Assembly: GCA_018062825.1 (NCBI GenBank) | Contig: JAGORL010000001.1 | Span: forward strand, 125,432 to 189,431 | DNA from: Patescibacteria group bacterium | Lineage (GTDB): Bacteria > Patescibacteriota > Patescibacteriia > UBA9934 | Length of the DNA stretch: 64,000 nucleotides | Direction: 5' to 3' | In this document: positions 1 through 64,000 of the stretch, in pieces | How positions within the stretch are numbered: position 1 is the stretch's first letter | Layout of the letters: each line of letters begins with the position of its first letter | Notes under the pieces: model-generated | Databases searched by the model: none | What the model saw: only the letters and a program-made list of their open reading frames with translations | What the model was told of the DNA's origin: nothing | Made by a program: the position numbers and the translations under genes

Positions 1-1
1 A

Positions 2-985
2 GCCATGATTGAACTCGATGGCTCTGAGAACAAAAAGAATCTCGGAGCAAACGCTATTCTTGGTGTTTCCCTTGCTTTAGCTCATGCTGGAGCAAATAAA
101 GCCAAGATGCCGCTCTACTCGTATTTAAGAGATGCCTACGGTTTGTCATACAAGAAATTCTTACTACCAACACCGTTTTTAAATGTGTTTAATGGTGGTC
201 GGCACGCAGATACTAACCTCGACATGCAAGAGTTTATTATCGTGCCACACGGCCTAAAAACATTTTCCAAGAAGCTCCAGGCAGGAAGTGAGATTTTTCA
301 CGCACTCGGTGATGAGTTGCGGAAAGATGGTTTAGATACTGATGTAGGAAACGAAGGTGGCTATGCGCCAGACGTGGGTAAGACCGAGCAAGCGCTTGAA
401 TATCTCATGCGTGCCGTAAAGGCCGCAAAGTATAAACCGGAAAAAGAGATTAAGTTCGGTATCGATGTTGCGGCCAGTGAGTTTTTCGATGAACGAACTG
501 AGAAATACATTTTAAATACCGATCGTCGCAAGTTAACAGCCGATCAATTAATTGATCTGTACCGTGTCTGGATGAAGAAGTACCCAATGCTTTCCATTGA
601 AGACGGGCTCGCTGAAGATGAGTGGGAAAAGTGGCGTGAAATGACTGAGATCCTTGGTGAGGATTTGCTACTTGTTGGTGACGACCTTTTTGTTACCAAC
701 AAAGATCGTTTGCAAAAAGGTATCGATCTTGGCGTGGCAAATACTATTCTCATCAAGCCAAACCAGATAGGATCGCTGTCAGAGACCATTGAAACCATCG
801 TGCTAGCTCAAAAGAGTGGCTACGGCGTTGTGATCTCGCATCGTTCTGGGGAAACAACAGATACGACCATTGCCGATCTTGCCGTTGCGGTAAATGCTGA
901 GTACATCAAAACCGGTGCACCATCGCGTTCTGAGCGTTTGTGTAAGTACAATCGCTTGTTAGAAATTGAAGAAGAGCTCGGATAA
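2..985 (+). CDS. eno: enolase, C-terminal part (5' end lies upstream of window)
   Basis: ORF 5..985 ends with the enolase C-terminal signature (...SHRSGETTDTTIADLAVA...KTGAPSRSERL.KYNRLLEIEEEL); frame is open back to nt 2. Confidence 0.9.
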   Translation, partial: AMIELDGSENKKNLGANAILGVSLALAHAGANKAKMPLYSYLRDAYGLSYKKFLLPTPFLNVFNGGRHADTNLDMQEFIIVPHGLKTFSKKLQAGSEIFHALGDELRKDGLDTDVGNEGGYAPDVGKTEQALEYLMRAVKAAKYKPEKEIKFGIDVAASEFFDERTEKYILNTDRRKLTADQLIDLYRVWMKKYPMLSIEDGLAEDEWEKWREMTEILGEDLLLVGDDLFVTNKDRLQKGIDLGVANTILIKPNQIGSLSETIETIVLAQKSGYGVVISHRSGETTDTTIADLAVAVNAEYIKTGAPSRSERLCKYNRLLEIEEELG

Positions 986-995
986 CGAAATAGCT

Positions 996-1994
996 ATGGC
1001 AAATCTTGCGATTAACGGCTTTGGTCGTATTGGGCGTTGTGCGCTGCGCGTTGCTTGGAAAAATAAAGCAGTGCGTGTTGTTGGTATTAACGATCTCGGT
1101 TCGCCAGAGCAACTGGCTTACCTTTTAAAGTACGATTCAAATTACGGCACCTGGAATGCTGAGATTAAAGCTGAAGCTGGAGCGATCAGTATTGATGGCA
1201 TCAAGATTCCAGTTTTTGCTGAGAAAGAGCCGGCAAAATTGCCGTGGGCCAAGCTTGAGGTTGATGTTGTGCTTGAGTGTACGGGCGCGTTTCGTACCGA
1301 GGCCGCTGCGAGCGCGCATATTATGGCCGGCGCTAAACGGGTAGTGATCTCTGCTCCCGGTAAAGATGACAGTGTGCCAACATATGTGCGCGCCGTTAAT
1401 TGCGGGAAGGTAAAGGAAGAGAAGAAGGCCGTTATCAATAACGCTTCATGCACTACAAACTGCGTTGCTCCGGTAACAGCGGTTCTTGATGAAGTGTTTG
1501 GTATCGAGAAGGCGATCATGACTACAGTGCACGGCTATACCGCCTCCCAGGCGCTTGTTGATTCTGTGCGACCAGATTGGCGCGAGGGTCGAGCGGCTGC
1601 TGAAAATATGGTACCAACCACAACGGGTGCCGCTGTTGCCGTTACAAAAACCTTGCCGCAGTTGAAGGATCGTTTTCACGGCATCTCCATTCGCGTACCG
1701 CTTTCAACCGTCTCATTATCAGACATGGTTTTTCTCCTAAAAAAGAATGTCACTATTGATGAGGTCAATGCCGCGCTTGTGAAGGCATCAAAAACACCTC
1801 GCTTTAAAGGCGTGCTTGAAACGTCCGGGGAGCCACTCGTCTCTTCTGATTACATTGGTAACCCAGCATCAGCAACAGTGGATACGCAATTAACGCAGGT
1901 TGTTGACGGTAACCTCGTAAAGGTCGTTGCCTGGTACGACAACGAGTGGGGTTACGCCAATCGCCTGATCGAGATGGCGATCCTCGCGGCTTAG
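996..1994 (+). CDS. gap: glyceraldehyde-3-phosphate dehydrogenase
   Basis: ATG at 996 gives MANLAINGFGRIGR (NAD-binding GAPDH N-terminus); ASCTTNC active-site Cys motif; WYDNEWGY C-terminal motif; starts 11 nt after eno stop. Confidence 0.9.
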   Translation: MANLAINGFGRIGRCALRVAWKNKAVRVVGINDLGSPEQLAYLLKYDSNYGTWNAEIKAEAGAISIDGIKIPVFAEKEPAKLPWAKLEVDVVLECTGAFRTEAAASAHIMAGAKRVVISAPGKDDSVPTYVRAVNCGKVKEEKKAVINNASCTTNCVAPVTAVLDEVFGIEKAIMTTVHGYTASQALVDSVRPDWREGRAAAENMVPTTTGAAVAVTKTLPQLKDRFHGISIRVPLSTVSLSDMVFLLKKNVTIDEVNAALVKASKTPRFKGVLETSGEPLVSSDYIGNPASATVDTQLTQVVDGNLVKVVAWYDNEWGYANRLIEMAILAA

Positions 1995-2000
1995 GAAGCT

Positions 2001-2489
2001 ATGCGGGCACAGTCATCACTTAGTACGATTGCACGCACCGCACATGAGGGCGCCCTTGGCTTTTCACTTGTTGCAACGCGTGTCATGCTCGGACTTTCCT
2101 GCATAGCGCTTGGAAGCGGTATTGCATCAGCTTTTGCGAGCTCATGCTTTTGGCTACCAACACTTGTGAAGAGTTTAGATGCTTGTGGCGGGGTGGGGCT
2201 TGTATCAACCTCTGCATACCTGTGGTTAAGTGGCATGTTGCTTGTAGTGGGTCTCTTTGTACGACCGGTGAGTATCCTTTTGGGATTGAGTTTAATCGCT
2301 ATCCTTATCGCGCAAGTACTTAACCTCCCGCTTATTGCGGCGCCACAACTAGCGGATGCCTCATGGCTCATGGTGGTAGTGAGCGGGGTTATTGCTACCG
2401 GCGGCTCTGGAAACATTTACGGACTCAACGGCCTTTTGTACCGCAATATGCGGCGTCACACATTTTTGAGCCGTTTCTTTTTAGGCTAG
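2001..2489 (+). CDS. hypothetical polytopic membrane protein (possibly DoxX-like)
   Basis: 162 aa ORF with 4 hydrophobic helices; ends exactly where the next gene starts (2492). Confidence 0.4.
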   Translation: MRAQSSLSTIARTAHEGALGFSLVATRVMLGLSCIALGSGIASAFASSCFWLPTLVKSLDACGGVGLVSTSAYLWLSGMLLVVGLFVRPVSILLGLSLIAILIAQVLNLPLIAAPQLADASWLMVVVSGVIATGGSGNIYGLNGLLYRNMRRHTFLSRFFLG

Positions 2490-2491
2490 TT

Positions 2492-3718
2492 ATGAAAAAG
2501 TACCGCATGGTTGTTGTTGGCGGCGGTTTTGCTGGCCTGACATTGGCACGCACACTAGCGGCTGATGCAAAATGTGAAGTAACACTTATCGACGCAAGCG
2601 ATCATCAAGTCTATACACCATGGCTTTACGAGATCGTCGCAGGAGGATTAAAAAATGCCGAAAGTTACATTAAGAAACTCACACAGGGTGCACGCATTCC
2701 TTTAAAAAGCACGTGTCAGCAGTTTGGAATTAAATTTCGACAGGGGAGGGTGATAAGCGTAGACCGCGATCGAAAAGAGGTGCGCTTCCAGGATGGATTA
2801 ACGCTCGCATACGATACGCTTATTTTTGCTTGCGGGGTTCAAGCAGATGACTTTGGCATTGAAGGCGTGCAAGAGCATACGCTCATGTTAAAAAGCCTTG
2901 CGGATGCTACGAAAGCTCAGCACGCCGTAAGACTTTGCGCTCAAGAGGCGCTAGCTGGAAAGCCGCAAACGGTACTTGTGTGTGGCGCGGGGCCAAACGG
3001 CGTTGAATGTAGCGCAGAGATTGCGCATGCCGCTAAAGCTCTCGGTATAAGATCGCTCAGAGTGCTCCTTCTTGAAGGAGCAGATCGCCCACTAAAGAGT
3101 GCTGATCCAAAGCTAAGCGCCGATGCCCTGTGGCGCTTGAAGTCCTTGGGCGTGGAGGTGATATGCGGGGCAAGGTTAATGTCTTGCCGATCAAATCTTG
3201 CAATCGTAAAGAAAAACGATCAAGAATCGCATATTGCATTTGATACGTGTCTCTTTACTGCAGGTACTAAGCCGCATGATTTTGTTCGTAGTCTTGGCTT
3301 GGCGCTTTCCCCGCGCGGCAGAATTCTGACCGACGGCACATTTCAAGTGCAGGGAGAGGCGCATATATATGCACTTGGCGATTGCGCCGCGATGATGACT
3401 TCGGAAATAGATGCACTACCACAAACTGCGCAAGCCGCGCATGAGCAGGCATCGTTTTTTGGCCGTGAGCTCTTGCGCGCTGTGCGTGGCGGCACTATGC
3501 GCGTCTATCAACCGCCAAAACAGTGGTATGTAGCTGTTGCTGTCGGTGGAAAGTATGCCGTAGCTGATCTTAAAGTTTGGCGGACTTCAGGGTATTTAGG
3601 TTTCTTGCTTCGTCGTATCGCAGACGTGCGGTATTATTACGCTATCTTGCCGTGGCACGAGGCATCAATACGACTTATTCGTTCGCTGGCGCTTTACAAT
3701 AAAAATGATCACGCATAA
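2492..3718 (+). CDS. ndh: type II NADH dehydrogenase-like FAD/NAD(P)-binding oxidoreductase
   Basis: MKKYRMVVVGGGFAGLTLA Rossmann GxGxxG at the ATG (2492); second dinucleotide motif LVCGAGPNGVE; GDCA motif. Confidence 0.7.
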   Translation: MKKYRMVVVGGGFAGLTLARTLAADAKCEVTLIDASDHQVYTPWLYEIVAGGLKNAESYIKKLTQGARIPLKSTCQQFGIKFRQGRVISVDRDRKEVRFQDGLTLAYDTLIFACGVQADDFGIEGVQEHTLMLKSLADATKAQHAVRLCAQEALAGKPQTVLVCGAGPNGVECSAEIAHAAKALGIRSLRVLLLEGADRPLKSADPKLSADALWRLKSLGVEVICGARLMSCRSNLAIVKKNDQESHIAFDTCLFTAGTKPHDFVRSLGLALSPRGRILTDGTFQVQGEAHIYALGDCAAMMTSEIDALPQTAQAAHEQASFFGRELLRAVRGGTMRVYQPPKQWYVAVAVGGKYAVADLKVWRTSGYLGFLLRRIADVRYYYAILPWHEASIRLIRSLALYNKNDHA

Positions 3719-3722
3719 CGCT

Positions 3723-4859
3723 ATGAGTGAGCTTCCGGTGTGGAAAGAGAAGGTGCATGTAAGCGTCGGAACCCGCGTTATTTTACGTTTAGACCTCAAC
3801 TTACCGAAAGGAAGTACTGCGGCCATGAAGAAATCCTGGCGGTTGCAAAAAGCGCTAGAAGAGGTGCGTCGTTTGCAAAAAGCTAAGGCTCGTACGCTTA
3901 TCGTTGCGCATCTTGGTGATCCTGCTGGAAAAAAAGTTGCTGAACTTTCGTTAAAAAGTTTTGCGCCGTTACTAAAATCAGTCCTTAAAACACCAGTAAA
4001 ATTTGCCGAAGCCTATACCGGCAAGAAAAATACCGAAATCTTTGAGAGTCTTGAGGATGGCGGCGTGGCACTTGCTGAGAATCTTCGCTTCTTTTCCGGT
4101 GAAGAAAAAAACGATGATCGCTTTGCCTCGCAGTTGGCAAGTGGCGCTGAAGTCTACATAAACAACGCCTTTAGCGTATGTCACCGTAAGCATGCTTCGG
4201 TGTTTGCAATTACGAGGCACCTGCCAAGTTTTGCAGGTAGCTTGCTTATTGAAGAGATCGAGGCTCTAGTAAAGCCACTCAAGCACCCATTTGTTCTTGT
4301 CGTCGGTGGCGCTAAGATTGCAACCAAGTTACCACTCCTCGAGCGCTTGGGGCCGACGGCTGACAAGATTATTATCGGCGGCGGGCCGGCAACAAGCATG
4401 CTCACTGCAACCAAAGTGACGCTCCCAGCCTACCCAAAGGCCTTTATAACAGATGACGCATTGCGTTCGGCTGGGCGAATTTATCGTCGATTTTACAAAA
4501 AGATCGTGTTACCAATTGATCTTGTCGCCGATCCAGATAAGCAGATTATCTTTGATCATGGCCCTCTTTCCATAAAGGCTTTTACCGCTGCACTAAAGGG
4601 CGCAAAAACCGTTATTTGGAATGGGCCATTTGGAATCATTGAGAAAAAACAGGGAGAGGCAGCTACCCGAGCCTTTGCCCAGGCCCTAGCAAAGCAAAAG
4701 GGTCTTCAGGTGCTTGTAGGTGGGGGAGAGACGGTCGACGCCATTCTCGATGCTGGCGTTGAAAAAAAGATGACGCATCTTTCAACGGGCGGTGGGGCGA
4801 TGTTGGCGTTTTTAGCTGGTGATCCGCTTCCGGGCCTAGTGGCGCTTGATCAAGGGTAG
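3723..4859 (+). CDS. pgk: phosphoglycerate kinase
   Basis: PGK motifs (RLDLN.P, VAHLGDP, ENLRFF..E, GGGETV..., LSTGGGA.L); ATG at 3723. Confidence 0.9.
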   Translation: MSELPVWKEKVHVSVGTRVILRLDLNLPKGSTAAMKKSWRLQKALEEVRRLQKAKARTLIVAHLGDPAGKKVAELSLKSFAPLLKSVLKTPVKFAEAYTGKKNTEIFESLEDGGVALAENLRFFSGEEKNDDRFASQLASGAEVYINNAFSVCHRKHASVFAITRHLPSFAGSLLIEEIEALVKPLKHPFVLVVGGAKIATKLPLLERLGPTADKIIIGGGPATSMLTATKVTLPAYPKAFITDDALRSAGRIYRRFYKKIVLPIDLVADPDKQIIFDHGPLSIKAFTAALKGAKTVIWNGPFGIIEKKQGEAATRAFAQALAKQKGLQVLVGGGETVDAILDAGVEKKMTHLSTGGGAMLAFLAGDPLPGLVALDQG

Positions 4860-4902
4860 ACATTGCTTTTTTCATTTTTTCCTGGTAGTCTTTCTATCAT
4901 CT

Positions 4903-5529
4903 ATGCCTCTTTTTGGACGTTCGGGCACCGAAGCGCGGTCCGAAGCGCTTGAACGCGCTCTTGGGCCCGTTGGGGGAGCAATTGCAGTTTTTGTTCTAGA
5001 AATTGTACAAATTGCCGTACTAGCGCTCGCTATCATCATCCCGGTCCGCTATTTCTTGGTTCAGCCTTTCATTGTAAAGGGTGCATCAATGGAGCCGAAC
5101 TTTCACGAGAACGAGTACCTTATTATCGATGAACTCTCCTATCGATTCCGTGAGCCAATGCGCGGAGAGGTGGTGGTGTTCCATCCGCCAGGCAATGATG
5201 ACGTCTTTTATATCAAGCGTGTCATCGGTCTACCAGGAGAAACCGTCGAGATCAAAGACGGTGAAATCACTATTTCAAACAGCGAGTTTCCAAACGGGAT
5301 AGAGATCGACGAAGAATACATTGAAGACTTTACCTCTGGCTTGCAAGTCGTTACACTCGGCCCCGACGAATTCTATCTTCTTGGGGATAACCGAGACGCT
5401 AGTCTCGATAGCCGCTTTATCGGCGCTATTCCAAGGGATCATCTCACAGGTAGGGTATGGTTACGCGGCCTGCCGCTTGATAAGATCGGCTCCTTCTCAG
5501 TCCCTGATTACGAACTCCTCTCATTATGA
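4903..5529 (+). CDS. lepB: signal peptidase I
   Basis: S26 boxes: GASMEPN (Ser box), YIKRVIGLPGE (Lys box), GDNRDASLDSRFIG; N-terminal TM helix. Confidence 0.85.
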   Translation: MPLFGRSGTEARSEALERALGPVGGAIAVFVLEIVQIAVLALAIIIPVRYFLVQPFIVKGASMEPNFHENEYLIIDELSYRFREPMRGEVVVFHPPGNDDVFYIKRVIGLPGETVEIKDGEITISNSEFPNGIEIDEEYIEDFTSGLQVVTLGPDEFYLLGDNRDASLDSRFIGAIPRDHLTGRVWLRGLPLDKIGSFSVPDYELLSL

Positions 5530-6896
5530 GCATGAAAGCTCCAGCAAAGGTTGAAAAACCAAAGGTAGAAAAAGAAAAGCCGGCAAGTAAGAAGTCCAAG
5601 GTGCCAGAAACGCTCCGTGGCTTTCGTGATGTTCTGCCAGATGAGCAAAATGCCTGGGATGCCGCTGAGGCTTCCATGCGCTCTTTAAGTCGAGCCTACG
5701 GCTTTGGTCGTATTCGCTTGCCAGCCCTTGAGCAGACGGTACTTTTTGAGCGCGGTGTTGGTAAGGAGACCGATATCGTCGAAAAAGAAATGTTTACCTT
5801 TGTTGATCAAGGTGGAACACGCGTAACGCTTCGCCCTGAGGGTACCGCGCAAGTTGCTCGCGCATACATTGAGCACGGCATGCTCAATCAGCCACAGCCA
5901 GTAAAGCTCTGGTACGTTGAGCCAATGTTCCGCCACGAGCGCCCGCAAGCCGGTCGTTACCGCCAGTTTTGGCAGTTTGGTCTTGAGGCAATTGGGTCCG
6001 ATGATCCAATTCTTGACGCACAAATGATTCTTATCGCACACCGTTTCTGTAAGGATCTTGGTGTTGAAACAGTCATTAGCATCAATTCTTTAGGAACTGC
6101 AGCCTCACGTAAGGCGTATACAGCGGAGCTCGTAAAGTTCTTGAAAACGAACAAGAAAAAATTGTCAGATACTGATCAGAAGCGTCTCGCGCGCAACCCG
6201 CTACGCGTTCTTGACTCCAAGGAGCCAGGCATGGCTGAGCTACTTACTGAAGCTCCGCAGATCGTAGACTTCCTTGATGAGGATTCAAAGGCGCACTTCA
6301 TGCGTGTTCTGGAATATCTTGATGAAGCCGAGGTTCCATACCACTTAAATCCACATTTGGTGCGTGGTCTTGATTACTACACAAAAACAGTTTTTGAGGT
6401 GCTTCCGGTGCAAGGCGCAGATGAATCGGCCCAAACCGCTCTAGGTGGCGGAGGTCGCTATGATGGCCTTATTCAGCTCTTTGGTGGCCGCGAGAACACG
6501 AGCGCTGTAGGTTGTGCCATGGGCATCGAGCGCGTTATCAATGCAGCAAAGGCTGCGGGTAAGTCGCCTGAGAGCCGCCGACGTGCCGAGGTTTTCTTCT
6601 GTCAGCTAGGTGACGCCGCTCGCCGTAAAGGCATGAAGATTTACGAAGGCTTCCGTGAGGCCGGCGTAGACGTTGCCGAGGCTTTTGCCAAGGGTAACTT
6701 AAAGGGTCAGTTAGAAATTGCTGATAAGGTAAAGGCGCCAATTGCCGTTATCTTAGGGCAGAAAGAGGTTCTTGATGGTACGATTATCATCCGTGACATG
6801 GAATCCGGAGCTCAGGAAATCGTGGATGCCCAAAAGGTTGTGAGTATTGTGGCAAAACGCCTGCAGGACATGAAGGATAAAGCTAGGGGCATGTAG
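5526..6896 (+). CDS. hisS: histidyl-tRNA synthetase with Lys-rich N-terminal extension
   Basis: class II HisRS motifs (LRGFRDVLP, FRHERPQAGRYRQFWQ, GGGRYDGL); 4-nt overlap with lepB stop. Confidence 0.9.
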   Translation: MSMKAPAKVEKPKVEKEKPASKKSKVPETLRGFRDVLPDEQNAWDAAEASMRSLSRAYGFGRIRLPALEQTVLFERGVGKETDIVEKEMFTFVDQGGTRVTLRPEGTAQVARAYIEHGMLNQPQPVKLWYVEPMFRHERPQAGRYRQFWQFGLEAIGSDDPILDAQMILIAHRFCKDLGVETVISINSLGTAASRKAYTAELVKFLKTNKKKLSDTDQKRLARNPLRVLDSKEPGMAELLTEAPQIVDFLDEDSKAHFMRVLEYLDEAEVPYHLNPHLVRGLDYYTKTVFEVLPVQGADESAQTALGGGGRYDGLIQLFGGRENTSAVGCAMGIERVINAAKAAGKSPESRRRAEVFFCQLGDAARRKGMKIYEGFREAGVDVAEAFAKGNLKGQLEIADKVKAPIAVILGQKEVLDGTIIIRDMESGAQEIVDAQKVVSIVAKRLQDMKDKARGM

Positions 6897-6961
6897 CTTT
6901 ACAGGGTAAAAAGATTCTGATACACTGCCGCCAACCTAAAAAGGAAGGTGAAAAAAATACT

Positions 6962-7207
6962 GTGGCAACTCAAATTGAAGCAAAACGAAAGAAAGGGGAG
7001 AGCTTTGAGGCGTTATTCCGCCGTTTTTCCCGTCGTTTCCAGCAAAGCGGCAAGGCACTCGATGTGCGTGCTTCCCGTTTCTTTGCAAAGAAACCAAACC
7101 ACACCAAAGTCCAAGATAGCGCTATTCGCCGCTTGGAGATCGGTGAGAAGCGTGAATACATGCTAAAGACCGGTAAGATCCGTGAAGAAGATCTTCGCCG
7201 CCGCTAA
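6962..7207 (+). CDS. rpsU: 30S ribosomal protein S21 (GTG start)
   Basis: basic 81 aa protein ...FEALFRRFSRRFQQSGK... typical of S21; AGGAAGGTG Shine-Dalgarno 8 nt upstream. Confidence 0.8.
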   Translation: MATQIEAKRKKGESFEALFRRFSRRFQQSGKALDVRASRFFAKKPNHTKVQDSAIRRLEIGEKREYMLKTGKIREEDLRRR

Positions 7208-7210
7208 GAA

Positions 7211-7241
7211 AAAGTCCCGCTCCTGCGGGATTTTTTCTTTT
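7211..7241 (+). terminator. rho-independent terminator after rpsU
   Basis: GTCCCGCTCCTGCGGGAT hairpin followed by TTTTTTCTTTTCT. Confidence 0.7.
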
Positions 7242-7260
7242 CTGCTACAGTATTCTCACT

Positions 7261-7704
7261 ATGTCCCTCCACGCCAAACTCAAAGACGACATGAAAGTCG
7301 CCATGAAGGAAAAGAATGCTACGACACTCTCCGTTATTCGCATGGTGCTCGCCTCAATTACCAACAAGGCCATTGAGCTTGGTCACGAACTCGAAGATGC
7401 GGATATCATGGCTGTTATTAAAAGTGATGCAAAAAAGATTCAGGATTCATTTGAGTCATTTTCACAAAACGCTCGCGAGGACTTGGCTACCAAGGCTAAG
7501 GAAGAGTTAGATATTATTAAAAAGTATTTACCAGAACAGATAACAGACGGTGAATTAGAAAAGATCGTACGTGAAAAGTTAACTGAACTTTCAGTGAACG
7601 CTAAGGAGCAGGCCGGCAAAGCAATTGGCGTTATTATGAAAGAACTCCAAGGGAAGGCAGATGGCAGTCGGGTGAAAAAGATGATTGACGATATCCTAAA
7701 ATAA
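7261..7704 (+). CDS. yqeY: GatB/YqeY domain protein
   Basis: 147 aa, full-length match to YqeY family pattern (L..D.K.AMK.K......R.....I.N..IE...EL.D.....V...AKK...S...F..). Confidence 0.85.
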   Translation: MSLHAKLKDDMKVAMKEKNATTLSVIRMVLASITNKAIELGHELEDADIMAVIKSDAKKIQDSFESFSQNAREDLATKAKEELDIIKKYLPEQITDGELEKIVREKLTELSVNAKEQAGKAIGVIMKELQGKADGSRVKKMIDDILK

Positions 7705-7707
7705 ACT

Positions 7708-8829
7708 GTGCACCGCGCGATACTAGCTGATGTTGTTTCTTACAAGATGCCAAAAGAAGAGGCGCTTGTTCGCATGCGTGAACTTGATGAGCTCACGCGT
7801 ACGTACGGCGGCCTAACGGTTGTTGAATCCCTTCAGCGCCGAGCCCAGCCAGATCACCGGACGTTTATCGGTAAGGGAAAAGTTGACCTTCTTGTACAGC
7901 AAGCGCCAAAACTTGGCGCCACACTTTTGGTAGTCAATGAGATATTAAAGCCGCAACAAATCTTTAACCTAGAAGAGGCTTTTCGGCCCGTGAAGGTGCA
8001 GGTATGGGATCGTATTGATCTCATCTTGCATATCTTTGATCGTCATGCCACAAGCGCTGAAGCAAAGCTGCAGATCGAACTCGCTCGTTTGCGTCACATG
8101 GGTCCGCGTATTTACAACCTTGGAAGTCAGCTCGGTCGCCAACGCGGCGGCACGGGTACACGTGGTGGCTCGGGTGAGGGAAATACGGAGGCCATGAAGC
8201 GGCACATGAAAGAACAGGAGCGCCGTATTTTGCAGAAACTGCGTTCATACGAAAGCTTGCGTGGTGAGCAGCGCAAGAACCGCAAGCGTAATGATTTGCA
8301 AACCGTTGCGCTCGTTGGCTATACAAATGCCGGTAAAACCTCGCTTTTGAATGCGCTTACCAACAAGAAAGAGCTGGCGGAAGATAAGTTATTCGCAACT
8401 CTTGATACGCGTATTGGCGAGTTGTACCTGAAGTCACAAGCTCGCTCGGTACTGCTATCAGACACGATCGGTTTTATTCGCGACTTGCCACCTCAGCTCA
8501 TCGAAGCCTTTCGATCCACCCTCTCTGAGGCGGTGAATGCGGATCTGCTGCTGCACGTTATCGATGCTGCTGATCCGGAGCTTGAGGCCAAGATCGGTGT
8601 CGTTGAGGACGTACTTGGTCAATTACAAGTTTTAGAGCATCCGCGTTTGCGGATTTTGACCAAGGCCGATCTACTCACGCCTGCGCAAAAAAAGACGTTT
8701 AGTAAAGAGATTTTAGTCTCTTCAGTGACAGGTTCTGGATTTGATCGACTCGATAGTGCGATAAGTGATGCGTTGTCCCCAGTCCGAAACGGGGAAGTGC
8801 GCCAAGATTGGAGTAAAATAGAGGCGTAG
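7708..8829 (+). CDS. hflX: GTPase HflX
   Basis: HflX N-domain, glycine-rich GTGGGSGEGNTE loop, G1 VALVGYTNAGKTSLLNALT, G3 DTIGF; GTG start directly after yqeY stop. Confidence 0.85.
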   Translation: MHRAILADVVSYKMPKEEALVRMRELDELTRTYGGLTVVESLQRRAQPDHRTFIGKGKVDLLVQQAPKLGATLLVVNEILKPQQIFNLEEAFRPVKVQVWDRIDLILHIFDRHATSAEAKLQIELARLRHMGPRIYNLGSQLGRQRGGTGTRGGSGEGNTEAMKRHMKEQERRILQKLRSYESLRGEQRKNRKRNDLQTVALVGYTNAGKTSLLNALTNKKELAEDKLFATLDTRIGELYLKSQARSVLLSDTIGFIRDLPPQLIEAFRSTLSEAVNADLLLHVIDAADPELEAKIGVVEDVLGQLQVLEHPRLRILTKADLLTPAQKKTFSKEILVSSVTGSGFDRLDSAISDALSPVRNGEVRQDWSKIEA

Positions 8830-8856
8830 CACAACTCGTGCACGCCTCTTTTTTTG
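8821..8856 (+). terminator. hairpin + T7 overlapping hflX stop
   Basis: GAGGCGT-agcacaactcgtgc-ACGCCTC followed by TTTTTTT; sits only ~10 nt before the next gene start. Confidence 0.5.
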
Positions 8857-10640
8857 TACATCTTGTGAAAGCTCTCCATATTGGCGCCATCTTCATCTTT
8901 CTCGCACTCATAGCTGTTGCAGTTCCTGATCTTGTAGTGCATGCGCAATCGCAAGAAGCGCTCGAGGTCGCGCAGACTGCTGGTTTAGGAACCGGTCGTA
9001 GCCTGCCGCAAATTATCGGCACCATCATCAATGTCTTTCTAGGATTCCTAGGAGTCATCTTCCTTATTCTTGTTATTTACTCCGGTTTCCTCTGGATGAC
9101 CGCTGGCGGTGATGACGAGAAGGTGAATCGAGCCAAGCAAACCCTTATTCGTGGAGCAATCGGGCTTGCTATTGTATTAAGCGCCTTTGCTATCACGTCG
9201 TTTATCATGAATGCACTTCTTGGAGCTACGGGAATAAACTCCGGCAGTGGCCCTGGGGGTACGGTGGCTATTGAGCGTTTTTCTGGAGCGCTTGGCTCTG
9301 GTCCACTACGTGATCATTATCCACTACGCAACCAAACAGATGTTGCTCGCAATACGAATATCGTTGTTACGTTCAAAGATGCCATCAATCCAGCGGATGT
9401 AATTCTTGGCTACGACACAAATGGTACGCCAACTGATGCTTCGGATGACGTCGTTGCAACCGCAATCAACGCCGAGAATGTGCGCATATATCGCACTATT
9501 GATGGAGAAGAAGGGGCGATCGCAAATGTGTCAGTAGCTCTTACCGAGGACTTCAAGACCTTTGTCTTTAACCCGGCTGAGTATCTTGGTTCAGCTACGG
9601 AGGACGTTTCGTATTCGGTTTTCTTGTCGCCGGATATTCAAAATCTTGCTGGACAAGACGTGTTTGTTGGTGGAAATAATAGTGGATACCTATGGTCATT
9701 TGAAACAGGCACATTTATTGACGTTACAGCGCCAACGATTAAATCCGTAGTGCCTATGTCAGGCGCTACGTATGATCGAAACATCGCCATTCAAGTAACC
9801 TTTTCAGAAGCGGTAGATCCAACAGCAGCTTCAGGTATTCGTGAAGCGGCGAGTGGTTTCTCAAACATTCTTACCTCTGGAGGGTCGGGAATTTTATCTG
9901 GAACATACACACTTTCAAACGGATACAAGACAGTAACCTTCCTGACGGATGACGTTTGCGGCACTAATTCATGCGGTGAAACAATCTATTGCTTACCAGG
10001 TTCTCAGGCAATTAGCGTGGACGTTAAGGCGGCAACTCCGGGAGCAACGCCTCCACAAGTAGATACGTTCCCATACAACGGTATCGCGGACATGGCTGCC
10101 AACTCCCTGGATGGCAATGATGACGGCGTAGCAGGCGATGGTTACGTTTGGGGCTTTTCAACCACAAATGACATCAACCTCACCGGTCCAGCTATTGAAA
10201 GCATCAATCCAAATATTCTGGCTGAAGACGTGCCACTTGATCAGCCGATCACAGCGGTTTTCAATGATGTTTTGCTCGCAAATTCAATCTCATCAGATGA
10301 CATCTTCTTAACAAATATCGAGGTGAGCGGCGGCATGAGTCACGAGCAGTGGTATCGCTTTGACGTTGATTTCTTAGCAGCCGATGGCTCAGAATTATCA
10401 CCCGGCGTTGTTCCACAAAAAAGTGAGGTAACAATTGCGCACGGCACGTTCCTTGAATCGGTAAATGGCTTATCGTACCGCTACGGTGTTGAATTTACTG
10501 AAGGAGTGCGAAACGCATATCAGAATTGTTATGTACCGGCAAACGGGCCAACTGCAACGGGCGCTGCTTGTGGCGTAACTTCAGCTGCTCCGTACTGTTG
10601 TAATGGTTCGGCTTCAGCAGTTGCTTGTGATCTTTTCTAA
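8838..10640 (+). CDS. secreted surface protein with T4SS-pilin-like N-terminal two-helix domain and Ig-like repeats (probable start GTG 8865)
   Basis: signal peptide ...VVHA/Q; motif FLWMTAGGDDEKVNRAKQTLIRGAIGLAIVL; Ig-like repeats; Cys-rich C-terminus (CGVTSAAPYCCNGSASAVAC). Confidence 0.6.
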   Translation: MHASFFVHLVKALHIGAIFIFLALIAVAVPDLVVHAQSQEALEVAQTAGLGTGRSLPQIIGTIINVFLGFLGVIFLILVIYSGFLWMTAGGDDEKVNRAKQTLIRGAIGLAIVLSAFAITSFIMNALLGATGINSGSGPGGTVAIERFSGALGSGPLRDHYPLRNQTDVARNTNIVVTFKDAINPADVILGYDTNGTPTDASDDVVATAINAENVRIYRTIDGEEGAIANVSVALTEDFKTFVFNPAEYLGSATEDVSYSVFLSPDIQNLAGQDVFVGGNNSGYLWSFETGTFIDVTAPTIKSVVPMSGATYDRNIAIQVTFSEAVDPTAASGIREAASGFSNILTSGGSGILSGTYTLSNGYKTVTFLTDDVCGTNSCGETIYCLPGSQAISVDVKAATPGATPPQVDTFPYNGIADMAANSLDGNDDGVAGDGYVWGFSTTNDINLTGPAIESINPNILAEDVPLDQPITAVFNDVLLANSISSDDIFLTNIEVSGGMSHEQWYRFDVDFLAADGSELSPGVVPQKSEVTIAHGTFLESVNGLSYRYGVEFTEGVRNAYQNCYVPANGPTATGAACGVTSAAPYCCNGSASAVACDLF

Positions 10641-13600
10641 TCATCGTCTTGTGAAACGACTTCTCTCCTCACTTCTCATCGCTCTTTCCCTCGGCTTTGC
10701 GGGTAGTCTCGCCTGGCCGTCATTCGTGCCTGAAGTGCACGCTCAAGCCACAGCCGCTCTTGATGGGCTAGAGGAAACAAATGAGTCAATCGGGCTTGGT
10801 GATCAGCCACTCGAGATTATTATCGGAAACATCATCCGCGTTGCTCTCGGTTTCCTTGGTATTATTGCGGTTTGTATTATTCTCTACGGAGGATTCGTTT
10901 GGATGACTTCCGGTGGTAGTGAAGAGAAGGTGAGTAGAGCAAAGAAGATCTTAATTAATGGTGTTATTGGTTTAGGTTTAGTCATGACCTCGCTTGCAAT
11001 TGCAACGTTTGTCATGAATGCTATCTCCGGCGCTACCGGCAGTTCCGCAAATGGTGGTTCTACAGGTGGTGGAAACGGTGGCATTGGCCTTGGCGGTGGA
11101 TCATCAAGCACCTTTGAGGTCACGGCAATTTCCCCACAGGGTGAACTTGCTATTCGCAATGTCGTGGCACAGATCACTTTTTCAAAAAGCGTAGATGAGG
11201 AATCAGTTGCCGGTCGTATTGCGGTTACAAACGTGGTTACCGGCGAAGAGGTTCCAGGAACGCTCTCGGTTAGAAATAGTCGTGTGAGTTTTGTGCCAAG
11301 CACACCTTGCCCTGAGCCAAACGGTGATCGTTTCTGTTTTGATGCAAATACCCAGTATCGAGTTTCTGTCGAAAGCGGCGTAGAAAGCACAGGTGGCATT
11401 ACGCTAACCTGTACGGTTGCGAGCTGTTCAGGAGACTTTGTAACCGGTGAATTGGTAGATGTCGCGTCACCTGATGCGCTCGTCACCCTTCCTGATAACA
11501 ATGCTTCAGTATCAGTTGATGCGTTTATTGATACACAGGTACAGGCAACAGATGATGCTGGTTTGTCAGTTGTAGAGTTCCAGGTGGCAGATGTGCCATT
11601 TGATGCCATGCCAACGTCGGGTACCTCAGCGCTCGTTTCAAGCGTATGGGATACAACAAGCCTGGAGCTTGGTGCACGCTATCGTTTAACTGGCGTTGTT
11701 TTCGATCAAGCTGGAAACAGCGACGACGATACCGCGACAGTTACCGTGCGAGGCGAATGGTGTTTTAATGGCGTTCTTGATACCGATCAAGGTGAAACCG
11801 GTATCGATTGTGGTGGAGATTCGGGTAGTGCAAATTACTGTGGCTCTTGTGCCGGTTCATCATGTGAGGTGAATGCTGATTGTGGTTCCGGAGCAAGTTG
11901 TGTTACCGGTGTTTGTACGATCGTGCCAGAAATCACGAGCATTTCGCCAGATAACGCTGCGCCTGGATCGTTCGTTACTATTTCTGGAGATGGCTTTGGT
12001 CAGGCCGCTGGTTCAGTAACCTTTGGCTTTGGCTTAGCGGGTGAACTTACCGCGCCACTTGCTGCTTGTTCTGAAAACTGGTCACCTCGTCAAATTATCG
12101 TTGAGGTGCCGCAAGGTGGAGTAGATGGAGCAATTTTAGTTGCGGCGGCTTCTGGGCTCACTGACGCTACAAATGATGAGAATGGCATCAGTTTGAATGA
12201 TTTTGATGTTAACGATGTAAATCGTCCAGGCATCTGTGCTGTTACTCCAGATGCCGGTGTTGCAACCTCGGCGGTAGTGCTAACTGGCGCAGGCTTTGGC
12301 GCATCCCAAGGGGAAAGTGAAGTCTATTTTAATGAATCTATTGAGGCGGGAAGTTATGTTTCCTGGGCAGAGAGTGGCGCAAATATCACAGTGCCACCGC
12401 TTGCCGCGGGCGAATATCCAGTAACAGTTGTCGTAGATGGCGTGACATCAAATGCCGTAGCCTTTGATGTAGTAACCGAGGTTGATATTAATCCAGTGAT
12501 CACATCGGTAACGCCTGGTTCAGGTGGTATCGGTCAATACATCACCTTGCAAGGTGCCGATTTCGGCACAAGTATCGGCACGGTTTTTCTTGATAGCGTC
12601 GAGTCCGGTCGTCGAGCCATTGCTTCAATTGATTTTCCAGACGCCTGTGCTGATGATATTTGGTCCGAAACAGAAGTGACGGTCATTATTCCTGATGGCT
12701 ACAGCGATGGTGGCTTCGATTCGCTGGTGCCAGGAGCATATGAACTCACGCTCCAGTCTTCGCGTGGGGATCTTTCAAATACTGTCGCCTTCAATGTTAC
12801 GAGCGCGCAGCCAACGCCTGGCATCTGTGCTATCGATCCTTCACAGGGCGCTGCCGGAGACGTTGTAACGATCATTGGTGATAATTTTGGATCAACTGCT
12901 GGTACTGTAACGTTCTCCGCTGGCTTATCGGCTGTAAGTGGTGATTGGGAAGACGGTGAAATTTCAGTAACGGTTCCAGCGGGTACACAAACCGGTTCCG
13001 TGACCGTAGCTACAGAGGCGGGTGAGAGTAATGGCGTTACCTTTACGGTTGGCGCAAGCGCCACCGGCGCAGCTGCCCCAGTAACGGCAAGCTACGCCTG
13101 GATGTTCTCAACCGGTGAAATTCCGCAAACCCCGCAAGTAATCGTGACCTGTAGTGATACGCAGGTAAGCGGTGTACCAAACGCAACCTTTACGCAGGAG
13201 GTGTGTATTAATGCTGTTGTTTACGTCGAGTTTACTGCAGACATGAATCCAGCGACGCTTGATGACGCCCTAACCGTTGCTCGCTGTACAGCTGGCGGTG
13301 ATAACCCATGTGACACCACTGAAGTTATTAGCGGTTCGTACTCTGTTAATGATCACGCTGTACGATTCACCCCGGTCGACCTCTTGGCGCAAAGTTCAAC
13401 CTACGAAGTCCGAGTCAGTACTGCGGCGCAATCAGTAGACGCAGTTGCCCTTGATGAAGATGTATCTTGGGAATTCACCACCCGTTCTGATGCTACGCTT
13501 TGTAACATCGAGCGCGTTGTTGTAAGTCCGGTAACAAAAACCTTAACAGTAATTAATGACACCGCTCCATATCAGGCGTTACCAGTTACCGGTTGTGTAG

Positions 13601-16600
13601 TGACCGATCCGGAAAGCTATACCTGGTCCTGGGCAACGGATGAAAGCTACGCGCGTTTTAATAGTGCAGTAGATACATCATGTGTTGGCGGTACCTCATC
13701 ATGTGCCACAGTTGAAGCGCTTGCAGAAGGCGAGGCGCTGGTAACAGCTACCGAGGTATCTGAGTCCGTTGCTGGTATAAACGGTAGTGGTGAGTTGATC
13801 GTTAATTTTACCGATCCATACGTCACGCAAGCCTGGCCAAATTGTACGGAAGCTTGTACGAATGCAGAAATTGGAGCTCGTTTTAATACACCGATGAATC
13901 AGGTGTCCATTGAGGCTGCAGGCGCGGTGCGCCTTTATGCTTGTGCAAATGAACTGTGTACATCACTCACGCCAATTATTGGTGCAACAGCTAACTGTCT
14001 ATCTGATGACGCAGGAAACTGTATCGGTTTCGCCCTGGCTCCATTATCACTTTCACCAAGTGATTTCTACCGTGTCGTCATCTCTGAGAGCGTTGAGAGC
14101 ATGAGTGGCGTGCCGCTCATTCGTCCAAATTATGGAACAGACTACTCATGGACCTTCCGCGTACGAGAAGACGCAACGGTGTGTGCTATAGACCGCATCA
14201 CGGTTGAGCCTGCTGATGTTGTTGTAAATACCATTGGTGACACCCGTAATTACACTGGTACCGCCTACGGCGCTGCTGACAGTTGCTCAGTCTCTGGTCA
14301 ACGCTTGGCAGGATATGCCTACAATTGGGGCTGGACTGATCCAATTGAAGATGAAAATAACGATAATAACGCCGCAACTCGTGTAGCAAATTGGTATAAC
14401 AACGCTTCGGTTGATAGTGCTCCGGGAGATGTTGTACTTGGCTGTACCTCATCATGTGTGAGCGCTGGTAGTGCTCCGTATAGCGCAATTTGTGGTGATG
14501 GCTACCTTGATGTTGCAAATGGTGAGGAATGTGAGGATGGCAACGTTGCTTCGGGTGATGGTTGCTCATCGAGCTGTCTGCGTGAAGGTCGTGATACGTT
14601 CGGTGTTTGTGGTAACGAAGTTGTTGACCGAACTCCAGCTGGCGCTGGTGAGGATTGTGATGACGGTGCGCGTGTAAGTGGTGATGGTTGTTCGGCGGAT
14701 TGTTTGAGTGAAGGATCATCAGCCATCGGTGCTACGTGCGGCAATAACGACATCGCACGAAATGTAACAACCCTAGCAGGAGAGGAATGTGATGACGGTA
14801 ACGGTACAAACAACGATGGCTGTTCAGCGCAGTGTCTTAATGAGGGTTCGCCGACCTTAGCTTCGGTTGGTGGTGCAGTTTGTGGTGATGGCTCTGTTGA
14901 TAGCCCTGCGGAGAGCTGTGATGATGGAAATACCGTGAACGGCGATGGTTGCTCAGATTCCTGTCTTTTTGAAGGATCATCGTTAGCGTATAGCGTGGGT
15001 TCGGTATGTGGTGATGGTGTGATTGGTATTGGAGAAGAGTGCGAGGACGGCAATAGTAAGTCCGGTGACGGTTGTTCAAAGAAATGTACGCTCGAGGGAT
15101 CATCCTCTTCCTATGCTGCGCCTTCATTCTGCGGCGATGGCATTATCGGCGTTGGTGAAGTGAACGCTTGCGAGGTCGGCATGAATGGTGATGGTCGCAC
15201 GGATCCAGAGCAGATCGCTATCATTCCAGATGAAGCAGTATTTGAGGTAGATCCAGCAACAGATAAGGCGATTGCAACAATTGAAGTCTCTGAGGATTCA
15301 TCTGGATTGTCTGCAACAACTTCGTTAACGCTCACTTGTTCAGCTACATCAGACAACGACTGTCCAGATCCGTCTGTTTATGGCGTTGGCACGGGTAATT
15401 GCTGTATGGCGCGCCCAGAGGTAACGCTTTTCCCATCCGGTTCGAACATGTGCCGCAATACCGCCATCTACCTCGTTTCAAGCGAGGAGCTTGATTTGAA
15501 CACCTTCATGCAGTCAACAACCGGCGGAGCGGTTACCGTTACGACGCCACGCATGTACGCCAAGCTCGATCTTGTCGCAACAGGAGGTGTTTGTCCTACC
15601 TCACACACCACGCTCGCTCAGAACCACACCAAGAATATCTTTGTTCGCGCTTGGTGGTTTGTGCGCGACATCTTCTTTAAGAATGCTCAGGCAGATAGCG
15701 GTGACTGTGTGGTGCCAATTGTTGGTTACGAACAAACGCCAATGGGAGACGGTACCTTTAAGATCGCCATGAAATACGGCGCACTGCTTGAGCCAAATGT
15801 CGGTTACACAATTGTTGTTGAGGGGGATAATGTCGTTAGCGACGCGGTTGTTGATGGCGTACGTTCACGCTACGGAGTCGGTATCAATGGCACGCAGGAG
15901 ATCGTATTTAAAACAGGTCCAGACGCCTGCGCTCTTGATGCTGTTCAGGTTATTGATACCGAGGATGAAACGCCATATACCTTTACCTTCCTTGATGAAG
16001 AACATGAATACTCGGCAGCGGCGTATGCACTTCGTGGAGGAGTGACCGCTGAAATTCAATCGATTCCTGGCGTATACGCTTGGTCATGGAGTTCATGGCT
16101 TTCCGATGCTGAAGACCTCTTTAGCGCCACTCAAGGTTCTGGTGATGGTGACACGGCAACAATCATGACCGAGGGTCAAAATGGTGAGGCAACGATCGTG
16201 GCAATCGCAGAAGTAACTGATGACGAACTTGGTATTGGTGCAGGTGAGGTGAGCGGTACCGCACCAGCATACGCACTTTTGTGTGAAAACCCTTGGCCAA
16301 ATCCATCGGTCGCCTATCCGTTCACAGATACATCCGCTGGTATTCCAGTTGGCGCGGTTAACGCTGGGGGCTGGATGCGCTTTGCGCTTTCATATTGTCG
16401 TGATGCCGGTAACGCAGGCACAGCTGATGACCTTGGCGCACTCACGGCGGTAGTTGCACAAAATCCAGAAAGTGAGGGCGTGCTGAAGGAGTACCTCTTC
16501 CCAGTTGACGATGGCTCGGGCGATGCTATCGGTATTCGTGTAGTTAGTAACGTGAACTACCATGGCGCTCTTGCGTGGTATGAGGCTCAAGGTTTCGCCG

Positions 16601-19600
16601 GTAGCCCAAGCGAGATCGTCGTTGACGGCTTCCGTGCTGTTCGTGACGGTCGAACCGTCTATGTTATCGCACCAAATCTTCCAGGAGCGATCACCCCGTC
16701 AGCGCCAACAACCGGTTATGTGAATACATACGTATTGTCATACAACCAAGGCGCTAGCGATAGCACGGAAATGATCTTTGATCAGATTCTTGAAAACTTC
16801 ATGTTCGGTATCAATATCAGTGACGTTGGACTCTGTGTTGATAGCGGGGGAGACTTCGTGGTTGAGGATGACGGCACGGGTATGTCATGTTCAAGCGATC
16901 TTGAGTGTGGCGGCGTTGGCGGAGTCTGTGCTTCAGATAAGGCAAAGATTCGTCGTGATACGCAGCGTTTGACGGATATGAGTGACATTGCTGCACTTGT
17001 TAATGATTACGGCATTGAAAACGGTGCCTGTTCCGGTAGTCAGGCGCTGTGTTCTGCGGATAGTCAGTGTCCAGCAACAGAGACCTGCGATCCAATCGTT
17101 CCAACGTTGCCGTCGGGAACTTATATTGCCGGTCTTGCTACAAGTAGCTGGCCATCATGGGATTCCTTGCTCGGCGGCGCCCTTGGTGCAAATGCTCTTC
17201 CTGCCGATCCTTTGAACATGTATCAGTCATGTGGCGTTGGCACTGGCATGGCTGCCACATTTGATGCGCAAACCTGTGTTGATGAAGTACAGGGTAAGTA
17301 TGTGTGTCCGGTCGGTTCAAGCGTGTACCACTATCGCGCTGTCGGAAATCGCGACGCTGTACTTTACGCTGATCTTGAAGACGATTCCGTTGAATGGGCA
17401 GCTGATATTGATACAAGCGCTGCGGATACCGTAACAATTCAGATCGGAAACAGCTCATCAACCGCTGAAGGCTTTGGATCAACGCTTGTTTGTAACGATG
17501 CAGCAGTGGGTGACGCTTGGGGCTTCTCAGCTGTTTGTGGCGACGGCATCCTTGGCGCAACTGAGGTGTGTGAAGTTGGTGATGTCGGCGGATCTTCTAC
17601 GGCCTGCGATGCTGATGGTAACGGCACAATTGATGGCGTGCAGTCGCAGATCTGTAACAGCACGTGTAGCGGCTTTGTGAATAATCCAGCCGCCGCCTGT
17701 ATCGCACCAAGTTGCGGCGACGGCATTGTTGATGGCGGTGAAGAGTGTGATGACGGTTCATCAAATGGTCAGTACGGATTCTGTGGTTCTGACTGTTCTT
17801 ATGACACAGCATTCTATTGTGGCGATGGCTTACTTGCTGGTGGTGAGGTCTGTGACTGTGGCGCAGCGCCGCTCATGTCACCACTTGCTGATTCTCGAGC
17901 ATTCTCATCTGGTGCGGGTACGTGCTCGGGCTTAAACGGTGTTTATAACGCAAGCGCTACCGCAAGCTGCGCGTGGAATTGTGCTGGTCCTGCCGGTTTC
18001 TGTGGTGATAACACCGTACAAAGCGGTGAGCAGTGTGATGGTGAGGCGCAAACCTGGGCAGGTGAGTTGTGTACGTCAAATGCTGGCGATCGCAAGGGAT
18101 TGCCATGTACTGAAGACGCCTATTGTAAAGCCGGCGTTGGCGCTGCAGCCTCTGCGGTATGTGGTGGAACCGCTCCCGCACGTCAGGCGTGTCAGGTTGG
18201 TTACACACGTGTTCGTGAATGTGATAACGGTCCGGGTGGTAGCTGTACCTATGATGCCGGTTGGGTAGCTACAGCGTGTACAGAGATCGGATCTTGTGGT
18301 GATGGCGTTGTTGATCCAGATGAAATGTGTGATGACGGTAATACCGATAGTACTGATGGTTGTACCGCAACCTGTCAGGCAAATGTGTGTGGCGACGGCT
18401 TTGTTTACTCAGGAGAGGAAGAGTGTGATGAGGGCGCAGGAAACGGCGCAGCCTGTGATTCTGCCTACGGATCAACATGTACTTCCTGTACTACATCTTG
18501 TAGGTACACCGTTTCTTCTGGTGAGTTCTGTGGTGACGGTGTCAGAAACGGTAATGAATTCTGTGATGCGAGCGCTATTCCATACCGTTGGTTTGATACT
18601 ACGGTCAGCGGTTTGGGCTTTGTTACCGATATGACCCTAGGTGACACCTGTTACACCCTCGGCAGCACGAAAGTTGAAGGTGGAAAGACCTACACCTGCC
18701 GAAGCGTTGGTATCTGTAACGGCGGATCAAGCAATGGTCAGTACTGCACTGCATCTTCTATTCTGGGAACATTCGGTACCGATGTCGCTGACTGTGGCAG
18801 CGAGATCTTCTTGATAGATGGTGAGTCAAAAATAGGTAATGGTGAGTGTGTAAAACCAACCTGTTCCGGCACGTGTGGCAGCGCTTGCCCGTTCTCGTAC
18901 GCTAGCGCTTCATTACTCATGACGCCAAATCAACCAGGTGCGCCAGCTAGCTCCACCGTCTCGCTCTACTCGTTTAGCGACGACTCAACAGCGACCCTGC
19001 CAAACGCCGCTTCAATCACCATTCCTTCCTGTAACGCCGCCACCGGCCTCACGGCTACACTTGATACCTCGGGTATTGATCTGCCTGATACGTACGTTGT
19101 CTTCATTACTGACAGATCGGGATCGATGGCTACATCAGCTTTGTCTGGTGAGGGTATGAATGTTGCGAAGGATGTCGTCCAAGATGGTATCGAAACCTTA
19201 TTTGATGAGCTCGGCGAAGAGATGTTCATCTCACTTGTTGATTACAGCTCAACTGCCTCATCATTCCCAACTTCTGGTTTCTATGGACCTAATGATGAGA
19301 GTCTCTTACTTGCAGAAGTGGAGACATATGTGGCGAGTGGGTCAACGGAAACAGATGATGCGATCAATGCAGCGAAGACACGGCTAGATTCTGTCTTTGA
19401 TAATGGCAATATTCGTCGAGTAGCAATCTTGCTTTCAGACGGTGTGCCAAATTCTACTTCAGCAACAGATACGGCAGCTGAAGCCTTCAAAGATGCCGGC
19501 TACGAGCTCTACACGATCGCTCTCACAAACACCAGCAGTTTGATTGATAACATGAATGGCTGGTCATCAAATAATGAAAATTGGGACTCAGATGATGGTG

Positions 19601-19917
19601 ATGAGCCAAACGTCTACAATCCAGTTACGGGCATTGACTATGCCTATGATGGCGATACTTCGGGAGAGCTAGAAGATATCTACGATCAAATTATTGCTTC
19701 TATCGTTGGTATGGCGATTACGGTGGTAAGTGTGGACGGCGACGATACCGCACTTGATAGCGCTACAGTTACCGCTGGTTCAAATATCGCTTTGCCATGG
19801 CCTTCAAACTTTGAGTGCGATGGCATTGGGGAACAGACTGTGCCAATTCAGATCACCTTCGGTGGCCTTGGTCGGGTAGTGCTCAAGGATGTAAACGTCA
19901 ATTATTGCGCTCCGTAA
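10603..19917 (+). CDS. giant (about 3100 aa) secreted multidomain surface protein: T4SS-pilin-like N-term, IPT/TIG-like repeats, Cys-rich CGDG..EECDDGN..GDGCS repeats, C-terminal vWA/MIDAS domain (probable start GTG 10651)
   Basis: single uninterrupted ORF; N-terminus paralogous to the preceding gene (GTG-AAA start, signal peptide ending VHA/Q, FVWMTSGGSEEKVSRAKKIL); x4 I.SISP..G..G..VTI.G..FG; DRSGSM...ETDD...LLSDG vWA motifs near 19090-19720. Confidence 0.7.
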   Translation: MVRLQQLLVIFSNHRLVKRLLSSLLIALSLGFAGSLAWPSFVPEVHAQATAALDGLEETNESIGLGDQPLEIIIGNIIRVALGFLGIIAVCIILYGGFVWMTSGGSEEKVSRAKKILINGVIGLGLVMTSLAIATFVMNAISGATGSSANGGSTGGGNGGIGLGGGSSSTFEVTAISPQGELAIRNVVAQITFSKSVDEESVAGRIAVTNVVTGEEVPGTLSVRNSRVSFVPSTPCPEPNGDRFCFDANTQYRVSVESGVESTGGITLTCTVASCSGDFVTGELVDVASPDALVTLPDNNASVSVDAFIDTQVQATDDAGLSVVEFQVADVPFDAMPTSGTSALVSSVWDTTSLELGARYRLTGVVFDQAGNSDDDTATVTVRGEWCFNGVLDTDQGETGIDCGGDSGSANYCGSCAGSSCEVNADCGSGASCVTGVCTIVPEITSISPDNAAPGSFVTISGDGFGQAAGSVTFGFGLAGELTAPLAACSENWSPRQIIVEVPQGGVDGAILVAAASGLTDATNDENGISLNDFDVNDVNRPGICAVTPDAGVATSAVVLTGAGFGASQGESEVYFNESIEAGSYVSWAESGANITVPPLAAGEYPVTVVVDGVTSNAVAFDVVTEVDINPVITSVTPGSGGIGQYITLQGADFGTSIGTVFLDSVESGRRAIASIDFPDACADDIWSETEVTVIIPDGYSDGGFDSLVPGAYELTLQSSRGDLSNTVAFNVTSAQPTPGICAIDPSQGAAGDVVTIIGDNFGSTAGTVTFSAGLSAVSGDWEDGEISVTVPAGTQTGSVTVATEAGESNGVTFTVGASATGAAAPVTASYAWMFSTGEIPQTPQVIVTCSDTQVSGVPNATFTQEVCINAVVYVEFTADMNPATLDDALTVARCTAGGDNPCDTTEVISGSYSVNDHAVRFTPVDLLAQSSTYEVRVSTAAQSVDAVALDEDVSWEFTTRSDATLCNIERVVVSPVTKTLTVINDTAPYQALPVTGCVVTDPESYTWSWATDESYARFNSAVDTSCVGGTSSCATVEALAEGEALVTATEVSESVAGINGSGELIVNFTDPYVTQAWPNCTEACTNAEIGARFNTPMNQVSIEAAGAVRLYACANELCTSLTPIIGATANCLSDDAGNCIGFALAPLSLSPSDFYRVVISESVESMSGVPLIRPNYGTDYSWTFRVREDATVCAIDRITVEPADVVVNTIGDTRNYTGTAYGAADSCSVSGQRLAGYAYNWGWTDPIEDENNDNNAATRVANWYNNASVDSAPGDVVLGCTSSCVSAGSAPYSAICGDGYLDVANGEECEDGNVASGDGCSSSCLREGRDTFGVCGNEVVDRTPAGAGEDCDDGARVSGDGCSADCLSEGSSAIGATCGNNDIARNVTTLAGEECDDGNGTNNDGCSAQCLNEGSPTLASVGGAVCGDGSVDSPAESCDDGNTVNGDGCSDSCLFEGSSLAYSVGSVCGDGVIGIGEECEDGNSKSGDGCSKKCTLEGSSSSYAAPSFCGDGIIGVGEVNACEVGMNGDGRTDPEQIAIIPDEAVFEVDPATDKAIATIEVSEDSSGLSATTSLTLTCSATSDNDCPDPSVYGVGTGNCCMARPEVTLFPSGSNMCRNTAIYLVSSEELDLNTFMQSTTGGAVTVTTPRMYAKLDLVATGGVCPTSHTTLAQNHTKNIFVRAWWFVRDIFFKNAQADSGDCVVPIVGYEQTPMGDGTFKIAMKYGALLEPNVGYTIVVEGDNVVSDAVVDGVRSRYGVGINGTQEIVFKTGPDACALDAVQVIDTEDETPYTFTFLDEEHEYSAAAYALRGGVTAEIQSIPGVYAWSWSSWLSDAEDLFSATQGSGDGDTATIMTEGQNGEATIVAIAEVTDDELGIGAGEVSGTAPAYALLCENPWPNPSVAYPFTDTSAGIPVGAVNAGGWMRFALSYCRDAGNAGTADDLGALTAVVAQNPESEGVLKEYLFPVDDGSGDAIGIRVVSNVNYHGALAWYEAQGFAGSPSEIVVDGFRAVRDGRTVYVIAPNLPGAITPSAPTTGYVNTYVLSYNQGASDSTEMIFDQILENFMFGINISDVGLCVDSGGDFVVEDDGTGMSCSSDLECGGVGGVCASDKAKIRRDTQRLTDMSDIAALVNDYGIENGACSGSQALCSADSQCPATETCDPIVPTLPSGTYIAGLATSSWPSWDSLLGGALGANALPADPLNMYQSCGVGTGMAATFDAQTCVDEVQGKYVCPVGSSVYHYRAVGNRDAVLYADLEDDSVEWAADIDTSAADTVTIQIGNSSSTAEGFGSTLVCNDAAVGDAWGFSAVCGDGILGATEVCEVGDVGGSSTACDADGNGTIDGVQSQICNSTCSGFVNNPAAACIAPSCGDGIVDGGEECDDGSSNGQYGFCGSDCSYDTAFYCGDGLLAGGEVCDCGAAPLMSPLADSRAFSSGAGTCSGLNGVYNASATASCAWNCAGPAGFCGDNTVQSGEQCDGEAQTWAGELCTSNAGDRKGLPCTEDAYCKAGVGAAASAVCGGTAPARQACQVGYTRVRECDNGPGGSCTYDAGWVATACTEIGSCGDGVVDPDEMCDDGNTDSTDGCTATCQANVCGDGFVYSGEEECDEGAGNGAACDSAYGSTCTSCTTSCRYTVSSGEFCGDGVRNGNEFCDASAIPYRWFDTTVSGLGFVTDMTLGDTCYTLGSTKVEGGKTYTCRSVGICNGGSSNGQYCTASSILGTFGTDVADCGSEIFLIDGESKIGNGECVKPTCSGTCGSACPFSYASASLLMTPNQPGAPASSTVSLYSFSDDSTATLPNAASITIPSCNAATGLTATLDTSGIDLPDTYVVFITDRSGSMATSALSGEGMNVAKDVVQDGIETLFDELGEEMFISLVDYSSTASSFPTSGFYGPNDESLLLAEVETYVASGSTETDDAINAAKTRLDSVFDNGNIRRVAILLSDGVPNSTSATDTAAEAFKDAGYELYTIALTNTSSLIDNMNGWSSNNENWDSDDGDEPNVYNPVTGIDYAYDGDTSGELEDIYDQIIASIVGMAITVVSVDGDDTALDSATVTAGSNIALPWPSNFECDGIGEQTVPIQITFGGLGRVVLKDVNVNYCAP
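14491..15200 (+). repeat. tandem ~35-aa cysteine-rich repeats inside giant ORF (CGDG.{5,8}EECDDGN.{3,5}GDGCS..C..EG, about 7 copies); a second, looser block at ~17520-18560
   Basis: periodic repeat visible in the translation and as recurring tgtggtgatggc...gatgacggtaa...ggtgatggttgctc DNA. Confidence 0.8.
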
Positions 19918-19921
19918 TCTT

Positions 19922-20746
19922 ATGGTGGACTTCAACGATCAAGAATTCTTCGACCTCGAGCCGGCGTCACAAGCGTCGGCTCCATCCTGGCGCAAGCCAA
20001 AGATGCTCGCTGCTATTGGTGGAGCGATCGTTGGAGTCGTGCTGCTTGGAGGAATTGGTGTCTACGCCTGGAGCTTGCTTAGTTCAGGTGGCAATCAATT
20101 GCCACAAGGCACTGAGCGTACCGCTGAAGAGTTAGCGGCGCAGATGATGGAAAGCTGCGCAGACGATGACGCATCGTGTGTGAATCAGGCAAACGCTAAC
20201 GCCGCTAGAGAAGTGGGAGATATTACCGCCTGCGCAGAGGTTACCGGCGTTGCCTATGATGAATGTCTGTCAGTTATCGCTTTTGACCAAGGTGACGCTA
20301 CGTTATGTGAGCGAGTAAGTAATGATCGCCGCACGGCTTGTGCGGATAACGCTTGGATCAAGGCGGCGAGTTCTCAGAAAAAGTACGCCCTGTGTGCAAA
20401 TATCACCGATAATGATCGCCGTACCGCCTGTGAAGAAAATGTTGGCGTACAGGCAGCTTCGGCTAACAATTGCGCTGGGTTCGGTGCTCCAGAATCATAT
20501 TGTTCACAAAAGTTAGCGGTTGAGGCGGTGCTTATTGCGGGGGATCCCGCTGGCTGTCTCTCGCTCTCAGTTGAGGGGCGCATTGAATGCCAGGAGCTCT
20601 TCCCGGTACGAGACGATGATAGCGATGGGCTCACAAAAGAACAGGAGTTTGAGCTCGGAACATCCGATCAAATGGCAGATACGGATGGAGACGGGTACAA
20701 TGATGGGGAGGAAGTAGCAGGCGGGTATAATCCGCTTGCCCCATAA
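19922..20746 (+). CDS. single-pass membrane protein with Cys-repeat ectodomain and C-terminal DxDxDG calcium-binding (TSP3-like) repeats
   Basis: N-terminal cytoplasmic segment, TM helix (LAAIGGAIVGVVLLGGIGVYAW), repeated C..DNDRRTAC modules, C-terminal DDDSDGLTKEQEFELGTSDQMADTDGDGYNDGEEVAGGYNPL. Confidence 0.5.
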   Translation: MVDFNDQEFFDLEPASQASAPSWRKPKMLAAIGGAIVGVVLLGGIGVYAWSLLSSGGNQLPQGTERTAEELAAQMMESCADDDASCVNQANANAAREVGDITACAEVTGVAYDECLSVIAFDQGDATLCERVSNDRRTACADNAWIKAASSQKKYALCANITDNDRRTACEENVGVQAASANNCAGFGAPESYCSQKLAVEAVLIAGDPAGCLSLSVEGRIECQELFPVRDDDSDGLTKEQEFELGTSDQMADTDGDGYNDGEEVAGGYNPLAP

Positions 20747-20756
20747 GCGAATATCT

Positions 20757-21482
20757 ATGTTTGACGACAAGCAACCCGAAGACATCTTTGAAGGATCAGA
20801 CAAAGCTCCAGCGCCAATGAATCTTCCCGTTGAAGATCAACGCATTGCGCCAGCGCCTCGCCTGACGCCACCTACCACTCCATCAGCTAGTGCGAGCGCG
20901 ATGGGCTCTGCCCCAATGCAAGAAGAAGGGCACCCCATTGTCTCCGCAAAGGTTGTCTTGGTTGCTATCATCATTCTTGGTGTTATTGGCGCTACGATTG
21001 CGATCTCGTATAGCTTCATGTCGCAGCCTCAAGTATCGATGCCGCTCGCTGATCAGTCAGTAGAGGAGGATGAGAATGAAAATGACACTGATACTGAGGT
21101 AGTGCTAGATGATGAAGAAGGCAAAGGAGATGATGAGAACGAGCTAGATGGGCTTCCACAGACCGATCCAGCGGTTATTGTTATTGATAGTGACGGCGAT
21201 GGTCTCTCAAATGATGAAGAGATGGAGCTTGGAACGTCAATCAATAATCCTGATTCAGATAATGACGGCCTAGGAGATCGTGAGGAGATCCAGGTTTACA
21301 AAACAAATCCACTCAACCCAGATACTGACGGAGATACCTATTCAGACGGCGTTGAGGTGCAAGGCGGCTACAATCCAAACGGTGAAGGCAAATTGTTGCA
21401 AGTGCCAACGCCTCAAGAAGACTCATCTACAAGTATGGAATCCGATGTCATGGTGACTTCGGATGAAGAAGAAACGCTCTAG
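20757..21482 (+). CDS. paralogous single-pass membrane protein with acidic tail and DxDxDG repeats
   Basis: starts MFDDKQPED; TM helix VVLVAIIILGVIGATIAISY; DSDGDGLSNDEEMELGTSINNPDSDNDGLGDREEIQVYKTNPLNPDTDGDTYSDGVEVQGGYNPNG. Confidence 0.5.
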   Translation: MFDDKQPEDIFEGSDKAPAPMNLPVEDQRIAPAPRLTPPTTPSASASAMGSAPMQEEGHPIVSAKVVLVAIIILGVIGATIAISYSFMSQPQVSMPLADQSVEEDENENDTDTEVVLDDEEGKGDDENELDGLPQTDPAVIVIDSDGDGLSNDEEMELGTSINNPDSDNDGLGDREEIQVYKTNPLNPDTDGDTYSDGVEVQGGYNPNGEGKLLQVPTPQEDSSTSMESDVMVTSDEEETL

Positions 21483-21485
21483 TGT

Positions 21486-22436
21486 ATGTTCGACGATGCA
21501 AATAAAACACCAGGAACTTCAGCGGCTCCTGTGCCGGCTACTGGTCAACTGCCAAGGCAAGGCGCTCACGCTGAGGTCGTCATCCATGTGATGCCGAAAG
21601 ATTTTGCATCCAAAGAAGCTGTCATGAAGGACGCACCAAAGCCGGCTCCGGTTGTGACGCCTCCGCCAAAGCCTGCTCCGGCACCTATCCCGGCTCCAGC
21701 GCCAAGTTTCAAGCCAAAGCCGCGCCGTTCAGCGCTGCCGATAATTATCATTTTATTACTACTCGCAGTTATCGGTGGGGGAGTTGCTTATTACGCGCTC
21801 GTGATCATGCCAGCGCAGAATGTTGTTATTACTCCTCAGCCGGAACCAGAGCCAGAACCGGAACCAGAGCCAGAGCCGGAACCTGAGCCGGTTGAGCCGG
21901 GTCCGGGTGTTGATACCGATAGCGATGGCCTGACAAACGTTGAGGAATTGCTTTATGGCACGGATTTCCGTGATCCAGATACTGATGATGATACGTTCCT
22001 TGATGGTAATGAAGTCTTCCATCGTTACGATCCAAACGGCTTATCACCAAGCACGCTCCTTGATACTGGCGCAGTTCGTGTATACAGCTCGCTTGAGCCT
22101 GTCATGAACCTACATTACCCAACCTCCTGGACCCCGGCGGTCGGAGACGGGGAAGTGACATTCCGCTCACCAAGCACCGCCTCGGTATCGGTCGCCTGGC
22201 TCACAGCGGCTGAGTTTGCACAGTTCATTGAAGTATCAGATATCGATCTTGATGAATACACAGCAGGCACCACAAAGTCAGGCTTTGCTACCTCGGTGAG
22301 CGCAAACTCGCGTATTGTTTTCCTTGAAGCGGGCGACGTCACCTATGTGTTTACGTACAGTCTGAGTGAGGCGCAAAGCATCGAGTTCCTTCAGACGTTC
22401 CAAATGATGGTCAATAGCTTTGCCCTGACCCCATGA
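21486..22436 (+). CDS. paralogous single-pass membrane protein with PE-repeat linker and DxDxDG repeats
   Basis: starts MFDDANKTPG; Pro-rich cytoplasmic part, TM helix IIIILLLLAVIGGGVAYYALVI, (PE)9 linker, DTDSDGLTNVEELLYGTDFRDPDTDDDTFLDGNEVFHRYDPNG. Confidence 0.5.
   Translation: MFDDANKTPGTSAAPVPATGQLPRQGAHAEVVIHVMPKDFASKEAVMKDAPKPAPVVTPPPKPAPAPIPAPAPSFKPKPRRSALPIIIILLLLAVIGGGVAYYALVIMPAQNVVITPQPEPEPEPEPEPEPEPEPVEPGPGVDTDSDGLTNVEELLYGTDFRDPDTDDDTFLDGNEVFHRYDPNGLSPSTLLDTGAVRVYSSLEPVMNLHYPTSWTPAVGDGEVTFRSPSTASVSVAWLTAAEFAQFIEVSDIDLDEYTAGTTKSGFATSVSANSRIVFLEAGDVTYVFTYSLSEAQSIEFLQTFQMMVNSFALTP
21841..21891 (+). repeat. (CCNGAR)n microsatellite encoding PEPEPEPEPEPEPEPEP
   Basis: ccggaaccagagccagaaccggaaccagagccagagccggaacctgagccg. 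Confidence 0.9.
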
Positions 22437-22864
22437 TCACGTTTGATGTTGACCAATCACTAGTTCCGCGTGAGCACCGCTTGAAAAAGACGGTGCTCGC
22501 TCGCATTGGTGAAGAGTTAAGCAAAAGAGTGCCGTCACACCCTTCAGGCATCATGACGCTCGCCTTTGTGACCGATGAAGAAATTCGCCGACTTAACCGC
22601 ATGTATCGTGAAAAAGATAAGGTAACAGATGTGCTCTCTTTTGGAGCGGGGGAGAACGGCCAGCAGGGACTTCTCGGAGATGTTATTATTGCTTTTGGAC
22701 AAGCAAAGCGCCAGGCGCAAGCCGCTGATGGCGATCTCGCCCTTGAAATCGTGGATCTCGTCGTACACGGCGGACTCCATGTTCTTGGGTATGACCACGA
22801 AAAACCCGAGGACGCTCAAGAGATGTTTCCTTTACAAGATGCGATAGTTGCCGCTGTTTTATGA
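22433..22864 (+). CDS. ybeY: endoribonuclease YbeY (rRNA maturation factor)
   Basis: HGGLHVLGYDHE zinc-binding motif H...H.....H; 143 aa. Confidence 0.85.
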   Translation: MITFDVDQSLVPREHRLKKTVLARIGEELSKRVPSHPSGIMTLAFVTDEEIRRLNRMYREKDKVTDVLSFGAGENGQQGLLGDVIIAFGQAKRQAQAADGDLALEIVDLVVHGGLHVLGYDHEKPEDAQEMFPLQDAIVAAVL

Positions 22865-23262
22865 AGTCCATTAAGCAATTTCTTCGCAGTACTCGTCATG
22901 CGCTCCACGGAATCGCTACGCTTGCTAAAGCTGAGCGAAATTTTCGATTGCAGCTATTTATTGGCACAATCGTGCTTGTAGTGCAGGCTGTGCTGCCACT
23001 AGAGATTTGGGAGCGAATTATTGTTATACTTTTAATCGCAGGGGTACTAGTGCTCGAGCTTGGTAATAGCGTCATTGAACGTTTCGCGGATGCTGTGCAC
23101 CCGCGCATTCACCCCATTGTTCGTGAGGTAAAAGATATGATGGCAGGGGCGGTTTTAATAGCCGCAGTGACCGCTGCTGTCGTTGGTTTTCTGATTTTTT
23201 GGCCCCATGTGTACAACTTGGCTTGTGCTATACTTGCCCTCTGTACCGCGGTAGATGTATGA
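22861..23262 (+). CDS. dgkA: diacylglycerol kinase family membrane protein
   Basis: 3 TM helices and ELGNSVIERFADAV (DAGK_prokar E..NSAIE motif); classic ybeY-dgkA linkage. Confidence 0.7.
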   Translation: MKSIKQFLRSTRHALHGIATLAKAERNFRLQLFIGTIVLVVQAVLPLEIWERIIVILLIAGVLVLELGNSVIERFADAVHPRIHPIVREVKDMMAGAVLIAAVTAAVVGFLIFWPHVYNLACAILALCTAVDV

Positions 23263-23318
23263 CGATAATAGAAGTTGATGTTTATTCGTCTGAAATGCAG
23301 GCCTAACGCCGCGTTGCT

Positions 23319-24578
23319 ATGGCTGACGAGATCATTACTGGTTTAGATATAGGTTCTTCCATGATTCGGGTAGCGGTCTGCAAGATCGTCCCAGTGGAAG
23401 ATGGAAAGATACAGCTCCATGTCATTGGTGCTGTTTCTTCGCCGTCCCACGGTATGCATAAAGGCGCAGTATCTTCCATGGAAGATGCTGTTTCTGGTAT
23501 TTCAAAAGCCATAGAGCGCGCCGAGCGCATGACAGGCGTTGCTATGAATACCGCTTGGGTAGCGCTTGGCGGGCAGAGTATTGCTGTTCAGGAGAGTCGT
23601 GGCGCTATTGCAGTTGCGCGCCCAGAAGGGGAAATTACTGAGGATGATGTTGAGCGTGCTGTTGAGGCAGCGAAAACCGTTGCCATTCCCTCAAACTATG
23701 AAATCTTGCATACCCTGCCAAAAAGTTTTGCTGTAGATGGTCAGCGTGGCGTAAAGGATCCGGTTGGTATGAGCGGTGTGCGTCTTGAGGTAGATGCCGT
23801 CATTATTGAAGCACTATCATCGCACGTCAAAAATCTTACAAAGAGCGTCTATCGCACGGGCCTTGATATTGATGACGTTGTATACGGGTCATTGGCAACA
23901 GCTGAGGCTGTGCTCACCCAACGCCAGCGAGAATTAGGTTCCTGTGTAGTAAATATGGGTGCCGCCACCACGTCCGTTGCAGTTTTTGAAGAAGGTGATC
24001 TTCTCCATACCGCAGTTTTGCCATTTGGTGGCGATCACATCACGAATGATTTAGCCATCGGTCTTCGCACCTCAATTGAGATCGCTGAGCAAGTAAAATT
24101 AGCATACGGCCACGCAGTACCTGACGCGATCGATCGCAAACAGCAGTTTGCTCTCGCTGATTTCGGTGCCGCTACCGACGAAATCGTGAAACGCCGCTTT
24201 GTGGCAGAGGTTATTGAAGCGCGTCTTGAAGAGATCTTTGAGGCGGTGGACGCGGAACTGCGTAAAGTGGATCGTTCGGGCATGCTGCCGGTTGGTGTGG
24301 TGTTTACCGGTGGCGCCATGAAGCTTGAGGGCGCTCTAGAGGTCGCTAAGCGGGTTTTACGCCTGCCGTGCGCCATGGGAGTCCCATTGGGCATTACAAG
24401 CGTCATTGATGAAGCGCATGATCCAGCTTTTGCAACGGCAATTGGTCTCGCGATTCACGGGAAAGATATTCGGGAAATGTCCGGCAAGCGTCGAGGACTC
24501 GGATTTTCGCTAAAATTCCGCAGTACCACGAAAGTCGCCGATACCCTGAAGAAATGGATGCAGTCGCTTATCCCCTAA
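23319..24578 (+). CDS. ftsA: cell division protein FtsA
   Basis: actin-fold motifs (ITGLDIGSSMIRVAV, GAATTSVAVFEEG, FGGDHITNDLA, FTGGAMKLEGA); upstream of ftsZ. Confidence 0.9.
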   Translation: MADEIITGLDIGSSMIRVAVCKIVPVEDGKIQLHVIGAVSSPSHGMHKGAVSSMEDAVSGISKAIERAERMTGVAMNTAWVALGGQSIAVQESRGAIAVARPEGEITEDDVERAVEAAKTVAIPSNYEILHTLPKSFAVDGQRGVKDPVGMSGVRLEVDAVIIEALSSHVKNLTKSVYRTGLDIDDVVYGSLATAEAVLTQRQRELGSCVVNMGAATTSVAVFEEGDLLHTAVLPFGGDHITNDLAIGLRTSIEIAEQVKLAYGHAVPDAIDRKQQFALADFGAATDEIVKRRFVAEVIEARLEEIFEAVDAELRKVDRSGMLPVGVVFTGGAMKLEGALEVAKRVLRLPCAMGVPLGITSVIDEAHDPAFATAIGLAIHGKDIREMSGKRRGLGFSLKFRSTTKVADTLKKWMQSLIP

Positions 24579-24681
24579 AAGCGTGTTTTTTGCATTGACG
24601 AAGCGCTTTGCGAAGGTTAGGGTTGGCCTACGGAAAGGTGTGTTGAAATAAATGGTGTAACCTTTGCGACTTTTTCTTGCT

Positions 24682-25995
24682 ATGGCAGAAATCAAGCCCG
24701 ATATTGAAACAAGTGCCAAGATCAAAGTTATTGGTGTTGGCGGCGGCGGCGGCGCTGCTGTTAACCGCATGATGAAAGAAAAAGTGCGTGGTGTTGATTT
24801 TATTGCCGTAAATACCGATGCGCAAGCGCTTTATCATAACGCTGCACCGGTCAAAATTGCGATTGGTAAAGCGGTTACCCGTGGCCTTGGTGCTGGTATG
24901 AATCCTGAGATCGGCAAACGTGCCGCTGAGGAAAACGGTAATGATTTAAGAAACGCTCTTGCCGGCGCTGACATGGTCTTTTTGACCGCTGGCTTAGGCG
25001 GCGGAACCGGCTCCGGCGCAATTCCAGAACTTGCTAAGATCGCCAAAGATATTGGCGCCCTTACGGTTGCGGTAGTAACGAAGCCGTTCGCCTTTGAAGG
25101 CGCTCAGCGTCGCCGCATTGCAGAAGATGCGCACACAGATCTTGGTCAGCATGTTGATGCCATCATCACCATTTCAAACGATCGTGTTTTACAAATTGTT
25201 GATAAGAAAGCCTCAGTTGGTGACTCATTCCGTCTGATTGACGACGTCCTTCGCCAGGGTGTTCTTGGTATCGCTGAGGTTATTACAACCCACGGTGATA
25301 TTAACGTCGACTTCGCTGACGTGAAAGCTATCATGCAAAATGCCGGCAGTGCCATCATGGGTATTGGCCGTGCTTCTGGTGAAAATCGTGCTGTTGAAGC
25401 AGCTAAGATGGCAATCTCAAACGGACTACTAGAAATGTCGATGGATGGCGCTAAGGGCGTTCTCTTCACCGTTTCTGGCAACGATGTCGGCATGTATGAA
25501 CTTACGGAGGCCGCCAAGATTATCACCGGTAGTGCGGATGATGATGCTAAAGTGATTTTCGGTCTTATCAAAGATGAAAGCATTGGGGATGAGATCCGCA
25601 TCACTGTTGTTGCGACCGGTTTTGACTCGCGCAATCCTGCTCGTTCCATGGCGCGTCCAGATTCTGTTACAATTACACCAAAACAACCTTGGAAGTCTGA
25701 GGGTTCAGAGTTTAGCGCACCGCGCCGCCCAACTCACACGCCTCCACCATCTGCGTCCGCAGCTCCATCTGGTGAATCACCATTTGCTAAGCGCTCATTT
25801 AGTGCGCTTGATCAAGATGAGCCGATCGTTTCACCGTCCCGAGAAAGAGATCGAGAACGCGAGGAGCGTGAAGTGTCGAGCACGCCTGTTGCTCCGCCAC
25901 CAAAGCCGGTTGTGCAGAACCAGAATGACAAAGATAAAGATGACGACGGTGGCGATTTTGGCATCCCAGCCTTTATCCGTCGTCGCATGATGTAG
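24682..25995 (+). CDS. ftsZ: cell division GTPase FtsZ with long disordered C-terminal tail
   Basis: IKVIGVGGGGGAAVNRM, tubulin signature GGGTGSGAIP, T7 loop NVDFADV. Confidence 0.95.
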   Translation: MAEIKPDIETSAKIKVIGVGGGGGAAVNRMMKEKVRGVDFIAVNTDAQALYHNAAPVKIAIGKAVTRGLGAGMNPEIGKRAAEENGNDLRNALAGADMVFLTAGLGGGTGSGAIPELAKIAKDIGALTVAVVTKPFAFEGAQRRRIAEDAHTDLGQHVDAIITISNDRVLQIVDKKASVGDSFRLIDDVLRQGVLGIAEVITTHGDINVDFADVKAIMQNAGSAIMGIGRASGENRAVEAAKMAISNGLLEMSMDGAKGVLFTVSGNDVGMYELTEAAKIITGSADDDAKVIFGLIKDESIGDEIRITVVATGFDSRNPARSMARPDSVTITPKQPWKSEGSEFSAPRRPTHTPPPSASAAPSGESPFAKRSFSALDQDEPIVSPSRERDREREEREVSSTPVAPPPKPVVQNQNDKDKDDDGGDFGIPAFIRRRMM

Positions 25996-25999
25996 CGCT

Positions 26000-26479
26000 A
26001 TGCGCTGCCCAGTGTGTAATTTTAAGTCCACGCGCGTTATCGATTCGCGCTTGGCTACCGACGGTATGGCCGTGCGCCGCCGCCGTGAATGTGAACGCAC
26101 CCGGTGCGGTTTTCGTTTTTCAACGGTTGAGGAGATTGAGCTCATGGATGTCACTGTCGTAAAGCGCAATGGCCGCAAGGAGCCATACAAGCGTGAAAAG
26201 ATTGAAAACGGACTTCGTAAGGCGTTAGAGAAACGCCCGCATACCGATGCGCAATTTGTAGCGCTCGTGCACACCATGGAGCGAGATATTCAAAAAGTAA
26301 AAGGTGGAGAAATTACAAGCGCCGATATCGGTGAAATCGTCATGCGCCGCCTGAGGGATTTTGATACGGTTGCCTACATTCGCTTTGCATCCGTGTACCG
26401 TCAATTTGAAGATGTAGCCACGTTTGAGCAAGAGTTGCGCAAGCTAGAGGCTCCAAAGGGCAAGGCTAAGGTCGAGTAA
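26000..26479 (+). CDS. nrdR: transcriptional repressor NrdR
   Basis: MRCPVCN....RVIDSR...........RRREC..C..RF zinc ribbon + ATP-cone. Confidence 0.9.
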   Translation: MRCPVCNFKSTRVIDSRLATDGMAVRRRRECERTRCGFRFSTVEEIELMDVTVVKRNGRKEPYKREKIENGLRKALEKRPHTDAQFVALVHTMERDIQKVKGGEITSADIGEIVMRRLRDFDTVAYIRFASVYRQFEDVATFEQELRKLEAPKGKAKVE

Positions 26480-26497
26480 CTGGTATACTGTTGCGGT

Positions 26498-27910
26498 ATG
26501 GAGGATGCGCGCACACGAATCGTTTGTACGGTAGGGCCAGCTTCGGCCTCGCTTAGCGTTTTAACCCGCATGATGAAGGCGGGAATGGATGTCGCTCGCC
26601 TCAACTTTTCGCACGGCTCCCATGATGACCATGCCAAGCTTTTGAAAACTGTCCGTGCTGCGGCTCGCAAAGCTGATCGTACGGTCGCTATTTTGCAAGA
26701 CTTACAGGGCCCAAAAATCCGTATCGGTAATTTACCCGAGGACGGCGTCATGCTACATGACGGTGAAGTAGTGCAGTTTTCCGCAGACGTTAAAGAATAC
26801 GTGAAAGGCGGTCCGTTGCCAGTTTCCTACGCTAGGCTCGCGCTTGATGTAAAGCCTGGGCACCGTATTTTACTTGATGACGGCTATTTAGAAGTTGAAG
26901 CCCTAAGGGTGAAGGGAAAGATTGTATCTGCCGTGGTGAAGGTTGGGGGAGTGCTGAAGTCTCGCAAGGGCATGAACTTACCGGATTCAATCGTTACCGC
27001 GCCTCCGGTAACGCCAAAAGATAAAGAAGATCTTATTTTTGGCGTAGCTCATGGCGTTGATTGGGTCTGTTTGTCTTTTGTTACAAAGGCGGAAACACTC
27101 AAAGAGATCCGTAAGCTCGTGAATGCTGAGGCGCGCCGCTACCATGTTCGCCCGCCACTTATCATGGCCAAGGTTGAGCGCAAAGTGGCAGTAGAGCACA
27201 TGGACGAGATCATTGAGGCAGCTGACGGCATCATGCTTGGTCGTGGCGATCTTGGTGTTGAAATTGCCCCTGAACTTGTACCGGTTGTGCAAAAAGATAT
27301 TGCCGAACATTGTCGTCGTTTAGGTAAGCCGCTTATCGTTGCTACCCACATGCTTGAGAGCATGAAGGCCAACCCGCGCGCCACGCGCGCTGAGGTGTCT
27401 GATGTTGCTAACGCAGTTTTTGATCAAGTCGATGCCGTCATGTTGTCTGCAGAATCGGCTACCGGTCGTTATCCTTCGGTGACCGTACAGATGATGGCAA
27501 ATGTCATTCGAGAGGCCGAGGCCTCACGTTTTGACGAGCTCCACGCTCACGCTGGAGAGGTCGTTAGCGGTGTTGAGTCGTTTGCGTACACCGTTGCCCT
27601 CATGGCGCACCAGGGAATCATTTGTGCTGCCGTAGTAGCATCATCCGCAATCGGGGTGGGCTCCCGCATTAATATGTTCCGCCCCAAGGTGCCTATTATT
27701 GCCGCTGTTCCAGATGCCTCGGCTGCGCGCCAGGTTCGTTTGCGCGCCGGTTGCTATCCGGTAATCATTGACGATCATGCCGCATCTTTTGTTTCGCGTT
27801 TACATACTGAGGTTCGCGCCCGCATTCCAGGATCACGTGGTAAATCGGTTGCCTACATAACGCAAGGCGCTGACAGCTCCCTTTCGCTCTCCCTTGTTCC
27901 GATTCGCTAG
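26498..27910 (+). CDS. pyk: pyruvate kinase
   Basis: RTRIVCTVGPAS, NFSHGSH, DLQGPKIRIG, MLGRGDLGVEIAPE, MLESM motifs. Confidence 0.9.
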   Translation: MEDARTRIVCTVGPASASLSVLTRMMKAGMDVARLNFSHGSHDDHAKLLKTVRAAARKADRTVAILQDLQGPKIRIGNLPEDGVMLHDGEVVQFSADVKEYVKGGPLPVSYARLALDVKPGHRILLDDGYLEVEALRVKGKIVSAVVKVGGVLKSRKGMNLPDSIVTAPPVTPKDKEDLIFGVAHGVDWVCLSFVTKAETLKEIRKLVNAEARRYHVRPPLIMAKVERKVAVEHMDEIIEAADGIMLGRGDLGVEIAPELVPVVQKDIAEHCRRLGKPLIVATHMLESMKANPRATRAEVSDVANAVFDQVDAVMLSAESATGRYPSVTVQMMANVIREAEASRFDELHAHAGEVVSGVESFAYTVALMAHQGIICAAVVASSAIGVGSRINMFRPKVPIIAAVPDASAARQVRLRAGCYPVIIDDHAASFVSRLHTEVRARIPGSRGKSVAYITQGADSSLSLSLVPIR

Positions 27911-27913
27911 CCT

Positions 27914-28405
27914 ATGCGCCCGGTATCGCTCATGGTTTTTTCGCTCTTCGCCCTTATCTCCCTTGGTATTGGCTGTGCTGCTGCTCGTGATGCTCAGGAA
28001 GTTGAGGTAAGTAATCGCGATGGTGAGGTTTCGCAAGTAGCAAGCATTGATAACGCACCTGAAGCCCCACTTGTTTCGGATATAACATTTACCGCTGCTA
28101 TTGAAGAGATGGAGGTCACATCACCGGTGGATGTGCAGGTAGAAAGCCGAAAGCTCGCAGTAACTGACTTTGCCTTTACGCCAAATGTAATAACCGTTCC
28201 GGCGGATAAACTAATTGAGATCACGATCGATGTTCTTGAAGGTGAGCATACCTTTGTTGCGGAAGAGCTCGGTATCAATGAAGAGCTAACTTTAGGTGAA
28301 ATACTAAGCTTCACAAGCCCAAGCACACCCGGTCGCTACACATTTTATTGTGGCATCGGTCCAAACCGTGGATTAGGCATGGAGGGCGTTATAGTCGTTG
28401 AGTAA
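27914..28405 (+). CDS. cupredoxin-fold (plastocyanin/azurin-like) lipoprotein, copper ligand set apparently incomplete
   Basis: lipobox LISLGIGC; C-terminal F.F.P..ITVPA...I.I......HTF......G.YTFYCGIG...GM.G.IVVE pattern; no His between the Cys and Met. Confidence 0.45.
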   Translation: MRPVSLMVFSLFALISLGIGCAAARDAQEVEVSNRDGEVSQVASIDNAPEAPLVSDITFTAAIEEMEVTSPVDVQVESRKLAVTDFAFTPNVITVPADKLIEITIDVLEGEHTFVAEELGINEELTLGEILSFTSPSTPGRYTFYCGIGPNRGLGMEGVIVVE

Positions 28406-28423
28406 CGCTGTAAAAAAGACAAA

Positions 28424-28444
28424 GCCCGACGCATTGCGTCGGGC
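28424..28444 (-). terminator. hairpin GCCCGACGC-aat-GCGTCGGGC with A-run on + strand (T-run on -); terminates the minus-strand small gene
   Basis: perfect 9-bp stem, TAAAAAAGA immediately 5' on + strand. Confidence 0.6.
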
Positions 28445-28452
28445 CGAGGGGC

Positions 28453-28653
28453 CTAGCGGCGGCCACGAGGAGGGTGGCTCTCGATGATCTCACCGAGTGC
28501 GTCGAAGTAGCAGTCATCATGAACCGGCTTGTCGTCGATCAGGTGACCGCTCTCACCGCTACCGGTAATCGGCAGGTTGCACTGCTCGCACTGCTGAGGC
28601 TCTGCGGGCGCAAGAACTCCGGCGGGCGTTGAAAGGAACGTACGGACATTCAT
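28453..28653 (-). CDS. small (66 aa) Cys/His-containing hypothetical protein in a GC-rich patch
   Basis: ATG at 28653 preceded by GGAGG + 5 nt; CEQC...HDDC; own terminator; local GC clearly above flanks. Confidence 0.35.
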   Translation of the reverse strand: MNVRTFLSTPAGVLAPAEPQQCEQCNLPITGSGESGHLIDDKPVHDDCYFDALGEIIESHPPRGRR

Positions 28654-28712
28654 TGATGCCTCCAGGGTGAAGGTAGGGTAGCAGTAGCAGTAGCGCCTAG
28701 CAAGGTAAAACA

Positions 28713-28736
28713 AAACAACGCCGTGAGGCGTTGTTT
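28713..28736 (-). terminator. terminator hairpin, member 1 of a repeated hairpin family (AAACAACGCC-gtga-GGCGTTGTTT)
   Basis: 10-bp perfect stem directly 3' of the lectin-like gene stop, followed on minus strand by TTTTGTTTTACC. Confidence 0.7.
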
Positions 28737-28742
28737 GAGTTA

Positions 28743-30734
28743 CTAGCGAGCGAACTTCTTAAACAGCGTAACATCGATATCCATAACAAGGTCAGCCCAA
28801 TCGGCGCCAAAACGTTCCTGTGCCGCTTCCTCGCTGGTAATGTACTCAAGCATCGGTCCGGCGGATCCGGTAATGACATGGAATACCTCAGGTTTGCTTT
28901 GTATCTTTACGAGCGATCCAGGCTTTGGAAGCGCAGGCGAGCCCATGGGGATAGTGGCTAGGGTAGCGTCGGTTACCGTATGAACTGCATCAAAATCAGC
29001 AAACCACGTGAAGTAAATGGCGGATGTCATGAACGGTCGGCGAGTGCCGTTCTCAAGAAGGTAGACGGCGTCAAAGTGCTCGCCCTTGATAAGAAGCATG
29101 CCTGTCACGTTCGTAATCGGTTCAATTTCACCATTCCATGGCGATGGCCCGGTGAGCTCCGTTGTTTGCTCGGCTTCCTCATCAACCACCTCTTCATCGA
29201 TAATAGTCTCTTCTGGGCAGTTAGGTGCAGTGATTGAGGCAGTTGCTGAGAGCGTTACTCGAGTGCCCGAGCTGTTGCGAAGAAGAGCGTAGGCAGTTAC
29301 CGACCCGTTCTGCTCTTGAAACGTCCACGGCACAGTTACTGAACCGTCCGTGAGAGAACTCCAGGTACCGCTTGAAAATAATGCATCATGAGCAAGCGTG
29401 TATTCGGTCGCTCCAGGGGCGCTAATGGTCACCATGCCACTTGGGGCAGCGCCTGTACACGAGGTAGCTAAATCAGTAATTCCCATCGTCGCGCCTGTGA
29501 TTGGCGTGATGATCGTTGAGGAAGACGATCGTTCAGTTGTAAAAGTCCAAGCTGTATTACTCGTAATACCAGCAAAGCTACCTCCGGTAGTTGCATCAAA
29601 GGCAGTAGCATCAATGCGTACATATACTTCAGTGCCGCCAGGAAGTGAGACTGTTGGATTGATGGTGATAGTATCGGTGCCGTCTCCTGTTACCTGGCCG
29701 CTCGTCACGTTGATGGTGGTAAGTACGGCGTCATTACTTACGCGATAGATCGTGATATTTCCCGTTTCAACATTAACTGCTTGATCAAAAGTGATAACAA
29801 GATTTTCATTGCGATCAATATCTACGGCGCTGTCGGTTGGAGAAATAGTATCGATAACAGGCGCTTCGTATGTGGTGATGGTGAATTCGTTACCTGCCGT
29901 TTCCGGAAGATCGCCGTCAGCTCCGAACTCAACAACATAGCCTTGAAGCATGGTGCCGGAGCAGGGAAGATCATTCCAAAGGCCAGTTCCGCCAGAGAGG
30001 AATTGCCCACAATCTTCACCAGCGCCGTGTTCATTTGGTTCTCCAGAGCTCCAGTTTTCATACTCGCCAGGAACGACGGTGCCGTTACCAACCCCAACCC
30101 AGAAAAGATCGCCACTTTCAGGGCCGGTAACCCAGCGCCAGTCGCCTTCAACACTGGCATCACTTGCACCCATCCAGCCCGCGCCAGCTAGGCGATCAGC
30201 GACGAAATCATTTTCTTCTTCAGAAGTGATGGTCGTAAGGTATCCCGTTGAACCGTAACGCGAAAGAAGTTCAGCTGCTGCTTCTGCCGCAACCCAATCG
30301 ATATCACCAGGAACCGAAATGTATTCGTAAAGGTGACCATTGTCTGAAAAGAAGACTTCACCAGACTCAACAAGTGAGACTTCAAGCGCATCAGCTCCGG
30401 TTGAATTGCGGGTATAGGTCAGCGTAGCAAGCGCGTCGTTTACATCCTCATAATCTCCTGAGAAGTAAATTTCAGCTCCGGTGGATGGTCCGTCAAATGT
30501 TAGGCCGGTAGTGGTACTCATAGCGAGAGTTCCGTGCGTAACAAGAAGCTTAACAGGAATTACGCCTGTACTACCGGTAATTTCAAGATCAGGGAAAGTA
30601 AAAGCCACGCCTTCGGTAGCCTCTAAGTTATCGGTACCGGTAATTTCCCACGGACTATCAGCGTGAACGGCAGGGGCATGAAAGAGTGATCCGAAAAGAA
30701 CTAAAGCAATCGCTAAGGCGAATATTTTTTTCAT
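28743..30734 (-). CDS. secreted protein with Ig-like domains and a C-type lectin-like domain
   Basis: signal peptide MKKIFALAIALVLFGSLFHAPAVHA; CTLD pattern WMGASD..VEGDWRWVTG......W...NG......ENWSSGEPN.HGAGEDCGQFL.....LWNDLPC......YVVEF. Confidence 0.6.
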   Translation of the reverse strand: MKKIFALAIALVLFGSLFHAPAVHADSPWEITGTDNLEATEGVAFTFPDLEITGSTGVIPVKLLVTHGTLAMSTTTGLTFDGPSTGAEIYFSGDYEDVNDALATLTYTRNSTGADALEVSLVESGEVFFSDNGHLYEYISVPGDIDWVAAEAAAELLSRYGSTGYLTTITSEEENDFVADRLAGAGWMGASDASVEGDWRWVTGPESGDLFWVGVGNGTVVPGEYENWSSGEPNEHGAGEDCGQFLSGGTGLWNDLPCSGTMLQGYVVEFGADGDLPETAGNEFTITTYEAPVIDTISPTDSAVDIDRNENLVITFDQAVNVETGNITIYRVSNDAVLTTINVTSGQVTGDGTDTITINPTVSLPGGTEVYVRIDATAFDATTGGSFAGITSNTAWTFTTERSSSSTIITPITGATMGITDLATSCTGAAPSGMVTISAPGATEYTLAHDALFSSGTWSSLTDGSVTVPWTFQEQNGSVTAYALLRNSSGTRVTLSATASITAPNCPEETIIDEEVVDEEAEQTTELTGPSPWNGEIEPITNVTGMLLIKGEHFDAVYLLENGTRRPFMTSAIYFTWFADFDAVHTVTDATLATIPMGSPALPKPGSLVKIQSKPEVFHVITGSAGPMLEYITSEEAAQERFGADWADLVMDIDVTLFKKFAR

Positions 30735-30800
30735 ACAATTGCAAAAAGTATAGCATGCAGCGTGAGCGATAAAGTAGTGAAATTTGAACAATATCTAGAT

Positions 30801-30833
30801 AACAAAACAACCCCGCGAAGGGTTGCTTTGTTG
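30801..30833. repeat. hairpin AACAAAACAACCCC-gcgaa-GGGGTTGCTTTGTT, variant of the repeated hairpin family
   Basis: 13/14 bp stem; shares the AACAAAACAAC arm with hairpins at 28713, 31711 and 32069. Confidence 0.5.
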
Positions 30834-30927
30834 CTTACTCCAGGGCAACTTTGCTCATAAAATAGTCCTCCGTGGTTCGAATACAATTTTCGATCCCAGT
30901 TTATGCTCGCTAGGTTTTAAAAAAAAT

Positions 30928-30956
30928 GAGACCCCAGACGCTTGGCGCGGGGTCTC
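30928..30956 (-). terminator. rho-independent terminator of HD-like gene
   Basis: GAGACCCC-n13-GGGGTCTC preceded on + strand by A8 (T8 after hairpin on minus strand). Confidence 0.7.
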
Positions 30957-31002
30957 GGTGAGTGCAGCCTTGAAGCGGCGCTCGAGCATCTGGTAGGTCT
31001 GG

Positions 31003-31617
31003 CTAGGCTCGACAGCGTCTGGCACCAGGCCAGGGATCGCTGTCCGACAGGGGGTGATCGAACCACAGTCGCGCACTGGCGACGTCGCACATGTGCGCGA
31101 CTGCCGCGAGCGGACCCATCCGGCGCTCACGCGGCGAATAGTCATTGATCTCACCCTCGGCGTACCGCAGGCCATTCTCCTGTTCGGGCGTGAGCACGAT
31201 TCCGTACTCGCTCAGCTTCTTCATGCGGAAGGCTTGGTGGTCCTCCTTCCTTTCCATGCCAACACGATGCTGGAGCTGACCATCGTTCCCCAGCTCGTAC
31301 TTCCAGGGCTTCTCGACGTCGTGGAGGTACACGACGAGCAGAAGGTCAGAGAGCGAGAAGGGGAGCGGACGCAGCGCGCTCAGAGTCTCGTACTGCACCA
31401 CAGCCAGGTTCATGATCTCCTGAACGTGGTCGTGGTAGCCACCTTGCCAGGCTTGGTGGTTATTGGTCGAGCCCTGCACCGTCTGGAACAGGGCGAGGTT
31501 GTCCTTGAGAATGCTCTGACAGGCTGAGCGGTTGGGCTCATCCATCATGCCGAGCATGCTGTCGATTGAATGGTATTCCGGCACGGTACCTCCAGTAATC
31601 ATGACATCACAATCCAT
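31003..31617 (-). CDS. hypothetical protein, possible HD-domain phosphohydrolase (GC-rich gene)
   Basis: 204 aa; GGYHDHVQEIMNL ... VVYLHDVEKP resembles H..HD...D metal-binding pattern; about 60% GC versus about 50% flanks. Confidence 0.35.
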   Translation of the reverse strand: MDCDVMITGGTVPEYHSIDSMLGMMDEPNRSACQSILKDNLALFQTVQGSTNNHQAWQGGYHDHVQEIMNLAVVQYETLSALRPLPFSLSDLLLVVYLHDVEKPWKYELGNDGQLQHRVGMERKEDHQAFRMKKLSEYGIVLTPEQENGLRYAEGEINDYSPRERRMGPLAAVAHMCDVASARLWFDHPLSDSDPWPGARRCRA

Positions 31618-31710
31618 CTTGGAAGTGATTATTAATTATAATGAGATTTTTCAAAAAAGTCAATATATCAGGGCGGCTAATTTTCATATATTGCTTGACA
31701 TATTGCAAAA

Positions 31711-31738
31711 CAAAACAACGCCCTGAAGCGTTGTTTTG
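31711..31738 (-). terminator. terminator hairpin, family member (CAAAACAACGC-cctgaa-GCGTTGTTTTG)
   Basis: 11-bp stem directly 3' of GIY-YIG gene stop on minus strand; 17-mer CAAAACAAAACAACGCC identical to the 28707 copy. Confidence 0.7.
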
Positions 31739-31785
31739 TATCGATAAGGTCCTGTGGATTGCTCTCCCACTAGGATAGTACTGGT

Positions 31786-32052
31786 CTATGTAAGACTCTC
31801 TTTGATACGTCGTAGTAACGGCACTGAGATCGAGCCACTCTTTTTTACCGAAGATTCACGAAGCCGAGCCGTCAGCTCATTTGTATAGGCCTCATAATAA
31901 ACTAGACGAAATGGTCGATAAGGCCGAGTTGAGTCAACTTCGCCCGTATTATGTTGGTGTAAACGTCTTTCCAGATCGTTCGTGGAGCCCTTGTAGAAAT
32001 AGTTACCCTCCTTCATGCTTTGTAAAACATAGAAGAACCACCATTTTTTCAT
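31786..32052 (-). CDS. GIY-YIG nuclease superfamily protein (88 aa, stand-alone)
   Basis: FFYVLQS.KEGNYFYKGSTNDLERRLHQHN matches the GIY-(10)-YIG + R + E/N core. Confidence 0.7.
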   Translation of the reverse strand: MKKWWFFYVLQSMKEGNYFYKGSTNDLERRLHQHNTGEVDSTRPYRPFRLVYYEAYTNELTARLRESSVKKSGSISVPLLRRIKESLT

Positions 32053-32068
32053 ATAGTTCTATGATAGC

Positions 32069-32094
32069 AAAATAACGCCTAAGGCGTTATTTTG
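32069..32094 (-). terminator. terminator hairpin, family member (CAAAATAACGCC-ta-GGCGTTATTTTG) downstream of tRNA-Asp
   Basis: 12-bp stem, U-rich 3' flank on minus strand. Confidence 0.6.
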
Positions 32095-32163
32095 CTTCAT
32101 CTCGGTGCGACTTTGTGACCCGTATGCTACTTGCATGGCGGGCCACGTCGGTCGCGACCGACG

Positions 32164-32240
32164 TGGCGGGACGGACGGGACTCGAACCCGCAACTTCTGC
32201 CGTGACAGGGCAGTGCTCTAACCAATTGAACTACCGTCCC
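32164..32240 (-). tRNA. tRNA-Asp (anticodon GUC), CCA encoded
   Basis: reverse complement GGGACGGTAGTTCAATTGGTTAGAGCACTGCCCTGTCACGGCAGAAGTTGCGGGTTCGAGTCCCGTCCGTCCCGCCA folds as cloverleaf: 7-bp acceptor, D-arm GTTC/GAGC, anticodon stem CTGCC/GGCAG loop CTGTCAC, T-loop TTCGAGT. Confidence 0.85.
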
Positions 32241-32357
32241 AGATAGTTATTTCGGAGCGGCGTTATAGTATCAAGTCGTAAAAACCTTGGCAAGACAAGA
32301 TATCGGCAAGAAAAACCCTCAGAAAAAGGCCGAAATTATGCTACCATGCGGCCATCT

Positions 32358-32801
32358 ATGCACGTCATTCTTTTGCGAGGTATCTCAGGATCAGGAAAAT
32401 CTACCTGGATCAAGAATAATCAGCCACAGGCCACGGTGGTTTCCGCTGATCATCTATTTATACAGCCAGACGGTTCTTATAAGTTCGATCAAACTCGCCT
32501 GGGGGAGGCGCATCAGAAGTGCTTTAAAGCATTCATTGAGGCTCTGCAAAAAGGCAGTGAGCTAATTATTGTTGATAACACCAACGTTACCGCTTGGGAG
32601 ATGAGCCCTTATATTATCGGCGCGCGAGCCTTTGGTGCCACGGTAGAGATAATGACCTTTGATTGTGATCCGGAAGTGGCGATTGCTCGCAAGGATTGGG
32701 TGCCGGCTGATAAAGTTCGTCAGATCGCTAAAATACTGGCGGTAGAAGAAAAGAATCTTCCACGCTTCATGCAGGAGATTCATAAGAAGATATCGTGTTA
32801 A
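32358..32801 (+). CDS. P-loop NTPase, polynucleotide-kinase-like (AAA_33-type) small kinase
   Basis: Walker A LLRGISGSGKST at N-terminus, Walker B-like IIVDNTN; 147 aa. Confidence 0.55.
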   Translation: MHVILLRGISGSGKSTWIKNNQPQATVVSADHLFIQPDGSYKFDQTRLGEAHQKCFKAFIEALQKGSELIIVDNTNVTAWEMSPYIIGARAFGATVEIMTFDCDPEVAIARKDWVPADKVRQIAKILAVEEKNLPRFMQEIHKKISC

Positions 32802-32810
32802 ATAAAAAAC

Positions 32811-32846
32811 CGCCCGTCCGTCCGTGAAGACTTTGGGGCGGTGACG
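32811..32846 (-). terminator. GC-rich hairpin + T7 ending the minus-strand GC-rich operon; contains 11-mer CCCGTCCGTCC also present in tRNA-Asp 3' end
   Basis: ACCGCCC-n20-GGGCGGT with AAAAAA 5' on + strand. Confidence 0.5.
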
Positions 32847-32907
32847 GTTGGGCAAGGGACACCTCCTAAGGCCGGGCCTTGGATTGAGTTTTGTCGATGT
32901 ATCGTGA

Positions 32908-33279
32908 TCAGTTCGCGCGTGCCTCGAGAACCTGGATGAGCTCCGGGCGGGAGCTGAGGCTCGTGAGGTACAGGCGTTCGTCGGTCTGCACCACGTATCC
33001 CCAGAGCAGGGACTCGTGAACGACCGGATTCGCATGCTGGATGCTCTCCCAGCCTTCGAGGGTTTCGATGCGGCTGAGGCCTCGGAGTGGCTCGATCAGT
33101 CCACCGTAGTAGACCTGATCCAGGCACACGCTGGAGAAGAACCCCAGCATGATGCCGATGAGAAGGAAGAACGTCGCAACGTCCTTATCCTCGGTGCGGG
33201 TGCGGGTAGCGATGCGGGAGATGAGGCTGGACATGGTGTCCTCCTGCGGGGTGGGAACGGGGAAGGAGCGTAGGTACAA
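32908..33279 (-). CDS. small hypothetical membrane protein (GC-rich segment)
   Basis: one TM helix FFLLIGIMLGFFSSV; last gene of the GC-rich minus-strand string. Confidence 0.35.
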   Translation of the reverse strand: MYLRSFPVPTPQEDTMSSLISRIATRTRTEDKDVATFFLLIGIMLGFFSSVCLDQVYYGGLIEPLRGLSRIETLEGWESIQHANPVVHESLLWGYVVQTDERLYLTSLSSRPELIQVLEARAN

Positions 33280-33361
33280 GAGTAATCATAGCAAATTTGA
33301 GCCATTTTGTCAATCAAAAACCCCACGTCATCTTGCGATGCGTGGGGGACGTTTTAGCCTG

Positions 33362-33724
33362 CTAGAGGCTGAAGATACGCTCGAACTCATCGATGCCCAC
33401 CGGCTTCGAGACCGCGTGAGCGTTCAACCGCTGCAGCTCTCGATAGTCAGCATGGTGGACGTCGCCCGAGTTCGCGATGAACAAGGGCGAAGGGTTGAGG
33501 CTCTGCGTAATCCGGTAGATATCAAGGGCGGTTGCGCCCGGGAAGTTGATGTCGCACACGACCACATCGAAGTGCTCGCTGCGCAAGAGGCGCATGGCTT
33601 CCACGCCCTCCGTCGTGTGCACGACGTTCAGGCGCTTGCCTAGTCGCGCGAAGATTCGAGGGAAGAGTTGTACGTAGACGGTGCCGAGTGCGGCATCATC
33701 TTCCACGATCAGCATCTTCTGCAT
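33362..33724 (-). CDS. stand-alone response-regulator receiver (CheY-like) protein, copy 1
   Basis: MLIVEDD...FDVVVCDINFPG...SKP receiver motifs; no output domain. Confidence 0.6.
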   Translation of the reverse strand: MQKMLIVEDDAALGTVYVQLFPRIFARLGKRLNVVHTTEGVEAMRLLRSEHFDVVVCDINFPGATALDIYRITQSLNPSPLFIANSGDVHHADYRELQRLNAHAVSKPVGIDEFERIFSL

Positions 33725-33825
33725 GCCTGAAAGCCTATCCACGAAACCTCCGGTGAGAAAGGAAAAGGGACCAGAGGTCATTGCTGACTTGGTCCCCACG
33801 TTTGCCGTCAGGTCGAGCCTGGCAG

Positions 33826-35151
33826 CTACTTGTTGTCGGTGTCCGCTTCGGTGCGGACCGGTTCGAAGTTGCCGCCTTCGTCGACGGTGATCGTCGGCTC
33901 GACGTCTTCGATGAACTCGGCGAACTGCGGCGGTTTCGGGCTGCACGTGGGCTGCCCGTCACCGTTCGTCTGACCCAGGCCCCAGCACCGAGCGATCGCG
34001 CCCGACGTGGAGGGGAGGGTCGTGTAGGAGCCACCACTGACGACGATCACCTCCTTGAGGTTGATCGTCACGCCGTCGCCATCGCCAGCGACGAGCACGT
34101 GCCCACCGTTGTCACCCGCCGGACCCTTGCGCAGGTCCGGGGCGCAGACCTCCCACCTCTCGTAGTGAGAGAGGTTGGGCCAGTCGAGCTGCACGCTTTC
34201 GAGGGCGCGCTTCTCGTACTCGATGATCGTGCACTTCTGAGCCACGCCCTCGACCTCGACGGTCGCGAGCACGGTGTCGCCGGAGACGGCCACGTAGTAC
34301 TCGTGGCTCACGCTGCTCTCTCCGGGATCCGGCACGGTGGCCGGCACCACCGCGACCGGCTCGGAGCCGATCGTGGCGTTGTCACCACCGGTCGTGAGTG
34401 CGTACAGCCCGATCCCGCCGCCCGTGAAGGCGACGAACCCGAGCACACACACGAGGACCACGGCCATGACGGCCACAGCCCCGATCAGCGGTCGGTGGTT
34501 GCTCGACGCCCGGGCGACGGGGATGTCATCCTCGTCATCCGGCTCGTACTGCACCTCGGCCACCATGGGCGGCTTGGTGTCCCCGAACCACGCTCGATCG
34601 TCGACGTCGGTCGGCCCCGGCGTATTCACGGGGGGCGGCGGCGCTGCCGTCGGCTGAGGCGGCTTCAGGGAGAGCGGCGGGGGCGGGGCATCGGAAGGGG
34701 CGTCGTCCGCCTCCTCCTCCGCTCGCCTGGCCATCTCTTCCTTGGTGAACACGCCGGTTCCATCGCTCGGGTCCGGCGGGGGGAAGACCGGCTGCCTGCT
34801 GATCGTTCCCCCACGCGCACTCGGTCGCGGCGCAGGGCGCGGGTTCGGTCCCGCCCTGAGGGACTCGGGACCGACGCTCGTCGCCGGGAAGGCGACCCGC
34901 GTGCTGGATCCGCGCTCGGTGCTCGGCCCGGGGAGATCCCCGAGCGACTCGTCGAGCATGTCACCACCGACCGGTTCGAGATCTTGTCCCGACAGGTCGA
35001 TGATGGGCTCGTGAGCCCTGCTGCTCGGAACCGTCGCGACCGGAGCGGGGCGAACGGCGGGCGTGGGACGCCCCTCGTCGCTGCTCCTGTCGGCCTCGTC
35101 ACTCATGTCGTCGTCCATCGGACGACCGTCCTGTTCGTCTCCGCCCATCAT
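33826..35151 (-). CDS. single-pass membrane protein, long Pro/Asp-rich cytoplasmic N-region + 4-Cys extracytoplasmic domain (cassette copy 1)
   Basis: RBS GGAGG-5nt-ATGATG at 35151; TM helix LIGAVAVMAVVLVCVLGFVAF; C-domain ...CTIIEYEK...LDWPN.S..ERWEVC..DL......G..L.......I.L.EVI...G.YT.L.ST.GA.ARCWG.GQ.NGDGQP.C.PKP shared with the copy at 35768. Confidence 0.5.
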   Translation of the reverse strand: MMGGDEQDGRPMDDDMSDEADRSSDEGRPTPAVRPAPVATVPSSRAHEPIIDLSGQDLEPVGGDMLDESLGDLPGPSTERGSSTRVAFPATSVGPESLRAGPNPRPAPRPSARGGTISRQPVFPPPDPSDGTGVFTKEEMARRAEEEADDAPSDAPPPPLSLKPPQPTAAPPPPVNTPGPTDVDDRAWFGDTKPPMVAEVQYEPDDEDDIPVARASSNHRPLIGAVAVMAVVLVCVLGFVAFTGGGIGLYALTTGGDNATIGSEPVAVVPATVPDPGESSVSHEYYVAVSGDTVLATVEVEGVAQKCTIIEYEKRALESVQLDWPNLSHYERWEVCAPDLRKGPAGDNGGHVLVAGDGDGVTINLKEVIVVSGGSYTTLPSTSGAIARCWGLGQTNGDGQPTCSPKPPQFAEFIEDVEPTITVDEGGNFEPVRTEADTDNK

Positions 35152-35314
35152 GAGGGCCTCCAGTGCTGGTGGAAGGTGCATGTCACGAACAAAGATGCCC
35201 AAGGAGGGCAAGATCGTCGTCGACCGCGAACTATAGCCAAAAATAAGAAAAACGTCAAGCAAAGGCAGAAAAGAAACACCCGCCACATTCCGGTAAGGGA
35301 TGGGCGGGTACGTG

Positions 35315-35683
35315 CTAGGTAAGTCCGAAGGCCGCGGCAAGTGCCTGGGGGCCATACGGTTTATAGAGGACCGTGACCCCGCGCTCCTTGAGCGTGGTCA
35401 CGTCGGCATGATTGGGATTGCCCGTATTGGCTACGAAGAGCGCTTGGGGCGAGGCTTGTCCCACAAGGTCATGCACCTCGACCGAATTCCCGTGAGGAAA
35501 CTCGATGTCAGACAAGACGTAGTCGAACTTCTTGGTCATGATCGCCTTCCTGGCCTCGTGGCCGTCGGCAGCGATCGTGATGACGGTCGTGTGACCGGCA
35601 TTTGCGAACAGTCGAGCGCAGGTGCGCTGAGCCGCCCGCTGCAAGAGATCGTTATCCTCCACGATCAGGACAAAGTATTCCAC
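35315..35683 (-). CDS. stand-alone response-regulator receiver (CheY-like) protein, copy 2 (GTG start)
   Basis: VLIVEDND...FDYVLSDIEFP...YKP; RBS GGAGA upstream. Confidence 0.65.
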   Translation of the reverse strand: MEYFVLIVEDNDLLQRAAQRTCARLFANAGHTTVITIAADGHEARKAIMTKKFDYVLSDIEFPHGNSVEVHDLVGQASPQALFVANTGNPNHADVTTLKERGVTVLYKPYGPQALAAAFGLT

Positions 35684-35767
35684 ACCACTCTCCTATAAAA
35701 GATGAGAGGGGACCGACGCACAGCATGGCTGATTGTCGATCCCCTCGAGGGTTGCTGCGAAGTACTG

Positions 35768-36412
35768 CTACTTCGCGGCGGCGTTCTGGGCGACCACGTT
35801 GGCGGGCGCGGCGGGCTTCGGCGTGCAGGCGGGCTGCCCGTCACCGTTGACCTGGCCAGCACCCCAGCAGCGCGCGAGCGCTCCGGGGGTGGAGACGAGG
35901 GCGGTATAGTCGCCGGTGGTCGTGATGACCTCCGACAACTTGATCCGCTTCCCGCCGACCGTGAGCACCATCGCGCCGTGGGCATCGGCGGCCTCCTTCT
36001 TCAGGTCGGTGCCGCAGATCTCCCACCGCTCCTTGGAGCTCTTGTTCGGCCAGGTCAGGTCGACGCCCTCGATCAGGTCCTTCTCGAAGGTCACGATGGC
36101 ACACAGGTGATCCTGGCGCTTGATCGTGACCGGGGCGAGGCGGACGTCGTCGTTGACGGCGACCGTGATCGGACCGGGGGTGATGGTCACCGCGAGCGGC
36201 GTCTCGCCGGGGTCGCTGGTCTCCTCGGCCACCACCACGGTCGGCTGGTTGCCGACGGCGGGGGTGCGCGACATGTAGCCGACGCCGATCATGAGGATGA
36301 CCATGAGCACGCCGAGAAAACCGGCGATCATGAGGGGGTTGTAGCCCCCTTGGTCGTTCTTGACCTCGCTCGTGTGGGTGGTGGTCTCGGTCGTGATGGA
36401 CGGCTCGGACAT
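35768..36412 (-). CDS. single-pass membrane protein with the same 4-Cys extracytoplasmic domain (cassette copy 2)
   Basis: RBS GGAGG-4nt-ATG at 36412; MSEPSITTE...; TM LMIAGFLGVLMVILMIGVGY; C-domain ...CAIVTFEK...LTWPNKSSKERWEICGTDL...ARCWGAGQVNGDGQPACTPKP. Confidence 0.5.
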   Translation of the reverse strand: MSEPSITTETTTHTSEVKNDQGGYNPLMIAGFLGVLMVILMIGVGYMSRTPAVGNQPTVVVAEETSDPGETPLAVTITPGPITVAVNDDVRLAPVTIKRQDHLCAIVTFEKDLIEGVDLTWPNKSSKERWEICGTDLKKEAADAHGAMVLTVGGKRIKLSEVITTTGDYTALVSTPGALARCWGAGQVNGDGQPACTPKPAAPANVVAQNAAAK

Positions 36413-36537
36413 GGTGCCTCCAGAGGCGTGGGAAGGTGCGTGTCGCGATAAGTGAAGCCGTTGTGGCCTACCGATCGCTGACCAACTATAATAGCAGAAA
36501 AACCCTGTTTCGTCAAGGTTGCTGATTGCAAGAACAA

Positions 36538-36568
36538 ACAAAAACACCGCTAATTTTAGCGGTGTTTT
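36538..36568 (-). terminator. rho-independent terminator downstream of rplT (possibly bidirectional)
   Basis: AAAAACACCGCTAA-ttt-TAGCGGTGTTTTT perfect 13-bp stem flanked by A/T runs. Confidence 0.8.
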
Positions 36569-36576
36569 TGATCTGC

Positions 36577-36921
36577 TTACTTAGCAGACTCAACGATCTT
36601 TTTGAAGATTGCTGGCTGATGTTCTGCAATCTGGGCCAAAACCTTACGATCCAAGCTGATCTTTGCCTTCTTAAGGTTGGCAATGAAAGCGGAGTAGGTG
36701 GTGCCAAGTTCACGCACAGCGGCGTTGATCTTAAGGGTCCAGAGGTTGCGGAAGGTGCGCTTCTTAGCACGGCGGTCGCGGAAAGCGTAAACACCGGCTT
36801 TAAGCATAGCTGGGCGAGCAAGGCGGATCTTGCTCTTTCGGCCCCAGCGGTAGCCTTTCACGCGCTTCAAGAGGTTCTTGCGGCGCTTTGTATGTTGTGT
36901 ACCGCGTTTGACGCGTGGCAT
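36577..36921 (-). CDS. rplT: 50S ribosomal protein L20
   Basis: MPRVKRGTQHTKRRKNLLKRVKGYRWGRK... canonical L20. Confidence 0.9.
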   Translation of the reverse strand: MPRVKRGTQHTKRRKNLLKRVKGYRWGRKSKIRLARPAMLKAGVYAFRDRRAKKRTFRNLWTLKINAAVRELGTTYSAFIANLKKAKISLDRKVLAQIAEHQPAIFKKIVESAK

Positions 36922-36924
36922 AGC

Positions 36925-37122
36925 TTAGGAGGAATACGGCAAAAGTGCCTTAACAGTCTTCACGAAACGATCAGAAACAGTGATATCAGTACGCTTGTTG
37001 CGGGTGGTATTTCCACTCTCACGAGAGTTGAAATGATCCTGACCGGCCTTGCGCTTGGTCACCTTACCAGACTTCGTGATTTTAACACGCTTGGCAAGGG
37101 CCTTATAGGTTTTCATGGCCAT
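36925..37122 (-). CDS. rpmI: 50S ribosomal protein L35
   Basis: MAMKTYKALAKRVKITKSGKVTKRKAGQDH... L35 pattern; in infC-rpmI-rplT order. Confidence 0.8.
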   Translation of the reverse strand: MAMKTYKALAKRVKITKSGKVTKRKAGQDHFNSRESGNTTRNKRTDITVSDRFVKTVKALLPYSS

Positions 37123-37194
37123 AATTTGCGAATAAAAAGACGGCGGTATTGTACGGGAACCCACCTGTTACGTCAAGCGGGAAACGGGGATTCT

Positions 37195-37752
37195 TTAGGA
37201 TGCCCGGGCAATGATCATGTTAAAGCGACCATTCTGACCCTTAAACGGCGACTCAATCTTGAGTGGATAATGCGTCTGCAAACGGGTGATATAGGTATCG
37301 GTAACCTGCTTCGCAAGGTCAACGTGAGCACGCTCACGACCACGCAAGATCATTTCAATACGGATTTTATCCCCCTGTTCAAGGAATTTCTTACCTTGAT
37401 CAACGCGGATATTAAGGTCGCCCTCGCCAATACGTACAGAAAGACGAATACCCTTAACCTCAACCTCCTTGCTCTGAGCGCGCTGTTTGCGTGCTTCCTT
37501 CTCCTTTTGGTACTTGAACTGACTAAAATCACCCAAGCGGCAAACTGGTGGGTTAGCCTTTGGTGAAACCTCAATAAGATCAAGGCTGCGCTCCTGAGCT
37601 ATCGCTAGCGCCTTCTCAATGGTGAGAACACCAATGATGGCATCATTTTCATCGATCACGCGCACTTCAGGTGCATCGATCTTATCGTTGAAGCGATATT
37701 CTTGTGGACTGAATTTCGGTTTCTGAAACCGACGGTGACGGTGTATGCGCAT
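37195..37752 (-). CDS. infC: translation initiation factor IF-3
   Basis: APEVRVIDENDAIIGVLTIEKALAIAQERSLDLIEVSPKANPPVCRLGDF...IRLSVRIGEGDLNIRV...; no SD upstream, as is typical for infC. Confidence 0.85.
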   Translation of the reverse strand: MRIHRHRRFQKPKFSPQEYRFNDKIDAPEVRVIDENDAIIGVLTIEKALAIAQERSLDLIEVSPKANPPVCRLGDFSQFKYQKEKEARKQRAQSKEVEVKGIRLSVRIGEGDLNIRVDQGKKFLEQGDKIRIEMILRGRERAHVDLAKQVTDTYITRLQTHYPLKIESPFKGQNGRFNMIIARAS

Positions 37753-37849
37753 GGCAGTGGGGTTAGTAAGTAAACAGGAGATTAAAGAGTAAAGATTAAA
37801 GAGGAAAGTCTGCTTCTTTAATCTTAACCCTTTAATCTTTAATCTCACT

Positions 37850-38261
37850 TGGTGGACTTGAGGAGAGTTGAACTCCTGTCCGGTCAGCCGCCCGATAGTG
37901 ATTATTCCAAGCTCATGCACGCTTGAGAGTACGACCAGAGCGCTAAAGGCGTGCCGTAAATGCGCTCGTGAAGATCCTTTCGCCAGAGGTCACGTTGCCG
38001 GAAAAGATAACAGCAACGTCAATCCTAGATAGATATAACACCTGTGATTCTTACTCTAGGCAGCAAGAGACAGATGGTTGCAGGCTTTATTAAGCGGCAA
38101 CAAACGCGAATGAAGGTGTAGCAAATGCCGAAGCAAGTGCGGCCTTAGCGCGTGAGAATACGTTGGCAGGTATTCGAATTGCATCATTGGGTTGCGGGGT
38201 AATGGTGCACCCCCGGCTTGATCATCTATCGTTTGTACTGCCGTCGATTCCCGGCAAGCCC
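37850..38261 (-). ncRNA. ssrA: tmRNA (ssrA), about 412 nt
   Basis: 5' GGGCUUGCCGGGAAUCGACGG (tmRNA 5' consensus GG.UUCGACGG); 3' AGGAG-UUCAACU-CUCCU-CAAGUCC-ACCA; acceptor GGGCUUG/CAAGUCC with G3:U70; internal ORF ending GCG UUU GUU GCC GCU UAA UAA; 12 nt downstream of smpB stop. Confidence 0.7.
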
Positions 38262-38273
38262 ACAAACGGTTGG

Positions 38274-38717
38274 TTATTCGTGCATGTTGGCGCGAATTTC
38301 GCGCTCAACGTCACGCTTTTTGAGGGCGTCGCGCTTTTCATGGGCCTTTTTGCCCCGAGCTAGCGCAAACTCCACCTTTACCAAACCGCGACGATTATAC
38401 AAGGAAAGGGGCACGATGGTCAATCGCTCCGCATCTTGTTTTCCGCGAAGATAACCCAACTCCTTTTTTGAAACGAGCACCTTTCTACCAGTACGAGTGT
38501 CTGCGCCGTCCTTTGGCTGGCCGGCGGGGAGGTAGTGACCAATGTGCATGTTCTTCAAAAAGAGTTCACCATTCTCAATACGCAAAAACGCTCCCTTTAA
38601 GGAGGTATTGCCAGCACGAATAGATTTCACCTCAGCACCAGAGAGCATTAAGCCACCCTCAAAGGTTTGAAGGATTTCGTACTCATGACGTGCCGATCGA
38701 TTGATGGCGTACGACAT
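38274..38717 (-). CDS. smpB: SsrA-binding protein SmpB
   Basis: MSYAINRSARHEYEILQTFEGGLMLSGAEVKSIRAGNTSLKGAFLRIENGELFL... SmpB family. Confidence 0.85.
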   Translation of the reverse strand: MSYAINRSARHEYEILQTFEGGLMLSGAEVKSIRAGNTSLKGAFLRIENGELFLKNMHIGHYLPAGQPKDGADTRTGRKVLVSKKELGYLRGKQDAERLTIVPLSLYNRRGLVKVEFALARGKKAHEKRDALKKRDVEREIRANMHE

Positions 38718-38745
38718 ATGGATGAATGGTACAATATCTGTAGAT

Positions 38746-39789
38746 ATGGCGGAACGCAAAGAGCCGCAAACCCGAATGATCTCGATCTCAACCGGAACAA
38801 TCTTCCGCACGATCGTTATTTTACTCGTCTTGGGGTTCCTTTATTTCATTAGAGATATTGTCGCGCTCGTACTAGCCGGGCTCTTTTTGGCGATCTTGAT
38901 TGATCCGTTTGCTGACTTTTTAGAGCGTTACCGTATGCCACGTTCTTTGGCGGCGGTTGTGGTCTACGCTGTTGGTCTCACGCTCGTCTTTGGCGCCTTG
39001 GTTCTTGTGCTACCGCCGGTACTTGCTGAATTAAAAAACTTCTTCGCCGTTTTTGCGCCAGTACTCACGGCAGTTGGCGGTGAAGGCGTTGCACAGCAAT
39101 CAGTGAATGCTACGGATGACTGGATGCTACGTTTTGATGCTGCCTGGAGTTCAGTGCAGGCCTCAGGCGTTTCGGCAGCTGTGCCACAAGTGGTGTCATC
39201 GGCGTCAGCGGCATTTTCAGGAATCACGGCCGCTATCGTGGTACTGATTTTGGCGTTTTATCTTGTTGCTGAAAAAAATGTCTTATTGCGTGTTATTGCG
39301 GGCGCTACGCCTGAGGAGTATCAGCCGTTTGTGATGCAGGTAGCAGGGAAGGTGAGGGATCGTCTTGGGTATTGGTTGCGTGGTCAGTTGCTCCTCATGG
39401 TCGTCATCTTTGTCCTCACTTATATTGCACTTCTTATTATTGGGGTGCCATATGCGCTTATCTTGGCGCTTATCGCAGGTCTTCTTGAGATCGTGCCACT
39501 TGTGGGGCCGCTTATGTCAGGCGTGCCGGCGGTGATCTTAGCGCTCACCATTTCGCCAGTGCACGCTTTAGTCACTGCGGGCGCCTATATCCTTATTCAA
39601 GTCGTTGAGGGTAATGTGCTCGTACCAAAGGTGATGCAGAAAGCTACGGGTATTAATCCGATCATTAGTTTGATCGCTGTCTTGATCGGTTGGCGTATTG
39701 GCGGTATGGTTGGTGCCATTTTATCAATCCCGCTTGCTAATGCCGCCGCCGTCTTTATTGGAGAAATTACTAAAGCACAACGAACATAA
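38746..39789 (+). CDS. AI-2E family transporter (PerM/UPF0118-type membrane protein)
   Basis: 8 TM helices and the family's conserved ...GQLLLMVVIFVLTY...LLEIVPLVGP... region; start chosen to avoid overlap with divergent smpB. Confidence 0.65.
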   Translation: MAERKEPQTRMISISTGTIFRTIVILLVLGFLYFIRDIVALVLAGLFLAILIDPFADFLERYRMPRSLAAVVVYAVGLTLVFGALVLVLPPVLAELKNFFAVFAPVLTAVGGEGVAQQSVNATDDWMLRFDAAWSSVQASGVSAAVPQVVSSASAAFSGITAAIVVLILAFYLVAEKNVLLRVIAGATPEEYQPFVMQVAGKVRDRLGYWLRGQLLLMVVIFVLTYIALLIIGVPYALILALIAGLLEIVPLVGPLMSGVPAVILALTISPVHALVTAGAYILIQVVEGNVLVPKVMQKATGINPIISLIAVLIGWRIGGMVGAILSIPLANAAAVFIGEITKAQRT

Positions 39790-39799
39790 TCTATCTTTT

Positions 39800-40159
39800 A
39801 TGCAACGACATTGGCTTCCAGCGATTGTTATCGGGCTAACCGTGCTTCTAGCGGTCGTGTTTGCAGTGGTCATCAAGATGAATCCAAAGGAGGCGCCACC
39901 GGTGCCGCTACCTGTTGAAGCGCCAGTAACACAGGCTTCATATCAAGAAGCGGTAACCGCAATTCTCACGCAGTATCAGGACGATCAAAATGAGAAGGCT
40001 GCCTATGACGCGCTTGTTGTTGTGCGTGTGCCAAATGAAGATCAGCAGTTGCACCTTGATCTTGTGATCGCCTTTGGCAAATTGCTCGGCGGCGATGAAG
40101 AAGATGGTGAAGCTCGCCTTGCCGCGCTACGCGCTCAACACACCTGGCTTCCTCTGTGA
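39800..40159 (+). CDS. hypothetical membrane-anchored protein
   Basis: ATG at 39800, N-terminal TM helix, 119 aa. Confidence 0.3.
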   Translation: MQRHWLPAIVIGLTVLLAVVFAVVIKMNPKEAPPVPLPVEAPVTQASYQEAVTAILTQYQDDQNEKAAYDALVVVRVPNEDQQLHLDLVIAFGKLLGGDEEDGEARLAALRAQHTWLPL

Positions 40160-40920
40160 TCTTATTGCACCGCGCAACACCCATGTTCATCGGGCTCCTG
40201 ACGTTTGCGGGGTATGTTTTGATTACGCTTGCTCCGTTTACGCTAGCGCCACTAGCACTCGCTCTATTCATTATCATTCCATTTCTATTCGCCAACCTGC
40301 TCGGGTTTGAAATGCGGCGGCCGGCGTTTTGGGTATTCCTCGGAACCCCGCTTCTTTTTCTTGTCACAAGTCTCGGCTTCTTTTTATTGGCCGAGGCTGA
40401 CGCGAGTAAGTGGGCGCTAACTATTGTTGTCACAATCGGTCTGGCGCTCTACGCAGAAAATCTTTTTGCTTTTTACCACTTGCCAAGCACGTATCAGGCG
40501 TACTCACTCGAGTACCTGTCGCTCATGCTCTATATTGGCAGTTCGTTCTTCTTAGCAAGTGGCCTGTACCTTGCGCAGCTCTTCTTGGAAGTTCCGCTAC
40601 CTGTTTCTGCAGTGATCATTTTCTTTGTTGTTTTCTTCTCATCACTTGCCGAGTATTGGGTAAGTAAGATCGGTTTTGAAACAGCGCTCCCGTTCGTTGT
40701 AACGGGCGCTGTGCTTCTTACGCAGTTCTACGTAGCGCTCTCGCTTTTGCCAACCGGGTACACCACAAACGCCGCCGCCTTTGCGATCGGTTTATATGTG
40801 TATTACGGCTTGTCGCGTGCTATGGTGCTTGAGAAGTTAACAGGAACAGTTCTACGTCGGTACGCAGGATTTGGCGCAATCCTACTTGTCGGCGTGCTCA
40901 TTACCGCCTTGTGGTCATAA
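40156..40920 (+). CDS. hypothetical polytopic membrane protein
   Basis: 254 aa, about 8 hydrophobic helices; translationally coupled to flanking genes. Confidence 0.4.
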   Translation: MILLHRATPMFIGLLTFAGYVLITLAPFTLAPLALALFIIIPFLFANLLGFEMRRPAFWVFLGTPLLFLVTSLGFFLLAEADASKWALTIVVTIGLALYAENLFAFYHLPSTYQAYSLEYLSLMLYIGSSFFLASGLYLAQLFLEVPLPVSAVIIFFVVFFSSLAEYWVSKIGFETALPFVVTGAVLLTQFYVALSLLPTGYTTNAAAFAIGLYVYYGLSRAMVLEKLTGTVLRRYAGFGAILLVGVLITALWS

Positions 40921-40923
40921 TCT

Positions 40924-42039
40924 ATGCCTGAACAAAAATCTTCCATTTTCCCATTCGGATTCCTTCTACTGGCTGTAACGCTAAGCGCGGCTACGGCAGT
41001 TATTGCCGCTGTTAGTGTTTCAAATAGCCTTGATCGTTATGCAGCGACGCTCCTTGATGATCGCCGCTTTGCAGCACTTGCGCCACAAAAAGCGAGCCCA
41101 ATTCCAGGAACATATGAGGAAGCGTTGCAGCGTGTTCGAGAAAAAACCTATCCTGCTTACGCTCTGATTTTTGAAAAAGGGGCAACCACGGTTTACCCAG
41201 ATCTCTTTGTGGCAGACGCTGAAGCGTTAGCTCGCGGCATGGTGATCACCTCAGATGGCTGGATCATGACGGCATCCACGGCTGCGTTTGAGGCTGATGA
41301 GATCTCCATTGCTATTGAAGGGAAGTGGTACGTGGTGGCGCAGGTTGTGCAAGATATCGATTCGCCATACGTGCTCATGAAGGTTGCTGAGGCTTCGGGG
41401 TTAGCAACGATCGGGTTTGGTGATTCAGCTCAGATGCGCGCTGGAGAGATGGCGTTTGCTCTTACAGCTGACCGCGCAATCGAGCCTTTATCAATTGTAA
41501 ATATCGCGCCGGCAAACGGCGCAGCTCCGGAAGAGGCTGAGCGTGTGACAGACGTTTTTACGTCATCATTAAGTCTTGAGGCTGGCACTCCAGTTGTAAA
41601 TGGTTCAGGTGACGTAATCGGTTTTGCGATCGGAGAAGATGCTATTGCGCCACTACATCAAGCAACCCTCTTTGCTCGTGACGTTGTTCGCGGTCGCGAC
41701 GTAGTAGCGGCGGGGCTTGGTGTATACGTGAGTGAAGTTTCTCGTATTATAAATATCGATCCAGTTCTCGCGCAGGGACAGGTAGCGGGCGCGCTCATTG
41801 GTGCGCCTGTGCGTGGGGGAGTGGCGGTTGTTCCTGGTAGTCCCGCGGCAAACGCTGGTCTTTTAGCGAAAGATATCATTGTAGCGGTAGATGGCACGCC
41901 GCTTACGGCAGATACCTCACTTGCTGAGATGTTGCAGTTATATGATCCAGGCGAAAGCGCTCGCCTGTCATTAATGCGCTCAAACGAGCGTATCGAGGTA
42001 ACAGTTACCTTTATTGATAGCGCACAGATTGAGTACTAA
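40924..42039 (+). CDS. membrane-anchored HtrA-like protein with C-terminal PDZ domain; protease catalytic motifs degenerate
   Basis: N-terminal TM, trypsin-like core without GNSGGP, C-terminal PDZ (GAPVRGGVAVVPGSPAANAGLLAKDIIVAVDGTPL). Confidence 0.45.
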   Translation: MPEQKSSIFPFGFLLLAVTLSAATAVIAAVSVSNSLDRYAATLLDDRRFAALAPQKASPIPGTYEEALQRVREKTYPAYALIFEKGATTVYPDLFVADAEALARGMVITSDGWIMTASTAAFEADEISIAIEGKWYVVAQVVQDIDSPYVLMKVAEASGLATIGFGDSAQMRAGEMAFALTADRAIEPLSIVNIAPANGAAPEEAERVTDVFTSSLSLEAGTPVVNGSGDVIGFAIGEDAIAPLHQATLFARDVVRGRDVVAAGLGVYVSEVSRIINIDPVLAQGQVAGALIGAPVRGGVAVVPGSPAANAGLLAKDIIVAVDGTPLTADTSLAEMLQLYDPGESARLSLMRSNERIEVTVTFIDSAQIEY

Positions 42040-42060
42040 AAGATATACCCAATAAGTGGA

Positions 42061-42086
42061 AAAACCGGCTTGACGTGCCGGTTTTT
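42061..42086 (+). terminator. rho-independent terminator
   Basis: AAAACCGGC-ttgacgtg-CCGGTTTTT. Confidence 0.8.
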
Positions 42087-42241
42087 GCTTTGTTAAGGTC
42101 GGCCTGACCTCGATTTCGGGGACTTCGTGGAACGGTCGTGACGTCTCCTCCTCGTCGCGATTCGCGCCCGCGAAGTCTCCAAAGCCGAGGTCATTTTTAT
42201 TGAAAAATTGCTAGTTTTAGCCAAGGAATGACAGGGAAATC

Positions 42242-42270
42242 TTGACATTTCCCGTATTTTTTGCTACTAT
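42242..42270 (+). promoter_or_regulatory. near-consensus sigma70-type promoter (TTGACA-17-TACTAT) driving the GC-rich gene pair
   Basis: cTTGACAtttcccgtattttttgcTACTATagactg. Confidence 0.55.
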
Positions 42271-42458
42271 AGACTGTTCGAGAAAGCAGCCAAATGAACG
42301 GTATTCCCTCGGCTCAATTGCGTTCCACTCCTCCAGGGACGCAGTTGAGCCACGGGAGTGCCGTTCGGGCGCTACCACAGAACGGGCCTCGCCCGAACAC
42401 CACGCGTCCTTTCCACTCACTGTCAGTTTGCCGCTTTCACTAGCGGCTGGAGGATCCG

Positions 42459-43391
42459 ATGATCAAGCTCATCTCCCTGTTCGCCCTCGCCGCTTTCGCC
42501 CCGGTCGCCATGGCCGACGCCCCGCCCGAGTGCGTGACGCCGTGCCCCCCGGGCCCGACGGTCACGAGCGGCAGCAACTCCGCGGAGGCCGTCCAGGCCG
42601 ACGTGCAGCAGCTCCGCAGCGACCTCCGGCGCCTCAAGGCGCGGGTGGTCACGCTCGAAGGCCAGCAGGCCACCGACGAGGCCACCCGCCTCGCCGAGAT
42701 CGAGCGCCGCCTGTCGGTGCTCGAAGGCAAGATGGACGCCCTCGACCCCGCCGCCGTCAAGGTGGAGCTCACCTCGCTCCGCAGCGACCTCACCGCCCTC
42801 ACCGGGCGCGTGGCGGCGCTCGAGGAGGACATGCGTCTCATCAAGGATCGCGTCACCGCCCTCGAGGTGGCACGGGTCGCGGAGGTCATCATGCCCCGCC
42901 TCGTCACCTTCGCGACCAGCGTCGGTGCCAGCGGTTTCGCGGCCAACGGCCACGACGTCGTCTCCGACGACATGGTGTTCCACGCCTCTCCGTCCGCGGG
43001 TGGCGCGTTCGACCTCTCGGTCGGCGTGCTCGTGCGGCCCGAGGAGATCCCGATGTACTTCGGTGCCAGCGTCGCCCCGCGCCTCTCGTTCGACGAAGGG
43101 TACGGCGGCTCGCTCATCGGACGCGTCGGCGGAACGCTGGGGCCGGCCAAGGGGATGGAGCTCGGCTTGCTCGGTGGCGTGGACTTCTTCCACGACCCGA
43201 ACCTGCAGGCTCCGGACTGGATGCCCAACCCCATCCGGCAGAGCTGGCGTGGGCTGGTCGGCGCCGAGTACAACTACATCTTCTTCCGGAGTGATTCCGG
43301 ACAGGAGATCGGACTCGGTGTCGAAGCCAGCGTCCTGCCCGGTCGCGAGATCGAGGGACGGTTCCTGGGTGCGGTCAAGGCTCGGTTCTAA
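42459..43391 (+). CDS. secreted protein: signal peptide + coiled coil + beta-rich C-terminal domain ending in Phe (GC-rich)
   Basis: RBS GGAGGA; MIKLISLFALAAFAPVAMA signal; heptad-rich 60-150; alternating hydrophobic strands; C-terminal ...GAVKARF. Confidence 0.5.
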   Translation: MIKLISLFALAAFAPVAMADAPPECVTPCPPGPTVTSGSNSAEAVQADVQQLRSDLRRLKARVVTLEGQQATDEATRLAEIERRLSVLEGKMDALDPAAVKVELTSLRSDLTALTGRVAALEEDMRLIKDRVTALEVARVAEVIMPRLVTFATSVGASGFAANGHDVVSDDMVFHASPSAGGAFDLSVGVLVRPEEIPMYFGASVAPRLSFDEGYGGSLIGRVGGTLGPAKGMELGLLGGVDFFHDPNLQAPDWMPNPIRQSWRGLVGAEYNYIFFRSDSGQEIGLGVEASVLPGREIEGRFLGAVKARF

Positions 43392-43619
43392 CCTCTCTGG
43401 TCAGTGACTTCGGTCGCTGATCGGACAGGTCGTGGCGCTGTGTGACATACGAAAGTATGTTGCATGGCGCCTATTCGTTTACCAAAAAATTGACGAAAAT
43501 AGAAAAATAGGCTACGGTACGGCGTCACTTTTCAAAGCTACCAAGAGTTGCACTTGCGGCATTTCTTGGGAGACTTGAAGAGGAATTGGCCTCTCAAGCT
43601 CACACATTCTGGAGGGAAC

Positions 43620-44714
43620 ATGTTCGGGTCGTGGTTTGCGGTTCTCGTCGGGCTCTTGGAGGCTCCGGCCTTCGCAGCAGACGGTTCGCTCGTCAGTGCT
43701 CCACCGTCGGTGGATCGCATGAGGAGCGACTTGGAGACCCACGCGGGTCTCATCGAGGCGCTCAACAAGCGCGTCGAGACGCTCGCGCTGCAGGTTCCGA
43801 ACCTGCAGCAGGGGCCGCGCACGGTTCCGTCCGCGACGCGCATCGCCGAGCTCACCGAGTTCAGGAGTCGCCTGAAGTACCTCGAGGAGAACGGCGCGAG
43901 CGACGAAGAGCTCGCCGCGCTCGCAACGCGCGTCGACGCCTTCACGGCCAACATCGGTGCACTGGAGGGACGCATCGGTGTGGTGGAGCGCGGCCTCAGC
44001 ACGAACGCCACGATCGACGCCGAGCAGAGCATCGCGATCGCGAAGCTCCAGGTAGAGGTCGAAAACCTTCATCGGGCCGACGTCTACCTCACGGCGGAAA
44101 TCGTGGATGTCGACGTCAGGCAACGCTCATCGGGAGCTGGCGACATGGACCGGCTGCCGGTCAGCATGGAGCTCCTGTTCATCTCTGGCCAGGAGATGGG
44201 TGGCGGCAAGTACTACGAGTACCTCAGCGAGGACGTGGTCTGGCAGCGTTACCCGAACACGGCAACGCTCCTTGGTGGAGGTTTCGGCCTTCACTTCACC
44301 CCCAAGAAGCAGAAGCGGGAGCAGCTCTTCGGCTTCGGCATCGAGGCTCGAGGCATGTATGCCCCCGCGGGCGGCGCCTCGTTCGAGGCCCTGCTCTTGC
44401 CGACCGCCTTCGTCGATCCGCGCCGCCGCGCGAGTGTCGGCATGCTGCTCGGCTACCAGCTCCGAGCGATCGATCGCGCACAGAATGCCCCGAGCTTCGC
44501 GCGTGAGCGTCAGATCGAAGCGTACACCGACCACGGTCTCGTCGTCGGCGCCGCGATCGGGATCACGGTGATCGGATACGGGACCTCCTCGGGGCAAACC
44601 CCGGGCGAGCTCGTGCTCCGGCCCGAGATCAAGGTCGGCATCGCGAAGACTGCCAGCTACGGGTCCGTCGGCATGGCGGTCTTGTGGAGGATCGGGATTC
44701 CGAAGGACGAGTAG
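43620..44714 (+). CDS. paralogous secreted coiled-coil + beta-rich protein (GC-rich)
   Basis: RBS GGAGGG-3nt-ATG; signal MFGSWFAVLVGLLEAPAFAA; shared motif MRSDLETH versus LRSDLRRL with preceding gene; beta-strand-like C-terminus. Confidence 0.5.
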   Translation: MFGSWFAVLVGLLEAPAFAADGSLVSAPPSVDRMRSDLETHAGLIEALNKRVETLALQVPNLQQGPRTVPSATRIAELTEFRSRLKYLEENGASDEELAALATRVDAFTANIGALEGRIGVVERGLSTNATIDAEQSIAIAKLQVEVENLHRADVYLTAEIVDVDVRQRSSGAGDMDRLPVSMELLFISGQEMGGGKYYEYLSEDVVWQRYPNTATLLGGGFGLHFTPKKQKREQLFGFGIEARGMYAPAGGASFEALLLPTAFVDPRRRASVGMLLGYQLRAIDRAQNAPSFARERQIEAYTDHGLVVGAAIGITVIGYGTSSGQTPGELVLRPEIKVGIAKTASYGSVGMAVLWRIGIPKDE

Positions 44715-44738
44715 GAATCACTGATCACAAGGCGTACC

Positions 44739-44779
44739 GCCCCATCGTTGCATACGTGCAATGGTGGGGCCGTTTTTTT
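44739..44779 (+). terminator. rho-independent terminator (14-bp stem + T7)
   Basis: GCCCCATCGTTGCA-tacg-TGCAATGGTGGGGC-CGTTTTTTT. Confidence 0.8.
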
Positions 44780-46058
44780 ACTCATGATCAAAATGCCACC
44801 CGCTTGTACGTGCATGAAACGTAGTGCCAAGGGTGGAGGCACGCCGACAAACGCCAAATCCATAGCGCTCCGCTAGGCTATCAAGAGCCTGAGTGGCGCG
44901 CTCTTTCTTTTTATAAGCCGGAAGAAATGAACTGTTACTTTTTAAGCTCCATAGACCGCTAACCGAGATGCCAATAAGGCGAACCCCTTCATACAAAGGT
45001 AATTTTTCTTTAAGAATATCCCAAGCGTTTTCAAGAAGTTCGGCGCCATCAAAAAAGGGTTCTTTAAGATGTTTGCTTCCACCGTACCCGTGCATATCAG
45101 CGCCCCGGGCATAGACCTGCAGATGCGTCGCTGCTTGCTGAGATTTGCGCATACGCCAACAGACGCGATCACAAAGAGCAAGTAGGTTCTGCCGGATCTC
45201 AGAAGGCTCATGAAGATTGTGAGGGAAGGTATAGGAATGTCCGTAGGAGATTTGCTGATCTTGTGAAGTGTCGGTTACCACGTCATCACCAAGGCCACGC
45301 GCCGCTTGAAAAAGAAAGTGACCATAGCTTTTAAACTCCGCCAGTAAAACAGTCAGAGGAATGTTGCGAAGTGTAGCAACGGAGGTGGCGCCAAGGTGCT
45401 CAAGATGGCGTTCGGTTCTAAAACCAATGCCAGCAAAGGCAGCAAGCGGTTGCCCAAGAACAAAATCAGATACCTCATGTGGAGTAACAAGGGTGAGTCC
45501 ATCTGGTTTCATAGATTCTGAGGCAAGCTTGGCAACAAGTTTGTTGGGGGCAATGCCAATAGAAACGGTGCAGGCAACGCCGCAGGCTTTTCTGACATCG
45601 TTCTTAATGCGCTGAGCAAGAATGGTGGCGCCAAAATAATCGCCGCCAGAAGCAAGCGTAATGTCAGCAAAGGCTTCGTCGGTGCTGAATTGCTCAACGG
45701 CATCCGCGTGTTGGCGCAGAACCGTTAAAAAGCGTTTAGTAATTTCACTATACTTTAAAGGGTCTCCTGGAATGATGATCAGTTCCGGGCAAATCTTCTT
45801 TGCCTCAAAAGTATTCATGGCAGTTTTCACGCCACGACGCTTTGCTTCTTTGGAGGCCGTTGTAACTACAGATCGTCGGTGCTGAAGGCTATGAAGGGAT
45901 TGGCGATTGTTTGGAAGATCGCTTACTCCGCCAGCATCAAGAGGATCGCGGCCTTTGCCGGCAACGGCAATGGGCTGGCCTCGTAGCCGAGGGTTAGCCT
46001 GTTGTTCAACAGAAGCAAAGTAAGAATTGAAATCCATGTGCAGAATGATTCTGCCCAT
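44778..46058 (-). CDS. dinB: Y-family DNA polymerase (DinB/Pol IV-like)
   Basis: ILHMDFNSYFASVEQ...QPIAV; SIDEAF-type catalytic motif (FSTDEAFADI); little-finger region. Confidence 0.85.
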   Translation of the reverse strand: MGRIILHMDFNSYFASVEQQANPRLRGQPIAVAGKGRDPLDAGGVSDLPNNRQSLHSLQHRRSVVTTASKEAKRRGVKTAMNTFEAKKICPELIIIPGDPLKYSEITKRFLTVLRQHADAVEQFSTDEAFADITLASGGDYFGATILAQRIKNDVRKACGVACTVSIGIAPNKLVAKLASESMKPDGLTLVTPHEVSDFVLGQPLAAFAGIGFRTERHLEHLGATSVATLRNIPLTVLLAEFKSYGHFLFQAARGLGDDVVTDTSQDQQISYGHSYTFPHNLHEPSEIRQNLLALCDRVCWRMRKSQQAATHLQVYARGADMHGYGGSKHLKEPFFDGAELLENAWDILKEKLPLYEGVRLIGISVSGLWSLKSNSSFLPAYKKKERATQALDSLAERYGFGVCRRASTLGTTFHARTSGWHFDHE

Positions 46059-46067
46059 AGGTGATTG

Positions 46068-46451
46068 TTAGGCGCTGGCAAACTCAACGAGTCGCCATTC
46101 CAGAGTCTCCGTATCAAGTCGTAGTTTCATAAAGTCGTTATGATGCGAAACAGAGAAGTAAAAAACCCGCTTGTAACCCTCACGTGCACCATGCACGAGA
46201 TTAACCGAAGTGATGTCATACACCCTTGATCCCCAGCGCACATGGCGCGGACGAATCTTGGCCCCCGCAAAATCAACAGCAACGTCAACAGGATCGTTCA
46301 GATAGTCGTGCATAGGGGCGGTTGAGGCGTGAGAAGAGCGGTGCGTGCGCCTTATATGTTTGGCGCGCTTTGCAAGGAACGCGCGTAAGGCGCGGGAGCA
46401 CGAGGCGGATGGCGCGACGAATTTTGCGGAGCGTGAGCGGGTTTTTTCCAT
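46068..46451 (-). CDS. small hypothetical protein between lexA and dinB (possible YolD/UmuD-like accessory factor; positional inference only)
   Basis: ORF 127 aa with Arg/Ser-rich N-terminus; alternative ATG at about 46313 gives 81 aa. Confidence 0.3.
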   Translation of the reverse strand: MEKTRSRSAKFVAPSASCSRALRAFLAKRAKHIRRTHRSSHASTAPMHDYLNDPVDVAVDFAGAKIRPRHVRWGSRVYDITSVNLVHGAREGYKRVFYFSVSHHNDFMKLRLDTETLEWRLVEFASA

Positions 46452-46548
46452 ACAATGTTTTCGTTTTAGTCAATTCAATGGTTGCAATTGGTTTCAGGAA
46501 AACAACCGTGCTTGATGCAAGGGAAGACATAGAATTGTGGTAAGGGGA

Positions 46549-47172
46549 TTAAATTCTTGAGAACTTGCGAAGCACGGCGCGGACAATACCTTGAATGTTG
46601 ATGTCACCTTTGATGATGATTGGCTGCATGGTGCTATTGGCTGGCTGTAAACGGATATGATCTTTTTCCCGGTAGAAGCGTTTTAAGGTAGCGTAAGCGT
46701 TATTGAGAAGCGCGACGACGATATCCCCATTTTTCGGACTAGGATTTCTCTCTACAATGACGTAGTCACCGTCAAAGATGCCGTCTTCAATCATGGATCT
46801 ACCTTTGACCTTGAGAACATACGAATTAAGAGGATCAACCACGAAGTCTGATGGCACTGCAAAGGCTTCGGCATCCTCAATGGCTTCGATTGGTTCTCCG
46901 GCGGTGATAAGTCCGGCAAGTGGCAGCATGACGCTCATGGGTGTTAAGGGCTCAGCCTCGACAAGTTCAATGGATCTTGCGACGCCATGTTCTCCGGTAT
47001 TGATGATTCCTTTCTCACACAGCGCTTTGATATGCTGGTGAACCGTGGCTGGAGAGGAGAGGCCCAGCCTTTCAGCGATCTCTCGATACGAGGGCGTGTA
47101 GCCATTCTCTCTCACGAGTTCTTCTATGCAGGCGAGAACTTCACGTTGCTTTTTGGTGAGTGGTGGAAGCAT
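46549..47172 (-). CDS. lexA: LexA repressor
   Basis: wHTH N-domain, cleavage-site region, S24 peptidase Ser (GRSM) and Lys (KRF) motifs. Confidence 0.9.
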   Translation of the reverse strand: MLPPLTKKQREVLACIEELVRENGYTPSYREIAERLGLSSPATVHQHIKALCEKGIINTGEHGVARSIELVEAEPLTPMSVMLPLAGLITAGEPIEAIEDAEAFAVPSDFVVDPLNSYVLKVKGRSMIEDGIFDGDYVIVERNPSPKNGDIVVALLNNAYATLKRFYREKDHIRLQPANSTMQPIIIKGDINIQGIVRAVLRKFSRI

Positions 47173-47192
47173 AGGGGAGGTTATGCCGTTAC

Positions 47193-47221
47193 TATATACG
47201 AACAAAAACCGAACGCAAGAA
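47193..47221 (-). promoter_or_regulatory. putative lexA-operon promoter (-35 TTCTTG, 17 nt, -10 TATATA) containing a GTTC-N7-GTTC candidate SOS box (47200..47214)
   Basis: minus-strand reading TTCTTGcGTTCggtttttGTTCgTATATA, about 20 nt upstream of lexA ATG. Confidence 0.4.
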
Positions 47222-47302
47222 TATCCTGGGGATAAGCTGGTCTGCTAGTTCCTACTGCCTACTTCCTACTCTCTAATCAATCCGCTACACTCCGCACAAG
47301 CT

Positions 47303-48331
47303 ATGTGGAAAGTTGTTGAAGCCCCGCTCTCCGGGCACCCGGATAAAGTCTGTGATTTGATCGTCGAATCCGTTGTCGACGAGTATTTGAGGCGTGATCC
47401 GATGTCGAAAATGGACATTCAAGCCCTGGGTGCAAACGGTATGGTGGTTGTTGGTGGGGCGGTGGAATCGAAAGCCGATTTTGACGTGACTGAAATTGCG
47501 CGTCGAGCCTATGCCTCAGTTGGTTATTCGGACGAGGTTGAGTTTTTTGTAAATGTTGAAAAGCCGCGTGAGGAGCCGAGTCGAGATGTGAAATCAAGAG
47601 GTGCGCAGGGTACTGCGATTGTGTACGGCTACGCCACGCGCGAAACCCGAGAGATGCTGCCGCGTTCTGTTGTCTATGCACAGGCACTGGCGCGTCGCAT
47701 TGATGAACTACGTCAAGGTGATGAGCGATTCTCATGGTTGCGCCCAGACGGAAAAGTGCAGTTGGCCATGGAAGGTGATCGTATTGTGCATGCCGCAATA
47801 ATTGCAGCGCACACACAAGAAGTAGATGCCGCTCAAGTACAAGCGCTTCTTTTTGATCATGCGGTCACGCCAGTCCTTGGACCGTGTGAGGGTGTAAAGG
47901 TATTTGTGAATCCGGTTGGCGGCTTTACGACCGGTGGTTTTTGTATGAATGCTGGGGTTAGTGGTCGTAAGGTGCTTGCCGATATGTACGGTGGACTATT
48001 GCCGCATGGCGGCATGGCACTTGCGGGCAAGGATCCAGTAAAGCCAACGAGAGCCGGTACGTACATGGCTCGTTTTGCCGCACGCGCTGCGGTGCAAGAG
48101 GGGTTAGCAAATAATGTTTTGATCAATGCGGTGTACACCGTTGGCTTGGCAGAGCCGGTGTATTTAGTTGCTCGCGGTGGTGATGGCACAGATGTAACCG
48201 CCTGGGTTCAGGAGCATTTTGATTTTCGACCCGAAGCAATCGTGGAGCGTTTGAACTTACGTCGACCAATGTACGCCAGGGCTTCTGAGTACGGAATGTT
48301 CGGCAAAGAGGGCGTGCCTTGGGAGGAGTAA
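47303..48331 (+). CDS. metK: S-adenosylmethionine synthetase (short form, 342 aa)
   Basis: LSGHPDKVCD N-terminus, GGGAFSGKD-like GGMALAGKDPVKPTRAGTYMAR motif; shorter than typical bacterial MetK. Confidence 0.8.
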   Translation: MWKVVEAPLSGHPDKVCDLIVESVVDEYLRRDPMSKMDIQALGANGMVVVGGAVESKADFDVTEIARRAYASVGYSDEVEFFVNVEKPREEPSRDVKSRGAQGTAIVYGYATRETREMLPRSVVYAQALARRIDELRQGDERFSWLRPDGKVQLAMEGDRIVHAAIIAAHTQEVDAAQVQALLFDHAVTPVLGPCEGVKVFVNPVGGFTTGGFCMNAGVSGRKVLADMYGGLLPHGGMALAGKDPVKPTRAGTYMARFAARAAVQEGLANNVLINAVYTVGLAEPVYLVARGGDGTDVTAWVQEHFDFRPEAIVERLNLRRPMYARASEYGMFGKEGVPWEE

Positions 48332-48398
48332 GGTGCTTGACGAAGCATGCGTCGAGTGATACTCTTATTTTCGCTTTACTCAGATTTTTTTCTGGTTT

Positions 48399-48582
48399 GG
48401 AGTGACTGACAGCGTTCGGTATTGCGGCTTTGGGGGAGCTGCAGTCCTAGCGCGGGACCATGACACCGAGCGAACACACGGCATTGGGCATGTGTGTTGG
48501 TAGCGATTGCGTAAAGACTGCGGGTTTGGGCGGACCTTGCAGTTACACGGTTTACGAGTCAGTACATTCTGTCAGTCACTCC
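48399..48582. other. candidate structured RNA element: 14-bp perfect long-range inverted repeat (GGAGTGACTGACAG / CTGTCAGTCACTCC) enclosing about 155 nt with internal hairpins
   Basis: lies in a 370-nt gene-free interval between metK and a small ORF. Confidence 0.25.
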
Positions 48583-48703
48583 TCGCACTTCGTTGTTCGT
48601 TTCTCGTGCTCCACGTACGCCTCTGCGTCACGTGGAGTTTTCTTTATGCTATACTTATTTCATCAGGAAATTAATTGATTCATGTAACAAGATCTTTGGA
48701 GGT

Positions 48704-48958
48704 ATGCCTGCCAAGCCAGCCGTAAAAAAAGCGACAACAATTCGTAAGACAGCATCTGCACGTCCACCAATGCATTCTCATGGCGGTGGCGCTTGCACGT
48801 CATGTAATGCTTTGCCAACAGGCAGCATGGAACTACTTGGCCTGATGCTCGTTCTCGTTTTCTCACTGACCGCGGTACTACTTACCTCGGTATACGCATT
48901 GAATTTAGAAGCTGCTAAGGTTGCACAGCTAGAAACAGCTCTTGCTCACGCCGAGTAA
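48704..48958 (+). CDS. small hypothetical membrane protein
   Basis: GGAGG-3nt-ATG; basic N-terminus, one TM helix LLGLMLVLVFSLTAVLLTSVYAL. Confidence 0.3.
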   Translation: MPAKPAVKKATTIRKTASARPPMHSHGGGACTSCNALPTGSMELLGLMLVLVFSLTAVLLTSVYALNLEAAKVAQLETALAHAE

Positions 48959-49057
48959 GTAAAGAAATCGCCCTAAGTTTATCAAGGGGCGATTTTGTAT
49001 TCTAGGCAAAATTAAGAAATAGAGTAGAATAGTTGGGAAGAATCTTTGCTTGAACAT

Positions 49058-49720
49058 ATGTCTGTCTTGCGTTTCTCCTTTATTGCTGCTATGAGTTTGC
49101 TGCTTCTCGGAGCTGGCTGCTCAGTTTCATCAGATGGCTCATCAATGGGTCTTGATACTGGGTTAGGTGGTCTAGTCTCGGGGCAGGGTGATACAAATAA
49201 CTCCAATGAAAATAGTATGGACGAACAAAAAACATGGTCATTTCCAGGTACACTCAGCGAAGAAAAGATTGAAGGGAAAAAGGTTCGCATCGCAACCGAG
49301 CAGGGAGATATCGTGATCGAGCTTTTTAATAAGACGGCGCCACTGACGGTTTCTAACTTTGTTTACCTTGCTGAGGGTGGTTTTTACGACGGCATTGCGT
49401 TCCATCGCCGCGAGGAAGGATTTGTTTTGCAAGGTGGAGATCCACAAACAAAGACTTTGCCAATCACTGATCGTATGATCGGTACCGGTGGCCCAGGTTA
49501 CCGTTTCGCAGATGAGCTTGATGACGAGTACGATTACGATCGTGGCATTGTTGCTATGGCAAACTCCGGAGCAAATACAAACGGTAGTCAGTTCTTCATC
49601 ATGCTCTCTGATTATCCTCTACCAAAAAGCTACAGTATCTTTGGTCGTGTAGTTGAAGGTATGGAGATCGTTGATGCACTTCAGCGCGGAGCAGTGATGC
49701 AGAAGGTAACTGTTGAATAA
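49058..49720 (+). CDS. ppiB: peptidyl-prolyl cis-trans isomerase, cyclophilin type, lipoprotein
   Basis: lipobox LLLGAGCS; cyclophilin motifs FHRREEGFVLQGGDP, MANSGANTNGSQFFI. Confidence 0.85.
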   Translation: MSVLRFSFIAAMSLLLLGAGCSVSSDGSSMGLDTGLGGLVSGQGDTNNSNENSMDEQKTWSFPGTLSEEKIEGKKVRIATEQGDIVIELFNKTAPLTVSNFVYLAEGGFYDGIAFHRREEGFVLQGGDPQTKTLPITDRMIGTGGPGYRFADELDDEYDYDRGIVAMANSGANTNGSQFFIMLSDYPLPKSYSIFGRVVEGMEIVDALQRGAVMQKVTVE

Positions 49721-49798
49721 GGGGACTACAAAAAGAGCCGAGGCTCTTTTTGTGTTCTATGGAAAGCTCGCGTATTGTGCTTTTGTTACACTATCCCT

Positions 49799-51193
49799 AT
49801 GCCAACTCTCGCCCCCATCACTAAGCAAGCATTCTATCAGTACCTGAAGTGCCCATCTTGGATTGCGCATGCCGCTAAGGTCAATCATCGTGAGGATGAT
49901 TTACGTTTTCGTTTACAGCAAGATGGGCTTCTACAGGAGGTGGAAAGAGAGATCCTTAAAAAGCGTGGTCAGATTGTTGAGGTAGAAAATAGCGACCCTG
50001 AAGAGATGGTCGGTAAGACGCTAGAGCTGATGCGAGAGGGTGTGAAAACAATTTACGCCGGTGCACTTGTGCATGGTCGTTATATTGCTCGGCCCGATAT
50101 GCTAGAGCGCGTTGAAGGCAAGTCAAAGTTTGGCGAGTACTACTATGTAACCTGTGACATTAAGCGCAGTCGTCACCTCAAAGAGGAATACATGTTTCAA
50201 GGGGCTTTTTATGCGGATGTTTTAGAGAAAATCCAAGGAGTTCGCCCGGTGCGTAGCTATATCATGAACCCAAAAGGTGAGATTCAGGCCTATGACATCG
50301 CGGATGTTGAGGTGAAATATCGACTAACGCTTGATAGCATTGAGCGTATTCTTGATGGCGAGGAGGAGCCGCATTTTCTCACCTCTGATTGCAAGCAGTC
50401 TCCATGGTTTGCAAAATGCGTGGCTCACGCTGAAGGCTGCGACGATCTGTCGCGTCTCAATCGTTTATGGCGATCAGAAGCCGATGCGCTACGTGAGAGC
50501 GGTATCCGCACTGTAGAAGAATTGGCTAAGGCGGGCGAGGCAGAGATTAACGCGCGCATCAGCGGCATTACTGCTGAACGTTTGCATTACGTACATCTGC
50601 AGGCTCGAGCCCTTGTTGAAAAACGAGCATTCAGACTATCCGAGCCACAACTGTCTGATGACCGAGTGGCGCTTGTTATTGATATCGAAAGCGATCCTCT
50701 ACGAGACCTGCATTATCTCTTTGGTGTCTTAGAAGTAAATGGCGATCAAGCAGTTTTTCGTAAGTTCCTTGCTCGCACTCCACAAGAAGAGAAAGCTGCT
50801 TGGGAAGAATTTTGTGCCTACATACGCGGGTTCATCGGTACGCCAATGTATCACTACGGCTGGTATGAACAGGATGTTTTTCGTGTGATGGCAGAGCGAC
50901 ATGGCGCGCCAGAGGTAGTGCGTTCCATGCTCGTTGAGCAGGGGATTGATCTTTTAACGATAATTCGCGATAGTGTGATCTTGCCGCTATCGTTCTACTC
51001 ATTAAAAGATATCGCCAAGTACGCAGGTTTTTCATGGAGACATGATGACGCCTCGGGATTGAATTCGGTCTTGTGGTATGAAGAGTTTCTCAAAACCGGT
51101 GATGAAGCTGTCTTACAAGACATCGTTCATTACAATGAGGATGACGTGCTCGCTACATGGCATGTACGAAAGTGGCTAACAAGCATAAGATAA
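49799..51193 (+). CDS. RecB-family nuclease (TM0106-like): Cas4-like PD-(D/E)xK N-domain with Cys cluster + RNase H-like C-domain
   Basis: YYYVTCDIKRSRH (D..K core), C....C....C cluster SDCKQSPWFAKCVAHAEGC, C-terminal DIESDPL...YLFG exonuclease-like segment. Confidence 0.5.
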   Translation: MPTLAPITKQAFYQYLKCPSWIAHAAKVNHREDDLRFRLQQDGLLQEVEREILKKRGQIVEVENSDPEEMVGKTLELMREGVKTIYAGALVHGRYIARPDMLERVEGKSKFGEYYYVTCDIKRSRHLKEEYMFQGAFYADVLEKIQGVRPVRSYIMNPKGEIQAYDIADVEVKYRLTLDSIERILDGEEEPHFLTSDCKQSPWFAKCVAHAEGCDDLSRLNRLWRSEADALRESGIRTVEELAKAGEAEINARISGITAERLHYVHLQARALVEKRAFRLSEPQLSDDRVALVIDIESDPLRDLHYLFGVLEVNGDQAVFRKFLARTPQEEKAAWEEFCAYIRGFIGTPMYHYGWYEQDVFRVMAERHGAPEVVRSMLVEQGIDLLTIIRDSVILPLSFYSLKDIAKYAGFSWRHDDASGLNSVLWYEEFLKTGDEAVLQDIVHYNEDDVLATWHVRKWLTSIR

Positions 51194-51197
51194 GTGT

Positions 51198-52076
51198 ATG
51201 CCTTCCACGCAAAAGTCAGTAAGTAAATCACGTATTCCAGCCTGGCCGCTGGCTCTTTTTGGTGTTGTTGTAGCATTTGCCATCGGATTGCGCGTCTACG
51301 AGGTTTTTAATCCGACTGATCCTCGCGTACAGGTGCCGTCTGCTACCTACATGGAGGTCATGCAGCAGCTTGAAGAAGAGCGTCTCGCGCAGGAAGCTGC
51401 GAACGCCGCAGCTGCCGCGCAAGCTGACAACGCTCCCGTTGAGGTTCCTGATGAACCGGTCGTTGATGAGCCGATTGAGGCAGAGCCTGTCATACCAAAG
51501 GAGCTACCAACCGAGTTTAATCTTGCAGTTCCGTTTACATCGCAAGCGCCAAACGGTGTTTGGGATGTGATCCATGAAGATACCTGTGAAGAGGCGTCAT
51601 GGCTTATGGTGCGCGAATATTACGCAGGTAATACTGTGGCAACCCTTGATCCAGCCAAGGCTGATCCGGAGTTGATCGCCATGGTAGATAGCCAAACAGC
51701 ACAGGGCCTCGAGATGAGTGTCACCGCTAGTGAACTTGTCACCTGGATGGAGGGATATGACGACGTAGATGCGCGTATTATTGAAAATCCAACCATCGAG
51801 CAGATGAAGCGTTTACTAGTTGAGGAAGGAAAGCCGATTATTGTACCGATGGCTGGTCGTGAATTAGGAAATCCTTACTTTTCGGGGGAGGGTCCCGTGT
51901 ACCACATGCTTGTTATCCGCGGCTACACGGCTAACGGTTTTATTACCAATGAGCCAGGAACACGCATGGGCGAGAACTACTTCTACAGCTACGACGTCGT
52001 TATGAATGCGATGGGCGACTGGGAGGGCAAGGATCCTGCAAATGGCGCAAAACGCATTATCGTGGTAGAGCCATAG
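51198..52076 (+). CDS. membrane-anchored peptidase C39-like (papain-fold) domain protein
   Basis: N-terminal TM; FTSQAPNGVWDVIHEDTCEEASWLMVREYY (Q...C catalytic region of C39-like domains) and later conserved His (YHMLVIRGY). Confidence 0.45.
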   Translation: MPSTQKSVSKSRIPAWPLALFGVVVAFAIGLRVYEVFNPTDPRVQVPSATYMEVMQQLEEERLAQEAANAAAAAQADNAPVEVPDEPVVDEPIEAEPVIPKELPTEFNLAVPFTSQAPNGVWDVIHEDTCEEASWLMVREYYAGNTVATLDPAKADPELIAMVDSQTAQGLEMSVTASELVTWMEGYDDVDARIIENPTIEQMKRLLVEEGKPIIVPMAGRELGNPYFSGEGPVYHMLVIRGYTANGFITNEPGTRMGENYFYSYDVVMNAMGDWEGKDPANGAKRIIVVEP

Positions 52077-52079
52077 GGT

Positions 52080-53363
52080 ATGGAACTGCCACAAAGCATT
52101 CGCGTTTCAGAATATCTGGGCCTTGTTAATTTTGCTTTGCGCGAGGTTATTCATGAGGGCATATACATTGAAGGAGAGGTTGCGCAATATAAAGTATCTC
52201 AAGGAAAGTGGGTGTATTTTGATTTGAAAGATGAAGAGTCGGGGGAATTGTTGCCGTGTTTTAGCACCATGTTTACGCCCGGAATGAATGTTATTGCAGA
52301 CGGCATGCGTATTCGTGTTCGCGGTTACGCCAAAATCTACGAAAAGAACGGACGATTTTCCCTCACGGTGCAAGAAGCAATTCCTTCCGGAGAGGGTGCA
52401 TTACGTAAGGCGTTTGAACAGCTACGCGATCGGCTAGAAAGAGAAGGGCTATTCAGCGCGGATCGCAAGCGCGCCATTCCACGTTTTCCTGAAAGAATTG
52501 GACTTATCACTTCAAAAGATGCTGCTGCTTACGGAGATTTTCTGCGCGTACTCAACAATCGCTGGGGAGGTGTAAAAATCATACACGCGCATGCTCAAGT
52601 GCAAGGAGCGCAAGCAGTGCAAACTATCTGCGCCGCTCTTGAAGCGTTTCAGCGCATGCCAAGCGCGCAAGCGCCAGAGGTGCTTGTTGTGACGCGTGGT
52701 GGCGGCAGTATGGAAGAGTTGCAGGCTTTTAATGACGAGCGGGTAGTACGTGCTATCTATGCGTCGCGCATCCCGGTTGTGGTCGGTGTCGGGCACGAGC
52801 GCGATGAAACGCTCGCTGACTACGTTGCTGACGTTCGCGCTTCAACGCCGTCAAATGCTGCCGAACGTGTTGTGCCAAAGCGTGAAGAGGTTGCTCGAGA
52901 CCTATCGCAAACTATAGCGTTCATGGAGAGCTACCTAAGTCACGGCGTAGAGATCGCTTTGCAAAAGGTTACGCAGCACACAAGGCAGTCCGAGCTTTCG
53001 GTGGAGCGTATGCTCGCACGTGCGCAAACAGCACTTGAACGATTCATGTACGGAGCGGATAAGTATCGATCACGCGTGGCCTTAATGCGTGAATCACTAG
53101 CTCGTTACATGATCGAGCTGGAACACGCCTTGCATACACATTTACAAAAAACGCGCAGTATAATCGGTGAGTATGAAGCGTATCTGCGAGGATTAGATCC
53201 AAAGCGTGTACTGGCACGCGGTTACGCAATTGTACGCAGTAAAGAGAGGGTGGTTAGAAATGCGAAAGAGATGCGCGAGGGAGATGTGGTAACGATTGAA
53301 GTCGCTCACGGTGAAATTGGTGCTCAAATTATAAAAAAGTATCAGCAATCAACGCTGTTATAA
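52080..53363 (+). CDS. xseA: exodeoxyribonuclease VII large subunit
   Basis: OB-fold N-terminus (GEVAQYKVSQGKWVYFDLKDE), RGGGS.EEL.AFN catalytic region. Confidence 0.9.
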   Translation: MELPQSIRVSEYLGLVNFALREVIHEGIYIEGEVAQYKVSQGKWVYFDLKDEESGELLPCFSTMFTPGMNVIADGMRIRVRGYAKIYEKNGRFSLTVQEAIPSGEGALRKAFEQLRDRLEREGLFSADRKRAIPRFPERIGLITSKDAAAYGDFLRVLNNRWGGVKIIHAHAQVQGAQAVQTICAALEAFQRMPSAQAPEVLVVTRGGGSMEELQAFNDERVVRAIYASRIPVVVGVGHERDETLADYVADVRASTPSNAAERVVPKREEVARDLSQTIAFMESYLSHGVEIALQKVTQHTRQSELSVERMLARAQTALERFMYGADKYRSRVALMRESLARYMIELEHALHTHLQKTRSIIGEYEAYLRGLDPKRVLARGYAIVRSKERVVRNAKEMREGDVVTIEVAHGEIGAQIIKKYQQSTLL

Positions 53364-53368
53364 TCACT

Positions 53369-53587
53369 ATGGCAAAAAAACAGACCTTTCAGGAGGCTAT
53401 GACTGAACTTGAAGAGATCTCCTCCTGGTTTTCCCAGGAAGAAACTGATCTTGATGAAGGTATTAAAAAGTTTGCTCGTGGCCTAGAGCTTGCTGCCATG
53501 TGTCGATCAAAGTTAAGTGAAGTAGAAAACACCGTCACAAAACTCAAAGAACAATTCGCAACCGAATCTGATGAGTCAGGAGAATAA
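53369..53587 (+). CDS. xseB: exodeoxyribonuclease VII small subunit
   Basis: FQEAMTELEEISSWFSQEETDLDEGIKKFARGLELAAMCRSKL typical XseB. Confidence 0.85.
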   Translation: MAKKQTFQEAMTELEEISSWFSQEETDLDEGIKKFARGLELAAMCRSKLSEVENTVTKLKEQFATESDESGE

Positions 53588-53649
53588 GAGGCGCATGCTC
53601 ACATTCCTGGCCACTACTTCCTACTAACTACTTCCTACCCCTTCACCCT

Positions 53650-54006
53650 ATGAAACTCCTTCTTCGTTGGCTTATCAATGCGTTGGCACTTCTTGCTGCC
53701 ACACAGTTTATTTCAGGATTTGAAGTGAGCACATTCTACGCGGCACTCATCGCGGCTCTTGTTCTTGGGCTTCTCAATGCCGTAGTACGTCCAATCCTCG
53801 TTATTCTCACGCTGCCAATTAACATTATCACGCTCGGGCTCTTTATTTTTGTGATTAACGGCGTGCTCGTGTGGTTTATGTCCACCTTTATCAAGGGCGT
53901 CACGGTTGACGGCTTCTTGCCTGCGCTTCTTGTGGCGATCTTCTTGTGGGCTGTGAGCGTAGTAACAAATTGGTTCCTCAAAACCGACGATGCTACCAAG
54001 CGATAA
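53650..54006 (+). CDS. YvlD-like small membrane protein (phage holin family 4_2-like)
   Basis: 118 aa, 4 TM; ...LLNAVVRPILVILTLPINIITLGLF... family pattern. Confidence 0.5.
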   Translation: MKLLLRWLINALALLAATQFISGFEVSTFYAALIAALVLGLLNAVVRPILVILTLPINIITLGLFIFVINGVLVWFMSTFIKGVTVDGFLPALLVAIFLWAVSVVTNWFLKTDDATKR

Positions 54007-55087
54007 CGGTTTGTAAAAAACGCAGCGCTAAACTAAGGATCGGATTAGCAAAATGGGTAACGATCGGACTCGTAGTTTGAGTTTCTTGAAAAAGAATGGA
54101 TCCAGTTGTGTGACTCAAAAGTTCTCGATCACTAACGCGTCGTAGCTCCTGAAGGCTGCGACGTTTTGGTAACCACGTCTGCCAGGCCTCGGCAGTAAAC
54201 CAATAGCGATAGGCCTTTAGGCGTTCAGGAAGCCAGCCTCCACGCCACGCAAAAACAAAAAGTGCTAACTCGGTGCACAAAAGAAGCGGTGCTAGGAGGA
54301 GAAGAGTTGGAAGCTTGTAGGTGATCAAAAGAAATGCAAAACGATTTCGTTCCATGAAGTAATACTTGTTCATGGAGCGTGAAAATTCGTAGTGATGATA
54401 GGCAACTGCGCTTGGCACAAGGACGCTGCGATACCCAAGCATGCGAAGGCGCACTGAGTACTCAAGGTCCTCATGGTACATAAAAAAAGCATGCTCAAGC
54501 CCGCCATGCTTCTTAACAAGCTCAAGACGCATAAGAACTGCTGCGCCACTAGCAAAGCCGATGTCAGTAATAGTTGACGGCGCTTGCGTGACAGGGGAGA
54601 GATAGTAATTGCAGTAACCAAAGCCAAGAAAATGAACAGCATTACCGGCGCTATTTATTTTTGTTCGTTCCGGATCAAGAACGATAAGCGGTTGCGCTAC
54701 ACCAATTGATGGATCGGTTTCAAGGGCCTCCACGAGTCGGGTAATGGATTGAGGGTGAAGAGAGGCGTCGTTATTAAGAAGAAGCGCATACGTACAGTTG
54801 CGCTCTATAGCGTCATCAAGACCGGCCTGATTACCACGGGCAAACCCAAGATTTTCCGCCTGCTCAAGGATGGTGACCTGGGGGAGAGTTAGGCCACTTT
54901 GCGGCAAGAGGTGTTCACGGATAGTTGGAGCGTACGACCCTTGCGTAGCATGTGGATTAACAACTACGATAAATTCTAAAAGCTCTTTCGGATAGTGAAG
55001 AGCGGCAATGCTGTCAGCGGCTGCGGTAAGAAAAGAAAGGTCGTGGTAGTACGCAAGATAAACGATGGCAACTTTAGGCTTTGTCAT
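53993..55087 (-). CDS. glycosyltransferase family 2
   Basis: VAIVYLAYYHD...NNDASL...DxD-like, C-terminal TM helices. Confidence 0.65.
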   Translation of the reverse strand: MTKPKVAIVYLAYYHDLSFLTAAADSIAALHYPKELLEFIVVVNPHATQGSYAPTIREHLLPQSGLTLPQVTILEQAENLGFARGNQAGLDDAIERNCTYALLLNNDASLHPQSITRLVEALETDPSIGVAQPLIVLDPERTKINSAGNAVHFLGFGYCNYYLSPVTQAPSTITDIGFASGAAVLMRLELVKKHGGLEHAFFMYHEDLEYSVRLRMLGYRSVLVPSAVAYHHYEFSRSMNKYYFMERNRFAFLLITYKLPTLLLLAPLLLCTELALFVFAWRGGWLPERLKAYRYWFTAEAWQTWLPKRRSLQELRRVSDRELLSHTTGSILFQETQTTSPIVTHFANPILSLALRFLQTVIAW

Positions 55088-55916
55088 ACGATCGGTGATT
55101 GCCAAGCCACTTCCACAAATACTGAAGCCAGCTGCGAATATGTAAGCGGGCAAGCTTATTTTTTAATAGACCACGTAGCGCTCCCGAGACTTTTGAAGAT
55201 CCGCGTTCATGCTTGTGGTGAATGACGATGTCATGCACGTAATGTACCTCGCGGCCAGAATGCCAGACGCTATGACAAAGGTCGCAATCTTCAATGTAAA
55301 GAAAATAGCGTTCATCAAAAAAACCAAGCTGAGCTACCGCTTCATGACGAATGAAAAGCGCAGCGCCGAGGATCCAGTCAACTGGGCGAGTATAGGTGCG
55401 ATCAAAGTCTTTCATGAGAAGCGCGTCAGCAGCGCGCTTAAGTGCCGGAATACGCGCATGAGCCTTAAGATGACGAATCGGCTTAATGAGCATGGACTGT
55501 AGGTTGAATCGAAACGATGACTGCTGTGTTGAGCCATCTGGATTGAGAAGTCTTGGACCAATAACACCAGCTTCCGGGTGCTCCTCCATGTAGCGTACGA
55601 GATTATTAATAACGTTTGCGCCATCTGGAATAAGTGTGTCGGGATTGATCGCGAGGTAATAGTTAGCAGGATAGGCGCGAAAAGCCGCATTATTACCAGC
55701 GCCAAAACCAACGTTCCCACCCGCGTCAAGATAACGCACGCTTGGAAAGAGTTCAGCGACCGCTTCCCGAACCCCATCACGGTTTTCTGAATTATCAACA
55801 ACTACCACGGTAACCTCGTGCGAAGCTAGAGGGATATCCTTAAAAAGCGTCGTAAGCGACGCAAGGATATCCTGACGCATATTGTAGTTAACATAAACTA
55901 CGGTTACTGCGGCCAT
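55074..55916 (-). CDS. glycosyltransferase family 2
   Basis: VTVVYVNYN...VVDNSENRDG...LAINPDT (DxD-like)...YIEDCDLC. Confidence 0.7.
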   Translation of the reverse strand: MAAVTVVYVNYNMRQDILASLTTLFKDIPLASHEVTVVVVDNSENRDGVREAVAELFPSVRYLDAGGNVGFGAGNNAAFRAYPANYYLAINPDTLIPDGANVINNLVRYMEEHPEAGVIGPRLLNPDGSTQQSSFRFNLQSMLIKPIRHLKAHARIPALKRAADALLMKDFDRTYTRPVDWILGAALFIRHEAVAQLGFFDERYFLYIEDCDLCHSVWHSGREVHYVHDIVIHHKHERGSSKVSGALRGLLKNKLARLHIRSWLQYLWKWLGNHRSYDKA

Positions 55917-55961
55917 ACGGGCTAACCTTAGCGCATTTTATCCTGTTCGCCAAGCACAGGC

Positions 55962-57146
55962 CTAGCGCACCAGGTTCAAGCGGAAAACCTGATTGTTTTC
56001 AGGTGTTTCCGTGAGGTAATGAAGCGCGCGGCCGTTATCCTCAACGCCCACGGTAACAATGCCCAAATCCTCAGTAAGGGTAGTGAAGAGTCGAGAGGTA
56101 TAGCTATTGCGATCAACCGCCTGAATACTGGTGCTCGTTGTTAAAAAGAATGCATCACCGGTTGGATGCCAATCAATATCAAGTACCGGCATGCTTTGCC
56201 GAGTAATAAATGTTTTTTCCTGAGATTCGGCTAAATACAAAGAAACTTCACTGCCATCTGTCCAAAGAAGTGCATGTTCTTCAGGAAGCCAGTCGTAAGC
56301 CGCCAGACGCGTTGAAAGATCAACAACGGCATCCTGCTCGAGGCTAACGATAAATGGAACGTCTCGAGAGTTCGTGATAATCGCGAACCGGTCGTCTCGT
56401 TCAAGAACGGTATAGGTATCGAGTGGCAGAAGGCCGATAAGAGTTTTGGTATCAGAGCGTCGGACTTCAATGTTGGACCCGTTATCCTCCAGTGTGATTT
56501 CCGGAATGCCGCCAAGAAGCAGGGTAGTGATAATTTCTGGCGAGATAGTAATGCCAGCAACGTCAATAACCTCTTCCTGAGTGGAATCGTTAATAATGAA
56601 GCTATTTTCTTGCGCAGTAGCCAGAATGCGTAAAGATGCCTGCTCAAAAGACGTAGTAGTGAGCGATCGATCTTCAAGAGTGAGTACGTCAAACACACGA
56701 ATGATCGCCTGATTTCCACGAGTAAGTCCGTACGCTACATAGCGACCAGAACGATCAAACGTTGGCGCTAGTATGCCGCTTGATTCCATAACAACAGTAG
56801 GTTCGGCATCAGCAAAAAGTAATGCAGACATGTAGCTTGTCTTGCCGGCGCTAACATCGGTCTGTTGGGTAAACGAGTGGTACCCGCGCTTGCTCATGGT
56901 GACGGTAACGGGGCCCGGTAAGAGTCGTTGCATGACAAGAGGCGTACGACTTTTCTGAGTAATGCCGTTAATAACAACGTCAGCCCCCCTAGGCGAGGTA
57001 GCAAGCGCTAGCGCTCCGGTCTGCTGAACGCGATTATTATTCAGGTTGATGCGGTAGCCGGCGGTATACAAAACAGCCAGTGGCGCAGAAACCACAAAAA
57101 TTGCTGAGAAAAAGTAGAAAACAAATGATCGATACGCGGTATGCAT
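55962..57146 (-). CDS. membrane-anchored PEGA-domain protein with beta-propeller-like C-region
   Basis: TM helix, PEGA-like segment SPRGADVVINGITQKSRTPLVMQRLLPGPVTVTMSKRGY. Confidence 0.45.
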   Translation of the reverse strand: MHTAYRSFVFYFFSAIFVVSAPLAVLYTAGYRINLNNNRVQQTGALALATSPRGADVVINGITQKSRTPLVMQRLLPGPVTVTMSKRGYHSFTQQTDVSAGKTSYMSALLFADAEPTVVMESSGILAPTFDRSGRYVAYGLTRGNQAIIRVFDVLTLEDRSLTTTSFEQASLRILATAQENSFIINDSTQEEVIDVAGITISPEIITTLLLGGIPEITLEDNGSNIEVRRSDTKTLIGLLPLDTYTVLERDDRFAIITNSRDVPFIVSLEQDAVVDLSTRLAAYDWLPEEHALLWTDGSEVSLYLAESQEKTFITRQSMPVLDIDWHPTGDAFFLTTSTSIQAVDRNSYTSRLFTTLTEDLGIVTVGVEDNGRALHYLTETPENNQVFRLNLVR

Positions 57147-57210
57147 AGCTATAGCATAGCAAACTATCACGCTTTGTCTTTGAATGCCATCGTGCTACAC
57201 TGTCATCTGT

Positions 57211-58455
57211 ATGTCATTTGAGAAAAAAGAGTCGTTATCGCCGTTATCTGGTGTATTGCGAGCCTTGTGTTTAACCGGCTTTGCTACCGCGCTTTTTTTA
57301 GCCGGTTACACGCTTGGTAAGGCTCCAGCAGCCTACAGTGAAAACGGCGTTCCCGGTGAAGGAGGCGTAGCCGGTATCGGTGATACCCCGGCTTGGCTAT
57401 CCCAGGATGTTGACTTCCGTATGTTTTGGGAGGTGTGGAAATTGGTTGAGAACTCGTATGTTGACCAGCCGGTATCTGAAAAGTCACTCTACTATGGGTC
57501 GCTTATCGGCATGCTTGGTGGCTTGGGAGATCAGTACTCGCAGTTTTTTGACCCTGAAATGGCTGAAGCTTTCAATCAACAGATTGAAGGTACGTTTTAC
57601 GGCATTGGTGCTGAGCTTGGCTTGAATGAGGCCGGCGCTATCGTAGTCATTGCGCCATTTAATGACGCCCCAGCTGGACGAGCAGGTATTTTGGCAGGTG
57701 ATGCTATTGCTAAGATTGATGGCGTCGAGACCGTTGGTATGACAGTTAATGAAGCCGTGCAGCGCATTCGTGGAGAACTCGGAACTCCGGTAACGCTTAC
57801 AATCGTCAGGTCTGGAGGTACTGCTTTTGACGTAGCTATTACTCGTGACGAAATTAAAATTGATAGCGTCAAGCACGAGATTCGTGAAGATGGTGTTGGT
57901 GTGATTGAGATCGCTATGTTCAATGACGATACCGTGTACCTATTTGAGCAGGCTGCGCAAGAAATGGTGCAAGAAGGAGTAACCGATCTTGTTATTGATC
58001 TTCGCAACAACCCGGGTGGGTACTTTGATGGAGCTATTGATCTTGCGGCGTACTGGATTGAGGATCAAACCGCTGTTATGGAAGAGATTCGTGGCGTACG
58101 TACCGAATTCAAGGCAGATGGTATACCTCGTTTGAAGGATATGAATACCGTCGTCCTTGTAAATGGCGGTTCAGCCTCTGCCGCCGAGATTTTAGCCGGC
58201 GCCTTGCAGGATTATGGCTTTGCTACCTTGATCGGTGAGAAGACATTTGGAAAAGGTTCGGTTCAGGAGTACCATGAATTACCAGATGGGAGTGCAGTGA
58301 AAATTACCGTAGCGCGCTGGTTAACGCCGCTCGGTCGTTCGATTGAAAAGAACGGTATTACCCCTGATGTTGTAGTTGAATTCACCCTAGAAGATTTCAA
58401 TGCCGGGCAAGATCCCCAACTCGAAGAGGCGCTCGATATCCTCGCGTCGCAATAA
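57211..58455 (+). CDS. ctpA: carboxyl-terminal processing protease (S41)
   Basis: PDZ domain, IDLRNNPGG, LVNGGSASAAEILAGAL, GEKTFGKGSVQ catalytic motifs. Confidence 0.85.
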   Translation: MSFEKKESLSPLSGVLRALCLTGFATALFLAGYTLGKAPAAYSENGVPGEGGVAGIGDTPAWLSQDVDFRMFWEVWKLVENSYVDQPVSEKSLYYGSLIGMLGGLGDQYSQFFDPEMAEAFNQQIEGTFYGIGAELGLNEAGAIVVIAPFNDAPAGRAGILAGDAIAKIDGVETVGMTVNEAVQRIRGELGTPVTLTIVRSGGTAFDVAITRDEIKIDSVKHEIREDGVGVIEIAMFNDDTVYLFEQAAQEMVQEGVTDLVIDLRNNPGGYFDGAIDLAAYWIEDQTAVMEEIRGVRTEFKADGIPRLKDMNTVVLVNGGSASAAEILAGALQDYGFATLIGEKTFGKGSVQEYHELPDGSAVKITVARWLTPLGRSIEKNGITPDVVVEFTLEDFNAGQDPQLEEALDILASQ

Positions 58456-58960
58456 TGGCGGCCGCGAGCGTCACCGTATTGAGGTGTCCGCAGGCGGACT
58501 CGTGTTTCGTCGTACCCGTGAAGGACTATTTTTCGCCATGGTCATCGATTCATACGGGAAGTGGGCCTTTCCTAAGGGTCATGTCCGCGCCGGTGAAAGA
58601 TACAAAGATGCCGCCACACGTGAGATTCTGGAAGAGATGGGAATTTCCGGACTGCGATTCGTAGCTCGCCTAGAAACGATCGATATCTGGTTTAGGGACA
58701 GGTTTGTCCACAAGGGGCAGCTGATCCATAAATACATCCACTACTTTTTGTTTGAGGCGCCAAAAGACGCCGCATTACGCAAACCCGAGCCTCGAGATGC
58801 TGGTGAAAACATTCAAGGCGTAGCCTGGATTCCTGCTCAGGAGCTTCTGAAAACTTCCAGCTATCGAGATATGGTCGTTATAATAAAGAAGGCACTACGT
58901 ATATGCAGGTCGTCCTCCTCGAAGATGTCAAAGCCCTTGGTCGCCAAGGTGAGCTCGTAG
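58400..58960 (+). CDS. NUDIX hydrolase (true start probably downstream of 58400, overlapping ctpA end)
   Basis: Nudix box GHVRAGERYKDAATREILEEMGI. Confidence 0.7.
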   Translation: MPGKIPNSKRRSISSRRNNGGRERHRIEVSAGGLVFRRTREGLFFAMVIDSYGKWAFPKGHVRAGERYKDAATREILEEMGISGLRFVARLETIDIWFRDRFVHKGQLIHKYIHYFLFEAPKDAALRKPEPRDAGENIQGVAWIPAQELLKTSSYRDMVVIIKKALRICRSSSSKMSKPLVAKVSS

Positions 58961-59331
58961 AAGTACCCGATGGGTACGCTACGCATTTTCTGTTTCCGCA
59001 GCACATGGCTGTAGAATCAACAGGCAAACCGGCTGACGCTGACGAAAAAGAAGTAAGTACCACACAAAAGAAAGAAGAAGAGCGTGAGCGAGCACTTGCC
59101 ACAGAGATCGATGGCCTAGAAGTTACTATTCCGGTTCGTGTTGAGGAGGGTGAGGTGCTAGAACCAGTGACTTCTACACAGCTGCGGGCTGCACTCAAAG
59201 ACCAAGGTGTGGTAATAGAGAAGAAGCTTTTGCAGTTCAAGCCACTAACGGATCTTGGACGGCATGAGGTCTTTCTTGAATTCCCGTCAGGTTTTGAAGC
59301 AACATTGACGGTCAATGTAGAGGCTGCGTAA
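58903..59331 (+). CDS. rplI: 50S ribosomal protein L9
   Basis: MQVVLLEDVKALGRQGELVEVPDGYATHFLFPQ canonical L9 N-domain. Confidence 0.85.
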   Translation: MQVVLLEDVKALGRQGELVEVPDGYATHFLFPQHMAVESTGKPADADEKEVSTTQKKEEERERALATEIDGLEVTIPVRVEEGEVLEPVTSTQLRAALKDQGVVIEKKLLQFKPLTDLGRHEVFLEFPSGFEATLTVNVEAA

Positions 59332-59335
59332 AACT

Positions 59336-60958
59336 ATGGCTGAACGCCGATATCTGTTCGTGGTTGGGGGAGTGATGAGTGGTGTGGGAAAGGGTACCTG
59401 TGCGGCGTCTTTAGGCGCCGTCCTTCAGGGCCTGGGATATTCGGTGACTGCCGTAAAAATCGACCCGTATATCAACGTCGATGCCGGAACAATGAATCCA
59501 GTGGAACACGGAGAAGTGTTCGTAACTGCCGATGGTGATGAAACAGACCAAGACATCGGCAATTATGAACGCTTTTTGAATAGGGATATCTTGTCAGTCA
59601 ACTACATGACGACCGGTCGGGTGTATCTCTCCGTTATTGAGAAAGAGCGTAATTTAGCATACGGCGGTCGCACAGTGCAGGTAGTGCCTGATGTTCCAGA
59701 AGAAGTGATTAGTCGAATTGAAAAAGCAGCTGAAGAAGCTGACGCTGAATTTACGCTTGTTGAGATCGGCGGAACCGTTGGTGAGTACGAGAACATCCTT
59801 TTCCTAGAAGCCGCGCGTTTGCTTCAGCATAAATACCCAGATCGTGTTCGTAATATTCTCGTAAGTTACTTACCGGTGCCTAGTGCGGTTGGTGAAATGA
59901 AAACCAAGCCAACGCAGCAGGCGGTGCGCCTGATGATGACTGCCGGACTCATGCCCCACTTTGTCATTGGCCGTGCAGATACCGCCATTGATGAGCCGCG
60001 TAAGCGTAAGCTTGCCATGTTTAGTAACGTGCAGGCAGAGAGCGTCATCGCTTCACCAAATGTATCCTCGGTTTATGAAGTGCCGCTAATTTTTGACGAT
60101 CAACAGTTTGGTCAAAAAGTTTTACAGTCATTTGGTCTAGTAGCAAAAGGGGAGGGAATTGCTCCGTGGCGAAATTTTGTTGAGCAGATTAAAGGGGTTA
60201 AGACCGAAGTGAAGATTGGCGTTTTAGGAAAGTATTTCTCAACCGGCAATTTTACGTTATCCGATGCCTATATTTCAGTTATCGAGGCGTTGAAGCACGC
60301 TGCTTGGTCGGTGGGCAAGAAGCCGGCGCTTGTTTGGTTGAATAGTGAAGAGTACGAGTCGCATCCCGAAAAGCTTGAAGAGCTTCGCGGTTTGCATGGC
60401 GTCGTTGTTCCGGGTGGCTTTGGCTCGCGTGGTATTGAAGGCAAAATCGCTGCTATTCGCTTCTGTCGTGAAAACAAGATTCCATACCTTGGCCTATGTT
60501 ACGGCATGCAGTGTGCTGTTATTGAGTACGCGCGTAACGTTGCCGGCCTAGCGGGCGCTCATACAACAGAGATCGATCAAAAATCTCCACACCCCGTAAT
60601 TGATTTCATGTCAGGTCAGGAAGAAAACATAGAGAACAAAAAGTATGGCGGCACCATGCGTTTAGGTTCATACGCCTGCGCGCTCACGCCGGGTTCTATA
60701 GCGGCTAGCGCTTACGCTAAGGATCTCATTCACGAGCGCCACCGTCACCGCTACGAGTTCAATAATGCCTATAGGGAGCAATTGGCAAAGGCTGGTCTTG
60801 TCTTCTCGGGCGTGAACCCGGATCGCGACCTTGTTGAGATCGTTGAGCTCAAAGATCATCCATTTTTCGTGGGTGTTCAGTTTCATCCAGAATTTCTTTC
60901 TCGACCACTCCATCCACATCCACTCTTTGTCGCCTTTATTCGTGCCATGAAGATCTAG
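59336..60958 (+). CDS. pyrG: CTP synthase
   Basis: YLFVVGGVMSGVGKG...DPYINVDAGTM; glutamine amidotransferase GLCYGMQ ... H.E catalytic residues. Confidence 0.95.
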   Translation: MAERRYLFVVGGVMSGVGKGTCAASLGAVLQGLGYSVTAVKIDPYINVDAGTMNPVEHGEVFVTADGDETDQDIGNYERFLNRDILSVNYMTTGRVYLSVIEKERNLAYGGRTVQVVPDVPEEVISRIEKAAEEADAEFTLVEIGGTVGEYENILFLEAARLLQHKYPDRVRNILVSYLPVPSAVGEMKTKPTQQAVRLMMTAGLMPHFVIGRADTAIDEPRKRKLAMFSNVQAESVIASPNVSSVYEVPLIFDDQQFGQKVLQSFGLVAKGEGIAPWRNFVEQIKGVKTEVKIGVLGKYFSTGNFTLSDAYISVIEALKHAAWSVGKKPALVWLNSEEYESHPEKLEELRGLHGVVVPGGFGSRGIEGKIAAIRFCRENKIPYLGLCYGMQCAVIEYARNVAGLAGAHTTEIDQKSPHPVIDFMSGQEENIENKKYGGTMRLGSYACALTPGSIAASAYAKDLIHERHRHRYEFNNAYREQLAKAGLVFSGVNPDRDLVEIVELKDHPFFVGVQFHPEFLSRPLHPHPLFVAFIRAMKI

Positions 60959-60965
60959 GGTATAT

Positions 60966-60995
60966 AAAAACGAGACTCTTGTGAGTCTCGTTTTT
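60966..60995. terminator. bidirectional rho-independent terminator between pyrG (+) and rpmA (-)
   Basis: AAAAACGAGACTC-ttgt-GAGTCTCGTTTTT. Confidence 0.85.
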
Positions 60996-61012
60996 ATTGT
61001 GCCGTGTTTGTG

Positions 61013-61285
61013 TTAAACAACGGAAACGTAGGTGCGCAGCTTGAGCGCGCCAATGAAGTTTGGTGAGCGCTTCTTCATGAACTTCACAACGCCTACCTTG
61101 GTAGCGTAAATAGTGAAATCCTTACCAGCGAGAACACCAGTACCTGGATGAACCTTAGATCCACGCTGACGAATGATGATTTCGCCAGTCTGAACCTTTT
61201 GGCCATCAGAGCGCTTAACGCCCAGGCGCTTGGCCTGCGAGTCGCGCCCGTTTCGTGTAGATCCTTGGGCTAATTTTGTTGCCAT
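61013..61285 (-). CDS. rpmA: 50S ribosomal protein L27
   Basis: [25 protein letters not shown]...[13 protein letters not shown] canonical L27. Confidence 0.85.
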
Positions 61286-61331
61286 ACAGAGAATTCTAGA
61301 GCCGCCAAAAGAGGGCGACCGAACGGCGGGT

Positions 61332-61360
61332 AGAGTACCGTTTTCCCGAAAATTCGTCAA
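61332..61360 (-). promoter_or_regulatory. putative rpmA promoter (TTGACG-17-TACTCT)
   Basis: minus strand cTTGACGaattttcgggaaaacggTACTCT about 45 nt upstream of rpmA ATG. Confidence 0.4.
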
Positions 61361-61369
61361 GGATTAGCC

Positions 61370-61399
61370 TTGTAGCAAGTGGGGAAAACGGGGTATACT
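61370..61399 (+). promoter_or_regulatory. putative promoter (TTGTAG-18-TATACT) ending 5 nt before the nifU-like ATG (possible leaderless mRNA)
   Basis: TTGTAGcaagtggggaaaacggggTATACTacccATG. Confidence 0.3.
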
Positions 61400-61403
61400 A
61401 CCC

Positions 61404-61640
61404 ATGTCTATGCGCGAAAAGGTAGAAGCGGTACTTGAAGATGTGCGCAAAGCCTTGCGTTTACACGCTGGCGGCATTGAGCTCGTTTCCCTGGATGAGG
61501 CGGCTGGTCGGGTTGAGGTGCGCCTAACGGGCACCTGCGACGGCTGTGCGCTAGCTAAGGTAACTCTAAAGCAAGGGGTAGAGACAGCCCTAGCTCGAGC
61601 TATTCCAGAGATTCGAGAGGTGGTGGCTCAAAACGTTTAG
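61404..61640 (+). CDS. NifU-like (Nfu C-terminal domain) Fe-S cluster protein
   Basis: GGIELVSLDEAAGRVEVRLTGTCDGCA...TLKQGVE (C..C motif). Confidence 0.8.
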   Translation: MSMREKVEAVLEDVRKALRLHAGGIELVSLDEAAGRVEVRLTGTCDGCALAKVTLKQGVETALARAIPEIREVVAQNV

Positions 61641-61641
61641 C

Positions 61642-62022
61642 ATGATCAAGACAACATCTTTCGCAAAAGAGCTTGTCGCAACACCTGTTCGCAGGGTGTC
61701 ACTTGGTGTTTCTTTGGTTTTGCTTGTTATTTCCGGGGCGGTGCCGGCATGGCGTATCTTGCCAATAGTGCAAGGCAGGGAAGCGGTGCCGCTTCACTAT
61801 AACGTGCACATCGGTGTTGATTGGATTGGGCCGTGGTGGTTTATCTTTACCCCTGTGGTGACCGGTGCGCTTTTCATGATTATTAACATCATTGCCATAC
61901 GCCTTGTTTGGCGCAAGGAGCCGCAGCTTGCTAGTTTGATCGCTGTGCAGACCATGGTTGTGCAGTTACTCCTCCTCATCGCTTCAATATTCGTTGTCCT
62001 TTTGAATGTCTCATATGGTTGA
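61642..62022 (+). CDS. hypothetical membrane protein
   Basis: 126 aa, 3-4 hydrophobic helices, tightly packed between nifU-like and mraY. Confidence 0.3.
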   Translation: MIKTTSFAKELVATPVRRVSLGVSLVLLVISGAVPAWRILPIVQGREAVPLHYNVHIGVDWIGPWWFIFTPVVTGALFMIINIIAIRLVWRKEPQLASLIAVQTMVVQLLLLIASIFVVLLNVSYG

Positions 62023-63070
62023 TCCTTTGTCCCTCATTAAAATACTCACGCTGACCACGCTTGCTTTCGTGGTGGCGGTTATTTGGACGCCGGTACTTAC
62101 CCACATTTTGTATAAGTATCGCCTAGGAAAAAGCATCAGAAGCGCGGTCACCGCGCCTATGTTTGCTGAACTCCATAAAAAGAAAGCTGGAGTACCAACA
62201 ATGGGGGGTGTTCTTATTTGGATTACGGTACTTGTTCTTGGCGTGGTCTTTGCGGCAATCGCAGCTCTTTTTCCGGAGTCGCCAATTGCATCATTAAATT
62301 TCCTCACGCGTTCACAGACCTGGTTGCCACTTGGCGCGCTCGTTGCTGCTGGTGTTGTTGGACTTGCAGATGACTTCATGAACGTTTTTAAGATTGGCCC
62401 GCAGGGTGGAGGTGTGCACTTCCGTATTCGCCTGCTCCTGTACGCGATTATTGCTGCAATTGGGGCGTGGTGGTTCTTTGTAAAGTTGGAGTGGAATACG
62501 CTCGCCATTCCTTTATATGGAGATGTTAGTATCGGTTGGCTATACATCCCATTTTTCATCCTTGTTATTGTGGGTACGTCGTTTTCAGTTAATCAAACCG
62601 ACGGTCTTGATGGCTTGGCCGGCGGCACCCTTGCTAGTGCCTTTGCCGCCTTTGCCATCATCGCGCTCATGCAGGGTAGGTATGATCTCGCCGCTTTCTG
62701 TGGCGTGATCGTTGGCGCTCTCTTAGCATTTCTCTGGTTCAATATTTACCCAGCACGTTTCATCATGGGAGATACGGGCGCGATGAGTATGGGGGTTACT
62801 CTTGGCATTGTGGCAATGCTCACAAATTCAGCCCTCTTGCTGCCGATTATCGGTTTTGTTTTTGTTATTGAAACGGTCACCACATTTATCCAGATCTTCT
62901 CAAAGAAGGTTTTTGGAAAGAAGGTCTTTCTCATTGCGCCCATTCATCACCACTTTGAGGCAAAGGGCTGGCCTGAGCCTAAGGTGGTCATGCGTTTCTG
63001 GGTTATTTCCTGGATTGGTGCTGGACTTGGATTAATCGTAGCGCTCCTTGATTTAGCGCTTCGCGGATAG
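62006..63070 (+). CDS. mraY: phospho-N-acetylmuramoyl-pentapeptide transferase
   Basis: GLADDFMNV, NQTDGLDGLAGG, MGDTGAMSMG, PIHHHFE motifs. Confidence 0.9.
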   Translation: MSHMVDPLSLIKILTLTTLAFVVAVIWTPVLTHILYKYRLGKSIRSAVTAPMFAELHKKKAGVPTMGGVLIWITVLVLGVVFAAIAALFPESPIASLNFLTRSQTWLPLGALVAAGVVGLADDFMNVFKIGPQGGGVHFRIRLLLYAIIAAIGAWWFFVKLEWNTLAIPLYGDVSIGWLYIPFFILVIVGTSFSVNQTDGLDGLAGGTLASAFAAFAIIALMQGRYDLAAFCGVIVGALLAFLWFNIYPARFIMGDTGAMSMGVTLGIVAMLTNSALLLPIIGFVFVIETVTTFIQIFSKKVFGKKVFLIAPIHHHFEAKGWPEPKVVMRFWVISWIGAGLGLIVALLDLALRG

Positions 63071-63072
63071 CT

Positions 63073-64000
63073 ATGCGAGATGGAGGACGCAATTGGCCAG
63101 ATCTACCATTTGCTGCGCTCGCTGGCGCGCTCGTGCTTTTTGGTCTGATCATGCTTACTTCAGCTTCATGGCCACTAGGCTTTGATCGCTTCCACGACGG
63201 CGCGTATTTCGTAAAACATCAAATCCTTTTCGGTCTTTTACCGGGACTTGTTGGCTTCACTGCCGCGTACATGATCCCGTATCAGCAGTATCGCAAGTGG
63301 GCTTTGCCACTGTTTGCCTTTTCGGTCTTGCTCTTGCTCCTTGTGTTTGTGCCGGGCGTTGGTGCTGAATTCGGTACTTCTCGTAGTTGGATTTCTATCG
63401 CTGGCATCTCTGCTCAGCCGTCAGAGATCGTAAAGCTGACCTTTCTGATTTATTTGGCGGCCTGGTCGGAAAGTCGAGCAGGAAATGCCATGCGCGATAG
63501 GGAAGCGAGCCTTATTCCTTTCGTGCTCTCGCTTGGTGCTATTGTGGCACTGCTTCTTGCGCAGCCAGATACCGGGTCAATGCTCATTATCGCCTGTATG
63601 GCGATGGCGGTATATTTTGTGGCCGGGGCACCGGTTGGTCGTTTTATTGGATTCTCGGCCATCGCGGCTCTTGGCGGATTGTTGCTCTACAAAATTTCTC
63701 CCTACCGTGCCGCGCGTTTTACAACGTTCCTGCACCCAGAATTAGACCCACAAGGTATTGGCTATCATATTAACCAGGCACTTCTTGCTATTGGTTCAGG
63801 TGGAGTATTTGGCCGAGGATATGGGCACAGCTTGCAGAAGTTCCAGTACTTACCAGAAGTTGCAGGAGATTCAATCTTTGCGGTTATCGCCGAAGAGCTT
63901 GGTTTTTTCCTGACAGCCGGATTTATAGCTCTCTATGTCGCGTTTCTTTTTGCGGGCATCAGGATTGCTGAGCGCGCCCCGGATCTATTTGGAAGATTCT
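63073..64000 (+). CDS. ftsW: SEDS-family peptidoglycan polymerase FtsW/RodA (3' end beyond window; not in supplied ORF track because no stop is reached)
   Basis: manual translation from ATG 63073: MRDGGRNWPDLPFAALAGALVLFGLIMLTSAS...PSEIVKL...GIGYHINQALLAIGSGGVFGRGYGHSLQKFQYLPEVAGDSIFAVIAEELGF. Confidence 0.85.
   Translation, partial: MRDGGRNWPDLPFAALAGALVLFGLIMLTSASWPLGFDRFHDGAYFVKHQILFGLLPGLVGFTAAYMIPYQQYRKWALPLFAFSVLLLLLVFVPGVGAEFGTSRSWISIAGISAQPSEIVKLTFLIYLAAWSESRAGNAMRDREASLIPFVLSLGAIVALLLAQPDTGSMLIIACMAMAVYFVAGAPVGRFIGFSAIAALGGLLLYKISPYRAARFTTFLHPELDPQGIGYHINQALLAIGSGGVFGRGYGHSLQKFQYLPEVAGDSIFAVIAEELGFFLTAGFIALYVAFLFAGIRIAERAPDLFGRF

What the first reader, a model, noticed from the sequence alone, without database searches (positions are those of the whole stretch)
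28406..36570. Mosaic accessory region around tRNA-Asp between conserved core genes, with sharply GC-elevated segments
The core order pyk - cupredoxin-like gene | ... | rplT-rpmI-infC is interrupted by about 8 kb of non-housekeeping genes. These are a small Cys protein, a C-type-lectin-like secreted protein, an HD-like protein, a stand-alone GIY-YIG nuclease, tRNA-Asp(GUC), a P-loop polynucleotide-kinase-like protein and a duplicated receiver/membrane cassette. By eye, three stretches (about 28.44-28.70 kb, 30.93-31.62 kb and 32.80-36.50 kb) are roughly 60-70% GC against about 50% for the flanking genome. Genes there use strong GGAGG RBSs. Long Arg/Pro-rich antisense ORFs appear only in these stretches. 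tRNA genes are classic integration targets, and nucleases and kinases are common mobile-element cargo. This looks like horizontally acquired material, possibly from a high-GC donor or host organism, accumulated at a tRNA hotspot. I did not find an integrase or transposase within the window.
Basis: partly seen in the sequence, partly recalled or inferred. Interest (0 to 1): 0.65.

Follow-up and report, generated by a model that had tools for sequence, protein, structure and literature searches.

The report
Persistent GC-rich gene class in CPR genome
A variable stretch around an ancestral tRNA-Asp gene in a tiny-celled (CPR) bacterium carries genes written in a different "dialect" (very GC-rich codons plus a strong ribosome-binding site that no neighbouring gene has); this dialect has been kept for a long evolutionary time, so it is not the fresh mark of a recent import.

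Summary
Background GC is 0.50 (GC3 0.41-0.56). Seven coding sequences between pyk and rplT, plus two at 42.5-44.7 kb outside the finding, have GC 0.59-0.70 and GC3 0.69-0.94. The shift stops at gene borders.

tRNA-Asp sits between pyk and rplT in distant Uhrbacteria relatives too. There is no integrase, no tRNA-derived repeat and no room for a decayed one.

Three independent assemblies reproduce both junctions at 100% identity, so this is not a chimera.

The GC-rich cassette (two pairs of CheY-like receiver plus membrane-anchored Cys-domain protein, and a 108-aa membrane protein) is syntenic in one diverged relative. Its first gene recurs beside rplT in a second. GC3 stays at 0.87-0.98 although neighbouring host-like genes are near synonymous saturation, and most synonymous differences are G<->C.

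The membrane and coiled-coil families exist nowhere else among billions of proteins searched.

GGAGG ribosome-binding sites precede 8 of 9 GC-rich genes and 0 of 47 host-like genes. The same pairing of GGAGG with raised GC3 appears in other CPR loci.

Best reading: an old, plastic locus of self-contained gene units whose foreign-looking composition is actively maintained. Why it is maintained remains open.

The parts
26498..28405 (+). Left anchor: pyk (26498-27910) and a cupredoxin-like gene (27914-28405). Host-like composition, no Shine-Dalgarno (SD) site.
   Evidence: Pfam PK; Cupredoxin_1; GC3 0.51 and 0.41. pyk is syntenic with ftsA-ftsZ-nrdR in Uhrbacteria loci.
28453..28653 (-). 66-aa CxxC...HDDC small protein of the GC-rich class. 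GGAGG lies 5 nt before the ATG; a terminator hairpin lies at 28423-28445.
   Evidence: GC3 0.68; sequence; terminator; no family hits.
28743..30734 (-). Secreted Lectin_C + Big_5 protein (663 aa from the ATG at 30734). Host-like composition, no SD.
   Evidence: Pfam; GC3 0.45; start read from the sequence. Its C-terminal 115 aa match genes in L004 and L006.
31003..31584 (-). 'HD-like' 193-aa protein of the GC-rich class. GGAGG lies 4 nt before the GTG. Promoter-like site TTGACT-17-TATAAT at 31663-31635; terminator at about 30925-30963.
   Evidence: GC3 0.77-0.78. 608 homologues, 70-76% identical across many Parcubacteria and 69% in Kofleriaceae. Promoter. No Pfam HD hit; weak YhaM similarity.
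31786..32052 (-). Stand-alone GIY-YIG domain protein (88 aa). Host-like composition, no SD.
   Evidence: Pfam GIY-YIG 1e-12; GC3 0.44.
32164..32240 (-). tRNA-Asp(GTC). It is an ancestral resident of the pyk-rplT interval. A 20-nt perfect palindrome (32145-32164) abuts its 3' end.
   Evidence: ARAGORN; Rfam 68.6 bits. The same tRNA lies between pyk and rplT in L001-L003; in L004-L006 it lies 1-4 kb from pyk, but no rplT match was found in those loci. Palindrome.
32346..32801 (+). AAA_33 / polynucleotide-kinase-like P-loop protein (151 aa). Host-like composition, no SD.
   Evidence: Pfam AAA_33 4e-18; NCBIfam Pnkp-like; PHROG ATPase / polynucleotide kinase. 89% identical in relative A with dN/dS about 0.07.
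32908..33234 (-). 108-aa single-pass membrane protein of the GC-rich class. Promoter-like site TTGACA-17-TATGAT at 33313-33285; GGAGG 5 nt before the ATG.
   Evidence: GC3 0.83; sequence; promoter. Orthologue in relative A is 69% identical with GC3 0.87.
33362..33742 (-). RR1: single-domain CheY-like receiver of the GC-rich class. It is 126 aa from the SD-led GTG at 33742, or 120 aa from the ATG at 33724. A terminator hairpin follows at about 33318-33357.
   Evidence: Pfam Response_reg; GC3 0.79-0.80. No RR1 gene is called in relative A.
33826..35151 (-). TMCys2: 441-aa protein with a Pro-rich disordered N-terminal tail, one membrane helix, and an extracytoplasmic domain with four conserved Cys. 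GC-rich class. Promoter-like site at 35258-35230; GGAGG 5 nt before the ATG.
   Evidence: GC 0.69, GC3 0.86. 40% identical to TMCys1 over the C-terminal domain. No Pfam hit. Found as P0127 in the exhaustive search.
35315..35683 (-). RR2: single-domain CheY-like receiver (122 aa, GTG start, AGGAGAG upstream) of the GC-rich class.
   Evidence: Pfam Response_reg 6e-10; GC3 0.74. 30% identical to RR1. The receiver of relative A is only 38% identical to it.
35768..36412 (-). TMCys1: 214-aa orphan membrane-anchored Cys-domain protein of the GC-rich class. Promoter-like site TTGACG-17-TATTAT at 36516-36488; GGAGG 4 nt before the ATG.
36577..37920 (-). Right anchor: the infC-rpmI-rplT operon, with the rplT terminator at 36539-36570. 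The GC-rich cassette is co-directional with it and immediately downstream.
   Evidence: Gene calls and Pfam in L082; terminator; synteny with Uhrbacteria.
42459..44714 (+). Second patch of the same gene class, outside the finding. It holds two paralogues with signal peptide, coiled coil and a beta-rich C-terminal part: CCb1 42459-43391 and CCb2 43620-44714. Each has a GGAGG site and its own terminator.
   Evidence: GC3 0.91 and 0.85. SD sites; promoter at 42242-42270 and terminators. CCb1 has 3 hits in 5.8 billion clusters. Orthologues in relatives A and B have GC3 0.94-0.95.

Best explanation
The window comes from a Uhrbacteria-related Patescibacteria (CPR) genome (NCBI locus tags KBC55_00850-00940). 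The interval between pyk and infC-rpmI-rplT is an old, plastic locus. tRNA-Asp is an ancestral resident of it, not an integration scar.

The locus is filled with small self-contained expression units. Most have a sigma-70-like promoter and nearly all have a terminator hairpin. They fall into two compositional classes:
- Host-like units: the lectin/Big_5 secreted protein, GIY-YIG, and the AAA_33 kinase-like protein.
- A GC3-rich, GGAGG-led class: the 66-aa Cys protein, the HD-like protein, the 108-aa membrane protein, and two pairs of CheY-like receiver plus membrane-anchored Cys-domain orphan protein.

Shown:
- The GC-rich class is foreign in style: GC3, ribosome-binding site, and Arg over Lys.
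- Of the cassette, TMCys1, TMCys2 and the 108-aa gene were in place before lineages W (window) and A split, and TMCys1, together with CCb1 outside the interval, before lineage B split. They have been inherited at the same site since. RR1 is not called in A, and A's single receiver is too diverged to be placed.
- The composition of this class is at a steady state, not decaying.

Inferred: a fixation bias favouring G/C keeps these fast-evolving envelope and signalling genes GC-rich. It could be selection on the mRNA or on SD-dependent translation, or GC-biased gene conversion at recombination-prone loci. In a genome whose ordinary genes start translation without a Shine-Dalgarno (SD) site, GC-rich and therefore structured messages would need the strong GGAGG.

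Functionally, the right arm is most likely a clade-specific surface-sensing or signalling module: an extracytoplasmic Cys-stabilised domain plus a phosphorylatable single-domain receiver, with the kinase encoded elsewhere.
For: Not an artefact:
- Logan assemblies from three runs are 100% identical to the window. They span AI-2E/smpB/infC/rplT into the cassette (L082), and rplT through the whole cassette to tRNA-Asp (L083).

Ancestral tRNA and a variable gap:
- pyk ... tRNA-Asp(-) ... rplT-rpmI-infC recurs in L001-L003, with different intervening genes.

Old residence:
- Relative A (L085, about 78% nucleotide identity) has rplT-TMCys1-RR-TMCys2-108aa-AAA_33-tRNA-Asp.
- Relative B has TMCys1, with rplT-flank homology and a conserved promoter, and CCb1.
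- 4-fold distances give ((W,A),B) for both genes.

Composition is maintained:
- GC3 is 0.86-0.98 in TMCys1, TMCys2, the 108-aa gene and CCb1 in every lineage compared, while flanks are 0.45-0.57.
- 71 of 117 conserved 4-fold sites of CCb1 changed in at least one lineage, yet 87-95% remain G/C.
- Pooled W against A: 57 of 385 sites (0.148) are mixed S/W, against 0.31 expected from the host-like clock.
- GC4 is 0.87/0.90, against at most 0.81 expected even from a 100%-GC ancestor.
- Differences in host-like control genes are 70-85% S<->W.

The class is distinct:
- GGAGG at 4-6 nt precedes 8 of 9 GC-rich genes against 0 of 47 host-like genes, p=6e-9. It is conserved in relatives A and B.
- R/(R+K) is 0.68 against 0.55.
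- dN/dS is 0.35-0.67 against 0.07 for AAA_33.

Self-contained units:
- Near-consensus promoters and terminators flank most of the genes.

Generality:
- The pairing of SD with raised GC3 appears in L090, in Ryanbacteria L087, in L051, and in an orthologous secreted gene of three Uhrbacteria.
- In that Uhrbacteria gene, GC3 is 0.56-0.65 against 0.41-0.47 in core genes, although 62-71% of 4-fold sites differ.
Against: - The cause of the maintenance is not identified.
- Gene conversion should not respect coding-sequence borders, yet the spacers are only 0.49-0.57 GC. They are short and packed with signals, so this is weak evidence.
- Translational selection does not fit simply. rplT prefers T- and C-ending codons, whereas these genes use both G- and C-ending codons.
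- G<->C differences among sites that are G/C in both lineages are 30% in GC-rich genes against 10% in host-like genes (p=0.008). This may mean older allele coalescence or imported alleles, not purely in-place evolution.
- The host-like clock rests on only 129 four-fold sites, and the relatives are short contigs.
- The left arm (66-aa, lectin, HD-like, GIY-YIG) could not be traced in relatives A or B.
- The presence of an anti-SD sequence in this organism's 16S rRNA is unknown.
Confidence: 0.6

Rival explanations
1. This is a classical tRNA-targeted genomic island. DNA from a high-GC donor was integrated recently at tRNA-Asp by a site-specific recombinase and has not yet ameliorated.
For: - Composition is atypical and lies next to a tRNA.
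- The interval varies among relatives.
- In relative A the cassette abuts the 3' end of tRNA-Asp.
- The HD-like gene has a compositionally native 69%-identical homologue in a 66%-GC Kofleriaceae contig.
- Genomic islands are reported to be common in Patescibacteria (PMC12455944).
Against: - No integrase or transposase, and no tRNA-derived direct repeat.
- Spacers are at most 211 nt, so there is no room for remnants.
- tRNA-Asp is ancestral at this site.
- The cassette is shared with diverged relatives and is not relaxing.
- Spacers are host-like, and promoters are conserved between W and B.
- No donor homologues exist for TMCys or CCb.
- A second patch of the same class has no tRNA nearby.
Confidence: 0.08
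2. Recurrent allele replacement. The loci are old, but their alleles are repeatedly swapped by homologous recombination with unsampled GC-richer sister lineages of the same clade. High GC3 would then be re-imported and not maintained in place.
For: - There is an excess of G<->C differences: 30% against 10% of sites that are G/C in both lineages, p=0.008.
- dN is very high.
- The receiver between TMCys1 and TMCys2 is only 38% identical between W and A, and no RR1 gene is called in A.
- In L090, a relative whose HD-like protein is 86% identical, 7 of 8 genes have GC3 0.72-0.93.
Against: - The ((W,A),B) distances are congruent and clock-like for both CCb1 and TMCys1.
- Corrected synonymous divergence of CCb1 is not larger than that of the adjoining htrA-like gene.
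- No GC-rich source lineage carrying TMCys or CCb is present among 15 billion proteins.
- It only moves the question of why those alleles are GC-rich to another lineage.
Confidence: 0.2
3. Assembly or binning chimera: reads from a co-occurring high-GC organism were stitched into a CPR contig.
For: GC changes sharply, the source is a metagenome-assembled genome, and the products are orphan proteins.
Against: - Three independent single-run assemblies reproduce the junctions at 100% identity.
- GC switches exactly at start and stop codons, nine separate times.
- The same mosaic with homologous flanks occurs in two diverged relatives from other samples.
Confidence: 0.01
4. The high GC serves to keep long antisense or alternative-frame ORFs open, i.e. 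overlapping genes that encode Arg/Pro-rich proteins.
For: The codon-aligned antisense frame has no stop codon across TMCys1, TMCys2 and CCb1 in every lineage examined.
Against: - That frame is closed only by the sense codons TTA, CTA and TCA, so it opens automatically once GC3 exceeds about 0.85.
- Keeping it open would not require excluding all A/T-ending codons.
- CCb2 has a stop in that frame.
- The other frames are open or closed inconsistently between lineages.
Confidence: 0.02

Closest known systems
tRNA-linked integrative genomic islands (for example pathogenicity islands, ICEs or prophages inserted at tRNA 3' ends)
   Same: - Accessory genes with deviant base composition lie next to a tRNA gene, between conserved core genes.
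- Content differs between relatives.
   Different: - No integrase, no att duplication of the tRNA end, and no mobility genes.
- The tRNA is ancestral at this site.
- The deviant genes are shared by diverged relatives and are not ameliorating.
- Only coding sequences, not spacers, are deviant.
Phage 'morons' (Hendrix/Juhala: extra genes with their own promoter and terminator and deviant GC, inserted between phage genes). Cited from my own knowledge.
   Same: - Single-gene or two-gene units.
- Bracketed by a sigma-70-like promoter and an intrinsic terminator.
- Composition differs from the neighbours.
   Different: - They sit in a bacterial chromosome with no phage genes nearby.
- No relatives were found in IMG/VR or PHROGs.
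- They are long-lived and not recent additions.
Amelioration model of horizontally acquired genes (Lawrence and Ochman). Cited from my own knowledge.
   Same: Atypical GC3 and codon usage are read as a mark of foreign origin.
   Different: The predicted decay toward host composition is not seen. GC4 is 0.87-0.90 against at most 0.81 expected. Mixed S/W sites are half of the expectation. Most differences are G<->C.
SD-poor translation systems with a small SD-led gene set (Bacteroidota, where the anti-SD is occluded and a few genes such as rpsU keep strong SD sites; from my own knowledge). Also the loss of the anti-SD motif in about half of Parcubacteria (PMC9297842).
   Same: Most genes, including ribosomal-protein genes, lack an SD site, while a small set carries a strong conserved GGAGG.
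   Different: - Here the SD-led set consists of accessory envelope and signalling genes, and it coincides with strongly raised GC3.
- Whether this organism has an accessible anti-SD is unknown.
Orphan single-domain (CheY-like) response regulators of two-component systems
   Same: RR1 and RR2 match Response_reg and keep the acidic pocket, the phospho-acceptor Asp, Thr/Ser and Lys-Pro (read from the sequences).
   Different: - No histidine kinase lies in the 64-kb window.
- Each receiver is paired with a membrane protein of unknown fold that has no kinase domain.

Membership tests
tRNA-targeted integrative genomic island | Located directly beside a tRNA gene | tested here: met
   tRNA-Asp at 32164-32240 lies inside the interval.
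tRNA-targeted integrative genomic island | Integrase or recombinase gene (or its remnant) at one border | tested here: not met
   No such Pfam hit in any ORF of the interval or its surroundings. Spacers are at most 211 nt.
tRNA-targeted integrative genomic island | Direct repeat of the tRNA 3' part marking the far border (attL/attR) | tested here: not met
   The repeat search over 27500-37500 gives only 69-72% chance-level matches to the tRNA region.
tRNA-targeted integrative genomic island | Absent from the same site in close relatives | tested here: not met
   The right arm is present and syntenic in relative A. TMCys1 is present at the rplT flank in relative B. The left arm could not be tested.
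Recently transferred, ameliorating foreign gene | Codon-position GC deviates from the host | tested here: met
   GC3 0.69-0.94 against 0.41-0.56.
Recently transferred, ameliorating foreign gene | Composition relaxes toward the host at the neutral rate | tested here: not met
   Observed GC4 is 0.87/0.90 against at most 0.81 expected. Mixed sites are 0.148 against 0.31 expected. GC3 is 0.94-0.97 in relative B.
Recently transferred, ameliorating foreign gene | Homologues in a plausible donor lineage | tested here: inconclusive
   None exist for TMCys or CCb. The HD-like gene has a compositionally native homologue in Kofleriaceae, but most of its relatives are CPR, so the direction of transfer is unknown.
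Moron-like autonomous expression unit | Own promoter upstream and own intrinsic terminator downstream | tested here: met
   Consensus-level promoter matches (10-11 of 12 positions) precede HD-like, 108aa, TMCys2, TMCys1 and CCb1, but not the 66-aa gene, RR1, RR2 or CCb2. Hairpin plus T-run follows the 66-aa, HD-like, RR1, CCb1 and CCb2 genes. These are sequence matches only; transcription was not measured.
Moron-like autonomous expression unit | Resides in a phage or prophage genome | tested here: not met
   No phage genes are in the window. No IMG/VR relatives. No PHROG hits for the GC-rich genes beyond coiled-coil noise.
Two-component signalling system | Receiver domain with the phospho-acceptor Asp and conserved pocket residues | tested here: met
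   Response_reg matches at 1.8e-8 and 6.1e-10. E-D...D...T/S...K-P were read from the translations.
Two-component signalling system | Cognate histidine kinase encoded alongside | tested here: not met
   No HisKA or HATPase_c hit in any ORF scanned against Pfam. Five smaller ORFs (at 22.4-23.3 kb and 58.4-63.1 kb) were not scanned. The TMCys proteins have no kinase domain.
HD-domain phosphohydrolase (for the 'HD-like' gene) | Significant match to an HD-superfamily profile | tested here: inconclusive
   No Pfam or NCBIfam hit. The profile search against PDB gives only YhaM at E=0.15 over 64 residues. H...HD motifs are invariant in the family alignment.
Anti-phage defence island | Proteins matching known defence-system models | tested here: not met
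   PADLOC hits only the generic P-loop of AAA_33.

The most novel reading that the evidence does not exclude
CPR bacteria of this group may run two gene 'dialects' side by side.

Ordinary genes are about 45-50% GC3 and start translation without a Shine-Dalgarno site. A minority of fast-evolving envelope and signalling genes are kept, over times long enough to saturate synonymous sites, at much higher GC3 with an obligatory GGAGG.

These would form a separately translated or separately stabilised gene set. For example, they could be read only when the anti-SD is accessible, or be protected from AU-directed RNases.

If so, atypical GC here marks a functional class, not recency of transfer.
Probability: 0.3. 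Interest if true: 0.8.

Novelty: new variant of a known kind. Interest (0 to 1): 0.6.

Why it matters
**Island detection.** Deviant GC next to a tRNA is the textbook signature of a fresh genomic island, and island-finding software would call it so. Here that signature has outlived the split of three lineages. It is tied to a translation signal that ordinary genes of the organism do not use. This is a concrete natural counter-example to 'atypical composition means recent transfer'.

**A testable question.** It makes one question directly testable: what holds synonymous sites at about 90% G/C inside a 50%-GC genome? Selection on mRNA, selection on initiation, and biased gene conversion are the candidates.

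**CPR biology.** The finding singles out a handful of clade-restricted surface and signalling proteins as candidates for the host-interaction layer. These are the TMCys + receiver pairs and the coiled-coil/beta proteins.

**Translation.** Together with the reported loss of the anti-SD motif in many Parcubacteria, it points to a possibly split translation-initiation regime.

Tried and rejected
- **Chimeric assembly:** rejected. Independent assemblies agree and the mosaic is conserved in relatives.
- **Integrase or att repeats:** none found.
- **Viral origin:** no IMG/VR relatives for the HD-like, CCb1 or TMCys proteins. PHROGs gave only coiled-coil noise.
- **Defence island:** PADLOC was negative.
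- **Known RNA elements:** only the tRNA and tmRNA were found.
- **Function from structure:**
  - The CCb1 model is too poor to search (pLDDT 47.7).
  - The afdb50 library was unavailable.
- **Exact look-ups:** the 509-aa ORF and CCb1 were not on record. The ORF start was wrong for the first.
- **Antisense ORFs as real genes:** judged a compositional by-product.
- **Translational selection for optimal codons:** does not fit. rplT uses T/C endings and these genes use G/C endings.
- **Lower GC3 in the first 11 codons of GC-rich genes:** only a slight dip, 0.77 against 0.85. Not informative.
- **Literature:** no report of SD-linked GC-rich gene classes in Patescibacteria turned up.
- **Not pursued:**
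  - An integron attC-type analysis of the hairpins.
  - A diversity-generating-retroelement check of the lectin gene.
  - The single metagenome-contig scan, because protein searches of the same data had already shown only three lineages.

Full report
**What the window is**

Core genes run in this order: eno, gap, pgk, lepB, hisS, hflX, pilin-domain giant surface proteins, ftsA, ftsZ, nrdR, pyk. After the interval they continue with rplT-rpmI-infC, tmRNA, smpB, an AI-2E transporter, an HtrA-like protease, dinB, lexA and metK.

Exact protein matches identify a Patescibacteria-group metagenome-assembled genome with locus tags KBC55_00850, _00890 and _00940, on a 406-kb contig.

The nearest pyk relatives in 185,579 species genomes are Candidatus Uhrbacteria and unnamed Patescibacteria. 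They are only 45-53% identical, so no truly close reference genome exists.

**Checking the observation**

The composition claim holds.
- Outside the GC-rich genes, 300-nt windows average 0.497 GC (sd 0.030, maximum 0.580).
- Inside them they average 0.672, with a maximum of 0.743.

Per gene, host-like coding sequences have GC3 0.41-0.56. Nine genes stand apart:

| Gene | GC3 |
|---|---|
| 66-aa Cys protein | 0.68-0.69 |
| HD-like | 0.77 |
| 108-aa membrane protein | 0.83 |
| RR1 | 0.80 |
| TMCys2 | 0.86 |
| RR2 | 0.74 |
| TMCys1 | 0.94 |
| CCb1 (outside the finding) | 0.91 |
| CCb2 (outside the finding) | 0.85 |

The rise begins and ends at start and stop codons. The spacers inside the cassette are 0.52-0.57 GC and those at its two borders 0.49 and 0.56.

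The lectin/Big_5 protein, GIY-YIG, tRNA-Asp and the AAA_33 kinase-like gene are compositionally ordinary. 'HD-like' rests only on conserved H/HD motifs and a weak YhaM similarity.

**Not an assembly artefact**

Single-run Logan assemblies from SRR11088367, SRR11088486 and SRR11088391 are 100% identical to the window.
- One spans 40247 to 34678: core genes into the cassette.
- Another spans 36742 to 32208: rplT through the entire cassette to tRNA-Asp.

**The tRNA is not an integration scar**

In Uhrbacteria loci L001-L003 the order pyk, tRNA-Asp(GTC, same strand as here), rplT-rpmI-infC, smpB recurs. The gaps are 2.9-6 kb and are filled with different genes: small lipoproteins, macro-domain-like proteins, a pseudouridine synthase and Pro-rich membrane proteins. 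L004-L006 also carry tRNA-Asp 1-4 kb from pyk, but no rplT match was found in those loci.

So the tRNA and the variability of the spot are both ancestral. There is no integrase or transposase, no direct repeat derived from the tRNA, and no spacer longer than 211 nt that could hide a remnant.

The locus does rearrange.
- In relative A the tRNA is inverted with respect to AAA_33.
- In another relative (L090), tRNA-Asp is followed after 2.6 kb of unrelated small genes by the HD-like gene. The orientation is the same as here, where only GIY-YIG intervenes.

**Anatomy of the units**

Most genes of the interval read as self-contained units. Near-consensus sigma-70-like sites precede:
- the HD-like gene (TTGACT-17-TATAAT);
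- the 108-aa gene (TTGACA-17-TATGAT);
- TMCys2 (TTGACG-17-TATAGT);
- TMCys1 (TTGACG-17-TATTAT);
- CCb1 (TTGACA-17-TACTAT).

No comparable site was found before the 66-aa gene, RR1, RR2 or CCb2. Hairpin plus T-run terminators follow the genes.

Three terminators in the left arm are near-identical palindromes found nowhere else in the 64 kb.

**The ribosome-binding-site split**

GGAGG placed 4-6 nt before the start codon is present at 8 of the 9 GC-rich genes; RR2 has AGGAGAG. It is present at none of 47 host-like genes, including rplT and rpmI (Fisher p=6e-9).

In the whole window, every GGAGG that is correctly spaced before a long ORF is either the start of a GC-rich gene or an internal or spurious site.

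**Age of the GC-rich genes**

Relative A (L085/L092, other samples, about 78% nucleotide identity) has the order rplT, TMCys1, a receiver, TMCys2, the 108-aa gene, AAA_33, tRNA-Asp. No RR1 gene is called there.

Relative B (JGI 3300032144, about 70% identity) has TMCys1 with the rplT flank and the same promoter, and also CCb1.

In both relatives the genes keep GC3 0.87-0.98, GGAGG, and flanks of 0.45-0.57 GC. Distances at 4-fold sites give ((W,A),B) for both CCb1 and TMCys1, with W-B roughly equal to A-B, as vertical descent predicts.

**The composition is maintained, not decaying**

Between W and A, host-like neighbours (AAA_33, the htrA C-terminus, the rplT C-terminus) behave as follows:
- They differ at 48 of 129 four-fold sites.
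- 37 of those differences are S/W changes.
- GC4 is 0.44/0.47.

GC-rich genes differ at 154 of 385 four-fold sites:
- Only 57 of those are S/W changes and 94 are G<->C.
- GC4 is 0.87/0.90.

A two-state relaxation model was calibrated on the host-like sites.
- It predicts that even an ancestor with 100% G/C at these sites would now be at 0.81, with 31% mixed sites.
- The observed values are 0.87-0.90 (SE 0.017) and 14.8%.

With three taxa, 71 of 117 CCb1 four-fold sites have changed somewhere, yet 87-95% are still G/C. Polarised changes are almost all C>G or G>C. This is a fixation bias toward G/C, not a relic.

The same genes evolve fast as proteins: dN/dS is 0.35-0.67, against 0.07 for AAA_33. 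They use Arg over Lys, with R/(R+K) 0.68 against 0.55.

**Origin**

The TMCys family has 3 hits among 5.8 billion clusters. It has 4 among 1.84 billion representatives read exhaustively by HMMER, all from this clade. CCb1 has 3 hits.

There are no relatives in IMG/VR, and PHROGs or PADLOC give nothing beyond coiled-coil noise.

The HD-like gene is different.
- It has 608 homologues, 70-76% identical across many Parcubacteria lineages whose core proteins are far more diverged.
- A 69%-identical copy sits, compositionally native (GC3 0.84 among neighbours at 0.81-0.90), between Ser/Thr kinases and an OEP gene in a 66%-GC Kofleriaceae contig.

That gene has clearly moved horizontally. A high-GC source is plausible for it, though the direction is unknown.

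**Generality**

The SD/GC3 link is not peculiar to this window.

| Locus | SD-led genes (GC3) | Other genes of the locus (GC3) |
|---|---|---|
| Ryanbacteria L087 | HD-like homologue 0.57; a 123-aa ORF 0.62; only these two carry AAAGGAGG | 0.34-0.48 |
| L051 (closest pyk relative) | 791-aa lipoprotein 0.84 | 0.44 |
| L090 | four of the six genes at GC3 0.72 or above carry a GGAGG-type site | the one host-like gene (0.56) has none |
| Uhrbacteria L001-L003 | orthologous secreted protein 0.56-0.65, in all three | 0.41-0.47 |

In the Uhrbacteria case, 62-71% of four-fold sites differ between the three genomes, so the raised GC3 is stable there too.

Tsurumaki et al. (PMC9297842) report that the anti-SD motif is undetectable in about half of Parcubacteria. 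That fits SD-less core genes and makes a conserved GGAGG minority notable.

**Function**

The two receivers match Response_reg and keep the acidic pocket, the acceptor Asp, Thr/Ser and Lys-Pro. They are single-domain, and no histidine kinase was found among the ORFs scanned against Pfam; five smaller ORFs were not scanned.

Each receiver is paired with a type-II membrane protein.
- Its ectodomain is a roughly 120-residue beta domain with four invariant Cys.
- The model has moderate confidence and no match among solved structures.

I infer a clade-specific surface-sensing or signalling pair. This is not shown.

CCb1 and CCb2 have a signal peptide, a roughly 100-residue coiled coil, and a beta-rich C-terminal half. 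The model is too weak to interpret.

**Verdict**

The 'horizontally acquired at a tRNA hotspot' reading is partly supported: foreign style, a plastic locus, and one gene with clear horizontal history. It is wrong on mechanism and timing for the main cassette.

The best-supported account is an old variable locus of self-contained units, in which a GGAGG-led, GC-rich gene class is held at its composition by a G/C-favouring fixation bias.

Three candidate causes remain open: selection on structured or stable mRNA and SD-dependent initiation, biased gene conversion at recombination-prone loci, or repeated allele import. The excess of G<->C differences (30% against 10%, p=0.008) hints at extra recombination or older alleles and remains unexplained.

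Noticed in passing
window 42459-44714 (+): A second GC-rich, GGAGG-led patch lies between the htrA-like gene and dinB-lexA. It holds two diverged paralogues with signal peptide, coiled coil and a beta-rich C-terminal half. CCb1 and its orthologues end in ...RF with alternating hydrophobic residues, which is reminiscent of an outer-membrane beta-barrel signal. That would be odd for a CPR cell. The AF2 model is too poor (pLDDT 47.7) to judge.
   Followed up: partly
window 28707-28736, 30799-30828, 31707-31736: Three near-identical palindromic terminators (AAACAACGCC-N4-GGCGTTGTTT, 80-93% identical) bracket the lectin and HD-like units. There are 5 strand-matches against 0.16 expected, and none elsewhere in the 64 kb. 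They may be scars or substrates of the rearrangements at this locus.
   Followed up: partly
window about 30856-30879 (-): A seven-codon mini-ORF (MSKVALE*) preceded by GGAGGA sits between the HD-like terminator and a second terminator upstream of the lectin promoter. It could be a leader peptide or the remnant of a lost unit.
   Followed up: no
L085 4017-4088 compared with window 32164-32345: In relative A, tRNA-Asp is inverted relative to AAA_33: its 3' end faces the gene, whereas its 5' end does in the window. The contig ends inside the tRNA. A 20-nt perfect palindrome (window 32145-32164) abuts the tRNA 3' end.
   Followed up: partly
L085 1128-1496 compared with window 35315-35683 and 33362-33742: The receiver gene between TMCys1 and TMCys2 is only 38% (against RR2) or 30% (against RR1) identical between W and relative A. 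Its flanking genes are 64% and 51% identical. No RR1 gene is called in A. The receivers therefore turn over faster than their partners.
   Followed up: partly
L001 17485-18606, L002 16041-17141, L003 19028-20101; L051 2043-4418; L087 6001-6585 and 8262-8633: In other CPR loci the few GGAGG-led genes are also the GC3-richest, and they are mostly secreted proteins. This suggests that a link between SD sites and GC3 is widespread in this part of the CPR.
   Followed up: partly
window 10603-19917 (+) and 8838-10640 (+): A 3104-aa protein (T4SS_pilin, TIG, Big_5, DUF4215, VWA domains) and a 600-aa relative have ordinary composition (GC3 0.42 and 0.41) and no SD site. Being a large surface protein is therefore not sufficient to belong to the GC-rich class.
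   Followed up: no
L081 (GCA_020054605.1, JAHZTR010699277.1, 1566 nt): A 1.6-kb contig of a highly fragmented NCBI assembly (contig number near 699,000) is 100% identical to window 26464-28029 (pyk). The same organism therefore occurs in another deposited dataset.
   Followed up: no
L097 7442-8023 (Kofleriaceae contig DATLBZ010000603.1): The HD-like family has a 69%-identical member in a 66%-GC myxobacterial contig, with native composition and no SD site, next to three Ser/Thr kinase genes and an OEP gene. RR1's best NCBIfam hit is also the receiver of a myxobacterial kinase (EspC, 4e-8).
   Followed up: partly
window 37195-37920 (-) and 37850-38261 (-): The longest infC ORF (241 aa) runs into the tmRNA gene. 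The real infC start is further in (185 aa in the Logan gene call), so the mechanical ORF is over-extended.
   Followed up: no

What the first reader, a model, noticed from the sequence alone, without database searches (positions are those of the whole stretch)
28713..32094. Family of four near-identical hairpins (CAAAACAAAACAACGCC-loop-GGCGTTGTTTTG) confined to the accessory region
Hairpins at 28713-28736, 30801-30833 (variant CAACCCC/GGGGTTG), 31711-31738 and 32069-32094 share the arm AACAAAACAAC(G/C)CC. Two copies share an identical 17-mer, far beyond what independent terminators would share. Each sits at a gene boundary on the minus strand, after the lectin gene, before the lectin gene, after the GIY-YIG gene and after tRNA-Asp. 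They are plausible rho-independent terminators, since a U-rich tract follows on the minus strand. No copy occurs elsewhere in the 64 kb, where terminators have unrelated stems. A repeated, cassette-delimiting palindromic element restricted to an acquired region could be a small mobile or recombinogenic repeat (REP/BIME-like) or the shared 3' signature of cassettes delivered by one mechanism.
Basis: seen in the sequence. Interest (0 to 1): 0.5.

Follow-up and report, generated by a model that had tools for sequence, protein, structure and literature searches.

The report
Repeated tRNA-trailer terminator hairpins, GIY-YIG insertion
The four look-alike hairpins are most likely transcription terminators: two bracket a small GIY-YIG nuclease gene that comes and goes right behind tRNA genes in related Patescibacteria, while the other two share only the stem and their origin is a guess.

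Summary
Four hairpins with arms AAAA(C/T)AAC(G/C)CC lie at 28707-28736, 30799-30832, 31707-31741 and 32066-32096, and nowhere else in the 64 kb (0 expected). The exact word shared by two copies is 16 nt, not 17, and on its own is unremarkable.

All four read best as minus-strand intrinsic terminators of consecutive units behind the only tRNA gene, tRNA-Asp.

They are not REP/BIME-like, and in the 64 kb they are not the generic terminator. In related Patescibacteria metagenome contigs the same hairpin ends a conserved, covarying ~75-nt trailer directly 3' of tRNA-Ser, -Leu and -Asp genes. Rfam has no such family.

A GIY-YIG gene with a 24-26-nt palindrome inserts exactly after the tRNA CCA end. 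One population holds both an empty allele and an allele with a 1.1-kb insert flanked by a 9-nt repeat, with 98-99.9% identical flanks. The insert brings an H4-type hairpin; the H3-type hairpin belongs to the original trailer.

H2 sits where the tRNA terminator lies in a relative with tRNA-Asp next to the lectin gene. H1 is closest to H3 of the same genome, so probably a local copy.

The lectin is a conserved syntenic gene, not acquired. Main caveats: relatives were fetched by the hairpin pattern, and the rest of the source genome could not be read.

The parts
32265..32293 (-). Promoter-like site of tRNA-Asp (TTGCCA-17-TACTAT, TG-extended)
   Evidence: The same sequence precedes tRNA-Asp in the 94% relative L017.
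32164..32240 (-). tRNA-Asp (GTC), the only tRNA gene in the window and the anchor of the hairpin array
32142..32167 (.). Perfect 26-nt palindrome GCCACGTCGGTCGCGACCGACGTGGC overlapping the tRNA CCA end. A second copy of the tRNA 3' end, CCCGCCA, follows at 32142-32136.
   Evidence: The same palindrome lies next to GIY-YIG genes in L020, L024, L037, L059, L061, L118 and L145. Both arms have changed but the palindrome is kept in L100 and L147-L152.
32097..32141 (-). Short trailer (type A') between the palindrome and H4, partly homologous to the tRNA trailer family
   Evidence: The model R1 match over 32064-32171 scores 37.4 bits and aligns CCCGCCAC and the inner hairpin. It is 89-92% identical to L082, L037 and L024.
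32066..32096 (-). H4: 14-bp perfect hairpin AGCAAAATAACGCC-TTA-GGCGTTATTTTGCT. It is the terminator candidate for tRNA-Asp. Its tail forms an extended -10-like TGCTATCAT (32069-32061), 8 nt before the GIY-YIG ATG.
   Evidence: (-22.8 kcal/mol, z = -8.8).
31786..32052 (-). GIY-YIG nuclease gene (88 aa, nuclease domain only)
   Evidence: Pfam PF01541, E = 1e-12. Closest solved structures are UPF0213 proteins and SLX1. Homologues at 64-87% identity occur across Patescibacteria.
31742..31811 (-). Conserved tRNA-trailer element (type B). Here its 5' end overlaps the last codons and the stop codon of GIY-YIG.
   Evidence: Full-length R1 match 31707-31811 at 68.7 bits.
31707..31741 (-). H3: hairpin ACAAAACAACGCU-UCAG-GGCGUUGUUUUGU plus UUUUG. 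It ends the trailer and is the terminator candidate for GIY-YIG.
31003..31663 (-). 204-aa gene of unknown family with its own promoter-like site (31663-31635, 11 of 12 matches)
   Evidence: no family found in any library.
30921..30955 (-). Non-family terminator-like hairpin GAGACCCC...GGGGTCTC followed by T8, after the 204-aa gene
   Evidence: Read directly from the sequence.
30799..30832 (-). H2: hairpin AACAAAGCAACCC-UUCGCG-GGGUUGUUUUGUU. It matches the canonical hairpin of relatives at 97% and lies 65 nt upstream of the lectin start codon.
   Evidence: -18.8 kcal/mol on the minus strand, -15.0 on the plus strand; 35.2 bits, hairpin part only.
28743..30734 (-). Secreted Ig-like/C-type lectin protein (663 aa). 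This is a conserved syntenic gene, not a cassette.
28707..28736 (-). H1: hairpin AAACAACGCC-UCAC-GGCGUUGUUU plus UGUUUUA, starting 6 nt after the lectin stop codon. It is most similar to H3 of the same genome.
   Evidence: flagged terminator-like on the minus strand; 23.6 bits, hairpin only.
28453..28653 (-). 66-aa gene downstream of H1, the last unit of the minus-strand block
   Evidence: Gene call in L002. No family found.
28423..28445 (.). Unrelated GC-rich hairpin between the convergent 66-aa and cupredoxin genes

Best explanation
The four hairpins are Rho-independent terminators of four successive minus-strand transcription units behind tRNA-Asp:
- H4 follows the tRNA.
- H3 follows the GIY-YIG gene.
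- H2 closes the spacer in front of the lectin gene.
- H1 follows the lectin gene.

They resemble each other because they descend from one element. That element is the terminator stem-loop ending a conserved, structured ~75-nt trailer directly 3' of tRNA genes in this group of Patescibacteria.

DNA is repeatedly inserted exactly behind the tRNA CCA end. The clearest case is a small selfish cassette. It consists of a 24-26-nt palindrome, a second copy of the tRNA 3' end, a short trailer with its own hairpin (H4 type) and a GIY-YIG nuclease gene. After insertion the tRNA is terminated by the hairpin the cassette brought. The original trailer hairpin (H3 type) then terminates the cassette. Each insertion therefore adds one more hairpin copy.

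Shown: the hairpins and their clustering; homology of H3 and H4 with their flanks to such modules; the empty and occupied alleles in relatives.

Inferred:
- Termination itself.
- That the window's GIY-YIG arrived by insertion.
- That H2 is the older, displaced tRNA terminator.
- That H1 is a local copy or conversion product of H3/H4.
- That the nuclease drives the insertion.
For: **Terminator anatomy**
- The stems are stable: -16.9 to -22.8 kcal/mol, z = -3.7 to -8.8.
- T-rich tails follow on the minus strand.
- H2 and H3 fold better as minus-strand RNA because of G-U pairs: -18.8 against -15.0, and -18.6 against -17.4.
- Each hairpin starts 6-60 nt after a minus-strand unit.

**Clustering**
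- All copies lie within 3.4 kb of the only tRNA gene, and none elsewhere.

**Trailer family**
- In metagenome loci the hairpin CAAAACAACCC-UUCG-CGGGGUUGUUUUG follows a conserved trailer directly after the CCA end. The tRNAs are Ser(cga, gga, tga), Leu(taa) and Asp.
- The window's H3 has the same trailer, with a full-length model match of 68.7 bits.
- L143, fetched through the lectin protein and not through the pattern, has the complete trailer and hairpin at 98.7 bits.
- Structure support: 94% of cells are paired against 45-53% when the partners are slid. Eight pairs have changed on both sides (2 of 500 shuffles reach this). The covariation score is 0.162 against 0.100.

**Insertion**
- L127 (empty) and L037/L064 (occupied) have flanks 98-99.9% identical. 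They differ by a 1103-nt insert placed right after ...CCCGCCACG, and that 9-mer is repeated at the far end.
- The insert starts with the palindrome and an H4-type hairpin. It carries GIY-YIG plus two ORFs.
- L095 (empty) and L082 (occupied) show the same pattern at tRNA-Asp.
- The palindrome, H4-type hairpin and GIY-YIG combination lies behind tRNA-Asp (L059, L061, L024/L037) and tRNA-Ser (L118). L082 has it behind tRNA-Asp with an imperfect palindrome. L020 has the palindrome and GIY-YIG behind tRNA-Gln but no family hairpin.

**H2**
- In L144, tRNA-Asp lies directly upstream of the lectin orthologue and is co-oriented with it, with a terminator in between.

**H1**
- Lectin terminators in L143 and L144 are unrelated to the family.
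- H1 shares the CGCC/GGCG core and the 16-nt 3' arm plus U-tract with H3 of the same genome. Relatives have CCCC/GGGG at that position.
Against: - There is no transcript data, so termination is inferred.
- H4 and H2 have weak U-tracts once the A/U-paired part of the stem is counted. The terminator scan did not flag H3 or H4 on the minus strand.
- H1 and H2 have no detectable trailer or tRNA-end remnant. Their flanks match nothing fetched. Their link to the insertion model rests on position and stem similarity only.
- The related loci were fetched with the hairpin pattern itself, so the near-invariance of the stem is partly ascertainment. Trailers with other terminator stems exist: the third copy in L088, and L058.
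- GIY-YIG loci reached through the protein lack the family hairpin (L019, L020, L145-L152).
- The polarity of the difference from L144, insertion or deletion, is not determined.
- The 88-aa nuclease has no DNA-binding domain, so site-specific homing by it is unproven. A deletion between the 9-nt repeats would give the same pair of alleles.
- The rest of the source genome could not be searched.
Confidence: 0.6

Rival explanations
1. The four are independent, convergent terminators. Selection for an A-tract, a short GC core and a U-tract gives similar stems by chance, and nothing links them historically.
For: - Other hairpins in the window have the same style with other cores (7206, 36537, 42058, 49728, 60964).
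- The same stem occurs in unrelated bacteria such as Lamprobacter, Shewanella, Bdellovibrionales and Anaerolineales.
- It also occurs in at least 120 metagenome contigs, most of them unrelated.
- Exact 16-mers recur elsewhere in the window.
Against: - Four copies lie within 3.4 kb and none in the other 60 kb, with 0 expected.
- H3 and H4 are homologous, with their flanks, to modules at the same position in relatives.
- H1 matches H3 at roughly 30 of 33 positions, including the derived CGCC/GGCG core.
Confidence: 0.1
2. The hairpin is a small autonomous or trans-mobilised palindromic repeat (REP/BIME- or MITE-like) that spreads through intergenic regions and only incidentally sits at gene ends.
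For: - The unit is about 30-35 nt, palindromic and multi-copy.
- In the distant contig L093, four similar hairpins with shared flanking motifs follow four genes.
Against: - No copy lies outside the tRNA-Asp block in 64 kb.
- In about 100 kb of related long loci, the stems that clearly belong to the family (CAAAAYAACSCC type) lie in tRNA-trailer or GIY-YIG contexts.
- Orientation always follows transcription.
- No transposase or RAYT-like domain was found among the neighbouring ORFs scanned.
- In L093 the shared flank is a copy of the tRNA-Gln 3' end. That points to tRNA-site insertion, not random spread.
Confidence: 0.08
3. The hairpin itself is the crossover site of a site-specific recombination system, like an integron attC or a tRNA att site. 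The genes between hairpins are cassettes captured by a recombinase encoded elsewhere.
For: - Units are bracketed by like hairpins behind a tRNA, both here and in L080, L088, L131 and L093.
- In those relatives, copies of the tRNA 3' end (7-20 nt) precede the distal hairpins.
- Cargo next to such sites includes CBASS-like genes.
Against: - The junction in the empty and occupied pair lies at the CCA end, about 75 nt upstream of the hairpin, not inside it.
- No integrase was found near the array.
- The hairpins are 26-34 nt, perfect or nearly perfect stems, without attC-like extrahelical bases.
- The 204-aa gene has its own promoter-like site and terminator. The lectin gene is a conserved syntenic gene.
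Confidence: 0.12

Closest known systems
Bidirectional-style Rho-independent terminators (A-tract, GC stem, U-tract)
   Same: Stable stem-loop directly after a gene. The U-rich 3' side pairs with an upstream A-tract. Each sits at the end of a transcription unit.
   Different: Ordinary terminators of neighbouring genes do not share their stem sequence. Here four neighbours do. The stem recurs together with a conserved upstream trailer behind several different tRNAs in other genomes.
Free-standing GIY-YIG homing endonuclease genes of T4-like phages, notably segB in the tRNA intergenic region (PMC2988022, Table 1)
   Same: A small GIY-YIG gene sits between genes next to tRNA genes. It is present or absent at a fixed site between otherwise near-identical genomes. 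Hairpins sit just upstream of the ORF. The same review describes such hairpins for the regulation of seg and mob genes.
   Different: The host is a cellular Patescibacteria genome, not a phage. The protein is only 88 aa, with no DNA-binding domain, and is closest to UPF0213/SLX1-type nucleases. A conserved palindrome and a duplicated tRNA 3' end mark the left junction. No cleavage activity is known.
Genomic islands integrated at tRNA 3' ends (att duplication by tyrosine integrases; general knowledge, not checked in a paper here)
   Same: Insertion occurs at the tRNA 3' end. Direct repeats of the tRNA end flank the insert. Tandem arrays and variable cargo lie behind the tRNA.
   Different: No integrase was found. 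Inserts are 0.4-1.4 kb. The junction lies after the CCA end and not inside the tRNA. The repeat is only 7-9 nt in the best pair.
REP/BIME and other intergenic palindromic repeats (general knowledge)
   Same: Short repeated palindromic units at gene ends.
   Different: These copies are not dispersed in the 64 kb. They are tied to tRNA flanks and consistently oriented with transcription. No associated transposase was seen.

Membership tests
Rho-independent (intrinsic) terminator | Stable GC-containing stem-loop | tested here: met
   10-14 bp stems; -16.9 to -22.8 kcal/mol; z = -3.7 to -8.8.
Rho-independent (intrinsic) terminator | U-rich tract immediately 3' of the stem on the transcribed strand | tested here: inconclusive
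   Clear for H1 (UGUUUUA) and H3 (UUUUG). For H2 and H4 the U-run lies inside the extended A/U-paired stem and the tail beyond it is not U-rich.
Rho-independent (intrinsic) terminator | Lies downstream of a transcription unit on the same strand | tested here: met
   After tRNA-Asp, after GIY-YIG, after the 204-aa unit and spacer, and after the lectin gene, all on the minus strand.
Rho-independent (intrinsic) terminator | Transcript 3' ends map to the U-tract | not testable with these tools
   No RNA data available.
REP/BIME-type dispersed palindromic repeat | Many copies dispersed in intergenic regions across the genome | tested here: not met
   No copy in the remaining 60 kb of the window. 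In related long loci, stems of the CAAAAYAACSCC type lie only at tRNA or GIY-YIG contexts. The whole genome was not available.
REP/BIME-type dispersed palindromic repeat | Associated RAYT or transposase | tested here: inconclusive
   None among about 30 ORFs scanned with Pfam, but only part of the window and none of the rest of the genome was scanned.
Integron cassette array (attC sites) | IntI integrase and attI next to the array | tested here: not met
   Neighbours are a tRNA, a kinase-like ATPase, cupredoxin and pyruvate kinase. No integrase domain was found.
Integron cassette array (attC sites) | attC of about 57-141 bp with imperfect arms and extrahelical bases; promoterless cassettes | tested here: not met
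   The hairpins are 26-34 nt with perfect or near-perfect stems. The 204-aa gene has its own promoter-like site.
tRNA-site integrative element | Direct repeat of the tRNA 3' end flanking the insert | tested here: met
   The 9-nt CCCGCCACG flanks the 1103-nt insert in L037. In the window, CCCGCCA is repeated after the palindrome. Repeats of 12-20 nt occur in L143, L131 and L093.
tRNA-site integrative element | Element-encoded integrase | tested here: not met
   The L037 insert has three ORFs of at least 90 aa: GIY-YIG and two small ORFs whose families were not scanned, too short for a typical integrase. The window block carries GIY-YIG, a 204-aa protein of unknown family, the lectin and a 66-aa protein.
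Free-standing GIY-YIG homing endonuclease gene | GIY-YIG catalytic domain | tested here: met
   PF01541, E = 1e-12, residues 5-71.
Free-standing GIY-YIG homing endonuclease gene | Presence or absence at one site between otherwise near-identical genomes | tested here: met
   L127 against L037/L064, with flanks 98-99.9% identical. Shown in relatives, not for the window strain itself.
Free-standing GIY-YIG homing endonuclease gene | Separate DNA-binding domain giving site specificity | tested here: not met
   The protein is 88 aa, nuclease domain only. The closest solved chains are UPF0213 proteins and the SLX1 nuclease domain.
Free-standing GIY-YIG homing endonuclease gene | Cleaves the empty allele | not testable with these tools
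   Needs a biochemical assay.
Any described RNA family (Rfam 15) | Match to a curated covariance model | tested here: not met
   Only tRNA and tmRNA were found in the window at gathering score. On seven related loci, nothing but tRNA-overlapping sub-threshold hits covered the trailer at E up to 1.

The most novel reading that the evidence does not exclude
Patescibacteria of this group carry an undescribed, integrase-less insertion system aimed at the first base after the tRNA CCA end. It would have two parts:
- A conserved structured trailer RNA with its terminator, acting as a landing pad shared by several tRNA loci.
- A minimal selfish cassette made of a palindrome, a copy of the tRNA end, a spare terminator and an 88-aa GIY-YIG nuclease that homes into the pad.

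Other genes accumulate behind the tRNA as arrays whose units each end in a copy of the hairpin. The four hairpins in the window would be the footprint of that process.
Probability: 0.3. Interest if true: 0.7.

Novelty: new variant of a known kind. Interest (0 to 1): 0.5.

Why it matters
As terminators the hairpins are ordinary. Their repetition exposes three things that the tools found nowhere described:

- **A conserved RNA element.** A covarying ~75-nt element plus terminator lies directly behind tRNA genes in a group of Patescibacteria. It matches no Rfam family.
- **A minimal mobile cassette.** A GIY-YIG cassette occurs as empty and occupied alleles at the tRNA CCA end within one natural population.
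- **Gene arrays behind tRNAs.** Small arrays of genes, including defence-type genes in relatives, build up at these sites.

If the mechanism holds, it gives a concrete, testable example of how ultra-small, integrase-poor genomes gain and lose genes. It also suggests a candidate activity for the widespread UPF0213-type GIY-YIG proteins.

Tried and rejected
**Finding the source genome**
- Exact look-ups of window proteins gave only a 1.6-kb and a 5.3-kb contig.
- The identical GIY-YIG and lectin proteins are recorded on a 406,338-bp NCBI contig. That contig could not be fetched.
- The genome contigs pattern scan returned only unrelated taxa.

**Checks that found nothing**
- Extended similarity around the hairpins: none beyond about 35 nt.
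- Flanks of H1 and H2 against all fetched loci: no homologues.
- A 14-nt match between the spacer upstream of H2 and the end of an ORF in L082 was not backed by any protein-level similarity and was dropped.
- A possible decayed tRNA 3' end upstream of H2 (TTCGAA..CCACG) is not supported by the model, which aligns only the hairpin.
- Rfam at gathering and at E-value thresholds: no family for the trailer.
- NCBIfam, PHROGs and PADLOC for the 204-aa and 66-aa proteins: nothing.
- Literature searches on GIY-YIG with tRNA and Patescibacteria, on UPF0213, and on terminators in the Candidate Phyla Radiation: nothing on this arrangement.

**Ideas considered and rejected**
- DNA uptake sequence. These are evenly spread through a genome, whereas this motif is local.
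- Assembly artefact. An independent assembly is identical.

Full report
**1. What is in the sequence**

Four hairpins are present:

| Name | Coordinates | Stem |
|---|---|---|
| H1 | 28707-28736 | 10 bp |
| H2 | 30799-30832 | 12 bp, 1 mismatch |
| H3 | 31707-31741 | 13 bp, 1 mismatch |
| H4 | 32066-32096 | 14 bp, perfect |

- A repeat search groups H1, H2 and H3 at 100/80/93% identity over 30 nt. H4 is a variant (ATAACGCC).
- The arm motif gives 7 matches against 0.99 expected.
- A degenerate stem-loop-stem pattern fitting all four hits nothing else in 64 kb, with 0 expected.
- Similarity stops about 35 nt around each hairpin.
- The exact word shared by H1 and H3 is 16 nt, not 17. Exact 16-mers recur at about nine other places, so that argument is weak on its own.
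- An independent assembly is identical over 5.25 kb.

**2. Strand and likely function**

The order on the minus strand is as follows:
- promoter-like site (32293-32265)
- tRNA-Asp (32240-32164)
- H4
- GIY-YIG gene (32052-31786)
- H3
- promoter-like site (31663-31635)
- 204-aa gene (31617-31003), with its own unrelated hairpin plus T8 (30955-30921)
- an 88-nt spacer
- H2
- lectin gene (30734-28743)
- H1
- 66-aa gene (28653-28453)

T-rich tails follow H1 and H3 on the minus strand. H2 and H3 contain G-U pairs that exist only in the minus-strand RNA, and both fold better on that strand. I read all four as intrinsic terminators. This is an inference, because there are no transcript data. H2 and H4 have weak tails once the A/U-paired part of the stem is counted.

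Other hairpins in the window have the same style (A-tract, GC core, T-tract) but unrelated cores.

**3. Organism and the 'accessory region' claim**

- Pyruvate kinase homologues place the window in Patescibacteria. The nearest named relatives are Uhrbacteria. The closest sequence is 94% identical on a 4-kb contig, and the next are 63%.
- GC content across the block is 0.49-0.53, like the rest of the genome.
- The lectin gene has full-length orthologues at 50-60% identity. It lies a few kb from pyruvate kinase, in the same relative orientation, in L143 and L144. It is therefore a conserved neighbour, not an acquired cassette.
- In L144, tRNA-Asp sits directly upstream of the lectin gene on the same strand, with a simple unrelated terminator between them.
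- Relative to that arrangement, the window has the GIY-YIG and 204-aa units between the tRNA and the lectin gene.

**4. The hairpin outside the window**

An exact scan of one genome per species found the stem in 14 places, all in unrelated taxa. The source species was absent.

The metagenome scan with the degenerate pattern hit at least 120 contigs, and the list was truncated. Most are unrelated look-alike terminators. About 25 are related to the window. In these:
- The hairpin CAAAACAACCC-UUCG-CGGGGUUGUUUUG is preceded by a conserved ~75-nt element.
- That element starts right after the CCA end of tRNA-Ser(cga, gga, tga), tRNA-Leu(taa) or tRNA-Asp.
- The window's H3 carries the same element between the GIY-YIG stop codon and the hairpin.

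The consensus fold has three parts:
- a long-range helix;
- an inner variable hairpin with clear covariation; one pair is UA in 7 sequences, CG in 5 and AU in 1;
- the terminator.

On an alignment of 18 matches:
- 94% of cells pair, against 45-53% with slid partners.
- Eight pairs changed on both sides, a level reached by 2 of 500 shuffles.
- This alignment was fitted to the model, which favours the structure.

Rfam has no matching family.

The model scores H3 at 68.7 bits over its full length. The H4 region scores 37.4 bits, with part of the trailer aligned. H2 scores 35.2 and H1 23.6, hairpin only in both. All other window hairpins score 20 or less.

L143 was fetched through the lectin protein, not the pattern. 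It has a complete trailer plus hairpin at 98.7 bits.

**5. The GIY-YIG insertion**

Homologues of the 88-aa protein (64-87% identity) are common in Patescibacteria. Its closest solved relatives are UPF0213 proteins and the SLX1 nuclease domain.

In every pattern-fetched locus with a GIY-YIG homologue and enough flank (L059, L061, L118, L024/L037, L082) the order behind a tRNA is:
- tRNA CCA end;
- a 24-26-nt palindrome (CCACGTCGGTCGCGACCGACGTGG; imperfect in L082), where the flank reaches it;
- a second copy of the tRNA 3' end;
- a short trailer;
- an H4-type hairpin;
- about 15 nt (about 40 in L118);
- the ATG.

The tRNA is Asp in all but L118, where it is Ser. L020, reached through the protein, has the palindrome and GIY-YIG behind tRNA-Gln but no family hairpin.

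More distant loci keep the palindrome with both arms changed (CCACGGCGTTCGCGAACGCCGTGG; CCATGTCGG..CCGACATGG). Its symmetry is therefore under selection.

The decisive pair comes from sibling metagenomes:
- L127 has tRNA-Asp followed at once by the trailer and hairpin.
- L037/L064 have flanks 98-99.9% identical to L127.
- They carry a 1103-nt insert right after ...CCCGCCACG, and the 9-mer is repeated at the far end.
- The insert begins with the palindrome and an H4-type hairpin and carries GIY-YIG plus two small ORFs.

L095 (empty) and L082 (occupied), from one groundwater sample, show the same pattern. In L082, as in the window, the ORF runs into the trailer and uses a stop codon within it.

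Thus the H4-type hairpin comes with the insert, and the H3-type hairpin is the tRNA's original trailer terminator. This is shown for relatives and inferred for the window.

Just after H4-type hairpins, a TGnTAT(C/A/G)AT box lies 8-9 nt before the ATG in five loci. It may be an extended -10 element. This too is inference.

**6. Reading the four copies**

- **H4:** the terminator supplied by the cassette for the tRNA.
- **H3:** the original trailer terminator, now serving GIY-YIG.
- **H2:** matches the canonical hairpin of relatives at 97% and sits where the tRNA terminator lies in L144. It is probably an older terminator pushed away from the tRNA by insertions. It has no trailer or tRNA-end remnant that the model can see, so this step is weak.
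- **H1:** lectin terminators in relatives are unrelated. H1 shares the derived CGCC/GGCG core and the 16-nt 3' arm plus U-tract with H3 of the same genome. It is probably a local duplication or conversion. The mechanism is unknown.

Arrays of the same kind occur in relatives. Each is a tRNA followed by units that end in a copy of the tRNA 3' end, a trailer and a hairpin. Examples are L080, L088 (three units), L131 and the distant 32%-GC contig L093.

**7. Rivals**

- **Pure convergence** is unlikely, given the clustering and the flank homology of H3 and H4.
- **A REP/BIME- or MITE-like repeat** fits poorly. No copies lie away from the tRNA block in 64 kb. In about 100 kb of related long loci, stems of the CAAAAYAACSCC type lie only in tRNA-trailer or GIY-YIG contexts.
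- **An integron-like or att-site role for the hairpin itself** is disfavoured. The junction lies at the CCA end, about 75 nt upstream of the hairpin. No integrase was found.

**8. Caveats**

- Relatives were fetched with the hairpin pattern, so the apparent invariance of the stem (9 of 13 pairs never vary) is partly ascertainment.
- Trailers with other terminator stems exist.
- GIY-YIG loci reached through the protein lack the family hairpin.
- The empty and occupied pair could reflect deletion between the 9-nt repeats rather than insertion.
- The nuclease has no DNA-binding domain, so its role in mobility is a hypothesis.
- The remainder of the source genome was not searchable.

**9. Comparison with known systems, and verdict**

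- In function, the hairpins are ordinary intrinsic terminators.
- In arrangement, the closest known case is the free-standing GIY-YIG homing endonuclease gene segB in the tRNA region of phage T4 (PMC2988022).
- tRNA-site genomic islands are a second parallel.
- This case differs from both in host, protein size, junction position and the lack of an integrase.
- No paper describing the arrangement was found.

I rate it a new variant of a known kind, of moderate interest.

Noticed in passing
window 32136-32167; also L020 5895-5926, L118 3665-3690 and 4572-4597, L100 12633-12665 and 12989-13020, and the first ~260 nt upstream of GIY-YIG in L145-L152: A perfect 24-26-nt palindrome (CCACGTCGGTCGCGACCGACGTGG, centre TCGCGA) overlaps the tRNA CCA end and is followed by a second copy of the tRNA 3' end. 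It accompanies GIY-YIG genes even where no tRNA is adjacent. In some lineages both arms have changed while the palindrome is kept. It may be a protein binding or cleavage site, or a cruciform.
   Followed up: partly
L017 3485-4105 compared with window 27914-32300: In the closest relative (pyruvate kinase 94% identical), the tRNA-Asp promoter and gene follow cupredoxin directly on the same strand. That is the opposite orientation to the window and 3.8 kb closer. It implies an inversion or loss of the whole block in one lineage. L018 and L100 share the L017 orientation. L061 and L144 share the window's.
   Followed up: partly
L093 240-9700: This is a 32%-GC contig from another lineage. tRNA-Gln is followed by four similar hairpins, each preceded by a copy of the tRNA-Gln 3' end ((GTCC)GCGAAC). 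They separate large genes, including a lectin-like one. The architecture matches the window's array.
   Followed up: partly
L095 247-1721; L143 1819-3356: CBASS-like genes lie directly downstream of tRNA trailer plus hairpin units in relatives. L143 has precomputed Pfam hits to CD-NTase_C, SMODS (faint) and Cap15_CD_rec. In L095 the reading rests only on my inspection of the ORF sequences. The tRNA 3' flank seems to be a hot spot for variable or defence genes.
   Followed up: no
L042 12724-13220: A second, different small ORF with GIY-YIG-like motifs (judged by eye; MYTVYIIQS...YYYGFS...EHN) lies directly 3' of tRNA-Ser(cga) and ends at the canonical family hairpin.
   Followed up: no
window 33000-36500 and 42000-45000: These segments reach 60-70% GC in a roughly 50% GC genome. 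Long ORFs overlap on both strands, and most have no Pfam hit. Yet the response regulator (33362-33946), IF3 and SmpB around them are syntenic with relative L018.
   Followed up: partly
window 37850-38261: The tmRNA has a long tag peptide, ANVFSRAKAALASAFATPSFAFVAA. SmpB lies just upstream at 38274-38810.
   Followed up: no
window 10603-19917: A 3104-aa ORF contains many Cys-rich repeats of about 126 nt (CGDG...C.DG motifs). Its counterpart in L018 carries TIG, Big_5 and DUF4215 hits.
   Followed up: no
window 30851-30895: The spacer upstream of H2 holds a Shine-Dalgarno-like GGAGG plus a 7-codon ORF (MSKVALE) that ends right at H2. It also has a 14-nt match (GGGATCGAAAATTG) to the end of an ORF next to the H3-type hairpin of L082. 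No protein-level homology was found.
   Followed up: partly
L088 3452-3559, 4913-5023 and 6526-6623; L058 335-447: L088 has three tandem units, each a tRNA-end copy followed by a trailer and terminator. The third has a different terminator stem (ACACAAAATCGCC...). L058 has a trailer with yet another stem. The trailer is therefore more conserved than the particular hairpin.
   Followed up: partly
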